A DNA stretch of 64,000 bases, taken from positions 341,868,001-341,932,000 of the forward strand of contig OZ024741.1 of NCBI GenBank assembly GCA_964016885.1, written 5' to 3'. Origin of the DNA: Eledone cirrhosa. Taxonomy: Eukaryota. A program made the translations under genes and the position numbers. The notes beneath the pieces were generated by a model. The model was not told the DNA's origin. It saw only the letters and a program-made list of their open reading frames with translations, and did no database searches. Of this stretch, positions 1-64,000 are shown piece by piece (positions within the stretch are counted from its first letter, which is position 1; the number at the start of each line of letters is the position of its first letter).

Positions 1-60
1 CCGAGTGCATTCTGTAAAGATGTGGTAATCAGAGCCAAACATCCGAATTATTACGCCACA

Positions 61-895
61 CGCCTTCACACAACAGTGGTACATGAAGACCAACACATAC
101 ACACACACACATATTACACATACACACACACAACAGTGGTACATGAAGATCAACATATATACACACACAGATATTACACATACACACACAAACATATATT
201 ACACACACACACCTTCACACAACAGTGGTATATAAAGGAGTGTAACCAAGGCTGGGGCTTCTATTAAGACCAACATATATATATATATATATATATATAA
301 ATACACACACTTATACACATACACACGCACAAACAGACATTACAACACCACACATACAAACACACAAGCACACAAATAAACACACGCATATATACACACA
401 CACACACCACTCGTGTTCTGCAATGAAAGGATTTGAAACTTTAATACTGCCTTTGAAGTGTACCCACACGCACACACACACACTCATGCTCTCCTATGAA
501 GGCTTTCAAACTGATACTGTCTTTGAAGTGTACGCACACACACACACTAACACTCACTCACACACACACACACACTAACACTCACTCACACACACACACT
601 AACACTCACAGACACACTCACTCACACACACAAACAAACACTCCCTCACACACACACAAACTCTCACACACACACACAAACACTCACACACAAACACTCA
701 CTCACACACACACTAACACTCACTCACACACACACACAGTCACACAAACAAACACTCACACTCACACACACACTCACTAACACTCACTCACACACACACA
801 AACACTCACTCACACACACACACACTAACACTCACTCACACACACACACACTAACACTCACTCACTCACACACACACACACTCAGACAGACACAC

Positions 896-964
<69 letters not shown>

Positions 965-1022
965 TAACACTCACTCACACGCACGCACACAAACACTCAC
1001 TCACACATATATATATATATAT
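61..1022. repeat. (CA)n/(CACT)n compound microsatellite with a few ~60-bp duplicated units
   Basis: Direct reading; ORFs here are THTH low-complexity artefacts. Confidence 0.9.
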
Positions 1023-1202
1023 ATTAACGAGCAGCTACTAAATTACTCACAATGAAATGATTTGCCCAGTTTGCATTAATAAATTGATAGGTATATATTA
1101 CATATGTGTGTGTGTGTGTGTGTGTGTATACATATATGTTTATATATATATGTGTTTATATACATATATATATATATATATATACACATGTGTGTATAAA
1201 TA

Positions 1203-4200
1203 CTTCCATTCTCACCGCAGCCATATACAGGTTGTATGTCACCTGCATTCATAGTGTTATGCTGCATGGCTCTGAAGCATGGGCAGTGACTGCAGAGGAT
1301 TTGCACAGGTGGGAGAGAAATGAAGCAAACATGCTTTGATGGTTGTGACCAGTTGTAGTGTGCAGAAGAGAAGATTGTGTTGATATGGATATGTGATGTG
1401 TATAAAGGATGACAGCTGCATAAAAAGGTGCAGTGCTTTCAAAATTGATAGAAGCTATAGAGTAGGAAGAGCAAAGAAGACTTGGGATGAAGTGATAGAA
1501 GCTATAGAGTAGGAAGAGCAAAGAAGACTTGGGATGAAATGATAGAAGCTATAGAGTAGGAAGAGCAAAGAAGACTTGGGATGAAGTGATAGAAGCTATA
1601 GAGTAGGAAGAGCAAAGAAGACTTGGGATGAAGTGATAGGAGCTATAGAGTAGGAAGAGCAAAGAAGACTTGGGATGAAATGATAGAAGCTATAGAGTAG
1701 GAAGAGCAAAGAAGACTTGGGATGAAGTGATAGGAGCTATAGAGTAGGAAGAGCAAAGAAGACTTGGGATGAAATGATAGAAGCTATAGAGTAGGAAGAG
1801 CAAAGAACACTTGGGATGAAGTGATAGGAGCTATAGAGTAGGAAGAGCAAAGAAGACTTGGGATGAAATGATAGAAGCTATAGAGTAGGAAGAGCAAAGA
1901 AGACTTGGGATGAAGTGATAGAAGCTATAGAGTAGGAAGAGCAAAGAAGACTTGGGATGAAATGATAGAAGCTATAGAGTAGGAAGAGCAAAGAAGACTT
2001 GGGATGAAGTGATAGGAGCTATAGAGTAGGAAGAGCAAAGAAGACTTGGGATGAAATGATAGAAGCTATAGAGTAGGAAGAGCAAAGAAGACTTGGGATG
2101 AAGTGATAGAAGCTATAGAGTAGGAAGAGCAAAGAAGACTTGGGATGAAATGATAGAAGCTATAGAGTAGGAAGAGCAAAGAAGACTTGGGATGAAGTGA
2201 TAGAAGCTATAGAGTAGGAAGAGCAAAGAAGACTTGGGATGAAGTGATAGAAGCTATAGAGTAGGAAGAGCAAAGAAGACTTGGGATGAAGTGATAGAAG
2301 CTATAGAGTAGGAAGAGCAAAGAAGACTTGGGATGAAATGATAGAAGCTATAGAGTAGGAAGAGCAAAGAAGACTTGGGATGAAGTGATAGGAGCTATAG
2401 AGTAGGAAGAGCAAAGAAGACTTGGGATGAAATGATAGAAGCTATAGAGTAGGAAGAGCAAAGAAGACTTGGGATGAAGTGATAGAAGCTATAGAGTAGG
2501 AAGAGCAAAGAAGACTTGGGATGAAATGATAGAAGCTATAGAGTAGGAAGAGCAAAGAAGACTTGGGATGAAGTGATAGAAGCTATAGAGTAGGAAGAGC
2601 AAAGAAGACTTGGGATGAAGTGATAGAAGCTATAGAGTAGGAAGAGCAAAGAAGACTTGGGATGAAATGATAGAAGCTATAGAGTAGGAAGAGCAAAGAA
2701 GACTTGGGATGAAGTGATAGAAGCTATAGAGTAGGAAGAGCAAAGAAGACTTGGGATGAAGTGATAGAAGCTATAGAGTAGGAAGAGCAAAGAAGACTTG
2801 GGATGAAATGATAGAAGCTATAGAGTAGGAAGAGCAAAGAAGACTTGGGATGAAGTGATAGAAGCTATAGAGTAGGAAGAGCAAAGAAGACTTGGGATGA
2901 AATGATAGAAGCTATAGAGTAGGAAGAGCAAAGAAGACTTGGGATGAAGTGATAGAAGCTATAGAGTAGGAAGAGCAAAGAAGACTTGGGATGAAGTGAT
3001 AGAAGCTATAGAGTAGGAAGAGCAAAGAAGACTTGGGATGAAGTGATAGGAGCTATAGAGTAGGAAGAGCAAAGAAGACTTGGGATAACGTGATAGAAGC
3101 TATAGAGTAGGAAGAGCAAAGAAGACTTGGGATGAAGTGATAGAAGCTATAGAGTAGGAAGAGCAAAGAAGACTTGGGATGAAATGATAGAAGCTATAGA
3201 GTAGGAAGAGCAAAGAAGACTTGGGATAACGTGATAGAAGCTATAGAGTAGGAAGAGCAAAGAAGACTTGGGATGAAGTGATAGAAGCTATAGAGTAGGA
3301 AGAGCAAAGAAGACTTGGGATGAAATGATAGAAGCTATAGAGTAGGAAGAGCAAAGAAGACTTGGGATGAAATGATAGAAGCTATAGAGTAGGAAGAGCA
3401 AAGAAGACTTGGGATGAAGTGATAGAAGCTATAGAGTAGGAAGAGCAAAGAAGACTTGGGATGAAGTGATAGAAGCTATAGAGTAGGAAGAGCAAAGAAG
3501 ACTTGGGATGAAGTGATAGGAGCTATAGAGTAGGAAGAGCAAAGAAGACTTGGGATGAAATGATAGAAGCTATAGAGTAGGAAGAGCAAAGAACACTTGG
3601 GATGAAGTGATAGGAGCTATAGAGTAGGAAGAGCAAAGAAGACTTGGGATGAAATGATAGAAGCTATAGAGTAGGAAGAGCAAAGAAGACTTGGGATGAA
3701 GTGATAGAAGCTATAGAGTAGGAAGAGCAAAGAAGACTTGGGATGAAATGATAGAAGCTATAGAGTAGGAAGAGCAAAGAAGACTTGGGATGAAGTGATA
3801 GGAGCTATAGAGTAGGAAGAGCAAAGAAGACTTGGGATGAAATGATAGAAGCTATAGAGTAGGAAGAGCAAAGAAGACTTGGGATGAAGTGATAGAAGCT
3901 ATAGAGTAGGAAGAGCAAAGAAGACTTGGGATGAAATGATAGAAGCTATAGAGTAGGAAGAGCAAAGAAGACTTGGGATGAAGTGATAGAAGCTATAGAG
4001 TAGGAAGAGCAAAGAAGACTTGGGATGAAGTGATAGAAGCTATAGAGTAGGAAGAGCAAAGAAGACTTGGGATGAAGTGATAGAAGCTATAGAGTAGGAA
4101 GAGCAAAGAAGACTTGGGATGAAATGATAGAAGCTATAGAGTAGGAAGAGCAAAGAAGACTTGGGATGAAGTGATAGGAGCTATAGAGTAGGAAGAGCAA

Positions 4201-5440
4201 AGAAGACTTGGGATGAAATGATAGAAGCTATAGAGTAGGAAGAGCAAAGAAGACTTGGGATGAAGTGATAGAAGCTATAGAGTAGGAAGAGCAAAGAAGA
4301 CTTGGGATGAAATGATAGAAGCTATAGAGTAGGAAGAGCAAAGAAGACTTGGGATGAAGTGATAGAAGCTATAGAGTAGGAAGAGCAAAGAAGACTTGGG
4401 ATGAAGTGATAGAAGCTATAGAGTAGGAAGAGCAAAGAAGACTTGGGATGAAATGATAGAAGCTATAGAGTAGGAAGAGCAAAGAAGACTTGGGATGAAG
4501 TGATAGAAGCTATAGAGTAGGAAGAGCAAAGAAGACTTGGGATGAAGTGATAGAAGCTATAGAGTAGGAAGAGCAAAGAAGACTTGGGATGAAGTGATAG
4601 GAGCTATAGAGTAGGAAGAGCAAAGAAGACTTGGGATGAAATGATAGAAGCTATAGAGTAGGAAGAGCAAAGAAGACTTGGGATGAAGTGATAGTAGCTA
4701 TAGAGTAGGAAGAGCAAAGAAGACTTGGGATGAAGTGATAGAAGCTATAGAGTAGGAAGAGCAAAGAAGACTTGGGATGAAATGATAGAAGCTATAGAGT
4801 AGGAAGAGCAAAGAAGACTTGGGATGAAATGATAGAAGCTATAGGGTAGGAAGAGCAAAGAAGACTTGGGATGAAGTGATAGAAGCTGACCTTGTACAAT
4901 AGTAAGGCAATGACACAGCACAGAATCAAGATCTCTGAGATTATGCAGTAATACTGAAGACCCGCCTTCCCATAAGCACAGGTTGAAACATACATCTAGC
5001 ATGCACCACCTTTCCCTCAATCCTCCCTACCCTCCAACGTCCTAACACTTCACCCACATCCTAACACCCCACCTCCCTCACACATGCACCTATATCTACC
5101 TCACCAATCCTCACGCACATCCCCCACCCAAGGTTCAAGCTCACACTTTAAAGTGATAGTTTTGGTGCCACAACTAAAAGAAGTCAGCCCACACTGTAAA
5201 GTGATTGTGTAGGTGTCACAATAAAATGTGCCAAGTCCACACCATTAAGTGGTTGTGTAGGTGTCAGAACAAAAAGCACCCAGTACACACTATAAATGTG
5301 GTTGGCATTAGGAAGGGCATCCAGCCATAGAAACCAAGCCAGAAACAGTTCTGTATGAGCAAGACACGATCACCTCACCTGACCTACCTCAAATGGGACA
5401 ACCCATCTAATTCCTGCTAGTCATTAAACAATGATGATGA
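1203..5440 (+). mobile_element. Decayed 3' part of RTE-clade LINE (family B, long 3' UTR) split by an internal minisatellite
   Basis: RLYVTCIHSVMLHGSEAWAVTAEDLHRWERNEANML then IDRSYRVGRAKKTWDEVIEAD, matching RTE C-termini at 24684-25121. Resumes at 4888 with gaagacccgcctt, 3' UTR ttaggaagggcatccagc and (ATG)n tail at ~5431-5440. Confidence 0.85.
1446..4887 (+). repeat. 47-bp minisatellite, 73 units (tgatagaagctatagagtaggaagagcaaagaagacttgggatgaag)
   Basis: tgatagaagct at 1446, 1493 and last at 4877; 4877-1446 = 73 x 47. Confidence 0.97.
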
Positions 5441-5566
5441 TATATATATATATATATACACACACATCTATATATGTGTGTGTGTGTGTTTATATAATGA
5501 TAAGATCTAGTGATCTTGATAGTCCACAAAGGAGAAGAAGTAAAACTGAGTATTGATAATAGAGTA

Positions 5567-5614
<48 letters not shown>

Positions 5615-5620
<6 letters not shown>

Positions 5621-5873
5621 CTTGATCACCTTAACCGACCAGTCTGTCGGGTGCCGCTGGTCACAGCACGTCATGCTGTTTTAGCCATAAGATAACGCCA
5701 TCCCACTGGCTGGGTGGGTAGGCCGGTACTCATTTCTACAGCTGAGTAAACTGGAACAACATGAAATAAAGTGTCTTGCTCAAGGAAACAGCACATCACC
5801 CGGTCCGAGAATTGAATTCACAACCTTTCGATTGCAAGTCCAATGCTCTAACTACTAAGCCATGCACCTTCAC
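5615..5873 (-). mobile_element. tRNA-derived SINE with CORE-like domain
   Basis: Minus strand: tggcttagtagttagagc (A-box-like), gtgaattcaattc (B-box-like), ccttgagcaagacacttt...ccagtttactcagctgtagaaatg resembling the MIR/CORE domain. Confidence 0.8.
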
Positions 5874-5989
5874 TATATATATATATAATTATATGTATGT
5901 GTGAGTCATGGGTTCAATCAGGGGTAACCATAGTAAGTAAGGTACTCAATACATTAATATAGTGTATACAACAAATTTAAAATAGAAAT

Positions 5990-6040
5990 GGCTTCTACAG
6001 GACTCAAACTGTTTCATTCAAAGAAATCATCAGGAAAGCC
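5990..6040 (-). ncRNA. Putative type-I hammerhead ribozyme inside a fold-back (5970-6105)
   Basis: GGCUUUC-CUGAUGA-U UUC uuu GAA U-GAAACAG uuugaguc CUGUA/GAAGCC: stem III ACAG/CUGU, GUA triplet, stem I with one bulge. Confidence 0.6.
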
Positions 6041-6106
6041 CTGATGATTTCCTTCAAATGAAACAGTTCTAGTCCTGTAGAAGCCATTTCTATATTAAAT
6101 TTGTTA

Positions 6107-6140
<34 letters not shown>

Positions 6141-6143
<3 letters not shown>

Positions 6144-6890
6144 AGCGACGTCTGTCCACGCCTTGAACCTTGGGTGACACCTGAAGGTCAAACTCTAGGT
6201 CACCACCCTTTTGGTGTGAACAAGTTCATGCGTGGGCTATCAACTCAAGGTGGGAGACAGAAAGTGACAGGTATGTAAAGCCTGTATCATCCCACGTTTA
6301 AACAGAGAGATCGGAGCATTACGCTAGCAACAAACTATGTAAAGATACACCGCTACCTTCAGGCCCCAGAGGTCTACAGACATACAGACAGATTGAATCA
6401 GTACGCCAGCAACAAACTATGTAAAGATTAACCGCTATCTGCAGGCCACAATGGTCTACTGTCAACTACAGACCATTCAGAGGTCTACAGACCATTACTT
6501 TCTCTCTCTCCTGGTCGCAGACTACACCAGCCTCATGAACCAACAACAAAAATAACATTGTCAACCTTCGAAACTCATGGTAATATGTTTATTGTTCTTT
6601 TTGACTCAAGTGAAGTAAACCTTTATCTATAAACTAAATCATTTATTCTTGTTATTTCATCTAACAATCATGTTAAATCATTCTAACAATTTCTTAAAAA
6701 TACCCTTCGTTAAATATATATATATTCTTTATATATTCAGTGTCTGACAACAAAGTTATAATTCTTCTCCATAGTAAACTGGTTATTCATTGAGCTTCTT
6801 CAGTAAAGTATATATATATGAAATTATAAAAAAAACATCAATGGTGATGTTAAAATATATGTATAATTGATTATCTTGTTCAACTCTACA
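6141..6890. mobile_element. Probable solo LTR
   Basis: 750-bp non-coding block bounded by TGTAG...CTACA, internal direct repeats, microsatellite flanks; target-site duplication not clear. Confidence 0.45.
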
Positions 6891-7091
6891 TATAAAGGTC
6901 TGTAATCAGATAATGTTTATAACCAGTAAAACATATACCAATGCATGTCTTACATTAACTATAGTATGATTTATGTTTGTGTGTGTGTTACATTCATCCT
7001 CTTATATATAAATGTTAATAGATATCTGTTTGTATGAAGCCAAATTTTCTGAAATACATTATACATATATGTATATACATATATATATATA

Positions 7092-8523
7092 TCATCATCA
7101 TCATTTTACGTCCGCTTTTCCCTGCTTGCAAGGGTGGGACGGGTCTTATTCAGCACAGCATCTCTCCACTTGTCACGGTCCTTCGTCATCTCCACCGTGA
7201 GCTTCAATGATCTGAGGTCTGTTCTCACCACCTCCGTCCATGTTTTTCGTGGTCTACCTCTACCACATCTTCCTTCAACTGGCATTTCCTGGCACTTCTT
7301 CAGCCATCGGTCATCCTCCATGCGCATCACATGTCCATACCACCTCAGTCTCCTCTTCCGTACACTACATTCTATCCCTCTCAGACACAGTTTCTCTCTC
7401 AACACATTTATGCTGGGTCGTTCACGCACATTTACACTGCACATCCAACGGAGCATGCTTGCCTCATTTCTCTCCAGCCGTCACATATCCTCTGCAGTTG
7501 CTGCCCATGTCTCACTACCATGCAGCATCGCGCTCCTCACACAGGCATCATACAACCGGCCTTTCGTACGCAGGGAGAAACCCTTCTTCGTCAACAGAGG
7601 AAGCAGCTCCCTAAACTTCTTCCAACCCGTCCTTATTCTAGATACTATGGCCTCAGAACACCCTCCTCCCATGCTAATCTGATCTCCTAGGTACCGGAAG
7701 CTATCCACCACTTCTATAGCGCCCTCCTGCATTTGAAAAATGTGTCTATCAATGCGACTTCTACTGTCTAATTTCCCTGTACATCTACTGCATACATATT
7801 TCTCCCTACCTGTTAGTTTGCCTGCTATCCCACTACATCTCTTGTGTACCCAGGATCTGCATTGTGTGCATTTTATAGAATTTATGCCAGTTCCTTTTCT
7901 GCATATTGAACATGGCCATTTCCCTGACGGAATCAGAGTTTTGTCCTCTTTTCTACTCATCAACACTTTTGTCTTAGCTAGGTTCACTCTCAGTCCTCTT
8001 GCTTCCAACTGCTGTTTCCATAGACAGAATTTATTCTCTAGCTCCTCTACTGATTCTGCTATAAGAACCAGATCATCAGCATAGAGAAGTTCCCATGGAC
8101 AGCCAGTCTTAAACTCCTCTGTTATGGCTTGGAGGACTATAATGAACAAGAGCGGGCTGAGGACCGAACCTTGATGTACTCCTACTTGTATCTGGAATTC
8201 CTCACTAAACTCCATTCCTACCCTGACTTTACTGAGAGTACCTCTGTACAAAGTTTGCACTGTCCTCACAAGCCATTCCTCAACACCTAGCTTCCTTAGG
8301 GACCACCAGATGACAGATCGTTGTACCCTATCAAAGGCCTTCTCTAGGTCAACAAAGGCTAAGTATAGTGGCTTATTTTTCTCCAAGAACCTCTCTTGCA
8401 ATTGTCTCACCAAGAAGAGGGCATCTGTTGTACTCTTCCCAGGCACAAAACCAAACTGCATCTCATCTAGTTTGAACCTTTCTCTAATTAGTTGTGCTAA
8501 TATCCTTTCTGCCACTTTCATAA

Positions 8524-8525
<2 letters not shown>
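7092..8525 (-). mobile_element. 5'-truncated RTE LINE (family A), RT pseudogene with one CGA>TGA stop at 7481-7483
   Basis: QFGFVPGKSTTDA, AFVDLEKAFDRV, GVHQGSVLSPLLF, LLYADDL, CCHC-like insert, RLRWYGHV, GRPRKTW; stop followed directly by (ATG)n tail. Confidence 0.95.
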
Positions 8526-8567
<42 letters not shown>

Positions 8568-8615
8568 ATGAAATAACAGGAGGCTGGACTTGTGTAAATC
8601 CTTGAAAGGTTTATT

Positions 8616-8672
8616 ATACTATTATATTTCAATGACCGGGTTCCGTATGAATGCGGTGATATCATCAGGTAT
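8616..8672 (-). ncRNA. Putative minimal type-I hammerhead ribozyme in ~180-bp element between TA tracts
   Basis: AUAC-CUGAUGA-U AUCACCG..CGGUCAU U-GAAAU aua AUA/GUAU. Confidence 0.6.
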
Positions 8673-9216
8673 TCGAAATATAATAAGTGAATGTAATAGA
8701 TAAAATCCATGGGGCTGAAAATCAAAGACCTGAGGACGACTATATATATATATATATACATATATATGAGAGAGAGGGGGAGGGGGGTGAGAGGGGGAGG
8801 GGGTGAGAGGGGGAGGGGGAGAGAGTGTATGTGTGTATATACACACATACACATGTAAAAATAATAATATATTTCTTCATTGTACTGTGTCGTTTGCTTT
8901 GTTATTTTTGTTTGCATTTTGCATACATATATATATATATACATGTACATATATACACATAGATACACACACGTTCGCACACACATGCATACATGCACAT
9001 ACATGCATACATGCTAAGAATATGTGAGTTCAAATCAAATATTCTTTTTATTTGTCCTCCAGCTAAAGGAAATTCTATCTGTAATTTTAATATACACTCA
9101 CTTCCCAGAAGTATGTTTATGTCCCGAGTATATAATATATATTTCAATATATTATTTGCCTTGAGTGTTTTTTATTCAGACTACTCACACACACATGTGT
9201 GTCTGTGTGTGTGTAT

Positions 9217-9610
9217 GTAGAGAAATGAAGTAAGCATGCTCCGTTGGATGTGCAATGTCAATGTCAATGTGCGTGAATGACCAAGCATAGACGAGTTGAG
9301 AGAGAAACTGGGTATAAGAGGGATAGGCTGTAGTGTGCGGGAGAGAAGACTGCGTTGGTATGGATATGTGATGCGCGTGAAGGGTGATCGCTAGGTAAAG
9401 AAGTGTCAAGAAATCCCAGTAGAAGGAAGATGCAGTAGAGGAAGACCACGAAAAACATGGGCGGAAGTGGTGAGAGCTGACCTCAGATCGCTGCGGTTCA
9501 CATAGGAGATGACGAAGGACCGTGACGAATGGAGAGATGATGTACTGAATAGGAACCATCCCACCCTTGCAAGCAGGGAAAAGCGGATGTAAAATGATGA
9601 TGATGATGAT
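9217..9610 (+). mobile_element. RTE family A 3' fragment
   Basis: Homologous to 7092-7470; ends ccacccttgcaagcagggaaaagcggatgtaaaatgatgatg. Confidence 0.9.
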
Positions 9611-9627
9611 GTGTGCATGTGTGTGTG

Positions 9628-9659
<32 letters not shown>

Positions 9660-9665
9660 AATATG

Positions 9666-9709
<44 letters not shown>

Positions 9710-9722
9710 CATATAGTAATAA

Positions 9723-9868
9723 CTAGCAGAATGGCCCGGCGTTGTTCGGGATTTGCTCTAGGGTTCTTATATATTTGATATATATTTATCCTTAGCGAGC
9801 CTCTTGAAATAAATACATTTGTTTATATTTTGTTATTGTGTATGCAAAAATATCTGTACACGAATATA

Positions 9869-9913
<45 letters not shown>

Positions 9914-10495
9914 CAGCACAGAGAAGTACGGAATACCTCGGCCTCGGGATGGTGTCTACATTTTGTGCTTTTAAAAAAAATTTGTTGTAGATTACCAGGG
10001 TTTTTTTCCATACAAAGAAAATCAATACTTTATCGCAAAATAAATACTTTTGTTTGTATTTTGTTATTGTGTATGCAAAAATATCTGTACACGAATATAT
10101 AATTATATATATATATACATATATTAAAATAACAGATTAAAGTTTAAGCAAAGAATCGCTGCTTTCGCCCTTAACAGGATCTTCTGAAACTAAAAAAATC
10201 AATCTGTGAACGCAGAAGTAAATATTTCGAAAAACATTACACACTATATATACATATATACACACACACAGACACACCCCACATCATAATGTCGTAATTA
10301 TAGAGAGAGATCGCTAAATCGCCTAATGCGGTCCCTAGGGCATTGGAAATTTGAAATACCTTTTGCTCAAAACACTCACAGGACCATAAGTATTACACGT
10401 GTAAAGTTTGAAAACAATCAGTTGGGTGGTTCTCGAGTTTTAGTGAGCTGACAGACAGACAGACAGACAGGCATTCTCTGTTTTAGATGTATAGA
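9723..10495 (-). mobile_element. Non-autonomous Helitron
   Basis: Minus strand A|TC start, (CTGT)n near 5' end, 3' hairpin cccgaacaacgccggg followed by CTAG|T. Confidence 0.75.
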
Positions 10496-10644
10496 TAATT
10501 ATGAAGACCAAAATCTGAAGAGGGCTCAATAAGGATTATATCTTTTTTTTTTCTCAGTTTCAGACGATCCAGGAATAGGGTGAAAGCAGCGATTCTTTGC
10601 TTAACATTTAACTTGTATTAATATATATATATATATATATATAT

Positions 10645-10827
10645 ATGAAAAAATTCAGGACCCGACGGCTGAGCTCCGGCGTTTCGACAGCTAATTCTGA
10701 GCTAGTTCGGATCTAGCTGTCAGGGTCCTGAATCTTTTCATATTACCCACTCTACTACCCTATGTATCAGTTACTCTGTACTCTGGTGCATTATGGTCCA
10801 CCTGATATCTTACCACACCATCTTTGT

Positions 10828-10829
<2 letters not shown>
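10645..10829 (+). mobile_element. Diverged solo terminal-repeat fragment of the 25-27 kb Penelope-like family, with small fold-back
   Basis: gacggctgagctc..gtttcgacagctaattct and attacccactctactaccct..ggtgcattatggtcc shared with 27290-27418. Confidence 0.7.
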
Positions 10830-10882
<53 letters not shown>

Positions 10883-11244
10883 CAATTAACCAAACCCTGG
10901 ATTAGATAATTGATTATATCAACCCTAGTACATAACCGATACTTTATTTTATCAACCCTGATAATATAAAAAGTATAGTTGTCCTCAGCTACAAGATTTG
11001 TAGAGCATTTTGTCTCACACAAATTCTTTTTAAGAATTATTCTAAAAAATAACATGAAATAAATAAAACAATAAAATAAAACAAAGAGAGAAATAATGGA
11101 AAAAATTCAAAAGATAATCAAAATTAAATTAAATTAAGAAACTAGTTTTTCTATACTCAGGATCTGTTATTTTCACAAAACTTACACAACTGTTTCAGCT
11201 TTGATTCTTTGTAATAAATTTACTTTGTCATCACAATTAACGTG

Positions 11245-11720
11245 AGCTGGTACCTGACTATTTAGTGCTCTTGGTTAGTGCTACAATGTATACCAGGCAT
11301 TTTGGTGCCCTAGGCTAGCTCTCCAATGTGAGCCTGGATATTTAGTGACCTAGGCTAGCTCTCCAATGTGTGCCTGGATATTTGGTGTCCTAGGCTAGCT
11401 CTCCAATGTGTACATGGATATTTAGTGCCCTAGGCTAGCTCTCCAATGTACACCTGGGTCTTTAGTCCGTAGCTAGCTCAACAATGTGTACCTCAGTATT
11501 TAGTACCCTTAGCTAGACCTACAATGTGTACCAGTCTATTTAGTGCCCTAGACAAACACTGCAAGTGTACCTGGGTATTTAGTGCTCTCCCTACAATGTG
11601 TGTCTGGGTACTTAGTACTCTCAGGTATCCCTACAAAGTGTGCCTGGGTATTTAGCATCCTTATCTATCCTACAATGTGTGCTTGGGTATTTAGTGCCAT
11701 AGGCCAGTTATTCACAATGT
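11245..11720 (+). repeat. Degenerate ~39-bp minisatellite (tatttagtgccctaggctagctctccaatgtgtacctggg)
   Basis: About 12 units; reverse-complement relative at 63300-63750. Confidence 0.85.
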
Positions 11721-12164
11721 TCTCTTAAGTAAAATAATTTCACTTACAATTCAGCAAGTTCATAAAACTAGTTTTTGACACTTCTTATGACCACATTAAG
11801 AAAATTACTAAGCCTACATTTTCCACTTCACTGTCCACATTTATCCATGCCAAATCATGTTTCAGCTCATAACACCATACAAACCTCTCCTCCCACAAAA
11901 TTGACCTCATATTTCTAACATAGACAAAAGACTAGAAATTTGGCAGGAGCAGCTCGTCTTTCATATCATCACTGGTACAATATTTCATCAACCATGGAAG
12001 AATGAAAAATAAGATTGACTTTGGCATCATTTGAACACAGAACATAAAGAGTTGTTACAAAAAGCCAGAAGATATTATATCTAATACACAAACAATTTTG
12101 TAGGTACTATGTTTCGTGTGGGTATTGATTTTATGATGGTAAACTGACAAGTTCAATTCCTAGA

Positions 12165-12612
12165 GTGCTAACTACTAAAGGCCAGATGTGTATTTTCACT
12201 GCTCAGCTAAGGTGACACTGACCAACTGACTGCTAAGGACCAGAAGTGTGTTTTCACTGCTCAGCTAGGGTGAAACTGAATAACAGACTGCTGAGAGTCA
12301 AAAGTGTGTCTTTACTGCTCACCTAATATGAAACTGACTGACTGCTGAGAGTCCGTGGTGTGTTTTCACTGCTCAGCTAAGGTGACACTGACCAACTGAC
12401 TGCTGAGGACCAGAAGTGTGTTTTCACTGCTCAGCAAAGGTGACACTGACCAACTGACTGCTAAGGACCAGAAGTGTGTTTTCACTGCTCAGCTAGGGTG
12501 AAACTGAATAACAGACTGCTGAGAGCCAGAGGTGTGCTTTTACTGCTCAGCTAAGATGACACTGACCAAGTGACTGCTGAGAATCAGAGATGTGTTTCAC
12601 TGCTCAGCTAAG
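12165..12612 (+). repeat. ~58-60-bp tandem repeat (ttttcactgctcagctaaggtgacactgaccaactgactgct...)
   Basis: 7-8 recognisable units. Confidence 0.85.
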
Positions 12613-13219
12613 ATACATTCCCTTTTCCTTTCTGTCTTCATGCATTGGCTATGACTGTATTACCAGCCTACCTCTGGTATTGAATTTATTAAATTTACAC
12701 AGGTAGAAGTGCAAGTTGAAGTAGTAGCGTTCATAGCTTTTTTTTTTTCTATGTGAATTAGTTGAATAACTTAATGACTGACTGAAGTTTCTAGTAACTA
12801 GAGTTGTTGTTGATCCAATTTTTTACTGCCACCTATAGTTATTTCACTTCAAATTACATAATGATGCACACACACACACAAACAAATGCACACACAATGG
12901 TACACACACACGCACACACAGGAGTGGATCAAGCTGACATGGGGCTTCTAGCTGAAAATTTCAACTAGAAATATTTTATTGGTGGCAGTATAAAAATTAA
13001 TTTTGGGTCATTTAAATACTGTGAGGACCCTCGCTACAGCCAGACCAACATTCTCACCTAAATCCAACACTACACACACACATCCTTGGCTAGGCATGAA
13101 GGCCAGAACTGTTAAATATTTCACCTCTGTATAAATAACTGAGACATCTTGTAACTGTTAGCAGTCATCAATACCTTTTCTAGACACACACACACGTGTC
13201 AAGAATATATATATATATT

Positions 13220-13652
13220 TAAAGGTTCAATGAATAAATCAATGAATATAGTTTTACAATAGATTAGAAGCACTCCACAGTTTGGTTTTCCAGAGTTATT
13301 AATATTAATTCAAAATATTAACAAATATAGACATTCGTGTGATCAAGTATATTTTATTATTCATATTTCAGAGGTACTGAGCTATCTTCAACAGTACGTC
13401 CTCATCAGATAAAATAAGATGATGCTTGACATACGTTGACTAAGTAGATGGTTAAAATTCAGTCATGGCAGTGAATTTTAACCATCTACTTAGTCATGAC
13501 TGAATTTTAACCATCTACTTAGTCAACGTATGTCAAGCATCATCTTATTTTATCTGATGAGGACGTACTGTTGAAGATAGCTCAGTACCTCTGAAATATG
13601 AATAATAAAATATACTTGATCACACGAATGTCTATATTTGTTAATATTTTGA

Positions 13653-13653
<1 letters not shown>
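13220..13653. mobile_element. HHR-bearing short element with ~159-bp inverted repeat (13309-13467 / 13495-13653)
   Basis: Arms are reverse complements; homologous to 15790-16023. Confidence 0.8.
13546..13612 (+). ncRNA. Type-I hammerhead ribozyme (mirror copy 13350-13416 minus)
   Basis: UAUUUUAU-CUGAUGA-GGAcGUACUG..CAGUACcUCU-GAAAU auga AUA/AUAAAAUA; 8-bp stem I. Confidence 0.75.
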
Positions 13654-13731
<78 letters not shown>

Positions 13732-14379
13732 TAGACACACCTGCTCAAGAATATATATGTATATATATATACACACACACACACAAAGACAAACACACAT
13801 GCATACACAGTATATATGTGCATACATATATATACATGTGTGCGTGCGTATGTGCGTGTGTGTGTGTGTGACATCTGCTCCTGCTGGCCTTTGATTATGA
13901 TAGCTAAAACAAATTTAAAGATTGTGTGTGTGTGTTTATGATTGTGTGTATCCACATATATACAAAGACCCACATCACACACACATACATAAGAGAGAAA
14001 CAGACAAAATGTAGTGTATGCATATATATATAAGTGTGTGTGTGTGTATGCATCGATATATATATATGTGTCTGTATGTAAGTATGGAAATTTACAGGTC
14101 ACACCTATATAGGTTTAACTGGCCTCCTTCAAGGTTGCATCTTATAGGAGGTTTCTTGGGGGCTTTTCATGATGTGGGCTCCTATTCCTATCACACACAC
14201 AAAAAAACTTGAAATAAACTCTGTTGCTCAAGAACACAATGTGCTGCCCAGTCCAAGAATCGAACTCACTACTTACAATGTTACATCCAACACCATAACC
14301 ACTAGGCCATGGGCTCCTTCACAGTACAATAGAAAGCTATATACATACACACACACATATAATATAAAAGTAACGAAGA

Positions 14380-15230
<851 letters not shown>

Positions 15231-15597
15231 ACGACCGTGACTTCTGGCGTCACGCAGTAAAACAGGGTACCCGACCTCCCATGGGAACATGCTGAAGCAT
15301 ATAAACAATATGCCCCCCCCCCCCCCCCACCGCAAGGTGGTCGTGGAGGTGCCACGGCAAAAAAGCACCCAGCCCACACTGTAAAGTGGACGTGTAGGCG
15401 CCACGAAAAAGCACCCAGCACTCACTGTAAATGAGGTTGGTGTTAGGAAGGGCATCCAGCTGTAGAAATCAAGCCAGATCAGTTCCTGTATGAGCAAGGC
15501 ATGGTCAGCCGACCAGACACTGCCCACAACAGGACAACCCGTCTAACCCATGCTAGCGTGGAAGAACGGACGTAAAACGGTGATGATGATGATGATG

Positions 15598-15598
<1 letters not shown>
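15231..15598 (+). mobile_element. 3' end of a third RTE family (C): ORF end plus 3' UTR
   Basis: DRDFWRHAVKQGTRP parallels DRDKWRDAVLNKTRP; UTR with ttaggaagggcatccagc and (ATG)n tail. Confidence 0.7.
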
Positions 15599-15632
<34 letters not shown>

Positions 15633-15704
15633 ATATATATTATATATATATATTATATATATATATATTATATATATATATATTATATATATATATATAT
15701 ATTA

Positions 15705-15756
<52 letters not shown>

Positions 15757-15811
15757 TGCCAATACTGGAATTGAATAATCAAGACCGTAGCGGTATGTCA
15801 TATATCAAATC

Positions 15812-15883
15812 ATATATTTTGTCTGATGAGGACGTACTGAAAAAACAACACAGTACCTTTGAAATATATATAATAAAGTATAT
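15812..15883 (+). ncRNA. Type-I hammerhead ribozyme, paralogue of the 13.5-kb motif
   Basis: AUAUAUUUUGU-CUGAUGA-GGAcGUACUG..CAGUACcUUU-GAAAU AUAU AUA/AUAAAGUAUAU; 11-bp stem I with 2 GU pairs, palindromic stem III loop. Confidence 0.75.
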
Positions 15884-16022
15884 ATTTTGATTATGAGAAT
15901 ATTTTTCATTTGTTAACATTTCGAATAAAATTAAAAACTCCAGGAAAACCTTTTGTTGGGTGCTTCTAATCTATTGTAAAATTGTATTCGTTGAGTAATC
16001 AACGAATCATACTAATCTTTGG

Positions 16023-16163
<141 letters not shown>

Positions 16164-16192
16164 TAATATAAAAGTAACGAATATCGCTGGTG

Positions 16193-16255
<63 letters not shown>

Positions 16256-16426
16256 GCAATATAAAAGTACCGAAGATCGCTGGTATATTTATAAATACAC
16301 ACATACACACACATATTTATATGTACATATATGTAGATTATACACACGCACACACGCACATAAACACAGCAAAGCATGACATTGAACGATGTATGGTTGA
16401 AGTTAAAGGGTTTAAATATAACTTAC

Positions 16427-17536
16427 GTTGCTTTTGTTGCCGGACCAGTGAACGATAGCTTCGTTATGGTTCCAATCCGGGAGATTTACGTAACTTGTTA
16501 TCAGACTTGGATTCCCTTCTTCTCTCTTACTCTCTGTCTTTGATGATGATGATGGTGGTGATGACGATGATGATGTTGATGATGATGTTGATGATGGTTG
16601 TGACTGAGGTGGTGGAGGAGGAGGGGGGACAGGGTTAACGTCCTCCCCAGTTCGTTTGCCCTTCCCTAGGTACACACTTTCCTGCCAAGGGCTTCCACCA
16701 ACGTCCTTCTCGTTGTTATTGTTGTGGCTGTCATTTTTATTGTGGTTGTCATTGTTGTTGCTGTTGTTGTTATTGTTGTTGCTGTCATTGTTGCTATTAT
16801 TATTATTGTTGTTATTATTAGTGCTTTCGTTGTGTCGGCGATGGTGTCGGTGCCGATCGTCTTCGGTATCTGAAGACGTGGCCCTTGGGCCAACAGCGCT
16901 AGCTGTCTCGTTGTTATTGTTGTGATGATGATTATTTTGATAATGGCTATTGTTATTGTTCTTGTGGTTGTTGTTGCTGCTCTTGTTATGGTAATGATGG
17001 TGATGATGCTGTTGTTTGTGGTGGTTGTGGTTGTCATGATGTTGTTGTTGTTGTGCTTGTTGCTCTTGTTTGTTATCGTTGTTAATTCCACCGTGACCAC
17101 CACCACCACCACCACCAGCACTATCATCATCAACAGAAGCAGTAGTAGCACCAACACCACCACCTCCATCAGCACCGATACCACCACCATCACCGACATC
17201 ACCATCGTCATCGTCGTCGTCCCCTTCATCATCATCATCATCGTCGTCATGTCCAGGTGACGACCAGGTCCTGCTGTGTGCGGCGGCGACGGCAGCGGCG
17301 GCTATATCTACATCAGTCGCCGAAGCAGCAACATCTGAGGCGGTAAACTCCCTTCGGAAACGAGCTGCTAATTGTCCGAATTGTTTGTTCAGGGATCCCA
17401 AACTGCTGTCAAGTACGACCAAGTTGTTTTCTCGAGAAGAACTAGTGAAAATTTTACCGCTAACCAGCACTGTCACCATGTAAAATGGTACAACAAGCGC
17501 CAGAGCGCATCTTGCCTTACCTTCGTAACACGCCAT
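16427..17536 (-). CDS. First coding exon of a Vps10p-domain receptor (SorCS-like/SorLA-like); signal peptide plus long low-complexity pro-region
   Basis: caacATGG start, hydrophobic [22 protein letters not shown] furin-type site, [14 protein letters not shown] resembling SorCS HNQAMVHWSG.NSS and SorLA HNQMVVHWAGEKSN (recalled), phase-0 donor AAC|GTAAGT at 16427/16426. Confidence 0.8.
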
Positions 17537-18043
17537 GTTGTTGTCTGTATTCTCTTTCTCTCACTCTCTCTCTCGCTCTCACACGCTCTCCCTCTCTCTC
17601 TCTGTTTAAATATATATGTGTGCGTGTATGTGTGCATGTGGGGATGGGTAGTCTTTTAGTCTTACTATTACTATTTCTTCCTATCGCTCTCAATTTCACT
17701 ATCACTCTTTCTACCTCTCGCTCTCGTAGTTTCACTATCACTCTTTCTACCTCTCACAGTTTCACTATCATCTTTCTTCCTCTCGCTCTCGCAGTTTCAC
17801 TATTAATCTTTCTTCCTCTCACATTCTCACTTTCACTTCTACTCGCTCCTAGTTTCACTCGTCTTACAGATCTTACTCTTCCTTCACATTGCATATATAC
17901 ATATACACACATATATGTATGTGTATACACACACTATATATATATAAATATACACACTCTATGTATATAACAAAGGGGTGTGGTAAGATACCTGGTGGAC
18001 CATAACTCACCAGAGTACTCAATACTTAGGGTAGTAGAGTGGG

Positions 18044-18108
<65 letters not shown>

Positions 18109-18221
18109 CAGGAATCACGGAAACTACAACCTCCTAAAAAAAACTTTTCATAAAAAATAATAGTGAGCTGCAATGTAAAAATATATTTCAGTGTTTTAAC
18201 ACGTTTTACACACACACACAC

Positions 18222-18267
<46 letters not shown>

Positions 18268-18295
18268 TAATATATATATATATATATATATATTA

Positions 18296-18332
<37 letters not shown>

Positions 18333-18869
18333 CTTATATATATATATATATAAATGTGTGTGTGTGTGTAAAACGTGTTAAAACACTGAAATATATTTTT
18401 ATATATATGTTACTTATATATATATATATATATTACTTATATATATATATACTTATATATATATATATATTACTTATATATATATATACTTATATATATA
18501 TATACTTATATATATATATAACTTATATATATATATATATACTTATATATATATATACTTATATATATATATAACTTATATATATATATATATTACTTAT
18601 ATATATATTACTTATATATATATATATATTACTTATATATATATATATTACTTATATATATTACTTATATATATATATATTACTTATATATATATATATA
18701 TTACTTATATATATATATATTACTTATATATATATATATTACTTATATATATATATATATTACTTATATATATATATATATATTACTTATATATATATAT
18801 ATATTACTTATATATATATATATATTACTTATATATATATATATATACTTATATATATATATATATATA

Positions 18870-18922
<53 letters not shown>

Positions 18923-19021
18923 TTATATATATATATACTTATATATATATATATATACTTATTTATATATATATATATATACTTATATATATAAATCCAC
19001 AGACCCTCCATCTCAACTCTA

Positions 19022-19057
19022 CTTTTGAAAAGCAGAAGAACTGCGAAACCGGTAAAG
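19022..19057 (+). ncRNA. Minimal hammerhead-like motif with U3/A8 core variant
   Basis: CUU-UUGAAAA-GCAG aagaa CUGC-GAAAC cg GUA/AAG; palindromic ACCGGU stem III. Confidence 0.5.
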
Positions 19058-19204
19058 GAACCAAATAAATATATATATATTTTTTTAAATAAGACTCCAG
19101 TTGCATTTTCGATTTCATCTCTTTTTCTTTATATTTTCACTCGTGTAGGACACCTCGGTTATTTTTCATTTTGTTAAAAAAAAACTCTTTCTAATATATA
19201 TAAG

Positions 19205-19240
<36 letters not shown>

Positions 19241-19265
19241 TATAAGTATATATATATATATAAGT

Positions 19266-19465
19266 ATAACGAAGGAAAAGTGGTAAGGAACCAGGTGGAC
19301 CATAACGCACCAAAGTACTCAATACTTAGCGTAGTAGAGTGGGTAATAGGAACGAGTAGGACCCCGACGGCTGAGCTCAAGCCGTTTCGACGGCTAATTC
19401 TGGACGTCCAGAATTAGCCGTCGAAACGGCTTGAGCTCAGCCGTCGGGGTCTTACTTGTTCCTAT
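19266..19465. mobile_element. Solo terminal-repeat fragment of the 25-27 kb Penelope-like family with spacer-less palindrome centred at 19405/19406
   Basis: Near-identical to reverse complement of 27280-27418; a further piece at 17965-18047. Confidence 0.8.
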
Positions 19466-19864
19466 ATATAAGTATATATATATAAGTATATATATATATA
19501 TATAAGTATATATATATATATATAAGTATATATATATATATATAAGTATATATATATATATATAAGTATATATATATATATATATAAGTATATATATATA
19601 TATATATATAAGTATATATATATATATATATAAGTATATATATATATAAGTATATATATATATAAGTATATATATATATATATATATAAGTATATATATA
19701 TATATATATAAGTATATATACATATACTTATATATATATACTTATATATATATATATATATATACTTGTGTGTGTGTGCGTGTGCGTGTGTGCGTGTGTG
19801 CGTGTGCGTGTGTGCGTGTGTGCGTGTGCGTGTGCGTGTGCGTGTGTGTTTCAAGAGCCAAATA

Positions 19865-19900
<36 letters not shown>

Positions 19901-20149
19901 GGTTAGAGAGAGAGTTAGAGAGAACTTATTCCAATATATATAACTGAACGAATCCACACATGCGAGCCTATATACGAGCCCGTGTGTGTGTATGTAAACA
20001 TACACACCTGTTTCCGTGCACTTGTATGCATATATATTTACCTCTCTCTCTCTGCGTGTGTGCGTGAGAGAGTATGTATGTGTGTATGTAAAGTGTGCAG
20101 CCAACTAGGTTTGCATGTAAACAAAAGTACATACGTATGTTTTGGTAGA

Positions 20150-20480
20150 AGCAGCAAGGCAAAATGGTTAAGAAATTCGCTTCGTAATCATTAGGTCCCA
20201 GGTTCGATCACACTATGGAGATTCTTAAGCATGTGATATTTACCATGGCCATGGGTTGACCCAAGTCTTTTCGGTGAAACTGTGTAGACGGAAACTGTTT
20301 AGAAACCAGTCGAAAGGACTGTACTTGTAATTCAAAAGGCCAGTCTTGTCACAGTCTGTTACACTGAGAATTATATTAAGGACACACGTGTCTGTAGAAT
20401 GCTCAGTCACTTGCACATTAATTTATGAGCAAGCTGTTCTGCTGACCGAACAACTCGCCGTCGAAACCGACGTCGGTCCA
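20150..20480 (+). mobile_element. Degenerate tRNA-derived SINE; relatives at 20775-21052 and 61605-62000
   Basis: tggttaag..ggttcgat head; shared 3' body ttgtcaca..gtgtctgtggaatgctcagccacttgca. Confidence 0.65.
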
Positions 20481-20499
20481 TTCCATATGTGTGTGTGGC

Positions 20500-20592
20500 T
20501 AGATAGATAGACATCTTTCTTTATATGCCACAAGGGCGTACAAGAAATGGGACATTACAAGACGTGATGGCGGGGTTTTTACATAAAAATTG
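20500..20592 (-). mobile_element. Diverged 3'-terminal fragment of the Tx1-like family
   Basis: agatagatagac..ttctttat..gccacaagggc..caagaaatgggaca resembles 38640-38715. Confidence 0.5.
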
Positions 20593-21187
20593 TATAAACT
20601 CCAACATTAATAAATTACAATAAACTATATATTGAATAGATATATTTCTTTAATATTAAATAGATGTTTCTTTATTAGCGATCTGTAAATGTGTAAAGAG
20701 TTTTCTTATATAAGAATGAATGTATCAATATAGGCTTGTTTCTGTATATTCACGTCTTATAATGTACATGTACCTCGTGTAGGTATGTGTCTTAGTGGTT
20801 AAGGCTTCGTCAGATGCTCGTAAGTTCGTGAGTTCGATTCTCGGCGACAATTTGTGCCCTTGAGCAAGAACCTTTATTTCATTCAACTGTAATTCAAAGG
20901 AGCAGCTTTGTCACATATTGTGTCACACTGAATCACTCCAAGAGCTATGTGTCTGTGGAATGCTCAGCCACTTGCAAGTTAATTTCATGAGCAGCCTGTT
21001 CTGTTGATCATACAATTAGAACACGCATCGTCGGAACCGACGGAGGTCCAACAACAGGTGCTTCAGTGAAGTGTTTTGTATATTAAATATTATATACACA
21101 TAGGATATTAAATAAGTTGAGAAAACTGATTAACTGGGTGGATGGGGTGCTATTTCTATGATGAGTTGATAAAAACTCCCTCTAGGA

Positions 21188-21354
21188 CAGTGGTTCCCAT
21201 AGTGGGTTCCGCAAAGGAGTGCCTGGGGTTCCATGAAAAAAGGTAGAGGAACATATTTATATTTCGACCATATAACAGCATTAGACTTTGGGGTTCCCCC
21301 AAAGGTTTCTGAACCAAAAAGGGTTCCACGTTTGAAAAAGTTTGGGAAACCCTA
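21188..21354. mobile_element. hAT (Charlie-like) MITE
   Basis: CAGTGGTTCCCA...TGGGAAACCCTA termini, 8-bp flanks ctctagga/ctctagaa. Confidence 0.8.
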
Positions 21355-22111
21355 CTCTAGAAGGTACTTGAAAGCAGGAAGTTAAGGAGATAAGCCTTAA
21401 AAAATAATGAGTTGAGAAAACTTTGTATAAAAGTATATCACTTTTGGTTGTTTTTAGATTTAAACCCTTTACCATTTAAACAGGCCATATCCGGCCAGAA
21501 TTCTCTCACCTCTTTTTGTTCAAATTGATTGTAATCAGCCACATGTTAAGGTATTGTTCTCAAAATAAATAATATCAAAATCTCATAGATTCGATATTAT
21601 GTGAAATAATTATGTGAGGTAAAGCTTTTACCACAAAAATACAATAGTAAATATATTAAACACTGCTATAGGGTGCTATTTTGTACTAATCACACATATT
21701 ATGAGTTAGTCAAAGATTTTTAACTTACTACATTACAACCTGAGGGGTAGCATCATATAAAAACTAAAACAATACAAGAAAATGAACCTCAATCCCCTGT
21801 GGGTCACTTAGAATGTTCCACATTGGCAAAAATAAGTTCAAGTAACCAGAATGCAGTGGATTGGTAGAATCACTGAAATATCAGACAAAATGATTTGTTC
21901 TGGCTTTTTATGGGCTGAGTTCAAATTCTGCTAAGGTCAGCTATACCTTTAATCCTCCAGAGGTCAATAGAGTGGTATGCAAGGCAAGTGCTGGAATCAA
22001 TTTGATCAACTTTCCCCTTACCTCCCCAAAATTGATTTGAAATGGAATAGAAGGGCAGAATTGAAGTGTATTGTGACTAGTGATGTATAAGAAAATCTGA
22101 TAGTTAATATA

Positions 22112-22213
22112 CAGGGTATTCCAAAAAAATGAATACATACTTTGATTACCTATACAGGCAATATTTATTAAAATGCTGTTGAAGTGTGTATACATTTTGG
22201 GGGGGACACCCTG
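22112..22213. mobile_element. Tc1/mariner-type MITE
   Basis: TA|CAGGGT...ACCCTG|TA. Confidence 0.7.
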
Positions 22214-22495
22214 TACATTTCAACATTATTTTTGAGAAATTTTCATCTAACATACATTTTTGGGAATGTATGTTTGAGTAAATATTCCTCAAACAAATAT
22301 TTTATAGTTCATTAAGCATTTATGTTTGAGAAATTCTTTTTATCAAATCATACAGGTTGGATATTTCATCAAGCATTTAAGTTTGAGAAAATGCTTATGG
22401 AAAGAAGTGAGAATAGCAATGGATGAGTGATGTTAATGTGCATGAACTGAGAAAGAATGAATACAGGAGGATACATACATTTTATATTTCATTAA

Positions 22496-22717
22496 ACCTT
22501 TAGAATTTACATTACTCTATATTTACTATAGTATTTTCACAATAACAGCTTTATCTCACATAATTATCTCACATAAAATCGAATCTATGAGATTTTGATA
22601 TTATTTATTTTGAAAACAATACCTTAACATCGGTATGAGTGGCCAGTTACAGTTTGTTTGAACAGAACAGAGGAGAGAGAATTCTGGCCGAATATGGCCG
22701 GTTTAAATGCTACAGGG
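22496..22717. mobile_element. TTAA-flanked piggyBac-like MITE; relatives at ~21460-21670 (inverted) and ~55603-55810
   Basis: TTAA-acctttag...ctacaggg-TTAA; shared body tttatctcacataattatc..gagattttgatattatttattttga. Confidence 0.6.
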
Positions 22718-22748
22718 TTAAACATTTATGTTTCTGAATTTTTATCAA

Positions 22749-23133
22749 ATGGCTTAGTGGTTAGAGCATTGGCCTTGTTATTGAAAGGTTGTGAGTTCAA
22801 TTCTCAGACTGGGTGATGTGTTGTTTCCTTGAGCAAGACACTTTATTTCACATTGCTCCAGTTTACTCAGCTGAAGAAAAAGAGATGATAAGGACTGGGT
22901 CCCTATCATTCCACTGCAAAGTGGTCGTGGAGGTGCCACGGCAAAAAAGCACCCACCCCACACTGTAAAGTGGACGTGTAGGCGCACAAAAAAAAACCGC
23001 ACCCAGCACTCACTGTAAATGAGGTTGGTTGTAGGAAGGGCATCCAGCTGTAGAAATCAAGCCAGAATCAGTTCCCATCCCACCCTTGCAAGCAGGGAAA
23101 AGCGGACGTAAAATGATGATGATGATGATGATG
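22749..23133 (+). mobile_element. Near full-length tRNA/CORE SINE with chimeric RTE tail
   Basis: tggcttagtggttagagc A box, gtgagttcaattc B box, CORE-like block, RTE-C UTR segment, RTE-A terminus plus (ATG)n. Confidence 0.85.
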
Positions 23134-23724
23134 TTTATGTTTGAGGAAAGTTCATAAATATTTGATATTTCATCAAACATTTATTTCCATTTGATGAATT
23201 TTTATCAATCATGCATGTTATATATTTCATCAAATAGTTATGCTTCAGAATTTTCCATCAAACATACAGATTCTTTATGTTTAAGGAAATTTTATCAACG
23301 TTTCGGAAATTTTTAAACTTGCATCTTTTTTACTTCATCAATCATTAATTTTGGAGAAAGTTTTACCAAACATACATGTTTATTTAGTCAAACATACATG
23401 TATATACTACATCAAACATTTATGTTTGAGGAATTTTTGTGAAACATACATATATCATGAGCTATTTACATTTGATAAATTTTCATTACTCATGCAAGTT
23501 TTATATGTTTACATGTAAGAATATACAATTATAAAACATGAAGTGTGTTGCAAAACCAGAAAATGAAGAAAACTAAATTTCAAGCTAGTAGCAGACAATA
23601 TGGCAAACATTTTGACACTAGGGAATAAATGATATATATATATATACATATAAAGTAAAGAGACTTTGTATTTTAAATAACTAAAAGTGACACATCCAGA
23701 CAGTAATTGTGCAAATATATATAT

Positions 23725-24278
23725 ATATATGAAAACATGGCGTGCTGCGTGGCTGCAAATGGATTACATATGTAAATTTAGTCCTTCATCAGTGATCTTC
23801 CAACCTTCATTGGTATTTCATCGCTTTAAAAACCATATACCTCTGGTTGGTGCGAGCAACGGCTAAAGAAAGTCGTTGGGACACGTAAATAGGGGGAACG
23901 AGCGAGACAATAAACAAACAAAGATGGTAATGCAACCAAAAGTGAGGAAGAAGGAGTCAAGTCCCTGAAATCGATGAACATAAGTTCTGTGAAATCGTGG
24001 ACGAGAGAGAATAAAGACCATCCGACCTGGTCGAAGTGTGAGTGAGGAAAGAATCTCGCACATGTCAAACGGGAGTAAGTAGGAGAGGGAGTAGCAGAGA
24101 GTGAGTGAGTGAAAGTGTGAGGAAGAGGCTAACAGAGAGAGTGACTGGTAGAGGGGGTAAAAGGAAGTGAGAGATACAGAGAAAAGGGGAAGCAGTAAGA
24201 AAGAAACAGACGGGTCACAGCGGAGGAAAAGATATATGAAAATATGGCGTGCTGCGTGGTTGCAAATGGATTACATAT
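23725..24278 (-). mobile_element. Non-coding element with 507-bp partial-tandem structure
   Basis: gaaaa(c/t)atggcgtgctgcgtgg(c/t)tgcaaatggattacata at 23731 and 24238; CTGATGA on minus strand near 23785-23791. Confidence 0.55.
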
Positions 24279-24289
24279 ATATATATATA

Positions 24290-25119
24290 TCATCATCATC
24301 ATCATCATCATCAACGTTTAACGTCCGTGTTCCACGCTTGCATGGGTTTGGACGGGGGTAGTCCCACTTGAGGCAAGAGTGATTGTCTTGCTCGCATAGG
24401 ACTGTCTGGCAGGTTTTCTACAGTTGGATGCCCTTCCTAACACCAACCACATTTACAGTGTGGGTCTGGGAGGTTTTTACCGTGTTGCCTACACGGCCAC
24501 ATTACAGCGTGGACTGTGTGTTTTTTTGTCGTGACACCTACACGATCTCATTTGTTTCGGCCTCGATGGCGCGGCACCAACATAACTTTACATAGAACGG
24601 GGTGGTGTGGATCGGGTGGGGGTGGTGGGACGGGGTGTATTTGTTAGAGATGCCTACTGGCTGGAGTAGGTTTTACTATATATTTAGGTAAGGCGGGTCT
24701 TCTCTGTTACTGAGTACCGCCAAAGGTCTCGGTCCAGTGACATTGTCTTGGAGAGGTGTAAGTGTGTGATGTCGGAGTTTATCAGCTCGTCCCAGGTTTT
24801 TCTAGGTCTGCCTATTCCGTGACTACCGTCTATCTTTATTGCCCTGCACTTTGTTATACAGCTATCGACTTTCATGCGCATCACGTGTCCATACCAACGT
24901 AGCCTTCTCTCGAGTAAACAACATCTGATCCCTCTTATCTCTAATTTATTCCTTAGTTCGTTTATGCTTTGCCGTTCACGTATATTACTGTTACACATCC
25001 AGCGGAGCATGCAAGCTTCGTTCCTCTCTAGTCTGCGTATGTCCTCTGCACACAATGCCCAGGTCTCACTGCCATGCAGCATTGCTGTTCGTATGCAGGC
25101 ATCGTACAACCTGCCTTTC

Positions 25120-25121
<2 letters not shown>
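24290..25121 (-). mobile_element. 5'-truncated RTE family B with 3' UTR
   Basis: KGRLYDACIRTAMLHGSETW..RLRWYGHV..GRPRKTW; UTR and (ATG)n tail. Confidence 0.9.
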
Positions 25122-25147
<26 letters not shown>

Positions 25148-25150
<3 letters not shown>

Positions 25151-27414
25151 GGAACAAGTATGACCCCGACGGCAGAGCTCAAGACGTTTCGACGGCTAAT
25201 TCTGGACTAAATAAGAATTTTTAGCCTGGTAAATAAATAGCCGAACTTCTCAGGGGGGAATTCCTTATATGGGAAGATAGTAATTGTCAAAAGGATTGGT
25301 CAAAAATTTGTTGTAAAGACAGATGATTCTATCATGGCATTTGGTGGGAGGTAGGGGTAGCTGAACTTGCCGGTAGAACAAAGAGGGAGTGGGGGAAACC
25401 CAGTCAAGCGTTGAAAGTGAAATCTATACAGCAGATTCTAAGGATAGTGTATAGAAGGTTGAAAAAAGTGTACTAGAGAAGGGGAGGGGGAGTTGAAAGA
25501 ATAGGTAAATTGAAAGGGAGTAAACAAAAAAAACATTATAAAAATAAGGAAATAAATATATAAAAAACAATTTCTGGTTACTACTCCATTTCCACAATCA
25601 CCAAATCTCTCACTGGTATTGCTAAGCTATAGAAAAGTTTAATAGGTGGAGAAAAATACTAAATACGAGATTGTAGTGAAAGAATTTTATAAAGCCGGCT
25701 TTACAGGGGGTCTAACACCACTGCTATAGATAGTTAGTAATCAGCCAATGCTATCTTACAATGACAGGTTAATAAGTTGAGAACAAAAATACTAAAATAC
25801 TACTACAAAAATAATAATACGAAATATTAATTCAGAATACTAATACAGAAATACTAATACAAGAATACTAATACAAAAATACCACTAAGAAATTTAGAAA
25901 TCACAGAAATGGAGCAGCAACCAGAAAGAAAACAATATAATGGGGTCTAACACATCTGCTATAAAAAGCGTAATCGGCCAATTCTATCTTAAAATTAGGA
26001 GGGTGGGGGTACTGAGCCTACAGAGGACCGATGGGCTGCATCGGGGTAGGCGAGAAGATGAAAAAAAGACAAGGAAGGAGATCTGGGGTGGAAGGACTAG
26101 GAAGCGATGGGGGAAGAAGGAAATATAGACGAAAAGATAAAAAAAAGTTACGTCTACCTATGTAAGCAGGGGTTACCCCTTACAAAATCGGCAAGTGGGG
26201 TGTTTCAGCCCTTGTCTACCCCCCCCCCCCCGGTCATTATGGGGTTTGAGGGCGAGGTAAGTCCTACGCAATCTGTGTTTGCATGCAGTTACCAGTTCGT
26301 CTTTCTTGTTTAGGAGTTGGTCCTTCGAAAACAACATTTGTAATGTTTCCTCCGAGCATAAGTTACACGGACGGCGTCCTCCCGTGTAAGAGTTAGCTCT
26401 GGACAGTAAGCTCCAAGTGAGATTGTAGGTTATATTATTATCTTTGAGGTCCCAGATGTGGCCCGAAAGTGTAGTGGCATGACACCGGGCCGGGTTTCGG
26501 AAAGTTTATCGGTGTAGGTAGAGCCGAGTCTTGAAGTCACAAGCAGTTAATCCTATATAAGCTTTGTTGAGGGTGTCCGTCCTCACGTTGCACTGGTAGA
26601 TCACATTACGATCTCGGTATCTGTTGTTGAGGGGGCCAAGGGATCTATCAGGACAGTTACACCTCCTGGTCGGCTCTCCACTGCTGTCTAGGTTATTTCT
26701 TCCATAGGGGTTGAGTTTTTTGTTGTTAGAGGAGACGATGTTTTGTGCGAAGTTAGGTGTGGTGCTGTAGGAGAGTTTGATGGTGTTTTTGTTGATTATG
26801 TTGTAGTGGCGGTATTGTAGTGGGAAGTGGTTTTTGGTGAGCCTAAAGAAGATTTTCCCGATAGGTGTTGTCACCTCGGCATTGTGGGTAGGATTAAACC
26901 ACGTTACGTTGCGTGAGTGGCGGTGTCGCCTGCTGGTTCCACTAATGGAAGCTGGATAATAAGTTAAGCAAAACGCGAGACTTAGCCTATGGGTCAACAC
27001 CCAGGAAGTAATCTCATGGTTCAGCAATATGGAGGACAAACGAGACACAAAATTCATCCAGTTTGACATAGAGAGTTACTATGCATCAATTACCTTACCG
27101 CTCCTTACGGCCGCCTTGGACTTTGCCGAAACACTCACGCCCATCACCGACCAGGTGATGGGCGTGAGTGTTTACAACAAATTTTTGACCAATCCTTTTG
27201 ACAATTACTATCTTCCCATATAAGGAATTCCCCCCTGAGAAGTTCGGCTATTTATTTACCAGGCTAAAAATTCTTATTTAGTCCAGAATTAGCCGTCGAA
27301 AGGCTTGAGCTCTGCCGTCGGGGTCATACTTGTTCCTATTACCCACTCTACTACCCTAAGTATTGAGTACTTTGGTGCGTTATGGTCCATCTGGTTCCTT
27401 ACCACATTTCCTTC

Positions 27415-27418
<4 letters not shown>
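25148..27418 (-). mobile_element. Penelope-like element (Naiad-like), truncated, with inverted terminal repeats (~25148-25317 / ~27171-27340)
   Basis: Minus: WFNP..IGKIFF..NHFP..KLSYS..CNC..VIYQC..YIGLT..FKTR..CNLCSEE..CKHR (GIY-YIG). Plus 26955-27150: inverted RT piece FIQFDIESYYASI. Confidence 0.85.
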
Positions 27419-27469
<51 letters not shown>

Positions 27470-27929
27470 GAAAATGAACAAAAATGAACAAAACACAAGT
27501 TATATTAGGTTCACACTTGGTGGAAGTGGAGGAGGTTTCATATATATATATATGTATTTGTATTGGTGCTCCAGCATAGTGATCATCATCATCATCATCA
27601 TTTTACGTCCGCTTTTCCCTGCTTGCAAGGGTGGGATATACATATAAATGTACGTATTGTATATTTAATAATATACAGGATGTTTATGAAATGTTAATGT
27701 TTTGACCATCGTCACATACTTAGCTTCAGCAAAAATATGAGGAAGTAATCGACGATGCGATCATTTCTCACTTGTTAGTGTCTATCAAGATTACATATCT
27801 CACTGCCTTTCCTGTAAACTAAAGTAAGCTAGATTCTTATTGAATATATTAATTTTCTTAAAGCTAAATAGTGAGTCTTGTTACTCTTGAGTTTCACCTG
27901 CTTTTCACAGCCATCAACCACATACAAAT

Positions 27930-27963
<34 letters not shown>

Positions 27964-28257
27964 TGTATGAATCGAAGTTGTAGCTGCAATATAGTATGTA
28001 CTAATCGAATTGTTTGAGGCTATTACAAAGCATTCAATGGAGCGAGAAGTTAATACAGTATCGTCCAGAGTAAACGCAAAAGTTAAAAAGTGTTCCACCA
28101 AAAAAATGACTGAAGGCAGTGGCCATACATTACAACAATGATAAATACAGTGTGATTCTGTATTATGGAAAAACGAGCTCACTAAATGTAAATATCAATC
28201 TAAGTTATCAATGCAAACTATGAAACTACTAGTTCCATATATACATATGTATATATA

Positions 28258-29013
28258 TCATCATCATCATCATCATCATTTTACGTCCGCTTTTCCCTGC
28301 TTGCAAGGGTGGGACGGGTCTTATTCAGCACAGCATCTCTCCACTTGTCACGGTCCTTCGTCATCTCCACCGTGAACTTCAGCGATCTGAGGTCTGTTCT
28401 CACCACCTCCGCCTCCATGTTTTTCGTGGTCTACCTCTACCACGTCTTCTTTCAACTGGCATTTCCTGGCACTTCTTCAGCCATCGGTCATCCTCCATGC
28501 GCATCACATGTCCATACCACCTCAGTCTCCTCTCTCGCATACTACATTCTATCCCTCTGAGACACAGTTTCTCTCTCAACACATTCATGCTGGGTCGTTC
28601 ACGTACATTGACATTGCACATCCAACGGAGCATGCTTGCCTCATTTCTCTCCAGCCGTCGCATATCCTCTTCAGTTGCTGCCCAAGTCTCACTACCATGC
28701 AGCATTGCACTCCTCACACAGGCATCATATAACCGGCCTTTCATACGCAGGGAGAAACCCTTCTTCGTCAGCAGAGGAAGTAGCTCCCTAAACTTCTTCC
28801 AACCCGTCCTTATTCTAGATACTATGGCCTCGGAACACCCTCCCATGCTAATCTGATCTCCTAGGTACCGGAAGCTATCCACCACTTCTATAGCACCCGC
28901 CTGCATTTGAAAAATGTGTCTATCAATGCGACTTCTACTGTCTAATTTCCCTGTACATCTACTGCATACGTATTTCTCCCTACCTGTTAGTTTGCCTGCT
29001 ATCCCACTACATC

Positions 29014-29014
<1 letters not shown>
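28258..29014 (-). mobile_element. RTE family A 3' fragment
   Basis: Near-identical to 7092-7840. Confidence 0.95.
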
Positions 29015-29594
<580 letters not shown>

Positions 29595-29614
29595 TGAATA
29601 TAAAATGAAAGTGC

Positions 29615-29652
<38 letters not shown>

Positions 29653-29720
29653 CATATGTATATACATATCTATACACACATGTCATGATGATGATAATGA
29701 TGATGATGACATGTGTGTAT

Positions 29721-29758
<38 letters not shown>

Positions 29759-29822
29759 GTGTGTACATATATATATATATACATATGTGTATATATGTAT
29801 ATATATGTATACATATGTGTGC

Positions 29823-29856
<34 letters not shown>

Positions 29857-29912
29857 TTCGTTTCTGAATTTGTTTAGCAAGATTCTTTATCTGAAATCGT
29901 GTGTTGAAACCG

Positions 29913-30420
29913 ATATTGTTATACTTTGGGAGGGTCATGTTGCCAATAAGAAACACACGCACCAGTTGCTTTCACTTCAATTTAATTTATTAAATATTTA
30001 TAAATTTACAAATTTATAAATTTCTGGTTGGTTGGTTGGTTCCACAACCAGATAGTTGTTTATATATATATAGTCATAGTTCTTTCGTCACACACTCTGT
30101 GACCTCTTCAGTGACTGGGGATTTCTTTCTTCGTTTCTGTGCCTTTCCTTTCTTCTATCCTACGCCAGAAAAATGGCGTAGGATAGAAGAAAGGAAAGGC
30201 ACAGAAACGAAGAAAGAAATCCCCAGTCACTGAAGAGGTCACAGAGTGTGTGACGAAAGAACTATGACTATATATATATAAACAACTATCTGGTTGTGGA
30301 ACCAACCAACCAACCAGAAATTTATAAATTTGTAAATTTATAAATATTTAATAAATTAAATTGAAGTGAAAGCAACTGGTGCGTGTGTTTCTTATTGGCA
30401 ACATGACCCTCCCAAAGTAT

Positions 30421-30428
<8 letters not shown>
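29913..30428. mobile_element. Head-to-head palindrome of a Penelope-like 3' terminal repeat (255-bp arms, 6-nt loop)
   Basis: Arms 29913-30167 and 30174-30428; homologous to 49032-49275. Confidence 0.9.
30225..30269 (+). ncRNA. Hammerhead-like motif in PLE terminal repeat (mirror 30072-30116 minus; paralogue 49177-49219 minus)
   Basis: AGUCA-CUGAAGA-g-GUCACA gagug UGUGAC-GAAAG aa CUA/UGACU; extra base after A9, very short stem III. Confidence 0.55.
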
Positions 30429-30475
<47 letters not shown>

Positions 30476-30734
30476 CACATAAAAAAAGAAAATGTTCACT
30501 CTACATGGCTGAATACAATAAATGTAATCTGAGTTTTTCGAATATTAATAATAATATTCGATTCATTTGCAATTATGCAAACAAGTCTCATTTTTATAGC
30601 CATATCAGTAGAATGAACTCTTAATTCTTGCTTTTGTGCTGGCATGTAAACAGAACTGACTGCCGATCAGTCACTGTATATTTTAGAAAATAGCATATAT
30701 TTTCACTAGCTTTGACAGTTGGCAAGTGAACAGT

Positions 30735-30784
30735 GAGCTGTACTGATGAAGGGTGATACCTAGAAACATTAGTGTCTGCAGTTC
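30735..30784 (+). ncRNA. Type-I hammerhead ribozyme within an imperfect fold-back element (30554-30880)
   Basis: GAGCUGUA-CUGAUGA-aGGGU gau ACCUa-GAAACAUUAGUGUC/UGCAGUUC; 8-bp stem I, GUC triplet, near-palindromic stem III. Confidence 0.7.
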
Positions 30785-30888
30785 TGTTTACATGCTAACA
30801 CAAGAGCAAGAATGAAGAGTTCATTCTACTATGGCTATAAAAATGAAGCTTGTTTGCATAATTGCAAATGAATCGAATATATACATAC

Positions 30889-30949
<61 letters not shown>

Positions 30950-30951
<2 letters not shown>

Positions 30952-31084
30952 ATATTTCTCGGCGTCAAAGATGCTACTTTTTTCCTAAAATAAATCTCAA
31001 AAATCTACCATGCGTCCTGGAGGCCGAAGGTTGTTTATTATTTTTTTTTTATTTTTGGTTAAAATTTCGGCGCCGGGAAATATG
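30950..31084. mobile_element. pogo/Tigger-like MITE, truncated paralogue of 60667-60832
   Basis: Shared aaataaatctcaaaaatctaccatgcgtcctggaggccgaaggttgttt. Confidence 0.7.
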
Positions 31085-31231
31085 TATGTATATATATATA
31101 CATACATATGTATCTATAGATACATATGTATCTATATATACAGGTGTATATATATATACATGTGTATATATATATACATGTGTATATATATATACATGTG
31201 TATATATATATACATGTGTATATATATATAC

Positions 31232-31306
<75 letters not shown>

Positions 31307-31308
<2 letters not shown>

Positions 31309-31402
31309 CATAAATTCAGGCTGTTCGTTTGTTTACAAACGGACAAAGCGGGCGTTATAATAAACGTCCGCTAAACTGATACGTACATATATGTATGTGT
31401 AC

Positions 31403-31501
<99 letters not shown>

Positions 31502-31992
31502 TGCTACTGTACGTCTGTATACATATATGTATGTACGTATACATACATACTTACATTTAAGTAAGTGCCGTACTAAGAGTGAGAAATGAAATTTCGTTTT
31601 CATTCTATTACAACTTATCGTTTTCGGTGCGCCTGGCCGACTAAACTCACTCGATATGCAAATTAAGCTGCTCAGCCGTTAATTTTCATAAGGAAAGTAT
31701 ATACTTTCGAACGTTCAACCATCTGGTAGAAGGGTATACGGTGCTGATGATAGCTAAGAAGCTTGAAACTAGTACATCGTTCCTGTGTCAGTGTTGAACA
31801 AAAAGGTGACGTGGTTGCCTTAACACCGTACGGCATAAATTCAGGCTGTTCGTTTGTTTACAAACGGACAAAGCAGGCGTTATAATAAACGTCCGCTAAA
31901 CTGATATGTATGTGTACCTGTATGTATATATATATATATGCATGCTACTGTACGTCTGTATACATATATGTATGTACGTATACATACATACT

Positions 31993-31998
<6 letters not shown>
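31307..31998 (+). mobile_element. Retrozyme-like non-coding partial tandem (period 525 including a TA expansion) with HHR at 31738-31780
   Basis: ggcataaattcaggctg at 31307 and 31832; ACGGUG-CUGAUGA-uAGCU aaga AGCUu-GAAAC ua GUA/CAUCGU. Confidence 0.75.
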
Positions 31999-32057
<59 letters not shown>

Positions 32058-32305
32058 ATATATATATATGTGTGTGTGTGTATATATATATATATGTGTG
32101 TGTGTGTATATATATATGTGTGTGTGTGTATATAATATATGTGTGTGTGTATATATAAATATATGTGTGTATATATATATGTGTGTGTATGTGTATGTAT
32201 ATATATATATGTATGTGTGTATGTGTGTATAAATATGTGTGTGTGTGAGAGCTCTGGCCGTTTCGACAGCTAGATCCAAACACACAAATATATATACATA
32301 TACAT

Positions 32306-32354
<49 letters not shown>

Positions 32355-33155
32355 GTTATATATGTGTCGGTATATACACATATATCCAAGAAAGAACATC
32401 GTTATATGACGTAAACTGTAAATGAATGGATTGAAATTTGCAATTAACTTCAATGAATGTTAATGGCAGTAAATTAAAGAGATCTGAGACTATTGGTGGA
32501 GAAGTTATAACATAAGCGGACATTTTAATTGTAGAAAATAGCCATATTGAATTTAGATTTGTTCATTAGAATTCTTTGATTGTATCTGTTATGCCATTTG
32601 GTCCAATTAGACATGTATTTTTACAACAGTTACTTGGGAGAGAGAAAAGGAACTCGTTGATGGGCAGGAAATACTTCATCACCACATACTAATATACACA
32701 TATATATATATATACACACACATATACATATACATACACACAATTGGGAGACAAAAAAGGAATTGGTAGATGAATATGAAGAAATCCATCACCACACATA
32801 TCCATATATATATATGTATATATATATATAGATATACATATACATATATACATATATATACATATATATACATATATATACAAATATACATATATATATA
32901 TATGTATAGATAGATAGATAGATAAATTTCTATTTATTTGCCACGAGGGCACAAAAGAAGGGGACAAATACACAGTGGGGGAGTTTACATAAATCGAGTA
33001 AAGAAAAAGGAATAACAATAATAATATAATAATAAAAAGTCCTCAAAAGGGAGGGGGCGTGTTCGGGATTGCACATACCCCCGAAAAGTGTGCAACCCTT
33101 TTCGCGGGGGAAGCCCAGAGAGGAGGCGCTCCCCCTTTCCTCTTCACTTCTTCAC

Positions 33156-36100
33156 CTACAGAACAATGTAGAGAGAAGGCCCATTTACACGAGCCATTCT
33201 CGCTTCTTTCACCCACCTTTCATAAAACTGTCTGGGGCCAAGCACTTCTCTCTCCATCCTGATCCTTCTTCCGAAGTGGTATCGGAAGAAGTAAACCAGG
33301 TGATGGCCGGAGAGAAAGTCACCCGACCTCAGACCTTTCAGGCGCGTCCACCACACAACCTCTTTCATCATGGCTATTACGCACAGAAAGACCGCCTCTG
33401 CTTCGTTTCTGAAGGGAGGCGGCGGCTTGATGTTCACCACAGACTCGGTGGTTAATCGAATCGGCGCCACACGCGACAGCAGTCGTTCGACGTAGCCCCA
33501 CAGATCGGCAACGCCCGGGCAGTGTACCAGTGCATGCGCAACGGTTTCCTCGTCGCGCACGCATCTGGGACAGATCTTTTTCGCTGGATCCCTGCCCGGA
33601 CGCCCGTGTCTGTATAGCTTTTCTCGAACGGGCAGAGCCCCCCGGTAACACTGCCAGGCTAGGGACCTCTGGAAGTTGTCCATGAGTCCCGGGCCGAAAG
33701 TTCTACCGAACAGGCTGGCCAGTTCGTCCTCCTTCATGCCTAGCGACTCTCCAAGGGTGTCGTCGCCCCTGCTAGCCACCAGCCCTCTATAGAATGTCGA
33801 GGTGGATTCTCCACTGACAGTCGGGTCCGCTTGCCAGATAGCCGTGAGCGCCTAGGCACACTCGGTGTGCCAGTTGCCCAGTTTTCTCGGTCTTTGCTTC
33901 ACCCAGGATTGCAGCTCGGTGAGCGAGACGAGCTGTGGGAAGGCTCGCCTCACAAACGGGGCCCACACCGGCTGACCGGTGAGGAATACCTGTAGATGCC
34001 GTAGCCTCAATGCGTGCCTACGCATCAACAGCCACGGCATATCCAGCCCTCCTTTCGAAGGGTGCTGGCAGCAGATGGATCTCCTCACCATGGGAGGCCG
34101 CTTCTTCCAGAGGAACTGGAAGAGCATGCGTTCCATGATGGTGATCTTTTCCTTGGGGCAAGGCACGACGGTCAGGCGGTAGCATATGACGGACGCTATG
34201 TAAGCGTTCGTCACCTCCGCCCGACCTTTCAGTGATAGTTTGCACTTGGCCCACTTCTGGGTCAGCGCAAACACCCTGCTCGTCACCTCGCCCCAATTCT
34301 TCTCCACCTGGAGGTCCGGTCCGAACCAGACCCCGAGCAGCTTCACCGGGCCCTCCGTCCACCGCCCAACGACACCGTCTAACGGCATCGGTTTGCCCCT
34401 CCACGTTCCGAGTTGCAAACCGACTGACTTGTCCCGGTTCAGCCTAGCCCCCGTCAGCCTTTCGTATTCCTCCAGTAGGGTGGCGATCGCCCCGGTTTCC
34501 GAGGCGTCCGCCACCATTACTGTTACGTCGTCGGCATAGGCCGAGACCGCTTTGTGCAATCCCGGTTCCAGGGGTATGCCCCGCAGCAACTCCAACTTCC
34601 GCACAGCAGTGGCTCGAGAGTCAATACGTACAGAAGGGAGGAGAGGGGGCACCCCTGTCTGATGGACCGGGTGATTTGAAACGGCTCCGAGAGGTAGCCG
34701 TTTACTTTAATCCTAGAGTAGATGTTGCCACTGTGCATGGCAGAAATCCAGCCCCTGAAAACGGGTCCGAAGCCCGCCGCCGCTAGCACCGCATCCAGGT
34801 AACCATGGTCGACCCTATCGAACGCCTTAGATTGATCCAAGTTGATCAGGGCCCCACCAAAGCCGGGTTCGTTGCCAACCCTCTCTATGATGTATCGCAT
34901 GAGGTGGAGGTTGTCGTGAATGGACCTGGACGGGATAGCGCATGTCTGCGCGTCTCCCACCAAACCACCCACCACAAGCGCCAACCTCTTCGCCAACACC
35001 TTGGCCAAAATCTGTAACTCTGCATTCAGCAGAGTTATGGGCCTAAAGTTACTTAAGTCGTCCCCCTTGCTCTCGTCCTTCCTCACTAGCGTGACCACGC
35101 CCTTGGTCACAGAACAGGGAATTCTCCCGTTCTGTTGCCAGTTACAATAGACAGCCTCGAGGAGTTCGGAGAACAAGACCGGCATAGCTAAATAAAGTTC
35201 GTATGGTAGACCATCGAGACCCGGAGATTTGCGTCTGCTGCATTGGCTGAGCGCTTCCCCGATTTCAGTGGCTGTGATTGGCCTTTCGCAGCACTCTGCT
35301 TCGCCGCTCGAAAGACGCGGTAGACCGTCGAGGTATGGACCGAAGTCCACATCCCCGTCCGGCCCCCCGCCCCCTCCGAACAGTCGAGCAAAGTGCCTTT
35401 GAAAGGCCTCGCACATCCGCTCAGGTTCAAGGATCACCCGTCCATCCTGGTCTCGCAAAGACCGAATGGTGGATTTAATCCCACTCTTGGCTTCTGTCAC
35501 GCGGCCCCAGCTAACAGCTTTGGTCCCCTCGTTTCCTAAAGCACGTATTTTACTTCGGACAACGCAGCCTTCGTGCTTCGCGTCAAAGAACTGGCTCAAC
35601 GCCGTTCTCGCCGCTAACACTCTGGCTACGTCTCCGCTCCTAATCGCCTCTTCTAGTTTATCTGTTAACTCCCTTTCCTTCCTATTTCTATTCGCCGCTA
35701 GTTCCTTACTGTAACCTATCGAACTTACTCTAATCTCTCTCTTTAGAGATACCCACCACCTACTGTTGACGATCGCTCCCGTCAACCGCATCTTAACTAA
35801 GCTACTAATCCGGTTCCTGTAATCTTTCTTTGCCGGCAAGGACAAGTTCATCTTCCAGTAACCGGGACCCTGTCTATGCGTTCTATCAAGGTTAACCACG
35901 CAGGTCACTAATTTGTGATCTGAATAGCCAACCATGATCAATTCTGGACAACTAAATACTCCTAACCAAAAACCTATCTAGGTACGATCTAGATTGTCCA
36001 CTGCGGTTTGCCCAGGTCCAGGTTGGCGCAGTTGGACAATCTAGTCAAAATCTATCGACCAGGTCGAATCGATCGAGTAACCCCTTGAGGCTGCTACACC

Positions 36101-36587
36101 CCCCTCTATCGGGACATGCCCCTGCATAGTCCCAACGCGCATCTAGGATTCCATTCCAGTCCCCCACTAAAAGCAGGGAACGCGACGTTCCTAGAAAAGT
36201 CTCCAGTCGCTGGAAGAAGTCGGCTCTTTCAGCCCCGAAGGGGGCATAAAGACCGACCAGTCTGAAAGCCCCGCCTTCACCGCCTCCGACGTCCAGCACC
36301 AGTAATCGACCCCCCGGGTCCGAGTGAACAATCTGTACGTCGAGAGCCAGATGTTTATCCAGCAGTACGGCAACTCCCCCTCCCCCCCCCCCCCCCCCGC
36401 CTCCGGGTTGACAGAGAGATGCGTGCATCTCAAAGTCATCGAAGGCGGGAGCCAGCTGTCGCACGCTGCTGATCCGACTCTCGCAAACAACCATCACATC
36501 TATACTTCGTGACCTGAGGTCACTTAGTAGCTTTGCTTGCTTCCAAGCTGAGCCCAGGCCACGCGCGTTCAAACAGCCAACTCTCAA
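33156..36587 (-). pseudogene. ORF2 (AP endonuclease + reverse transcriptase), broken by stops and frameshifts near 36045, 34600 and 33852
   Basis: [78 protein letters not shown]. Confidence 0.92.
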
Positions 36588-36592
36588 TTGAT

Positions 36593-38455
36593 CTATTTTG
36601 GTGTTGAAAGTGAAGAAAGAAAAGCACCTACCTCTCCGGGCTGTGTAATTTCCATGGCGTCAGGTGTGTTGGGTGGAGGGATGTTTTGTGGTGGTGTGGG
36701 GGTGCCCGAGTGTGGTGGGGTTGGGGTGTTTGGAGTTGTGTCAGGGAGAGGGGAGGTTATGGGGAAATCTTTCAAGAGGACGCGATTTAACGGTTTTAAA
36801 CAGGGGGGGGGGGGGCTCACGTCCTGTCTAAATTGTTCTTTTAAGGAACGATAAAGGTCCAGAGGGACCTTTATCATTTTTAAATGGGTGAAGTTCTCTG
36901 TTGAGATAAAGTTTGGCCCTTCGGTCTGCACCAAAGGGCTATTGTTTATTAATTTAAACAGTTTTTTGTTTTCTTTATTTATATATGTGTATTGCAATGT
37001 CTTTTTTTGTGATACTGTCAATGTTTCGGAGAGGGGAGGCGCAGATTTATTTTTGTTTGTTGAGGGTGGGGTGTTTTTTATTGGAGTTGGTGTTTGTGTG
37101 TGGGTTATTTGTGGTGTGCTGGGTGTGTGCTTTCTTTTTTTTCTTTTAACTTGTCTGAAGGCTTCTCCTCCTCCTTCTTCTTCAGAAGTTGGGGGAAACT
37201 CTTCAGCGCTAGGTGGGAGGGACGTCGTTTCTGGTTGGTTTTTTTTTGCGGGAGGGGTAGATTTGTTGCTGTTTTTTTTATTATTTGTTTGGAATGCGTT
37301 TTGTGGTGGTGGTGGTGCTGTTTGTGTCGTGCTTGTGGTTGGTAATGGTGGTGGTGGTGTTTGTGTTGGTGATGGTGGTGGTGATTTTTGTGTCGTGCTT
37401 GTGTTTGGTGCTGGTGGTGGTGATGTTTGTGTTGTGCTTGGTGGTGTTTGTATTTTGTTTGCTGTGTGTGGTATTAGTGTATTTTTGGAGGTGGGTGGTG
37501 TTGGTGTACTGTTTGTGATGGGTGTGGGCAATAGTCCTTTTTGGGGGATACGTTTCGGGCAGTTAGCCTTAATGTGTCCCCTTTCCGTGCATAAATAGCA
37601 TGCTGGTCTTCTCCCCTCTACAATTATATCTATTGGGGTGAGCTCATCCAGCCAGATGCGATCCGGGATTTGTGCTATTCTTTCGGGCCTCATTTGGACT
37701 AGTAGGTCGAGGCCCATTCCCAGGAACGCATCTCCGGATGCCTTCCCCATTGACAGCACTGTGTCCTCGCCCATGTCTATGAAGCCAGCAATAGCCCACC
37801 AGAAGTCCATTGTGGGCAGCATTGTTTGTATTTTTACTCTCTGTGTTCTTCTACCCATGTAGGAGGGATAGAAGCTGTATGTTGTCGATGAGAGTGGGCT
37901 TAGGGAAAGCTTCTCCGCCGTTTCCTTGTCTTTTGTTAGGACCGAAATGCTGCCATAGAGTCGGTCCTTTCGTATGAAGAGAATATTCTTCATATAGTCT
38001 TTTAGGACCAACTCTATCTCCATTTGGCTGGGCTGTGCTGGCTTTCTTGTTTGGTTTAGGATTGTTCTTAAGAGAACTGTGTTCTCTGTTCTCGCTTTCT
38101 TGAATTCTGGGGGGGAGTTAATGGAAAACATTCCGTTCTCCCCCAAAACAATGTGTTTCTTTGCTTCGGCCAGTTTTTCTCTGGCGGCCGTTAGGTCAAT
38201 TGGTGTGTATGTAATGGATTGTTTTGTTTTCTGGGCGAAAGTTGCCCTGTTGTTATTTGTATTATTTTCTGTTTGTTTGTTTTCCGTTTGCTCATTTTCC
38301 TTAACATTTGTTTTTTCATTTTCTTTGTTTGTTTCGTTGTCTAATTTTGTTGTAATTATTTTTTGTTCTTCAGACTTGGGGGGCGTGGCAGAGCTAATGG
38401 CAGACATGTCTGCCATCTTTTCCGCCATGCTGCCAAGAACGAAATTTTTCGGCAA
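36593..38455 (-). CDS. ORF1 of Tx1/L1-like element (CCHC zinc knuckle, Pro/Thr-rich tail)
   Basis: Open 620 aa; CYLCTERGHIKANC; RQVKRKKRK. Confidence 0.85.
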   Translation of the reverse strand: MPKNFVLGSMAEKMADMSAISSATPPKSEEQKIITTKLDNETNKENEKTNVKENEQTENKQTENNTNNNRATFAQKTKQSITYTPIDLTAAREKLAEAKKHIVLGENGMFSINSPPEFKKARTENTVLLRTILNQTRKPAQPSQMEIELVLKDYMKNILFIRKDRLYGSISVLTKDKETAEKLSLSPLSSTTYSFYPSYMGRRTQRVKIQTMLPTMDFWWAIAGFIDMGEDTVLSMGKASGDAFLGMGLDLLVQMRPERIAQIPDRIWLDELTPIDIIVEGRRPACYLCTERGHIKANCPKRIPQKGLLPTPITNSTPTPPTSKNTLIPHTANKIQTPPSTTQTSPPPAPNTSTTQKSPPPSPTQTPPPPLPTTSTTQTAPPPPQNAFQTNNKKNSNKSTPPAKKNQPETTSLPPSAEEFPPTSEEEGGGEAFRQVKRKKRKHTPSTPQITHTQTPTPIKNTPPSTNKNKSAPPLSETLTVSQKKTLQYTYINKENKKLFKLINNSPLVQTEGPNFISTENFTHLKMIKVPLDLYRSLKEQFRQDVSPPPPCLKPLNRVLLKDFPITSPLPDTTPNTPTPPHSGTPTPPQNIPPPNTPDAMEITQPGEVGAFLSSLSTPK

Positions 38456-38652
38456 AAATAGATATTTATTTTACCCCCTAAAAAGGGGGTAAATGCAAAA
38501 ATGTTTCCCTAAATAACAGGGGTTAGTGTTCCAAATGTGTTGCACTGAAAAATTTATCCGGTACATACAATAGTAAGGGTAAATCCCGATGGAATAGCGG
38601 AGCCGATGTGAAGCGTGTCTTACTCTATCAAGATAGATAGATAGATAGATAT

Positions 38653-41305
38653 ATTTCTTTATTAGCCACAGGGGCACAAAAGAAGGGGACAAATACAAAG
38701 GGGGAAGTTTACATACAATAAAAACGTGTAAAATGTTATCACAGATGGAATTTAAAAGTTAGTCGATTTTCCCCAATAGAGGGAGACAGTTTATATGGGT
38801 AACACATACCCCCGGAAAAAAATGTGCAACCCTCATCTCCAGGAGTACGAAGAGCTTGTACTCCTTTCCTCTCCTCCTTCTTTTCCTCAACCTACAGGCT
38901 GATATAGAGAGAAGGCCCATTCACTCGGGCCATTCTCGCCACTTTCACCCACCTTTCATAAAACCTCTCTCTCCATCCTGATTCTTCTTCCAAAGTGGTA
39001 TTTGAAAAAAAGAATCAGTTGTTGGCCGGAGAGAAAGGTGTCTGACCTCAGCCCTTTCAACCTTGTCCACCATACAACCTCTTTCGCCATAGCTATCACA
39101 CAAAGGAAAACCGCCTCTCCTTCGTTTTTGAAGGAGGGTGGCGGTTTGATCATGACAATGGACTCGGTGGTCAACTGGATTGGTCCCACCCGCGACAATA
39201 GTCGTTCTACATAGCCCCACAGGTCAGTGACGCCCGGGCAGTGTATGAATGCGTGCGCGACGGTTTCTTCGTCTCGCACGCACCTCGGACAGATCTTTTT
39301 TGCAGGGTCCCTGCCCGGGCGCCCATGTCTGTAGAGCTTGTCTCGAACTGGTAGAGCTCCTCGGTAGCACTGCCAGGCCAGGGACTTTTGGAAGTTGTCC
39401 ATCGGTCCCGGGCGGAAGGTCCTACCGAACAGACTGGCCAGTTCATCTTCCTCTACGCCTAGAGTTTCACCGAGCGCGTCGTCGCACTTGCTGCGGACCA
39501 ACCCTCTATAGAATGACGAAGTGGAGTCTCCACTGATCGCCGGGTCCGCCTGCCAGAGGGCTGTGAGCGCCTGAGCACATTCGATGTGCCAGTCGCCCAT
39601 ATTCCTCGGTCTCTGCTTGACCCAGGACTGCAGCTCGGTCAGCGAGACGAGTCGTGGGAAGGCTCGCCTCACGAACGGGGCCCACACCGGTTGTCCGGTG
39701 AGGAATACGTAGAGATGCCGCAGCCTGAGCGCGTGTTTGCGCATCGTCAACCACGGCATCCCCAGCCCTCCGTTAGAAGGGTGTTGGCAGCAGATGGATC
39801 TTCTCACCAAAGGAGCCCGCCTCTTCCAAAGGAATCGGAAGAGCGCGTGCTCCATTTTGGCGAGCGTTTTGGCTGGACAAGGCACGACGGTCAAGCGGTA
39901 GTAGATGGCGGACGCTATAAAAGTGTTCGCCACCTCCGCTCGACCTTTCAAGGATAGTTTGCACTCGGCCCACTTCTGGGTGAGTGCAAACACCTTGGCC
40001 GTCACTTCGTTCCAGTTCTTCTCCACCTGGAGGTCCGGACCAAACCAGACCCCGAGCAGCTTTACCGGTCCTTCCGTCCAGCGTCCGACGACGCCATCGG
40101 AAGGCATCGGTCTGCCTCTCCACGATCCGAGTTGCAAACCGATGGACTTGTCCCGGTTCAGCTTCGCTCCTGTGAGACTTTCGTATTCCTTTAGTAAGGT
40201 GCCGACTTCCTCGATTTGCGAGGCGCTCGACACCATTACTGTCACGTCGTCGGCGTAGGCCGACGCCGCTTTCCGCAGTTCCGGTTCCAGAGGGATGCCC
40301 TGCAATAGCTCCAGCTTCCGCAGTAGTGGCTCGAGAGTCAGTACGTACAGAAGGGAGGAGAGAGGGCATCCCTGTCGAATGGATCGCGTAATATGGAACG
40401 GCTCCGAGAGGTAACCGTTCACCTTGACCCTTGAGCAGATGTTGCTGTTGTGCATTGCAGCAATCCAGCCCCTGAACACGGGTCCGAAGCCTGCCGCCTC
40501 GAGGACCGCATCCAGGTAACGATGGTCAACCCTATCGAAAGCCTTAGACTGATCCAAGTTGATCAGGGCCCCACCGAAGCCGGGTTTACACCCTACCCTC
40601 TCTATGATGTATCGCATGAGGTGGAGGTTGTCGTGTATGGACCTGGTCGGGATCGCGCATGTCGGCGCTTCTCCCACCAGGTTCTCGACGACAAGCGCCA
40701 GCCTCTTTGCCAACACCTTGGCCAAAATCTGTAATTCTGTGTTTAGCAGAGTTATGGGCCGGAAGTTGCCTATGTCATCCCCCTTATTCTCGTCCTTCCT
40801 GATTAGTGTGACCACGCCCCCGGTTACAGAACTGGGAATTCTCCCGTTCTGTTGCCAGTTGCAGTAGACCGCTTCCAGGAGACCGGAGAATAAGTCCGGC
40901 ATTGCTACGTAAAATTCGTAGGGTAGACCGTCGAGACCTGGAGATTTGCGTTTGCCGCATTGGCTCAGCGCGTCCCCTATCTCAGTGGCTGAAATCGGCT
41001 TTTCGCAGAACTTCGCCTCGCTGTCCGAGAGTCGGGGTAGGCCGTCGAGGTATGGACCGAAATCCATAGCCTCTCCCGGCGCGCCGCTCCCCCCGAACAG
41101 CCGAGCAAAGTGCCGCTGAAAAGCCGCACACATCTGCTTCAGCTCACGTATCACGCGTCCGTTTTGGTCCTTCAAAGACCGAATCGTGGACTTGTTGCCA
41201 CTTTTTGCCTCCGTCACTCGGGCCCAGCTAACAGCTTTGGCTCCCTCGTTTCCCAGAGCACGTATTTTGCTTCTGACAACGCAGCCCTCGTGCTTTGCGG
41301 CGAAC

Positions 41306-41306
<1 letters not shown>
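38653..41306 (-). mobile_element. Second, 5'-truncated Tx1/L1-like element (related subfamily) with open RT frame
   Basis: From [13 protein letters not shown] through RT to CPRC..HC; its 3' (TATC)n abuts the 5' end of the full-length copy. Confidence 0.92.
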
Positions 41307-41354
<48 letters not shown>

Positions 41355-41741
41355 CATATACATATATATATATATACATATATACATATATATATACATA
41401 TATACATATATATATATATGTATATATATATATGTATAGATAGATAGATATATAAATAGATAGATAGCTATACACATATATATATACACACATATATATA
41501 TACACATATAGATATATAGATATATATACACACATATATATATACACATATAGATATATATATATATATACATATAGATATATATATATACATATATATA
41601 TACATATAGATATATATATATACATGTATATATACATATAGATATATATATATACATGTATATATACATATAGATATATATATATACATGTATATATACA
41701 TATAGATAGATATATATACATGTATATATACATATAGATAG

Positions 41742-41808
<67 letters not shown>

Positions 41809-41855
41809 TATATACATATAGATAGATATATACATATATATATACATATAGATAG

Positions 41856-41898
<43 letters not shown>

Positions 41899-41969
41899 TA
41901 TACATATATACATATATATATACATATATACATATATATATACATATAGATACATATATACATATAGAT

Positions 41970-42303
41970 ACATCATCATAATTTTACATCCGCTTTTTCC
42001 TGCTTGCAAGGGTGGGACGGAAACTGATTCTGGCTTGATTTCTACAGCTGGATGCCCTTCCTAACACCAACCTCATTTTACAGTGATTGCTGGGTACTTT
42101 TTTCCGTGGCGCCTACACGTCCACTTTACAGTGTGGGCTGGGTGCTTTTTTTTTTGCCGTAGCACCTCCACGACCACTTTGCAGTAGAATGATATGGACC
42201 CCAGTCCCTATCATCTCATTTCTACAGCTGAGTAAACTGGAGCAATGTGAAATAAAGTGTATTGCTCAAGGAAACAACACATCACCCGGTCTGAGAATTG
42301 AAC
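41970..42303 (-). mobile_element. Chimeric-tail SINE copy (5'-truncated)
   Basis: Reverse complement of 22795-23125. Confidence 0.85.
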
Positions 42304-42859
42304 ATATATACATATATATACATATATACATATACATACATATAGATATATATATATACATACATTTAGATATATATACATACATATAGATATATATACA
42401 TACATATAGATATATATACATACATATAGATATATATACATACATATAGATATATATACATACATATAGATATATATACATACATATAGATATATATACA
42501 CATATAGATATATATACACATACAGATATATATACATATAGATATATATACATATAGATATATATATACGTATAGATATAAAAATACAATATGTAGTAAG
42601 GATAACACACTAGAGGGAGAGAGTGTGTGCCATCAATAAACAGGGAAACCACACTCTCTCCATCTAGTGTGTTATCCTTTCTACATATTGTATTTTGAAG
42701 AGCCCGGGATTCCTTTTCCTTTCAGCACATAATTTACAGGGACTAACGCGAGTCTATGACTCCATTAATATTTACATATAGATATATATACATATATACA
42801 TATAGATATATATACATATATACATATAGATATATATACATACAGATATATATATCCTT

Positions 42860-45410
42860 ATATATAAAATAGAAAAAGTGGAGAATAACATGGTCAACAG
42901 TACAAAAAAGGGGATTTATTTGCAATCTAACAATTGTTTCACTGATAGAGTTGTCTAAAAATTGCTGAACACTAAAAGCAGTGTCACTCAATTTTAAATA
43001 CGATGTTAACTCTATTAGATTATCGGAAACTGTTAAAAAGATATATATGTAACCGGCAAATTTACAAATTCAAATTACATTATCAATAATAATTATTTCT
43101 ACTTTAGGCACAAGGCCAGCAATTACCCAGTGCATTACTGGTACTTTATTTTATCGAATATTGATAATAAAGATATAGAGAGAAAAGGAGGAAGAAAGGG
43201 AGATAGATACAGTAAAGAAATAAAGGAAAGGAAGGAGAAAGAAGAAGAAGGAAAAAGAAAAAGAAAAAGAAAAAGAGAAAGAAGAAAAGGAGAAATTATT
43301 ATAGATAGAAATATAAAGAGAGGAAGATATATAGAAGATGATGGTAGATAGAGGACATACGTAAAATTAACGTAGGATAGAAAGAAGAATAGAGGGACAA
43401 ATAGATGAATAAACGTTAATACATGAATAAATGTAAATAAAAATAAAAATAGATATATGAAAAATATATGAAAAAATATATAAAAAATATATAAAAAATT
43501 AATAAATAAATAAATAAGTTATATCTAATGTGATATAAAATGGTATAAAATGTGAAAAATGAAGAATAAGAATAAATACGTAAAAGGAGTAAAAGGAGTA
43601 AAAATGTGCGAAGAATATTTAAACATTAAAATTATTGAGAATGGTTTTTGAGAATTGTTGAAATATGGAGAGATAATGAGGTGAAAATATGATAATGTTA
43701 AATATATTTATGTGTGTATTGGTTATTTTAATAAATAAATTAATTAATTAGTTTTAAGTTATATTATATGATAAAATAAAATGACAGAGATGAAATAAAT
43801 TTAGGGAGAGAAATATAAAGATAAAGAGTGAAAAATAGAGATATATAAAATAAGAATGTATATATAAGAGGTTTTGATGTTGTTCTTTGATAGATGATGA
43901 TATTTATAATTATAATTATAATGATGGTGATGTTGATAATGTGATATCATAATAGATCCAAGTGGTACAATCTGGGTTATGGAATAGATAAGATGGAATT
44001 AAGCTGGTCTAAATTTCTCAAATTTAGTCGCCGATTTATGTCGACAAAAAGTGTTGTTTTTTTTCAATTTTACTGTTAAGAAGAATTTTGTTGTAATTTA
44101 AAATTTGGAAAAGTTCCATATTACAGAGACCACAGTGGGACATACCAATTTGATAGCTTTGTCCAGCTGATTTTATATTCCATGTTTGCATCTTTAAGTT
44201 GCCAGATTTTATTGGTGAGAGTCGTTGTCTTTGAGAGATTCCTGTTAGTCATAGAGTGTCTATGTACGTACCACCTTTTCTTAAACTCCCCAGCTGTGGA
44301 ACCAATGTAATGCCATGTTAAGCTACCTGAATTTATAGTACATAGGTATACTATATTTGTCTCTAGGCATCTATTTTGTAAAGGGCATTTGTCAGGCAGT
44401 TACATTTAGATGCTTTTCTATGCGCCGGTTCTTCTATATGGTTTTGTAGGTTGCTATGTATGGGCTGAGAATTGGGTTTGTTGATGTATTGTGGTGATGT
44501 GCTCTGACGTGTGTTTGGTTGTGGTGATGTGCTCTGACGTGTGTTTGGTTGTGATGATGTTATATGCTTATGTTTTGTATTAGGTGTTATGGTACTTATT
44601 TGCGGGCCACTTGTATTATAAATTCTTTTATAGTTAATTTTATGTATGTGCGATTCTATGTTGTTGGCAGTGGAGTATGATAGTTTGATAGTTTTTCTAT
44701 TAAATATTTTATGATATTTATGAATTTTAGGGAAATGTTTGTCAACTCATTTGAAGAAAGAGTAAGGGAGCTTAGTTTTTATAGAGGAGTTAAACATTGG
44801 ATTGAATCATAAGTAGTTTCTATTTCTGCATCTTCTATAGTTATTAGTGGTCTTTGTATTAGTATTCTGTTCCTTTAATTTACGTGCTTGTTGCCAATTT
44901 TTATGTTTAGTCCTAGGTTTTTTGTTTCTATAGGTGTGGATGGTGATATTAATATTAAGTGTGTTGTTATTTTTTGTATCTGGTATGTATTTGAGTCTCT
45001 CTTTATGGCCTGCCTTAAGTAAAGCTATGTTGCAGTAGTTAGCGTGTTCATTAAAAATGTCTATATTAGAAGATAGGCGCGAGATTCTAAGGGATATACT
45101 CTGTGCTATGAAGTTAATTATGGATTGAGGGTGATTAGAGTTATAATCAATGTAAGCTAAATTTCCATTATTTTTATGGAAGGGTTCTATTAGTCCTGAG
45201 TTAAGGTTGAACGATACATCTAAGAAGTTAGCTTTTTTAGAGTTGGGTTCAAAAGTGATGTTAAGGCCTAAATTATTAAAGAATTTTCTAATCTTTTTCC
45301 TTAATCTTTCTAAGTTTTGATTATTTAAGTTTTTAGCTAAAAGTAGTGTATCGTATCTATAGATTCCTCCTTGTAGGTTATCAAATTCTCTATGTAAAAA
45401 ATGTGCTATA
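42860..45410 (-). mobile_element. Second Naiad-like Penelope element, 5'-truncated and decayed
   Basis: Manual minus translation: GGIYRYD..KKANFLDVSFNL..YIDYNSNHP..RISRLSS; FNP..DKHFP..KLSYS; CNC..CPLQNRC..IVY..YIGST..CGLC..CRHK. The AT-rich 3' extent is uncertain. Confidence 0.75.
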
Positions 45411-45418
45411 TAAATTAT

Positions 45419-45492
<74 letters not shown>

Positions 45493-46119
45493 TTATTTAT
45501 ATATCCATATATATATATTTATTTATATTTGTATTAATCTCCCGAGTCTTACAATTAACCTATTAATAATTCTATTGACAGATTAATTGCATAAGTTTAT
45601 TTTAAAAATCTACCCAGTTGAGTGCTTATTCGATTTGTGCTATTTATGCAATTTTTTGCATGATATACACATACTGAATTCATTTGCCAAAATCTGGGGT
45701 TTTTTCCCTTGTGAATTACACATGTGCTTTTACAAAGCTCTACGTCATTCACAAACTTGGTACAGAGCAAAATACCTGTTGATAACGTGATATTCCTTGT
45801 TCGATCATTATACCAAAAGCTTATAGTTTTAAGCAGACAGTATTATTGATTTAGGTGTCATAGAAACCCTGCATTTGGATTTTACCATCAATTCCAATGG
45901 GTCGAGGTCTGTTTTTATCATTTATTTTGTTTGACGTGTTTAGCTTGATTTGCTTTTTGGCTTAGGTGGTTAATGCCTTCTTGACCACTTTTTCAGTTTG
46001 TATGGCGTTTTAACATATTGTTTAGCTCTGGTTTTTTAACTATGGAGCGCTTGCCAGCATAACACTGATTTTTGCGTTCCGTTTCACTTTTTCTACCCGC
46101 CGAAATGCGATTCTCGCTG

Positions 46120-47340
<1,221 letters not shown>

Positions 47341-47344
47341 ATAT

Positions 47345-48568
47345 AAACAAATAACGAAACGAAATTAAATTTCGTTTCGTTTGTAACTCACTTTTGTATG
47401 ACTGACGCTTAAACAATTAAGTTAAAAATGTACATCTACATATGCATACTGAAATACTAGTGTGTATATGAATACACACACGTATACATATGTAGGTGTA
47501 CCAAGTCTTTCACTGGTCGCTTTACAGTGAGCGGCCCAGCTATTCTGTATGTAAACACACAGACAAACCGGTTTTTAGAGTCATACTGGTTTTTCGGGGG
47601 AACACCTTCCCCCTATTCTCCAGAAAGCCAGACAAGGAATATTGAACTAGTTTCGTTGTTGTTACAACTCATCAGCAATATTTACCTATCTACCGGCCTT
47701 TCTGGAGAATTGTAAAAGCACATATCGTTATATGCTTTTTCTATGAAAATTAGTAGTGGGCAGACTAATTTGCATAGAGTGTGAGTACGCACCGGTTCAG
47801 CGGAGACGATAAAAACAAATAACGAAACGAAATTAAATTTCGGAGTTACAAACGAAACGAAATTTAATTTCGTTTCGTTATTTGTTTAGGGGGAATAGGG
47901 GGAAGGTGTTCCCCCGAAAAACCAGTATGACTCTAAAAACCGGTTTGTCTGTGTGTTTACATACAGAATAGCTGGGCCGCTCACTGTAAAGCGACCAGTG
48001 AAAGACTTGGTACACCTACATATGTATACGTGTGTGTATTCATATACACACTAGTATTTCAGTATGCATATGTAGATGTACATTTTTAACTTAATTGTTT
48101 AAGCGTCAGTCATACAAAAGTGAGTTACAAACGAAACGAAATTTAATTTCGTTTCGTTATTTGTTTTTATCGTCTCCGCTGAACCGGTGCGTACTCACAC
48201 TCTATGCAAATTAGTCTGCCCACTACTAATTTTCATAGAAAAAGCATATAACGATATGTGCTTTTACAATTCTCCAGAAAGGCCGGTAGATAGGTAAATA
48301 TTGCTGATGAGTTGTAACAACAACGAAACTAGTTCAATATTCCTTGTCTGGCTTTCTGGAGAATAGGGGGAAGGTGTTCCCCCGAAAAACCAGTATGACT
48401 CTAAAAACCGGTTTGTCTGTGTGTTTACATACAGAATAGCTGGGCCGCTCACTGTAAAGCGACCAGTGAAAGACTTGGTACACCTACATATGTATACGTG
48501 TGTGTATTCATATACACACTAGTATTTCAGTATGCATATGTAGATGTACATTTTTAACTTAATTGTTT
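47345..48568. mobile_element. Retrozyme-like 468-bp unit: ~1.07 copies minus joined head-to-head to ~1.45 copies plus
   Basis: Period 468 on both strands (47348/47816; 47893/48361); no coding signal. Confidence 0.8.
48297..48341 (+). ncRNA. Minimal type-I hammerhead ribozyme (identical mirror 47638-47682 minus)
   Basis: AAUAUUG-CUGAUGA-GUUGU aaca ACAAC-GAAAC ua GUU/CAAUAUU; perfect stems I and II. Confidence 0.85.
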
Positions 48569-48626
48569 ATATATATATATATATATCCATATCCATATAT
48601 ATATATATATCCATATATATCCATAT

Positions 48627-48664
<38 letters not shown>

Positions 48665-48720
48665 ATATATATCCATATCCATATATATATATATATATAT
48701 ATATCCATATATATCCATAT

Positions 48721-48760
<40 letters not shown>

Positions 48761-49031
48761 ATATATATATATATATATATCCATATCTATATATATATAT
48801 ATCCATATATATATATATATATATCCATATATATATATCCATATCCATATATATATATATATATATATCCATATATATATATATATATATCCATATATAT
48901 ATATCCATATCCATATATATATATATATATATATATATCCATATATATATATATATATATATCCATATCCATATATATATATATATATATCCATATCCAT
49001 ATATATATATATATATATATCCATATATATA

Positions 49032-50980
49032 TATTGTTATACTTTGGGAGGGTCATGTTGCCAATAAGAAACACACGCACCAGTTGCTTTCACTTCAATT
49101 TATTATAATAAATTTATAAATTTATAAATTTCTGGTTGGTTGGTTGGTTCCACAACCAGATAGTTGTTTATATATTGTCAAAGTTCTTTCGTCACACATT
49201 CTGTGACCTCTTCAGTGACTGGGGATTCTTTTCTTTGTTTGTTTTTGTGCCTCTCCTTTGTTCTGTCCTACGCCATTTTGTTTCTGTGTGTGTGTTGTGT
49301 GCTCAGTCTGCGCATGCTCCACATCCGGGTGTCTGTGTGTGTTTATTTATTTGTTTATTTACATGTTACCGGTTGGTTGTTTGTTCTATGTGTGTGTGTG
49401 TTTTCATTTTGTCCTTAATTGTAAGTTGTGATGTTGCTGTTCCACTCATATTTTCTATTTAATTTTGGTTGTAATTCTTTTATGTTTATTGCCTCTGTGA
49501 TTTGTCTAAACATTGCGTCTTTTCTGTGTGTAGACTCTATTTTTATTTCTATGTTCTCTAATTTACCCTTATGTTCTATTTTAGCATGTTGGTAGAGTAC
49601 AGATGATTCTTTACTATCTTCAAGGTCTCGCCAGTGTTCATTTATCCGTTCCCCTACACTACGAGCTGTCTCACCTATGTACACTATATTTTTTTGTCCT
49701 ACTTAAACTTACCTATAGTAATAATTACCTAGACACATATGACCTTAGCAACCTGTGCCCTACAAGACCAGCAAGAGGCAGAGCACCTACCATTACCTCA
49801 ATGGCCAAGAAAACCCACACAGATAGATGAAACGGGTGGACCAGAGCCATACGGACACCCGAAAACCACGATGAACTAAAGAAAATGATTTCACATGCGA
49901 TAGGGGCCAGCATAAAACTAACCCTTAAGGAACATATGTTCAAATTTAATGGAAAAACATATGCCCAAGAGGAAGGAGCAGCCATTGGTGTTAGCATTGC
50001 AGGCGACATAGCTAACTTATTCATGGTATGGTGGGACAGTAGACTTAAACTTAAAGTTAAAGAACAATTAGAAGACCCCTTAACCCTGATAATGTACTCC
50101 CGCTACGTTGATGATATAAACATCGTAGTTAAGACACCCCCACTAGAGAACAGTCAGGAACTAGAGAAAAACACAATGGAAAGCATCCAGAAAATAGCTA
50201 ACTCCATCCACCAGAGTATTAGAGTTACTATAGACTACCCAAGTAAACACCCCAACCATCGATTACCTGTACTAGACACAGAGCTCTGGTTAGATACCAT
50301 TAATAACAAAAAACAAATCCTCCATTCCCATTATGCCAAACCCATGACTTCCAAACATCTGATCCACCGAAACTCGGCTGTTTCGGACCATACCAAAATC
50401 AACATACTGATTGCGGATTTGGGACGGGTGATGAGAAACGTGTCCCGCATGTGCACCCCCGAAGAACTAGAGAGACACATACAACACTTCATCCACCGTA
50501 TGCAGTTCTCTGGTTACAATCAGAGAGATAGAATCAGAGTGTATAGAGGAGCCAGAACCAAATGGGAAAAAATGGTAAATAATGACACAAATGGGACCTG
50601 CCCCTTGTATAAGAGCAAATTTTGGAATAGAATAGAAAGAACTAGGAATAAGGCTAATAGAATAAACTCATGGTATGATAGCAATAAATACCAGAGTGTA
50701 ATGTTCATCGATACAACCCCTAGAGGTGAATTAGCTTACAAATTTAGAACGGCCCTAGATAAACATAAACTCAATATTAAGATAGTAGAAAGACCAGGTA
50801 CCTCTGTAAAAACACTTATTAGCAAGACATGCCCTTTCCAAAGACCCCCCTGTATAGATAAGAAATGTATAACCTGTAAAATAAACCCCCATATTAACTG
50901 TAAAACTAGAAATGTAGTGTATAGCATAAGATGTACTGAAGGACAATGTAGAGACAAAAATATAGTGTACATAGGTGAGA
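49032..50980 (-). mobile_element. Penelope-like element with 5' inversion: GIY-YIG end plus terminal repeat on minus (49032-~49700), RT inverted on plus (~49720-50980)
   Basis: Plus: GAAIGVSIAGDIANLFM, YSRYVDDI, LPVLD, NVVYSIRC..IVYIGET. Minus: YIGETARSVGERINEH..RQITEAINI..LNRKYEW. Confidence 0.9.
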
Positions 50981-51170
50981 CATTGCTCCAGTTTACTCAC
51001 CTGTATATGGGGTCCCTACCATTCCACTGTAGAGTGGTCGTGGAGGTGCCACGGAAAAAAAGCACCCAGCACTCACTGTAAATGAGGTTGGTGTTAGGAA
51101 GGGCATGCAGCTGTAGAAATCAAGCCAAAATCAGTTCCCGTCCCACCTTTGCAAGCAGGGAAAAGACGGA
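50981..51170 (+). mobile_element. Chimeric-tail SINE fragment
   Basis: ttgctccagtttactca..gtggtcgtggaggtgcc..cagttcccgtcccacctttgcaagc. Confidence 0.8.
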
Positions 51171-52917
51171 CCATATCTCGCTCGTATAGGACTGTCTGGC
51201 ACGTTTTCTACAGCTGGATGCCATTCCTAACACCAACGATGTTTGCAGTGTGGACTGGGAGGTTTTTACCGTGTTACCTACATGGCCACATTACAGCGTC
51301 GACTGTGTTTTTTTTTTGTCGTGACACCTACACGGCCTCATTTATTTAGGACTGGATGTTGTGGTACCAACTTAACTTTACAGAGAAAGGGGTGGTGTTG
51401 ATGGGGGTGGGGTGGGCAGTTGGGGTGTATATTCGATTAAGAGGTGCCTACTGACTGTAGGTTTCGCTTTGTACTTAGGCAAGGCGGGTTTTCTGTATTA
51501 CTGCGTAGCGCCAAAGATCTCGGTCCAGCGAAATTGTCTTAGAGAGGTGTAAGTGTGTAAGGTCGGAATTTATCAAATCGTCCCAGGTTTATCTGGGACT
51601 GCCTACTCCGTAACTTCGGTCAATTTTGATCGCCCTGCACTTTTTTATACAGCTATCATCTTTCATGTGCATCACGTGACCATACCAACGTAGTCATCTC
51701 TGGAGTAAACAGCATCTGATCCCTCTTATACCTAATTTCTCACTTAGTTCATTTATGCTTTGCTGTTCACGTATATTACTATTACACATCCAGTGGAGCA
51801 TGCAAGCTTCGTTCCTCTCCAGTCTGCGTATATCCTCTGCACACAATCCCCATGTCTCACTGCCATGTAACATAGCTGTTCATATGCAGGCATCATACAG
51901 CCTGCCTTTCATTTTTAGAGAGAAACCTTTAGCGGCCAATAGTGGTATAAGCTCTCTGAACTTTTTCCATCCCGTTCTGACTCTGGCTACTGTACTTTCA
52001 GAGCACCCTCCACCACTGCTGATTTTCCACTATTTCTATAGAGCCATCTGGGCAATAGAAGGAGCTAGTATCCTGTGGGCGCTTGCTACTTATTGCACCA
52101 GAGCACCGGCCACATATAAAATCTACATTCTTAGATAGCTTACATGTGATCCCACTACATCTCTTATGCACCCATACTTTGCATTTGGGACATAAAATGG
52201 AATTTCTGCCTACTCTTTTCCTACACACTGAGCATGGCCATTTCCCAGAGGGGACCTGTGCCCTATTTTCCTTCCTACATACTAGAACTTTAGTCTTAGA
52301 CAAGTTAACTTTAAGGCCCTTTTATTCTAGGCCATGCTTCCATGTTTGGAATTTCTTCTCTAGTTCATCCATCGATTCAGCTATGAGCATTAGATCATCT
52401 GCATAGAGAAGTTCCCATGGGCAGCCAGTTTTGAACTCCTCTGTTATAGCCTGAAGGGCAATAATAAATAGGAGGGGTCTAAATAGGACAGAGCCCTGAT
52501 GAACACCAACTTTTATGCTAAATTCTTCATTATATTTGTTGTTAATTCTAACCTTGCTGACTGTTTCTTTATACATGGCTTGTATAGCTCTCACAAGCCA
52601 TTCATCAACCTCTAGTTTTCTAAGGGCTCACCAGATAATGGTGCGGGGGGACTCTGTCAAATGCTTTCTCCAAGTCAACAAAAGCTAAGTATAGGGGTTT
52701 ACTTTTAGCTAGGTATTTCTCCTGTAGTTGTCGTACAAGGAAAAGAACGTCTGTGGTACTTTTACCTGAGACAAATCCAAACTGCATTTCGTCTAGATCA
52801 ATTTGCTGTTCTGATTAGTTATAACTCTTTCTGTGACCTTCATGACCTGGTCAATTAATTTAATGCCTCTATAGTTTCCTCTATCTAGTGCATCTCATTT
52901 ACCCTTGTAGCAGTTAA
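51171..52917 (-). mobile_element. Decayed RTE family B, 5'-truncated
   Basis: GVHQGSVL, WELLYADDL, WPCSVCRK..CKVWVHKRCSG; UTR like 24380-24680. Confidence 0.9.
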
Positions 52918-52934
52918 CGTCCATTTATATATAT

Positions 52935-53769
52935 ATAAACGGAAAAAATGAAACGAAATTTCATTTCCCACTCTTAGTACGGCTGTTACTTAAATATAAG
53001 TATGTGTACGTACATAAATATATGTATACAGACGTACAGTAGTATGTATATATATATACATACATGCACACATATATATATGTACGTATGGATTCACCGA
53101 ACATTTATTATAATACTCGGTGTGTTTGTAAACAAACATCCCGTATTAAGCCGTAGCGTCTAGCAACCATCGTTGCTCGTTTGTTCAACACTGACAAAGG
53201 AACGATGTACTAGTTTCAAGCTTATTAGCTATCGTCAGCAACGTATACCTTGCTGCCAGATGATTGAACGTCTGAAAGTATATACTTTCCTTATGCATAT
53301 TAACGGCTGAGCAGCCTAATTTGCATATCGAGTGGGTTAATCGGCCGGGTGCACCGAAAACGATAAACGGAAAAAAATGAAACGAAATTTCATTTCCCAC
53401 TCTTAGTACGGCTGTTACTTAAATATAAGTATGTATATGTACATACATATATGTATACAGACGTACAGTAGTATGTATATATATATATATACATACATGC
53501 ACACATATATATATGTAGGTATGGATTCACCGAACATTTATTATAATGCTCGGTGTGTTTGTAAACAAACATCCCGTTTTAAGCCGTAGTGCTCAGCCGT
53601 TAATATGCATAAGGAAAGTATATACTTTCAGACGTTCAATCATGCTGACGATAGCTAATAAGCTTGAAACTAGTACGGCGTTCCTTTGTCAGTGTTGAAC
53701 AAACGAGCAACGATGGTTGCTAGACACTAAGAGTGGGAAATGAAATTTCGTTTCATTTTTTCCGTTTAT

Positions 53770-53770
<1 letters not shown>
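52935..53770 (-). mobile_element. Retrozyme-like 428-bp partial tandem (minus) plus deleted inverted copy; HHR at 53202-53244 (minus), stem-I-damaged copy ~53644-53676 (plus)
   Basis: ataaacggaaaaaatgaaacg period 428 (52940/53368); ACGUUG-CUGACGA-uAGCU aaua AGCUu-GAAAC ua GUA/CAUCGU. Confidence 0.78.
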
Positions 53771-53830
<60 letters not shown>

Positions 53831-54789
53831 TGCATTTTACACATTTCCACACATCCATATATATGCACATATATGTATTTACACACATATATATATACAA
53901 ACACTTGGTTACACAAATATGCACATGCACACACACAAACATACATGCACACAAACATACATGCACACAAATACAACTACACACACACACACACACACAC
54001 ACACAAATACACACAAAATCCCACATAAACAGAGAGGCACACACATTCACATACACACCTCTTCTTGTATCTGCCACCACCACCACCACTTGATAGACTG
54101 GTGGTGGATAAGGCAGAAGAGAATGAAGTGAATGACTAAGAGGTGGAGGGGAGGATGAAAAATGAAAGAAGAATGATGAGGGGGAGGGGGAGATGAAGAG
54201 GAGTAAAAATAAGACAAGCTTTGTTTTGACTATAATTTTATATTAACTGTTTTATATTTGAATAAATTGTTTCTTTAAATATCATATTTGTTTTGAGAGA
54301 GAGAGAGAGGGGGGGGGAGTAACGATGGAGGAGAGAAGAGATAGTGATAGGGAGATGGAAGTGAGGGAGAGGAAGAGGATAGAGTGAAGGGGAGGAAAAG
54401 GGGATAGTGAGAGGCAGGAAGAGGGAATAATGAGGGAGGAGAAAGCGAATAGAGTGAGGGGAGAATAAGAGGACAGAGTGGGAGAGGAAGAGGAGAGTGT
54501 GTAGTAGATGAAGAGGGGGGAGAGGGGAGGAGGAAGGATAGAAGAGAGGGAGAGGGAAAGAAGAGAATGTGGAGGATGGAGAAAAGAGAGAGAATGGAGA
54601 GAAGTGGAGGAGAGGGAGAGAGGAGAAGGAAGAGGAGAGAAAAGAGGAGGAGGAGGGGAAGAGAAGAAAGAGGAAAGAAAAGAGGAGGTGGGGAAGAGAG
54701 ACAGTTATGTAAAATGGAGGGAAATGCCCTTACCAGCAGCTTTTCTTCATTTTTGAGATCATTCAACTACAGTACCTTTTAAGGATGGC

Positions 54790-55230
54790 AACGGGATTTG
54801 AACATCAGATAGAATGCTTTGTGGTTTTTATTCCAGCCCTCTGCACTCTCATTTCAAATCCTGCCATGGCCCACTTTGCCTTTCATCCTTTCAAGACCAA
54901 TTAATAAAGTACCAGTCAAGTACTGGGGTCGATTCTTCCTCTATATACATTTTCTCACTTTCTCATTTCCTCTCTTGTTCTCTTATTCTCTCACTAAAAC
55001 TCACCAACTCTCATTCTTTCTCTCCCAACTCGCCTTCTCCCCACTCGCCTTCTCCTCACTCGCCCTCTCACCCTCTCCCCTCTCACCCTCTCCTCACTCA
55101 CCCTTTCTCTCTCTGGAAGAAATCTGTTTTGTTCTCAACTGGAGAAGGACAAGTTGCACCAGATTAAAATGGCCAAGATGTGCTGTATGTAATACCAGTA
55201 CCCCATATGATTACATCAGGAGTTAAGGAC
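54790..55230 (+). mobile_element. SINE with ctttgcctttcatcctttc domain and extended tail; inverted relative at 56245-56580
   Basis: Shared domain and tail (ccag.ttaaaatg.ccaaga..tatg..atcaggagtta.ggac). Confidence 0.6.
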
Positions 55231-57002
55231 TCATTACAAACCATAGTCAAGATGGTTGATTGCCAGAATTGGCAAAGAATTGCATGAGATGTCTTGTAAT
55301 ATTTGTTCTGACTTGTTAATTCCCAGGTTCTTGAGTCATCATCATCACCGTTTTACGTCCATTCTTCCACGCTAGCATGGGTTAGACAGATTGTCCTGTT
55401 GTGGGCAATGCCAGGTCAAATGACCATGTCTTGCTCGTACAGAACTGATTTTGGCTCGATTTCTACAGCTGGATACCCTTCCTAACACCAACCTCATTTA
55501 CAGTGAGTACTGGGTGCTTTTTTGTCGTGACCCCTACACGACCACTTTACAGTGTGCGCCATATATTTAATTCATTACCCCACCACTTAATCCTTAGCTG
55601 CCTTTAACCTTTTAACATTTACATTACTCTATATTTACTGTTCTATTTTCACGGTAAAGGCTTTATCTCACATAATTATCCCATATAATATCGAATCGAT
55701 GAGATTTTGATATTATTTATTTTGAGGACAATACCTTAACATCAGTATGAGCAGCCAGTTACAGCCAGTTTGAACAGAAGGAGGTGAGAGGATTCTGGTT
55801 GGATACCTGAAAAACCTTTTATGAGATACAAGCCAGTTAAACCTACGTAAGTGTAAGCTGTAACAACATGATAGGACTGGGGCCCAGATCATTAAAAACT
55901 CAAAATACCTCTTATGAGATACAACATTGCAAAGGGCCAGATAAAGATATATAGGTGAGAGCTGTAACAATTGGGATCCCTATCATTAAAACACCCAAGA
56001 TACCTCCTATGTGATACCATATAGGAAGCTAGTTAAACCTACATAGGTGTGAGCTGTAAATTTCATTTTTCATTTCAACTAAGGATAACTGCATCCCTTC
56101 CTCTCAGAGCCCCTGAAAAATTTAATGTCATAAGTACTGCTCTTTTACTTCTGACTAAATGGTTAAAAAAATATAGGCTTTTTACAATATCTTTAAAGGT
56201 GTGTGTATATGATTGTTATATACTGTGTATGTATATATGTATGTATGGTCCAGTAACTCCTGATAGAGTCGTAGGGGCGCCATATTGACATACTGTGTTT
56301 CTTGGGCATTTTAAACCTGGCGAAGCCCATCCCTCCCCAGGCCTGAGTACAGCAGATTTCTCCCAGAGAAAGATAGAAAGTGAGAGAGAGGAACTAAGAA
56401 AGAGATATAGAGGAAGAATCGACCCCAGTACTAAACTGGTACTTATTTTTATCAAGCTCGAAAGGATGAAAGGCAAAGTTGACCTTGTTGGGAGATTTGA
56501 ACTCCGAAAGCAGACAGCCGGGATGAACACCATAAAACATTCTAGCCGACGTTCCAACAATTCTGCCAATTCGCCACCTGTATGTATATAGAAGTAGTGC
56601 AAAAGTTACATTCCATTTTAAATTTGACTGTTTAACCCTTTCATTACCATATTTCTCATAAAAACATTATTTGAAAATTATAGACAGTATTTTTCAATTA
56701 ATCAAGAACTTAGATGGATTTGGTAAGATAAAATAAATCTGTCATTATTAAGCTGGTATATGGACTACAACTTAACAGATGTTCTTACATAGAAAAATAA
56801 CGAGATATAACAAGATATTCTTAGATAAATATAATCACTTTAACCCTCCCTCTCGTTAATATAGCTAATGAAAGAAACTACCCTGTGATTTTCAAACATT
56901 TAAAAAAATAATCAAGAAGTTGGATGGATTTAGTAAGATAAAAAATACTTTATCATTATTAAGCTGCTGTTTGGAACATAACTAAATATAGTTCTTATAC
57001 AG

Positions 57003-57865
57003 AATAATGTTTCTACTTTTGGCACAAGTACATTACAGGTACATTACAGGTACTTTATTTTATTGACCCTGTAAGGATGAAAGGCAAAGTTAACCTCGAT
57101 GGGTTTTGAACTCAGAACGTAAAAGGACATAACTCCATGCTGCAAAACATGGTGTCTGACATTCTACTAATACTGCCAAACCACTGCCTTATACAGAATA
57201 ATAATTGTTTCTATTTTGGCACAAGGCCAGCAATTATCCAGTGCATTACTGGTACTTTATTTTATCGACCCCGTAAGGATGAAAGGCAAAGTTAACCTCG
57301 GCGGGATTTGAACTCAGAATGGCAAGGGCCATAACTCTATGCGTCAAAGCATGGCGTCCGACCCTCTACCGATACTGCCAACCCACCGCACTAACAGAAT
57401 AATAATTGTTTCTATTTTAGGCACAAGGCCAGCAATTACCCAGTGCATTACTGGTACTTTATTTTATCGACCCCGTAAGGATGAAAGGTAAAGTCAACCT
57501 CGGCGGGATTTGAACTCAGATCGTAAAGGGACGTAACTATGCTGGAAAGCATGGCGTCCGACTCTCTACCGATACTGCCAATCCACCGCACTAACAGAAT
57601 AATAATGGTTTCTTATATAGGCACAAGGTCAGTAATTTTGGGAGAGAGGAAAGTCGATTAAATCGACCCCAGTCCGTGACTGGTACTTTATTTTATCAAC
57701 TCCAGTCCGTGACTAATACTTTATTTTATCGACCCCATAAGGATGAAAGGCAAGTTAACTTCGGTGGGTTTTGAACTCAGACCGTAAAGGACCGTAACTC
57801 TATGCTGCAAAGCATGGTGTCTGACATTCTATCAATACTACTAAACCACTGCCTTATACAGAATA
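57003..57865 (-). mobile_element. Head-to-tail array of 4 SINE copies (~200-265 bp each)
   Basis: Repeating ggcacaaggcc..ggtactttattttatcgacccc..aggatgaaaggcaaagt..tttgaactcaga..actgccaa. Confidence 0.8.
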
Positions 57866-58094
57866 CTAATGGAAAGTTTTTAGATAAATATAAACACTTT
57901 AAAACTAACAGCTTTGTATAATAGGGCCAGAGGCAGTTTTAGGTGGTTTGGTATAAGAAGAGTTAATGTTTTGAATATAATATCCAGGGTTCACAGCCAT
58001 AAAACAAAACAGACAAAATGCATGATTCAAAAATATAAATTTTAGTGTCGTTTTTATGCATTGTTGAGAATATGATTGAAGATTATAATTTTCA

Positions 58095-58672
58095 AAATAT
58101 GCACTTGATAGGTTTGATGCAGAGTGCTGCATGGCTGGAATGAAAATCAGTGTTGCGAAAACTAAGACACTTGTCCTATCAAGGAAGCCTGTGCAGTGCA
58201 CTCTACATGTGAATGGAGTTCCACTGAAACAGATAGAGAAGTTCAAGTATCTTGGGGCCATGTTCACAAATGATGAAAGGCAGGAGGCTGAATTAAATGC
58301 AAGAATCGCAAAAGCTGGTTCAGTAATGCACCAATTTCAGCATTCAGTAATCAGAAGCCAAACTCGTTATCTTCATTCCGGTTTTCGTGGCAACCCTTCC
58401 CTATGGTCATGACTCTTGGATAATGACTGAAAGAATGCAATTGTGAATACAAGCAGCCAAAATGGGATTCCTCCGGAGAGTCATTGGAGTAATGTTAATT
58501 AATAAAGTGTGTAACTAAAAGATGAGAGAATCACTCCAGGTAGAGCCACTACTTCTCCAAATTGAGGGATCACAGCTCCGATACTATGGGCATATGGTTA
58601 GAATGTCTCAGGAAAGAATCGCTGGACAGATTTTACAGGCGAAACCAACTGGCAGGAGACCCAGGGGTAGAA
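58095..58672 (+). mobile_element. Decayed RTE fragment of another family (Expander/Rex3-like)
   Basis: AGMKISVAKTKTLV..KFKYLG..ELNARIAKA; LRYYGHMVRM..PTGRRPRGR. Confidence 0.75.
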
Positions 58673-59070
58673 GAGAAGAAGAAGAATGATGTGTGTGTGA
58701 AAAAGGAAGAGAAAGAGAAAAAAAAAGAAGAAAAGAAAGTGGGAAAATGTCAGAGACAGATAGAGAGGGAGGGGGCATAGATAGATAGATTGATTGATTG
58801 ATTGATTGATAGGAAGAGATGGGGAGATGGTGCAATATTAATGAGGAAAGAGAAAGGTATCATCATCATCAACATCATCACCACCACCACTGTTTAACAT
58901 CTATTTTCCATGCTTGCATGGATTAGATTGCTGTCTCGTACTGAGGCCAGACTGGTCAGGTGACTAGATCCTGCTTGTACTTTGTTTTGGTTTTGTTTCT
59001 ACAGTTGGATGCCTTTTCTATTTTACCACGTGTATTGGAAGCATTTTATCGTGACTCTGACACAACTACC

Positions 59071-59456
59071 TGATAGATAGATAGATGGATAGATAGATGG
59101 ATAGATAGGTAGATAGATGGATGGATAGATGGATAGATAGGTAGATAGATGGATGGATAGATAGGTAGATAGGTAGATAGATGGATGGATAGATAGGTAG
59201 ATAGATGGATGGATAGATGGATAGATAGGTAGATAGATGGATGGATAGATAGATAGATAGATGGATAGATAGATGGATAGATAGGTAGATAGATGGATGG
59301 ATAGATGGATAGATAGGTAGATAGATGGATGGATAGATAGGTAGATAGGTAGATAGATGGATGGATAGATAGGTAGATAGATGGATGGATAGATGGATAG
59401 ATAGGTAGATAGGTAGATAGATGGATGGATAGATAGGTAGATAGATGGATGGATGG
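59071..59456. repeat. Compound (GATA/GATG/GGTA)n microsatellite, followed by GA-rich tract 59600-60310
   Basis: Direct reading. Confidence 0.9.
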
Positions 59457-60666
59457 TGAGAGAGAGAAAAATAGAGACATGGGAAAAGGTAGGATTATTG
59501 AGAAAGTTGATAGTGTAAAACAATATTGGTAGTGTGTTGTTATCTGAGACAGAGAACAGACAAACAGTTAAGTGTAGATGAAGGGGGATTGTTCACCATG
59601 GCTACCAGAGAGAGGGTGGAGGGGGAGACAGCGAGTAACAGAGGAAAAGAGAGAATAAGAAAATGAAAGACACAAAGAGAGAAACAAAGAGGGAGATAAA
59701 TAGATAGCGGGAGACAGACAGTGAGGCAGGGACAGAGGGAGAAAGAGAAACAGATAGAGAAAGACAAAGAAAAACAGAGACTGGGTGAGAAAGTGAGAGA
59801 GAAAGACAGAGAGAGCGAGAACAACAGAGAGAGAAAGAAAGTGAGAGAGAAAGACAGAGAGAGAGAGAAAGTGAGAGAGAAAGGCAGAGTGAGCGAGAAC
59901 AACAGAGAGAGAAAGAAAGTGAGAGAGAAAGACAGAGAGAGAGAGAAAGTGAGAGAGAAAGGCAGAGTGAGAGAGATAGTGAGAGAGAAAGACAGAGAGA
60001 GAGAAAGAGAGTGAGAGAGATAGAGACAGAGTGAGGGAGATAGAGACAGAGTGAGAAAGAGACAGAAGGAGAGAGTAAGAGAGAGAGAGTGAGAAAGAGG
60101 GTGAGAGAGTGAGATAGAGTGAAAACGAGACAGAAAAAGAGTGAGAGAGAGTGAGATAGAGAGAGTGAGAGAGTGAGTGAGAGAGAGAATGGGAGAGAGA
60201 GAGTGAGAGACAGGGTGAGAGAGAGAGTGAGAGTGAGAGTGAATGAGAGAGAGAGTGAGAGTGAATGAGAGAGAGTGAGAGTGAATGAGAGTGAGAGAGA
60301 GAGAGAGAAAACCAGGGAGAGATATCCTGTTATTTGACAACTCAACTATTAACATAACACTGATAACATAAACAACACTTTAAATAATCTCTTTCTATCT
60401 CACCCTTACTCTCTTCCACCTTCTCTATCTTTTTCACTTTCTCATTATTTACCTCTTCTATCCTCTCTCTCTCCCTAATCATTCTTCTCTCTCTCCCTCT
60501 CTCCAAAACACTCTTCTCTTTCTTCTCTCTCTCCTATATATTCTTCTCTCTCTCCCTCTTCCTCTCTACTAAACATCCCTCTTCCATCTCCTACACCTCT
60601 CTATCTTCTTTCTCTCCCTCTTACTATCTCTCCCTCTTTCTTTCCTTCTCTCAATATCTATATTTA

Positions 60667-60832
60667 CCGTATACCCGGCGTCGAAGAGGCTACTTTTTTC
60701 ATAAAATAAATCTCAAAAATCTACCATGCGTCCTGGAGGCCGAAGGTTGTTTATTTTTTTTTTCAAATTTTTGGTTGTCAAAATTAGGGTGCGTCCCCGA
60801 GGACAAAGCGTCTTCGGCGTCGGAAAATACAG
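60667..60832. mobile_element. pogo/Tigger-like MITE
   Basis: TA|CCGTAT..cggcgtcgaaga ... tcttcggcgtcggaaaATACAG|TA. Confidence 0.75.
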
Positions 60833-60990
60833 TACTTATCATCTCTTGTCCCTTCTCTCTCTTTCTCTCAGAACACACACATACACACTTCTCCCCTTTC
60901 CCTCTATTTCTCCCTTCATTCTGTCTCCCTCTCTACATTCTCACCTCACACCAGCTCCACTTCTCAATGGCTCTATCTATCTATCTATCT

Positions 60991-61287
60991 GGGTGAAAGT
61001 GGCGAGAATGGCCCGAGTGAATGGGCCTTCTCTCTATATCAGCCTGTAGATTGAGGAAAAGGAGGAGGAGAGGAAAGGAGTACAAGCTCTTCGTACTCCT
61101 GGAGATGAGGGTTGCACATTTTTTTCGGGGGTATGTGTTACCCATATAAACTGTCTCCCTCTATTGGGGAAAATCGACTAACTTTTAAATTCCATCTGTG
61201 ATAACATTTTACACGTTTTTATTGTATGTAAACTTCCCCCTTTGTATTTGTCCCCTTCTTTTGTGCCCCTGTGGCTAATAAAGAAAT
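60991..61287 (+). mobile_element. 3' fragment of the Tx1-like subfamily at 38653-41306
   Basis: WVKVARMARVNGPSLYISL plus near-identical 3' UTR; preceded by (TATC)n. Confidence 0.9.
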
Positions 61288-61424
61288 ATATCTATATCAA
61301 CGCCATCATCATCAGCTTTGAACGTCCATTTTTCCACGCTAGCATGGGTTAGACGAGTTGTCCCACTGTGAGACAAACACCAGATCAGGAGACTGTGTCT
61401 TGCTCATACAGAACTGATTTTGGC

Positions 61425-61573
<149 letters not shown>

Positions 61574-62194
61574 GTGTGTGTGTGTGTATCTCTTGTGGCC
61601 TCAACATGGCTGAATGATTAAGAAGTTCACTTTGCAAGCATGAGCTACTATGTTCTGTTCCACTGTCAGCCATCTTTGGCTGGGCAAATGCCATTTATCA
61701 TAGCTTTGGATCAACCCAAGTATTGTGGGTGGAATTGGGTTAGCAGACACTGTTTGGAAGCCCATTAGATGGACTGCTGCTCAAATTCAAAAGGGCCAAC
61801 TTGTCACACACTATGCCACACTGAATCTCCCTGAGAATTACATTAAGAGTACACATAGTTTTGTGGAATGTTCTGTCACTTTCTCTCTAATACAAGATAG
61901 TCTAACACAAGATGGACTCTACCTGTATTTCAAAAAGGGCCATCCTGTTATATATTGTATCACAGTAAATATCCATGAGAATTACATTAAGGATCTACAT
62001 ATCTATGGAATACTCAACCATTTTCACTCTAATAGAAGGCAGAATGTATGTGTAATTCGAAAACAGCCAACCATGTCACACACAGATAGATGTCCCCTCT
62101 ATAGATACATATATGTGTCCACCAACAGAAATCTCCTCTATACATAGATATATGTACCCACCAACCAATGTCCACTTTGTACCTTTATATAAAG

Positions 62195-62900
62195 TACCAA
62201 GTCCACACTGAAAAGTGGTCATGTAGGTGTTACAACAAAAAGCACCCAGTCCACACTATTGAGTGGTCATGTAGATGTCACAACAAAAAGCACCCAGTGC
62301 ACACTGTAAAGTGGTTGTGTAGGAGACATGGTAAAAAGCACCCAGCACACACTGTAAAGTGGTCGTGTAGGAGACATGGTAAAAAGCACCCAGCACACAC
62401 TGTAAATGTGGTTGGCATTAGGAAGGGCATCCAACTGTAGAAAACCAGCCAGAAACAGTCCTATGCGAGCGAGACAACTTGCCTCAAGTGGGACAAACCC
62501 ATCTAATCCATGCTAGCGTGGAAGATAAACGTTAAACAATGATGATGATGATGATGATGATATCCCTATCCTCCCACTCCCACCAACACCACCCTCTCTC
62601 TGTAAAGTTGGTACCACAACATCCAGTCCAAATAAATGAAATAATGAGATCGAGATCGTGTAGGTGTCATGACAAAAACACACAGTCCACGCTGTAATGT
62701 GGCCGTGTAGGTAACACGGTAAAAGTTCCCAGTTCCACACTGTAAATGTAGTTGGTGTTAGGAAGGGCATCCAGCCGTAGAAAACCTGCCAGACATTCCT
62801 ATATGAGCGAGACACGGTCACCCAACCAACCTTTCCTCAAGTGGGACAACTCCCGTCTAACCCATGCTAGCGTGGAAGATGGATGTTAAATGAAGATGAT
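62195..62900 (+). mobile_element. Two adjacent RTE-B-type 3' UTR/tail fragments, the first with ~45-bp internal tandem repeats
   Basis: aaaaagcacccag..cacactgtaaagtgg repeated; ttaggaagggcatcca; ccatgctagcgtggaagat plus (ATG)n. Confidence 0.75.
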
Positions 62901-63299
62901 CATGATCATGATACCCACCAACAGTTGTTCACCATCTGTGCCATATATATGTACCAAACTATTGTTATGTAGCTCTAAGTCAGCTCTGACCAAGCAGCAT
63001 TACCATGACACAGGTAACTGTATTCAATGGCAAAATCTAAGTCATGTGACAATATGTTGTTGGCAAGACAGGTGCTACCATTAGGCCAATTAGGCAGCCA
63101 CAGATCTAAGAGAAGCTCACCTCAGAGAGGCAGATCTGAGAAGGGTAGACATCAGAGAGAGAGTCAGACATCAGAGAGAGAGTCAGACATCAGAGAGAGA
63201 GTCAGACATCAGAGAGAGTCAGACATCAGAGAGAGTCAGTCATTAGAGAGAATCAGTAATCAGAGAGGTAGACATTGCAGAGCTAGCCTAGGATGCTAA

Positions 63300-63750
63300 T
63301 TTCGCAGGAACACAATGCAGGACTATCCTAGGGTGAAAAATACTAATGTATACATATTAGAGGTAGTCTAACACCCAAACACACATTGTAGAACTACCCT
63401 ATGGTGCTAAATACCCAAACATACAATGTATGGGTTCCCTATGACACTAAATACCCAAACACACATTGTAGGGCTACCCAACTGTGCTTAATAATCAAGC
63501 TCTCATTAATAATCAAGCTCTCATTGTAGCTAGGGGGCTAAATACACAGAAACACATTGATGGAATAGCCTAGAGTGATAAATACTCAAACAGACATTGT
63601 AGGGCTAACCTAGAGCAATAAATACCCAGGAATACACAGTATGACTAACCTAGGGCTCTAAATACCCAGGCACATATTGTAGGGATAACCTAGGGTGCTG
63701 GGTATTTAGTGCCCTAGGTCAGTCTTATTCTGTATGTCTGGGTATTTATT
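63300..63750 (-). repeat. Degenerate ~39-bp minisatellite related to 11245-11720
   Basis: aaatacccaaacacacattgtagggcta..ctagggc units. Confidence 0.75.
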
Positions 63751-64000
63751 ACAACTCTATAAACCATATATATTCGAAATATACACCATATGTACATTTT
63801 ATATTCCCTATACATACACTTTATGCACACATTATATACATACAATATATACACTATATCTGTTGTCAAAGGGAAAGGCAAAAAACTGATACAGCTTAAC
63901 ACTAGTGTTGTCACAACTCATATTTTCCAGCTGAGTCGACTGAAGTAGTATGAAATACAATATCTTGCTCAAGAACATAATACATCATATGGTCCAGAAA

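Follow-up and report, generated by a model that had tools for sequence, protein, structure and literature searches.

Introduction

It has been shown that metazoan non-LTR retrozymes, as described in coral, mussel and axolotl, are short, low-GC, non-coding repeats of 150-450 bp that lie head to tail in high copy number, carry a canonical type I hammerhead ribozyme and co-exist with Penelope-like elements (PLEs) bearing minimal hammerheads (Cervera and de la Pena 2020, PMC7229834). PLEs themselves insert into AT-rich targets as partial tandems with an inverted, 5'-truncated arm and a one-sided tail of 30-40 nt between two end sites (Craig et al., 10.1101/2021.04.23.441226; Frangieh et al. 2024, PMC11167929), and work with a purified PLE has placed this tail between two internal start sites of reverse transcription, hammerhead cutting being dispensable for insertion in vitro (PMC11167929). 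Retrozymes are thus already known, and their mobilisation by PLEs has already been suggested, as a proposal and not a demonstration in the available portions of the two works concerned, which likewise name no transcribing machinery for these repeats (PMC7229834; 10.64898/2026.07.22.740005). For example, the tandem type I hammerhead repeats of vertebrates have been proposed to be non-autonomous PLE partners on the basis of pseudo-LTR homology (Li, Clavereau and Pollet 2026, 10.64898/2026.07.22.740005); in that work only one of nine predicted Xenopus retrozymes cleaved in vitro, and the sampling as summarised there includes no mollusc. It has also been demonstrated that certain amphibian hammerheads with a palindromic helix III depend on dimers and cleave better in that form (PMC7229834; PMC6155905), and the hammerhead repeats of newt satellite 2 and of a schistosome satellite are reported to have internal promoters, of the snRNA-type Pol II class in the former and of the Pol III class in the latter (cited in PMC2220036).

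Here we describe a hammerhead repeat family of the octopus Eledone cirrhosa, starting from a 64-kb stretch of contig OZ024741.1 (the window, meaning the whole stretch of DNA that was analysed), in which an earlier note had drawn attention to a partial tandem at 31307..31998. The family shares with the metazoan retrozymes the canonical type I hammerhead and the short, low-GC, non-coding head-to-tail repeats in high copy number, although its usual unit of 420-510 bp lies at or above their size range, and whereas circles and cleavage have been demonstrated for them, those of the unit described here are predicted from its sequence (PMC7229834). Its helix III has the form of one base pair plus a palindromic tetraloop seen in axolotl HHR_Amex1, and some of its types resemble HHR_Amex2, and not the efficient invertebrate form, in having U·U as the basal pair of helix II (PMC7229834). 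The fixed ends mapped below have no counterpart in the account of metazoan retrozymes, as far as its available portions go (PMC7229834). They resemble those of PLEs in the partial tandems, the inverted 5'-truncated arm, the one-sided tail between two end sites and the AT-rich target, but the tail is about 60-70 nt long, there is no ORF, and the hammerhead is canonical and not minimal (10.1101/2021.04.23.441226; PMC11167929). Finally, the link to PLEs rests in vertebrate retrozymes on pseudo-LTR homology and here on insertion anatomy, no homologous pseudo-LTR having been found in the one PLE family compared (10.64898/2026.07.22.740005). Searches of titles and abstracts on octopus or cephalopod hammerhead ribozymes and on Pol III promoters of retrozymes returned no description of the family, a result on which the supplements of PMC7229834 and 10.64898/2026.07.22.740005 may bear. 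It is a new family within a known class of retroelements.

Hammerheads in the window and anatomy of the units

The window contains five matches to the hammerhead core pattern CTGANGA-N14-GAAAC-NN-GTH, against 0.03 expected (Table 1), and the units that carry them are referred to below as type A (31 kb), type B (48 kb) and type C (53 kb). The type A copy has a period of 525, which derives from an expanded internal TA tract, and holds a single hammerhead with the CUGANGA / GAAA / UH core and open helix I of type I, predicted to cut after A31774. At the gathering score, Rfam gave no hit in the 64-kb window, the HH9 model giving only a weak match of 18.1 bits to 31732..31784 against a cut-off of 52. 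One of the two type C cores, at 53645-53675, has lost the 5' arm of helix I. In keeping with retrozymes, the family is made up of short tandem repeats, non-coding and low in GC, every unit of which bears a type I hammerhead, and it has neither a protein nor an LTR-type structure.

Table 1. Positions, strands and character of the features mapped in the 64-kb window
Feature	Position	Strand	Remarks
Hammerhead cores	31744, 47645, 48304, 53208, 53645	+, -, +, -, +	Core pattern match
Type A insertion	31307..31998	+	Single arm, ~1.4 units, (TA)n on both sides; other genomic copies 98-99% identical
Tail of type A	31557..31618	+	Between short end site (after ~31556) and long end site (after 31618)
Conserved block TATGCAAATTA(G; A in 31-kb copy) ... 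TAATTTTCATA	31655..31690	+	Match to U6/U6atac -77 motif; imperfect inverted repeat
16-bp palindrome	31693..31708	+	Encloses TATA-like word 31698-31703, 42 nt past motif ATG
Type I hammerhead	31732..31784	+	Core pattern, covariation, RNAalifold
Helix Ib	31732-34/31782-84	+	Part of 31732..31784 hammerhead
Bulge	31735-37	+	Between helix Ib and helix I
Helix I	31738-43/31775-80	+	ACGGUG/CAUCGU
Core	31744-50 and 31765-67	+	Whole core match spans 31744-31774
Helix II	31751-64	+	U·U at base
Helix III hexamer	31768-73	+	ACTAGT, palindromic
3' end of 31-kb copy	31991..31998	+	Short end site running into (TA)n
Type B inverted arm	47341..47842	-	467-bp unit, long-site end; core 47645-47675
Type B forward arm	47893..48569	+	Short-site end; core 48304-48334
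P49 fragment	49035..51000		Penelope-like; candidate partner, outside the retrozyme unit
P49 inverted pseudo-LTR piece	49035-49693	-	With minimal hammerhead
P49 RT + GIY-YIG ORF piece	49831-51000	+	
Type C arm	52935..53591	-	~428-bp unit, long-site end; core 53208-53238
Type C opposite arm	53591..53770	+	Internal deletions; core 53645-53675

The three types are homologous beyond the ribozyme. Types A and C agree at 353 of 427 aligned positions and types A and B at 292 of 429, and outside the ribozyme the local score of A against B is 188, compared with a best of 78 in 100 shuffles. Reading all three copies also bore out the common order of blocks described in the earlier note, although some of the blocks had been quoted inexactly: at 53 kb the sequence is TAATATGCATA, and at 31 kb the gaaatttcgtttc block contains a fourth T. 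The tail of type A contains the gaaatttcgttt hairpin.

Several other repeats share the window. A 47-bp tandem array occupies 1446-4887 (73 copies, 97% matches), and the ORF translations, read by eye, include reverse transcriptase and endonuclease fragments at 33.1-41.3 kb on the minus strand and at 7.5-9.0, 28.4-29.3 and 51.7-52.9 kb, which we take to be LINE-like. A decayed second PLE-like type, with RT plus a GIY-YIG-like region at the C terminus, lies at 26.5-27.1 kb and 44.2-45.5 kb (minus strand), and reading by eye the DNA downstream of these fragments revealed no hammerhead. At 29917-30424 there is an inverted pair of P49 pseudo-LTR pieces with minimal hammerheads near 30115 (-) and 30226 (+); together with these and the P49 hammerhead near 49219, the window holds eight hammerhead-like cores.

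Covariation and structural constraint

It had been claimed that the hammerheads at 31 and 48 kb show full stem covariation. The stems themselves had been quoted correctly (helix I ACGGUG/CAUCGU at 31 kb against AUAUUG/CAAUAU at 48 kb; helix II AGCU/AGCU against UUGU/ACAA) and the compensatory change is there, but the word full goes too far, because six of the ten pairs of helices I and II are changed on both sides and four are unchanged. None of the ten has changed on one side only, and all remain paired, a pattern of double change with p ~ 1e-5 under a simple model. The earlier description had left out the base pair of helix II; the 48-kb type has G-C there, and the types at 31 and 53 kb have U·U. 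As to the 53-kb copy, it groups with the 31-kb type, adds no double change and has one helix I pair broken (U·U). For AC-UA-GU, a palindromic hexamer (ACUAGU) is a better reading than a stem of 2 bp closed by a loop of 2 nt, and the invariance of the core does not count as evidence, the copies having been selected by the core pattern.

A third lineage, type E, with a 310-bp unit, has changed its helices again, the pairwise probability of the double changes in helices I and II being about 1e-5 for A-B and A-E and 7e-5 for B-E. In an alignment of ten hand-picked rows, found via the core and representing three deep lineages (A/C/F, B and E), 11 of 16 pairs show double change and 95.6% of cells pair, whereas partners that had been slid along the sequence pair in just 39-50%; the covariation score was reached by none of 500 shuffles. 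As there are only three deep lineages, this covariation amounts to about a dozen events and not to 38 cells. The measure of further pair types gave no excess over shuffles (402 of 500 reached it), the helix II base pair is non-standard in six of the ten rows, and contigs of three other organisms yielded near-identical pieces at low depth with no new covariation. When no structure was supplied, RNAalifold recovered helices I, Ib and II. Covariation across three deep lineages thus supports helices I and II, and the covariation, the slid and shuffled controls and the RNAalifold result sustain the proposal of selection on ribozyme structure: judged by sequence comparison, the hammerhead is real and structurally constrained. 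In a retrozyme hammerhead such covariation is expected and is unsurprising by itself.

Family size and lineages

The core with the helix III hexamer ACTAGT has 40,487 matches in the 3.0-Gb genome, against 41 in the control, often in head-to-tail arrays. Cut-to-cut monomers measure 420-600 bp (65 units), their length following the internal TA tract. A genome search for other helix III words, which revealed the type E family, gave 20,093 matches against 99 in the control; ACGCGT occurs in 96 of the first 100 matches listed, all at the start of contig 1. The type E members (L227-L256) have the hammerhead geometry of types A-C and a 16-bp perfect extended helix I, but beyond the ribozyme no significant similarity links them with these types. 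Both large families have a palindromic hexamer in helix III. Among 179 distinct cores with intact helix I, a tally taken from the fetched loci and biased by how these were chosen, ACTAGT accounts for 167, ACGCGT for 9 and single variants for 3. A variant pattern with a helix II of N15-30 gave 1,145 matches, below the 3,923 of its control, and is mostly background. Three loci from that set (L168, L190 and L192) form a recurrent ACCGGT family that resembles the core in its CTGATGA...GAAACCGGTC and ends at a fixed point against (TA)n, but was not accepted as a hammerhead because its fold could not be confirmed.

The description of the family as old holds for its lineages, as the divergence of A from B indicates, but not for its copies: the closest genomic matches, of which only 40 candidates were scored for each type, are 98-100% identical for A, about 100% for B and 92-97% for C. 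Scars of A>G editing were not seen either: across 49 copies of type A and 26 of type B there was no strand excess, A>G changes numbering 16 and T>C changes 25.

Insertion ends and the candidate Penelope partner

The 3' ends of types A, B and C fall into two clusters at homologous sites, each followed by (TA)n. Counted from the cut, the short site lies at about 233 in A and B and about 214 in C, and the long site at 295, 304 and 273 in A, B and C, respectively, which leaves tails of about 60 nt in A and C and about 70 nt in B; the two ends of type E are about 26 nt apart. The junction of the type A long site with (TA) has 878 exact matches in the genome and none in the control. Among the first 90 of these, 42 reach back past the predicted cut site, 4 of them running to the edge of the fetched DNA, and 65 have an opposite arm. 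These opposite arms end at the short site in 48 cases, 47 of which run into TA, and at the long site in none; the others end within the TA tract (10), elsewhere (6) or at the edge (1). The 48-kb insertion has the same build, with inverted arms of which one is long-ended and the other short-ended, and the 31-kb copy is a single short-ended arm. An inverted 5'-truncated arm together with a one-sided tail between two fixed ends is the signature described for PLEs (10.1101/2021.04.23.441226), and judged by this anatomy it is likely that the retrozyme is copied by a Penelope-type element.

At the 5' side the ends form no clear pile-up at the cut, where 5 were counted and 2.1 expected (p = 0.07), and none at the predicted transcription start. 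As templates, circles and uncut multimers are therefore indistinguishable, and the latter fit equally well, since PLE insertion in vitro can do without hammerhead cutting. In addition, the 5' half of the ribozyme, which corresponds to monomer positions 402-451 and to 31725-31774 in the window, holds few 5' truncation points, one against 6.7 expected (p = 0.01), a deficit noticed post hoc.

The Penelope-like element at 49 kb, P49, combines the motifs YVDD, CxxC and NVVY...YIGET, and has 33,793 candidates genome-wide, with open frames of up to 1,257 aa among 106 scored. Its match to RVT_1 is weak (E = 5e-4, below cut-off), the full ORF matched no Pfam family and a PDB sequence search was uninformative, so its assignment to the PLEs rests on motifs and layout. 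Full-length copies (L356:2386-6066 and L357) have an open frame of 1,227 aa with both 3' end sites inside its first 30 codons; end sites at the start of the ORF have likewise been described for an Anolis element. P49 has two end sites in (TA)n, separated by 60 nt, and so shares its target with the retrozyme and its tail length with types A and C, the tails of B and E being of other lengths; a short-ended forward arm is joined by a long-ended inverted arm in three of the four longer regions fetched, two of which have the full frame. No alignment-level likeness was found between the P49 pseudo-LTR and the retrozyme unit in what was examined, and for this reason P49 is regarded as a candidate partner only. 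At L057:1214-1320 a seamless same-sense junction with short microhomology leads from a P49 pseudo-LTR into a type C unit near monomer position 12, the sole such case among 12 near-junction rows from 358 loci, and one that either template switching or deletion at a later time would explain. All three tails of A (window 31584-31593), B and C contain the word GAAAYGAAAT, which also closes the tail of P49; its positions differ, and it may be there by chance.

A U6-like block: promoter or hairpin

Outside the ribozyme the most conserved part of the unit is the block starting TATGCAAATTAG, which has 31,276 genome matches against 3 in the control. A word of this block, with small variation, stands at -76 to -78 in four U6 genes (L108, L109, L110 and L166) and, in the top match for U6atac, at -77, and thus represents an upstream motif common to host U6 and U6atac genes. 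It is absent from all 14 dispersed U6 copies (L150-L163), from seven other U6atac matches, from four U2 loci and from a U6 array copy that is interrupted upstream (L165), and its background is two non-retrozyme matches in 574 kb. Two other loci, L167 and L189, have the motif close to hammerhead-like cores but were left out of the count, one of them folding poorly and the other having the motif on the opposite strand. The host Pol III snRNA genes L108, L109, L110 and L317 have TATG(C/G)(A/T)AAT(T/G)AG at -76 to -78 and a TATA near -30. Like newt satellite 2 and the schistosome satellite, the unit would then be a hammerhead repeat with an internal promoter, here a putative one, and unlike them its motif matches the upstream word of host U6 and U6atac and not of U2 (PMC2220036).

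A promoter role for the block is somewhat favoured by this comparison. It is a serious possibility, if one falling short of even, that the ATGCAAATTAG block owes its conservation to an RNA hairpin, of which it forms one arm, or to the binding of an enzyme, transcription being by read-through. The block does pair with TAATTTTCATA, the pairing reaching z = -5.8 in type B although only -1.0 in type A, the TATA word sits inside a palindrome, the distance from ATG to TATA is 42-43 nt as opposed to 46-48 in four host genes, runs of T5-T6 within B and C would impede Pol III in reading through a whole unit, and the 310-bp type E family has no such motif. Against this reading stand the position of the word in host U6 genes and in the best U6atac match, its rarity in the background and its absence from dispersed U6 copies and U2 loci. 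In types A and C, moreover, the extended helix I begins 77 nt past the motif (at 31733 in the 31-kb copy), and both arms of the supposed hairpin are invariant between A and B and show no covariation.

Proposed life cycle and alternative explanations

The reading that we consider quite probable is that 31307..31998 is an insertion of a non-LTR retrozyme, a tandem repeat that encodes no protein and was likely written into (TA)n by a Penelope-like reverse transcriptase. Compensatory change keeps its helices, probably because a template must still fold and cut if it is to be copied. Arrays would be transcribed, perhaps from the U6-like motif in each unit, adjacent hammerheads would pair through the palindromic helix III hexamer and release monomers, and these would be circularised. 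A Penelope enzyme would then nick both strands of a TA tract and start reverse transcription internally at two sites, copying from 0.1 to more than 3 units. The double hammerhead is proposed by analogy with the amphibian form, whose helix III likewise has one pair and a palindromic tetraloop and whose cleavage is better in dimers. In types A and C the reaction may be slowed by their U·U in helix II. Having one hammerhead and a variant promoter-like block, the 31-kb copy is probably a dead end. The most specific version, in which every unit carries a host U6-type promoter, a double hammerhead forms through a covarying palindromic helix III and P49 copies the circle from two internal starts, is put forward tentatively, as its joint truth is rather doubtful.

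Among the alternatives, the units might be pseudo-LTR remnants of an autonomous Penelope-like element, the hammerhead having been selected in the parent and the arrays having grown by read-through or at the DNA level, with no independent circle. This we regard as unlikely, although Xenopus retrozymes have been placed as sisters of PLE pseudo-LTRs (10.64898/2026.07.22.740005), the ends bear the PLE signature and 5' ends do not pile up at the cut site, because the arrays are long and pure with no ORF between units, none of the first 95 loci from tblastn with three PLE proteins of the window shows an ORF joined to a unit, and the fold is canonical with an extended helix I, PLE hammerheads being usually minimal, as is that of P49 (PMC6155905). 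Selection by the host, with the copies acting as functional host RNAs, is very improbable. It would agree with the somewhat lower frequency of rare substitutions in the core (0.96%) and stems (0.7-1.2%) than in the flanks (1.75%), measured in 85 copies from 53 loci selected outside the ribozyme, but the difference between core and flanks falls short of significance (p = 0.08), the truncation points of copies are scattered, and the window itself contains broken ones (53645). The same figures mean that the check set in the earlier note, whether core bases vary as freely as flanks, was not cleanly passed. That the core has no clear protection in inserted copies is what would be expected if selection acts on replicating templates, and it is likely, on these sequence data, that the replicating element and not the host is the object of selection. 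That the paired changes arose by chance or through the alignment can practically be dismissed: there are only three deep lineages and the rows were chosen by the core pattern, but the pairwise probabilities given above, the slide and shuffle controls and the recovery of the fold de novo refute it.

Conclusions

The value of the retrozyme insertions in E. cirrhosa lies in their surroundings, namely ends that match the two-start signature of PLEs, a candidate partner with a full-length open frame and a promoter candidate that can be compared with host genes. Each step of the proposed cycle is testable by standard assays and, if the self-promoted, P49-copied cycle were true, it would name the mobilising enzyme of an animal retrozyme and permit its reconstitution in vitro.

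Follow-up and report, generated by a model that had tools for sequence, protein, structure and literature searches.

A POU-type octamer in hammerhead-bearing repeats of Eledone cirrhosa may be one arm of a predicted RNA hairpin

The octamer ATGCAAAT recurs upstream of hammerhead ribozymes in a 64-kb window of the Eledone cirrhosa genome (the whole stretch of DNA analysed here), and is probably best explained as the 5' arm of a predicted RNA hairpin, P5, within a domain that a Penelope-like element (PLE) would recognise. The original prediction had offered two readings of this word: an internal snRNA-type promoter that makes the tandem self-transcribing, or one strand of a conserved RNA hairpin. 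An exact word search of the whole window returned the four octamers that it had reported (Table 1). They belong to three insertions: A1 (31307-31997), A2 (52938-53770) and B (47346-48569). A1 and A2 are 80% identical, and the A units are around 58% identical to B, i.e., there are two families. The predicted hairpin, the order of the helices, the dimer-type hammerhead, the insertion into (TA)n, the head-to-head arms and the two clusters of end sites can all be read from the sequence itself.

Table 1. Coordinates in the window of the repeat units, their octamers, hairpins and hammerheads, and of the neighbouring Penelope-like element.
Feature	Positions	Strand	Details
Unit A1	31307-31997	+	~1.4 tandem monomers, core monomer ~441 nt, flanked by two (TA)n arrays
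TATGCAAATTA in A1 (P5 5' arm, octamer inside)	31655-31665	+	Octamer 31656-31663
P5 3' arm, A1	31680-31690	+	Other strand reads TATGAAAATTA; one C-U mismatch in stem
Type I hammerhead, A1	31738-31780	+	Predicted cleavage after GUA at 31774
Hairpin P10, conserved UUUA loop (TGTTTACA)	31846-31870	+	Covaries between families A and B
Unit B, inverted arm	47346-47843	-	3' end at offset -38 into (TA)n
Hammerhead, B inverted arm	47622-47693	-	Rfam Hammerhead_HH9, 38.6 bits, E 3e-7; below gathering score 52
TATGCAAATTA, B inverted arm	47766-47776	-	Octamer 47768-47775; partner arm 47742-47752
Unit B, forward arm	47844-48569	+	Period 468
TATGCAAATTA, B forward arm	48203-48213	+	Octamer 48204-48211; partner arm 48227-48237
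Hammerhead, B forward arm	48286-48357	+	Extended helix I; predicted cleavage after GUU at 48334
Broken Penelope-like element	49035-50982		RT YVDD, CxxxxCxxC, VY.I.C..YIG start of GIY-YIG
Unit A2, main arm	52938-53589	-	Period 433, ~1.5 monomers
Hammerhead, A2	53202-53244	-	Descriptor scan
TATGCAAATTA in A2	53317-53327	-	Octamer 53319-53326; partner arm 53292-53302
A2 inverted arm	53590-53770	+	Begins within P5 loop, offset +13; keeps only 3' arm (53601-53611)

The placement of the octamers is non-random, but their number is uninformative: shuffles of the window contained 4.5 on average, and 71 out of 100 contained at least four. As predicted, the octamer precedes the CTGA.GA core of the hammerhead, by 88 bp in family A (from 31656 and 53326) and by 100 bp in family B (from 48204 and 47775), and an inverted near-copy is present at all four sites. 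The conserved word in full is the 11-mer TATGCAAATTA, which contains the octamer and is followed 13-14 nt later by a one-mismatch copy on the opposite strand (14 nt past the 11-mer in A and 13 nt in B, or 15-16 nt past the octamer). All nine matches to TATGCAAATTA in the window, allowing at most one mismatch, fall inside units A1, A2 and B, where the chance mean for the window is 4.5. The probability of finding the octamer anywhere in a shuffled monomer is around 0.03. The four sites are not independent because the two B copies (47410-47842 and 48137-48569) show 100% identity across 433 nt, leaving three distinct sequences and one deep comparison (A versus B). A fifth ribozyme copy (53645) has no octamer because the inverted arm of A2 begins past it, within the hairpin loop (offsets are counted from the octamer).

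The units are likely to be self-cutting, non-LTR retrozyme-like repeats, a class that they fit except for having only around 1.5 units per arm. By their features they are additional representatives of an already known class of elements. Their monomers measure 433 (A2), around 441 (A1) and 468 nt (B), their GC content is 0.22-0.39 (2-kb windows), and the only ORFs that touch them, with a cut-off of 150 aa, are made of (TA)n repeats. No arm carries two ribozymes in tandem. A covariance model of the hairpin scored the four known copies and the truncated A2 arm at 41-101 bits, whereas the next of its 33 matches scored 20 bits; hence, the window contains no further copies. Like retrozymes (PMC7229834; 10.64898/2026.07.22.740005), the units are non-coding tandem repeats with a type I hammerhead, less than 50% GC, a self-paired predicted fold and a PLE nearby. 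They differ in that monomers of 433-468 nt stand at the top of the 150-450 bp range, and in that their short arrays fail the two-unit rule given by Li et al. for an active array. The available text of these sources does not mention head-to-head inversion, (TA)n targeting or two fixed end sites. The units are known here from genomic DNA, and their linear and circular RNAs and self-cleavage are predictions.

A type I hammerhead was found by descriptor scan in the repeat units, and in B also by the Rfam model, below its gathering score. All these ribozymes have a 6-bp helix I, a helix II of 4-5 bp, and a helix III of one bp capped by a CUAG loop inside the palindrome ACTAGT; A1 also has a U-U pair at the base of helix II. 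Metazoan type I ribozymes that act as dimers typically have weak palindromic helices III like these (PMC4209133, PMC7229834). There were no Rfam matches at the gathering level anywhere in the window. Some miRNA-family matches over a TA-rich stem were rejected, as they were of low complexity and far below gathering.

The hairpin offered by the original prediction holds as a predicted fold. P5 forms on the ribozyme strand in all three distinct sequences, with pair probabilities mostly of 0.86-1.0. RNAalifold also finds it when given an alignment made from sequence alone, in which 20 of the 98 pairs are altered on both sides. The pair directly above the 11-mer is A-U in A1, G-U in A2 and G-C in B, and in B additional pairs lengthen the stem at either end. 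P5 is part of a multi-helix fold common to both families, with the helices in the same order. Between A1 and B, 26 of the 62 pairs in nine helices changed, 19 of them by double compensatory change, counts that are inflated toward structure because the helix matching was manual and started from the separate fold of each unit. Folded as circles, the monomers are highly self-paired (paired fraction 0.66-0.68), with z-scores of -6.6, -8.1 and -11.2 on the ribozyme strand and of -3.0, -5.3 and -10.2 on the opposite strand (60 shuffles each).

The comparison of conservation with pairing gave a mixed result: the 5' arm has no changes, the 3' arm has two (both in A2), and the octamer has none of the compensatory changes that the original prediction had named as grounds for refutation. 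Pairing in the 11-bp core rests on prediction and on the flanking pairs, since the core itself lacks such changes. The 3'-arm variants each retain exactly one mismatch, which is the same C-U in A1 and B. In A2 the partner arm reads TATGCATATTA on the other strand, giving an A-A mismatch and restoring a C-G pair. With three sequences, the covariation of P5 is at the level of shuffles (336/500). Taken in isolation, the hairpin had z-scores of -0.84 (A1), -2.38 (A2) and -5.35 (B), i.e., that of A1 is no better than its shuffles.

All five outer 3' ends run into (TA)n, and they do so at two sites: at offsets -100/-103 in A1 and the forward arm of B, and at around -38 to -41 in the inverted arm of B and in both arms of A2 (about -41 and -39, placed by eye). 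Both sites lie at conserved single-stranded words, TTAAG and TTATCGT. All three insertions are partial tandems, and two of the three (A2 and B) have inverted arms, arranged head-to-head with their 3' ends outward. The inverted arm of A2 has two internal deletions (+67 to +86 and +169 to -82) and ends in (TA)n. The forward arm of B consists of a 44-nt piece reaching offset -38, where this internal template jump also lands, a jump to +157, and around 1.5 monomers that end at -103 in (TA)n. These deletions and jumps (53590-53770, 47844-47890) track the predicted fold, which suggests that the reverse transcriptase (RT) skipped on folded RNA. We also observed that both breakpoints of the large deletion of A2 lie in the outer stem P1, one on each of its complementary strands, and that the jump in B departs from the foot of the long ribozyme stem and arrives at end site II.

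These junctions resemble those left by PLEs, which make inverted 5'-truncated copies and target (TA)n, and whose Neptune/Nematis members carry a zinc motif (PMC8557442). A purified PLE of Anolis initiates reverse transcription at two internal sites and requires RNA that extends to around 55 nt 3' of them; it also cleaves both strands of AT-rich DNA and extends them (PMC11167929). The pseudo-LTRs of PLEs (Neptune/Nematis, and PAc of Anolis) share with our units the hammerhead, the partial tandem, the inverted 5'-truncated arm, the AT-rich targets and the two preferred 3' ends. They differ from them in that our units lack an ORF and have end sites around 60 nt apart, versus the 30-40 nt tail of PAc. 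No sequence kinship was detected between the units and the PLE ends in the window. The clustering of 3' ends 40 and 100 nt upstream of the hairpin indicates an RT-recognition module. We infer that the RNA from -100 to around +35 would be the domain where the RT is recruited and starts, with the octamer hairpin as its 3' part, and that the units were probably spread by Penelope-type retrotransposons. The three insertions offer junction-level hints of PLE mobilisation, in their inverted arms, TA targets and two fixed starts.

Under this favoured explanation, the sequence of the octamer would be kept because its hairpin lies in the domain bound by the Penelope-like RT, just downstream of the point where copying starts. 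Multimeric RNA would be made either by read-through or from a Pol II promoter of the pseudo-LTR type. The hammerheads would then cut as dimers, and the monomers may circularise. The PLE protein would bind the P2-P5 domain, nick (TA)n and prime cDNA at offsets of around -100 or -40. The match to the POU consensus would be a coincidence of an AU-rich stem.

Some sequence-specific constraint on the 11-mer is possible, because TATGCAAATTA is the longest invariant colinear word of the units (11 nt versus 9 and 6 nt for the words of the catalytic core; p around 0.006-0.08 depending on the null) and has no compensatory change. None of the 11 core pairs changed between A1 and B, versus the 26 of 62 elsewhere, and the C-U mismatch was also kept. 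The run test on core pairs gave p-values of 0.006 with the rate of all helices and 0.03 with that of the neighbours, and the column-shuffle test gave 0.02 across the entire unit and 0.08 locally. The two P5 arms match between A1 and B at 22 out of 22 positions, whereas the neighbouring helices P2, P3 and P6 changed in 7 of 22 pairs. Yet the whole P5 helix is not exceptional (3/14 positions changed between A1 and B, Fisher p 0.13), and at the scale of 18-mers the octamer block ties with hairpin P3 (15/18 three-way identity), both of them flanking end site II. Sequence inside an A-form stem is poorly read by proteins. Recognition of the RNA stem and binding of a POU factor to the DNA are inseparable with the present sequence data.

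A functional POU site of any type in the units seems doubtful. We retain it as a minority reading because the rough chance of the octamer being among the 16 invariant colinear 8-mers, counting both strands, is 6e-4, a figure that precedes correction for the many known motifs that a reader might have flagged. The T and TA that flank the octamer presumably fit the preferences of POU factors, and a weak likeness to what we take to be the SPH/ZNF143 motif was seen by eye next to it. TGTTTACA, which is also invariant, matches a forkhead site and lies in a covarying hairpin; hence, famous motifs do arise by chance in these units.

One form of a POU site, which we judge unlikely, is a dual use in which the 5' arm would be the POU site of an internal mRNA-type Pol II promoter or enhancer derived from a PLE pseudo-LTR. 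The 3' arm would maintain the pairing of the RNA and, on the opposite strand, may offer a second and weaker site. The canonical POU octamer has the sequence ATGCAAAT (PMC8233511), and the pseudo-LTR of Penelope contains both a start site and an internal promoter (PMC8557442). The length of the invariant word and the tests above would fit this reading, as would the two core substitutions, which spare the octamer arm and affect the 3' arm only, the pattern expected of a DNA site. The loop word CTGCYCA, kept although its pairing differs in A and B, points the same way. Against it stand the unexceptional P5 helix, the equal conservation of P3, and the forkhead-like word inside a covarying hairpin. 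In addition, an exact octamer within 300 bp upstream was found for none of the six other hammerhead matches in the window. One candidate, the hammerhead at 30743, was rejected as a third octamer family, as the words matching seven of the eight octamer positions upstream of it belong to an unrelated hairpin element, whose inverted arm contains them.

It is quite unlikely that the 11-mer is under no special constraint at all, with P5 pairing like any other helix and the identity over 11 nt reflecting retained ancestry or a recent exchange of the -75 to +45 segment between the families. This segment is more conserved overall (56% invariant columns versus 44%), and against that background the shuffle test gave the p-value of 0.08. 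The 3' arm of A2 changed at 2 of 11 bases, which is the background rate between A1 and A2, and there is a single deep comparison. Yet the full identity of both arms between A1 and B, with the mismatch included, contrasts with the changes in P2, P3 and P6.

An snRNA-type internal promoter, in which the octamer would be the distal element (DSE) acting with a PSE and would make the tandem self-transcribing as in newt satellite 2, is very improbable. This option of the original prediction found no support, though it was not refuted: no PSE candidate common to A and B was found, and within the zone where a PSE would be expected, around 100-210 bp downstream of the octamer, three-way identity drops to the lowest values of the unit (5-7/18 at offsets +146 to +176). 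In snRNA promoters the PSE is essential and lies 40-70 bp upstream of the start, whereas an octamer-bearing distal element, at -250 to -170, occurs in many but not all of them (PMC9652321). A conserved block at +192 to +211 (13/18) does lie at the DSE-to-PSE distance, and in family A it is followed around 30 nt later by TTATAATAAA. However, the changes in this block fall at paired positions and preserve pairing (U-A to G-U, C-G to U-A), as expected of a hairpin, and the TATA-like word is a hairpin loop that is missing from B. The contact-base pattern of the human U6 PSE had single unrelated matches in A1 and A2 and none in B, a scan limited by a human pattern that may not be the host's, as PSEs differ between animal groups. 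We found no mollusc PSE sequences in the literature searched, and the window has no snRNA gene to supply one because it has no Rfam match at the gathering level.

Other systems give the snRNA-type reading some precedent. The snRNA promoter of newt satellite II is stated to drive Pol II (one sentence in PMC2220036), and our hammerheads are of the type of axolotl HHR_Amex1, with a 1-bp helix III, a palindromic tetraloop and an expected action as dimers (PMC7229834). An octamer-like element has been predicted, and only predicted, in a flatworm U6 promoter (PMC5460494). In contrast, the words "octamer" and "DSE" do not occur in the accessible text of a paper on insect snRNA promoters (PMC1761439). 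Our units differ from newt satellite 2 in having the octamer within a paired stem and in yielding no counterpart of the PSE, the two repeats being likened by description and not by sequence. The unit of newt satellite 2 reportedly carries an octamer, as our units do, and is reported to use an octamer/PSE promoter. The exact octamer is common in vertebrate snRNA promoters; here it is internal to the transcribed unit, has an inverted near-copy 13-14 nt away, and has no PSE shared between the families. A capped start site and a dependence on SNAPc and POU factors may be imagined for the putative promoter and are hypothetical.

Transcription by Pol III is argued against by runs of T4-T7 at -59 to +58 in all units, which would stop the polymerase before the ribozyme. 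A Pol III variant, with a TATA box and no T-run before the ribozyme, was not found, the TATA-like word being present only in family A. There were no exact matches to the consensus of tRNA-type A and B boxes, the internal Pol III promoter of the schistosome satellite type, on the ribozyme strand of the three monomers, and no tRNA genes in the window.

PLEs were named as candidate movers of retrozymes in 2020 (PMC7229834), and Li et al. argue in a 2026 preprint that retrozymes derive from PLE pseudo-LTRs, while calling the mechanisms of their transcription and mobilisation unresolved (10.64898/2026.07.22.740005). In the literature that we searched, which included few subscription papers, we found neither an octamer nor a promoter described for an invertebrate retrozyme. 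The words "ribozyme" and "retrozyme" are absent from the available text of the repeat annotation paper of Octopus vulgaris (PMC13282606). The present analysis singles out an 11-bp element of possible function in these units. Should it prove to be no more than a hairpin, the result would be an ordinary one. If the POU site were true, these units would be a second, independent self-transcribing ribozyme repeat, parallel to newt satellite 2. A true POU promoter would leave the octamer invariant in DNA while it pairs in the RNA circle, and would explain the heavy transcription of retrozymes.

The broken PLE next to unit B is possibly of the type that could act as a helper. Its ORF matches Pfam RVT_1 (E 5e-4), and its protein has 88 homologues among 1051 candidates, the best at 53% identity and two of them from sea cucumber. 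It has an inverted arm, and its 3' end, at 49035, lies in the same TA array as unit B. The element is Neptune-like, with the ORF part inverted relative to the 3' end and a 22-nt duplication at the switch (49667-49688 versus 50961-50982). Also beside unit B is a short PLE-like 3' end (47057-47190), in which 29 nt are 90% identical to the ends at 29913 and 49031. Several insertions share a TA/TATCCA microsatellite hotspot at 46124-49034.

Ribozyme-bearing inverted pairs built like A2 and B occur elsewhere in the window, at 5949-6125, 13309-13653, 29913-30428 and 30554-30880. The first three of these and the one at 15801-15994 are inverted pairs that resemble pseudo-LTRs, or their relatives, with minimal hammerheads, most of them inserted into (TA)n. 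The pair at 29913-30428 shares 85-91% identity with the 3' end of the PLE at 49035. The element at 30554-30880 is a long inverted repeat in (TA)n (fold z-score of -18) with a canonical-looking type I hammerhead at 30743 that has a 3-bp helix III. Its arm carries TGTTTACA and TATGCAAA(C), words that are also kept in A and B; BLAST found no kinship between this element and units A or B, and the shared words are possibly due to chance.

The window also contains remnants of two LINEs of the L1/Tx1 type (33156-38470 and 38956-41300, minus strand), with endonuclease, RT and a Zn-knuckle ORF1 recognised by eye, which are GC-rich relative to the background. Fragments of RTE-like LINEs, also identified by eye, lie at 7053-8400, 28233-29000 and 51500-52930, and A2 abuts the one that ends near 52930. 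A 47-bp minisatellite with a strong purine skew occupies 1446-4887 (73 copies, 97% matches). Finally, a 202-bp repeat is present in three tandem copies at 57042-57737, and presumably resembles a cephalopod SINE.

Follow-up and report, generated by a model that had tools for sequence, protein, structure and literature searches.

The insertion at 47345-48569 of the window, by which we mean the whole 64,000-nucleotide stretch of Eledone cirrhosa DNA that was analysed, is probably a young copy of an abundant, non-coding, hammerhead-bearing family with a 468-nt unit, which has the two-site ends of Penelope-like elements (PLEs) and is likely spread in trans by a PLE reverse transcriptase (RT)/GIY-YIG protein via a predicted circular RNA. 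We hardly doubt that the family is a non-autonomous retrozyme, consider its movement by PLE machinery very probable, and lean towards a template that was circular rather than an uncut linear multimer. The preliminary description of this DNA had proposed a young non-autonomous element copied from a multimeric or circular RNA, possibly by a PLE-like RT, and this is still the best reading, with which the copies elsewhere in the genome and the insertion ends agree.

The insertion in the window and its predicted ribozyme

The insertion is made of two inverted arms of the unit, flanked by (TA)n on both sides. Its parts are given below, with unit positions counted from the predicted hammerhead cut.

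47345-48569, no strand assigned: the entire insertion in (TA)n, a pair of inverted arms whose RNA-sense 3' ends face outward
47197-47344, no strand assigned: left target flank, (TA)n-rich
47345-47842, minus strand: left arm of 498 nt (1.06 units), which ends outward at site B (unit position 300-304)
47636-47686, minus strand: second hammerhead, identical to the first, predicted cut after 47645 in the minus-strand reading
47843-47889, plus strand: junction piece, 45 nt (47843-47887; unit 256-300, tail hairpin) plus 2 extra bases
47890-48569, plus strand: right arm of 680 nt (1.45 units), which ends outward at site A (unit 235)
48102-48170, plus strand: 'tail' between site A (48096-48101) and site B (48166-48170), holding a 13-bp hairpin (48130-48158)
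48204-48211, plus strand: octamer-like motif, present in both sister families and also within a predicted stem
48293-48343, plus strand: type I hammerhead, predicted cut after 48334 (GUU)
48570-49034, no strand assigned: right target flank, (TA)n-rich, common to the adjoining coding PLE insertion

The period of 468 is seen on the plus strand between 47885-48101 and 48353-48569 and on the minus strand between 47341-47374 and 47809-47842, and the arms are complementary at 100% over 433 nt, in agreement with the head-to-head repeat in (TA)n described at the outset. The insertion holds two hammerheads in total, one in each arm, and a long array is absent from it; the junction piece at 47843-47889 is likely the product of a template switch or of fold-back. 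The unit has a GC content of 38% and a longest ATG frame of 19-20 aa, and the earlier claim that it is non-coding holds accordingly, no ATG frame exceeding 20 aa. Compared with shuffled sequences, the whole unit folds far more stably (z -7.5; 0/100), whereas the hammerhead alone does not (z -1.6); in the predicted circular fold of the unit 66% of the bases are paired, with stems I and II formed.

Stem I of the hammerhead pairs 48297-48303 with 48335-48341 (7 bp, plus a UA bulge and an extension), the core CUGAUGA begins at 48304, five base pairs make up stem II, and ACUAGU provides a palindromic helix III of 2 bp that is followed by the triplet GUU. The motif letters and the predicted cut position thus stand as first quoted, and both copies are matched by Rfam model HH9 with an E of 6e-8 and 38.6 bits, short of the 52 that this model has as gathering score; a scan of the whole window with Rfam gave no match at the gathering threshold, and its miRNA and sRNA matches were dismissed as hairpin noise. 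In the relevant part of PMC4209133, the canonical metazoan type I form needs a dimer, and the 'minimal' form of PLE repeats is without helix III. By these definitions, the predicted ribozyme is a canonical metazoan type I hammerhead with a palindromic helix III of 2 bp. The minimal PLE hammerhead (no helix III, long helix II, short helix I) was considered and ruled out, helices III, II and I having 2, 5 and 7 bp, so that the preliminary description was right about type I and the palindromic ACUAGU but not about 'minimal'.

Among 20 chosen variants, which come mostly from two families and therefore represent few independent events, double changes occur in 6/16 pairs, 92% of the cells are paired and the core is invariant. 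The cut triplet is GUC, GUU or GUA only, and the core and stems are conserved across families that are 52% identical. The youngest subfamily has GUU at the cut, a weaker hammerhead cleavage site, and older subfamilies have GUC plus a compensated pair in stem II. Judged by the invariant core and the paired double changes, the core and stems are apparently under selection.

Copies and insertion ends across the genome

In the 3.0-Gb genome the 31-nt core occurs 5,142 times in exact form, and related cores with this palindromic helix III number 40,656, compared with 34 of the reversed pattern, and these about 40,000 cores make up a sizeable repeat class in the genome. In a DNA search with a 231-nt query, 41 of the 48 matches were full-length at 100%, two of them being the window's own; as 40 of 949 candidates were scored, 41 is a lower bound. 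A genome-wide search of the unit, suggested earlier as a check on whether it occurs elsewhere at all, thus found thousands of other copies. Identity among subfamilies goes down to about 85%, repeat periods range from 461 to 468, and arrays of up to about 30 units occur elsewhere in the genome. A colinear sister family, 52% identical, with a unit of 420-430 nt, the triplet GUA, the same palindromic helix III and 11,105 exact cores, is commoner than the 468-nt family and has its insertion ends at the two homologous sites; two insertions of it lie in the window, at 31300-32000 and 52930-53770. The octamer-like motif at 48204-48211, which resembles the octamer of snRNA promoters, lies in a block conserved between the sister families, where the shared 21-mer pattern around it has 12,602 matches, and is a possible internal promoter element. 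Four contig runs of unrecorded kind, from three organisms coded A, B and C, span all or part of the unit and contain the 468-nt back-joint, which is uninformative on circles because it also occurs in the DNA arrays. The window also holds, at 1446-4887, a tandem array of 73 copies of 47 bp with 97% identity.

To describe the anatomy of the insertions, 113 of them in 109 loci were mapped onto the unit. Typically, two inverted arms have their RNA-sense 3' ends outward, and the outer ends fall not at the ribozyme cut but at two fixed sites, A (about 230-235) and B (about 300-304), 69-74 nt apart. The 52 insertions that had not been selected by their ends comprised 37 with one end of each kind (A+B), none with A+A, none with B+B and 15 with a single classifiable end; those selected on one end (n=33) gave 18 A+B, 1 A+A, 13 with one end and 1 without a hit. 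The 25 loci selected with both ends known (23 A+B, 1 A+A, 1 single) were excluded from the evidence for this rule, but do count among the 68 insertions used for arm lengths below. Left out were L173 (a duplicate of L172), L155 (no hit) and overlapping loci of one insertion, and an A+B insertion (L015-017) stands outside the tally of 52 and 33; genome-wide counts of A and B ends are not comparable with each other, the matches being overlapping and subfamily-specific. Alternating TA adjoins 171/183 outer A or B ends, and target-site duplications of 12-33 nt were seen in 15/24 informative cases, in low-complexity DNA and without a chance control.

Two coding PLE families of the genome behave alike, two-armed insertions being A+B in 7/8 and 14/14 cases (together 21/22), with tails of about 60 and 40 nt. 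The PLE layout given in sections of PMC8557442 and PMC3846280 combines a truncated, inverted arm with a tail that is present at one end, and the in vitro work in the part of PMC11167929 drawn on here has a PLE protein that cuts and extends both strands, with RT starting at two internal sites whose distance equals the genomic tail. Since the latter work ties the tail to two internal RT starts, we infer that sites A and B are RT start sites, and the pair bounding 48102-48170 in the window would be one such pair. The one-A-one-B ends are the PLE 'tail' footprint, as in the coding PLEs of the genome, and the insertion ends support the link to PLEs more directly than the evidence within the window, on which the preliminary description relied, could.

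The template and the rival explanations

Arm lengths were compared in 68 clean two-armed insertions, in which 105/136 arms cross the hammerhead cut, 40/136 cross two or more, and 5/68 insertions fit one linear monomer. The read-through and the small number of monomer fits point to a circle or an uncut multimer as the template, and the read-through and the variants shared by sister arms are consistent with either. Between sister arms the difference is 0-2.5%, while the medians of the differences from other arms are 1-12%; in a sample from chromosome 1, the sister arm was strictly the nearest of about 70-80 arms in 9/16 cases, and in 7/16 the arm of some other insertion was equally near. Gene conversion between arms may be another source of this likeness. 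In one insertion (L061), 18/18 full units are identical over both arms and differ by about 6% from the unit of the window. The longest arrays (L147, L175/176 and the minus arm of L075) show periodic shared variants, which indicate later duplication, so that array length does not equal the number of RT rounds.

It is possible, if rather doubtful, that the same element and the same PLE machinery copied a linear multimer that came from a genomic array and had stayed uncut, with a hammerhead that is slow or protein-dependent and with circles, if any, as a side product. Such a multimer accounts for the read-through equally well, uniform source arrays such as L061 would yield identical units in both arms, the young subfamily carries GUU, and uncut RNA was the main template, with cleavage dispensable, in the part of PMC11167929 drawn on here. 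This is countered by the conservation of the ribozyme core and stems across families 52% apart, by the strict unit period held in all insertion variants and by the tested retrozymes of coral, mussel and axolotl, which accumulate as circles according to portions of PMC7229834. Arm 5' ends are also modestly enriched just 3' of the cut (26/191 in the 30 nt after it and 10 in the 30 nt before, with 12 expected; scan-corrected p 0.03), an excess that hints at some cleaved RNA, although a 30-bp stem at this place could stall RT alike. We think it unlikely that the second arm was copied as DNA from the first cDNA by fold-back, or arose by self-priming on antisense RNA as proposed in the relevant section of PMC3846280. 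Sister arms are near-identical, junctions often contain short rearranged pieces at hairpins (the window's included), and in 50/68 insertions one arm is nested within the span of the other, all as expected from fold-back; however, the nesting goes both ways (A within B in 33 insertions, B within A in 17), and the 18/68 insertions in which neither arm is nested, the window's among them, argue against fold-back copying, even if later loss at the palindrome centre could blur the picture.

A highly improbable reading makes the unit the pLTR of an unsampled coding PLE and its copies truncated ends or solo repeats that were amplified locally as a satellite. The ends behave exactly as pLTR ends do, long arrays show local duplication, three insertions adjoin PLE frames, and part of the preprint bioRxiv 10.64898/2026.07.22.740005 derives retrozymes from pLTRs with local amplification. 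Yet arms longer than one unit run on as further unit and not as a reading frame, the unit has no frame over 20 aa, and arms of several units whose ends lie exactly at A and B are dispersed over many contigs. Moreover, 110/113 insertions are without a PLE frame within 300 nt, and the frames adjoining the other 3/113 are all decayed and belong to three different families, so that the unit does not map as the ordinary terminal repeat of a coding PLE, the outcome named earlier as the one that would speak against a retrozyme. The unit may have descended from an old pLTR.

Coding PLEs and the search for a partner

The preliminary description had mentioned Penelope-like RTs in the window. Only one of the RT frames is PLE-like (49831-50983), and the other three look LINE-like, to judge by a zf-RVT, a PHD or a neighbouring AP-endonuclease frame. 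The best named match of the window's PLE protein is a protein of Octopus vulgaris (70%). The PLE in question, PLE-1, is present at 49035-50983 as a coding, truncated and inverted copy that is split by another repeat; a palindromic mini-insertion of a PLE-1 end, with a long-helix-II hammerhead and a tail of ~60 nt on one side, lies at 29857-30427, and a short piece like the 3' end of PLE-1, from a diverged subfamily, lies at 47061-47200 in the same (TA)n tract as the retrozyme. The tract around the retrozyme has been struck by several PLE-type insertions. A third kind of hammerhead-like motif in the window, with a long stem II, forms an inverted pair in (TA)n at 13210-13655 and 15770-16020, and related pieces adjoin L246, L249 and L252.

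The genome holds 24,655 PLE-1 candidates and at least three PLE families with a C-terminal GIY-YIG domain, two of which have long open frames. The frame of PLE-1 starts just before its site A, so that its tail is coding. PLE-2 (L245-L254) is very young and Neptune-like, with an open frame of 777 aa and a repeat that has only a non-canonical hammerhead-like fold, and its 20 best-matching copies have a median identity of 99.85%. Its site-A ends often continue as runs of the last dinucleotide, (CT)n, and then (TA)n, suggesting telomerase-like repeated copying at initiation. No Pfam family was found for two full PLE-1 frames; we call these elements PLEs on the basis of RT and GIY-YIG motifs, a CxxC-type linker and insertion anatomy, and the linker appears Neptune/Nematis-like.

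No homology of the unit was found to PLE-1, to PLE-2 or to the repeats of 30 of the 150 listed GIY-YIG loci. The sole shared stretch is a 10-mer that lies in the tail of PLE-1 (uncorrected p about 0.02), and local folds at sites A and B revealed no structure common to the unit and PLE-1. PLE-1 as a candidate partner fits in tail length and in this 10-mer, and PLE-2 fits in age and in its U-rich start contexts. L010 and L035 look chimeric but were discounted as junctions with decayed neighbours. In L255 (450-4220, the place of L167), an older retrozyme arm whose left end is at site B is joined to a 5'-truncated right arm of a third PLE family; this is possibly a chimeric insertion, made by co-mobilisation or by a deletion join.

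Relation to known elements and a proposed mechanism

The portion of PMC7229834 drawn on here describes animal non-LTR retrozymes that cleave and form circles in coral, mussel and axolotl, and proposes PLEs as their mobilisers. Full-text literature searches, outside subscription journals and Repbase/Dfam, returned no description of the present family or of a tail footprint on retrozymes, and the words 'ribozyme' and 'hammerhead' are absent from the main text of the 2026 O. vulgaris repeat annotation; a description of the family, of which the preliminary account knew none, was thus not found, while its class is described. By its sequence features, the 468-nt family is a new family of these known retrozymes. 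Akin to them, it consists of non-coding tandem units, each with a predicted canonical type I hammerhead, whose weak palindromic helix III resembles that of HHR_Amex1 of the axolotl retrozyme; GC is under 50%, the predicted circle is highly self-paired, copies number in the thousands, PLEs occur in the same genome, and the arms consist of the unit only, with no LTR layout. Units measure 150-450 bp in the sections used of PMC7229834 and 51-972 bp in those of the preprint, so that 468 lies above the first range and inside the second. As opposed to what these sections describe, insertions here are inverted and two-armed, with fixed end sites and (TA)n targeting, and cleavage and circles, demonstrated for the known retrozymes, are predicted here.

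Endonuclease-bearing PLEs, as far as PMC8557442 (Fig. 2), PMC3846280 and PMC11167929 (Poseidon PAc) were drawn on, share with the family an inverted 5'-truncated arm, a one-ended tail, AT-rich or (TA)n targets and start sites that lie downstream of the hammerhead and not at the cut. They differ in their reading frame, of which the unit has none, in a tail of 30-40 nt as opposed to 69-74 nt, and in the minimal pLTR form of the hammerhead, in place of whole-unit repeat arms and a hammerhead with helix III. The non-autonomous Chlamys elements in part of PMC8557442, such as MRC1, are likewise passengers of PLEs that lack coding capacity, have ends like those of pLTRs and insert as several copies head to tail, but in that account they are without canonical hammerheads and resemble the 3' end of their autonomous partner, a similarity not found here. 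Newt satellite 2 (parts of PMC7229834 and PMC2220036), compared by description only, is also a hammerhead-bearing tandem repeat that cuts as a dimer, with an internal snRNA-type promoter where the 468-nt unit has its octamer-like motif.

Taken together, these observations can be accommodated in the following scheme. Arrays would be transcribed into multimers, whose hammerheads would cleave, probably paired as dimers via the palindromic helix III; the monomers would then be closed into circles by a host ligase. A PLE protein, probably a dimer, would then cut both strands of a (TA)n tract, and RT would be primed by both DNA ends on a single RNA variant, from site A at one end and from site B at the other; both cDNAs would run on past the hammerhead site a varying number of times before joining head to head, and the longest arrays would later extend by local duplication. 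We tentatively suggest, as a possibility, that a Penelope dimer reverse-transcribed a single small RNA circle in rolling-circle fashion, with one fixed site per strand, and that the insertions are the genomic record of this.

In the parts of the literature drawn on here, PMC7761336 finds in retrozyme repeats no motif that reveals the mobilising element, and the preprint links retrozymes to PLEs by co-occurrence and repeat homology, calls the mechanism unresolved, samples no mollusc, reports that 1/9 predicted retrozyme dimers were cut in vitro, and proposes that arrays grow by local duplication. The mobiliser of animal retrozymes is stated as open in both, and here the insertion ends bear the PLE footprint, which adds nucleotide-level evidence for insertion by PLE machinery, with defined sites and candidate enzymes. 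The same data separate two origins of arrays, at insertion and by later duplication, and the two candidate RT start sites together with young PLE families that have long open frames bring the question within reach of the in vitro PLE assay already published. If true, the rolling-circle reading would show a strict one-site-per-strand rule for Penelope integration and would identify both the class of enzyme and the signal in cis by which animal retrozymes are spread.
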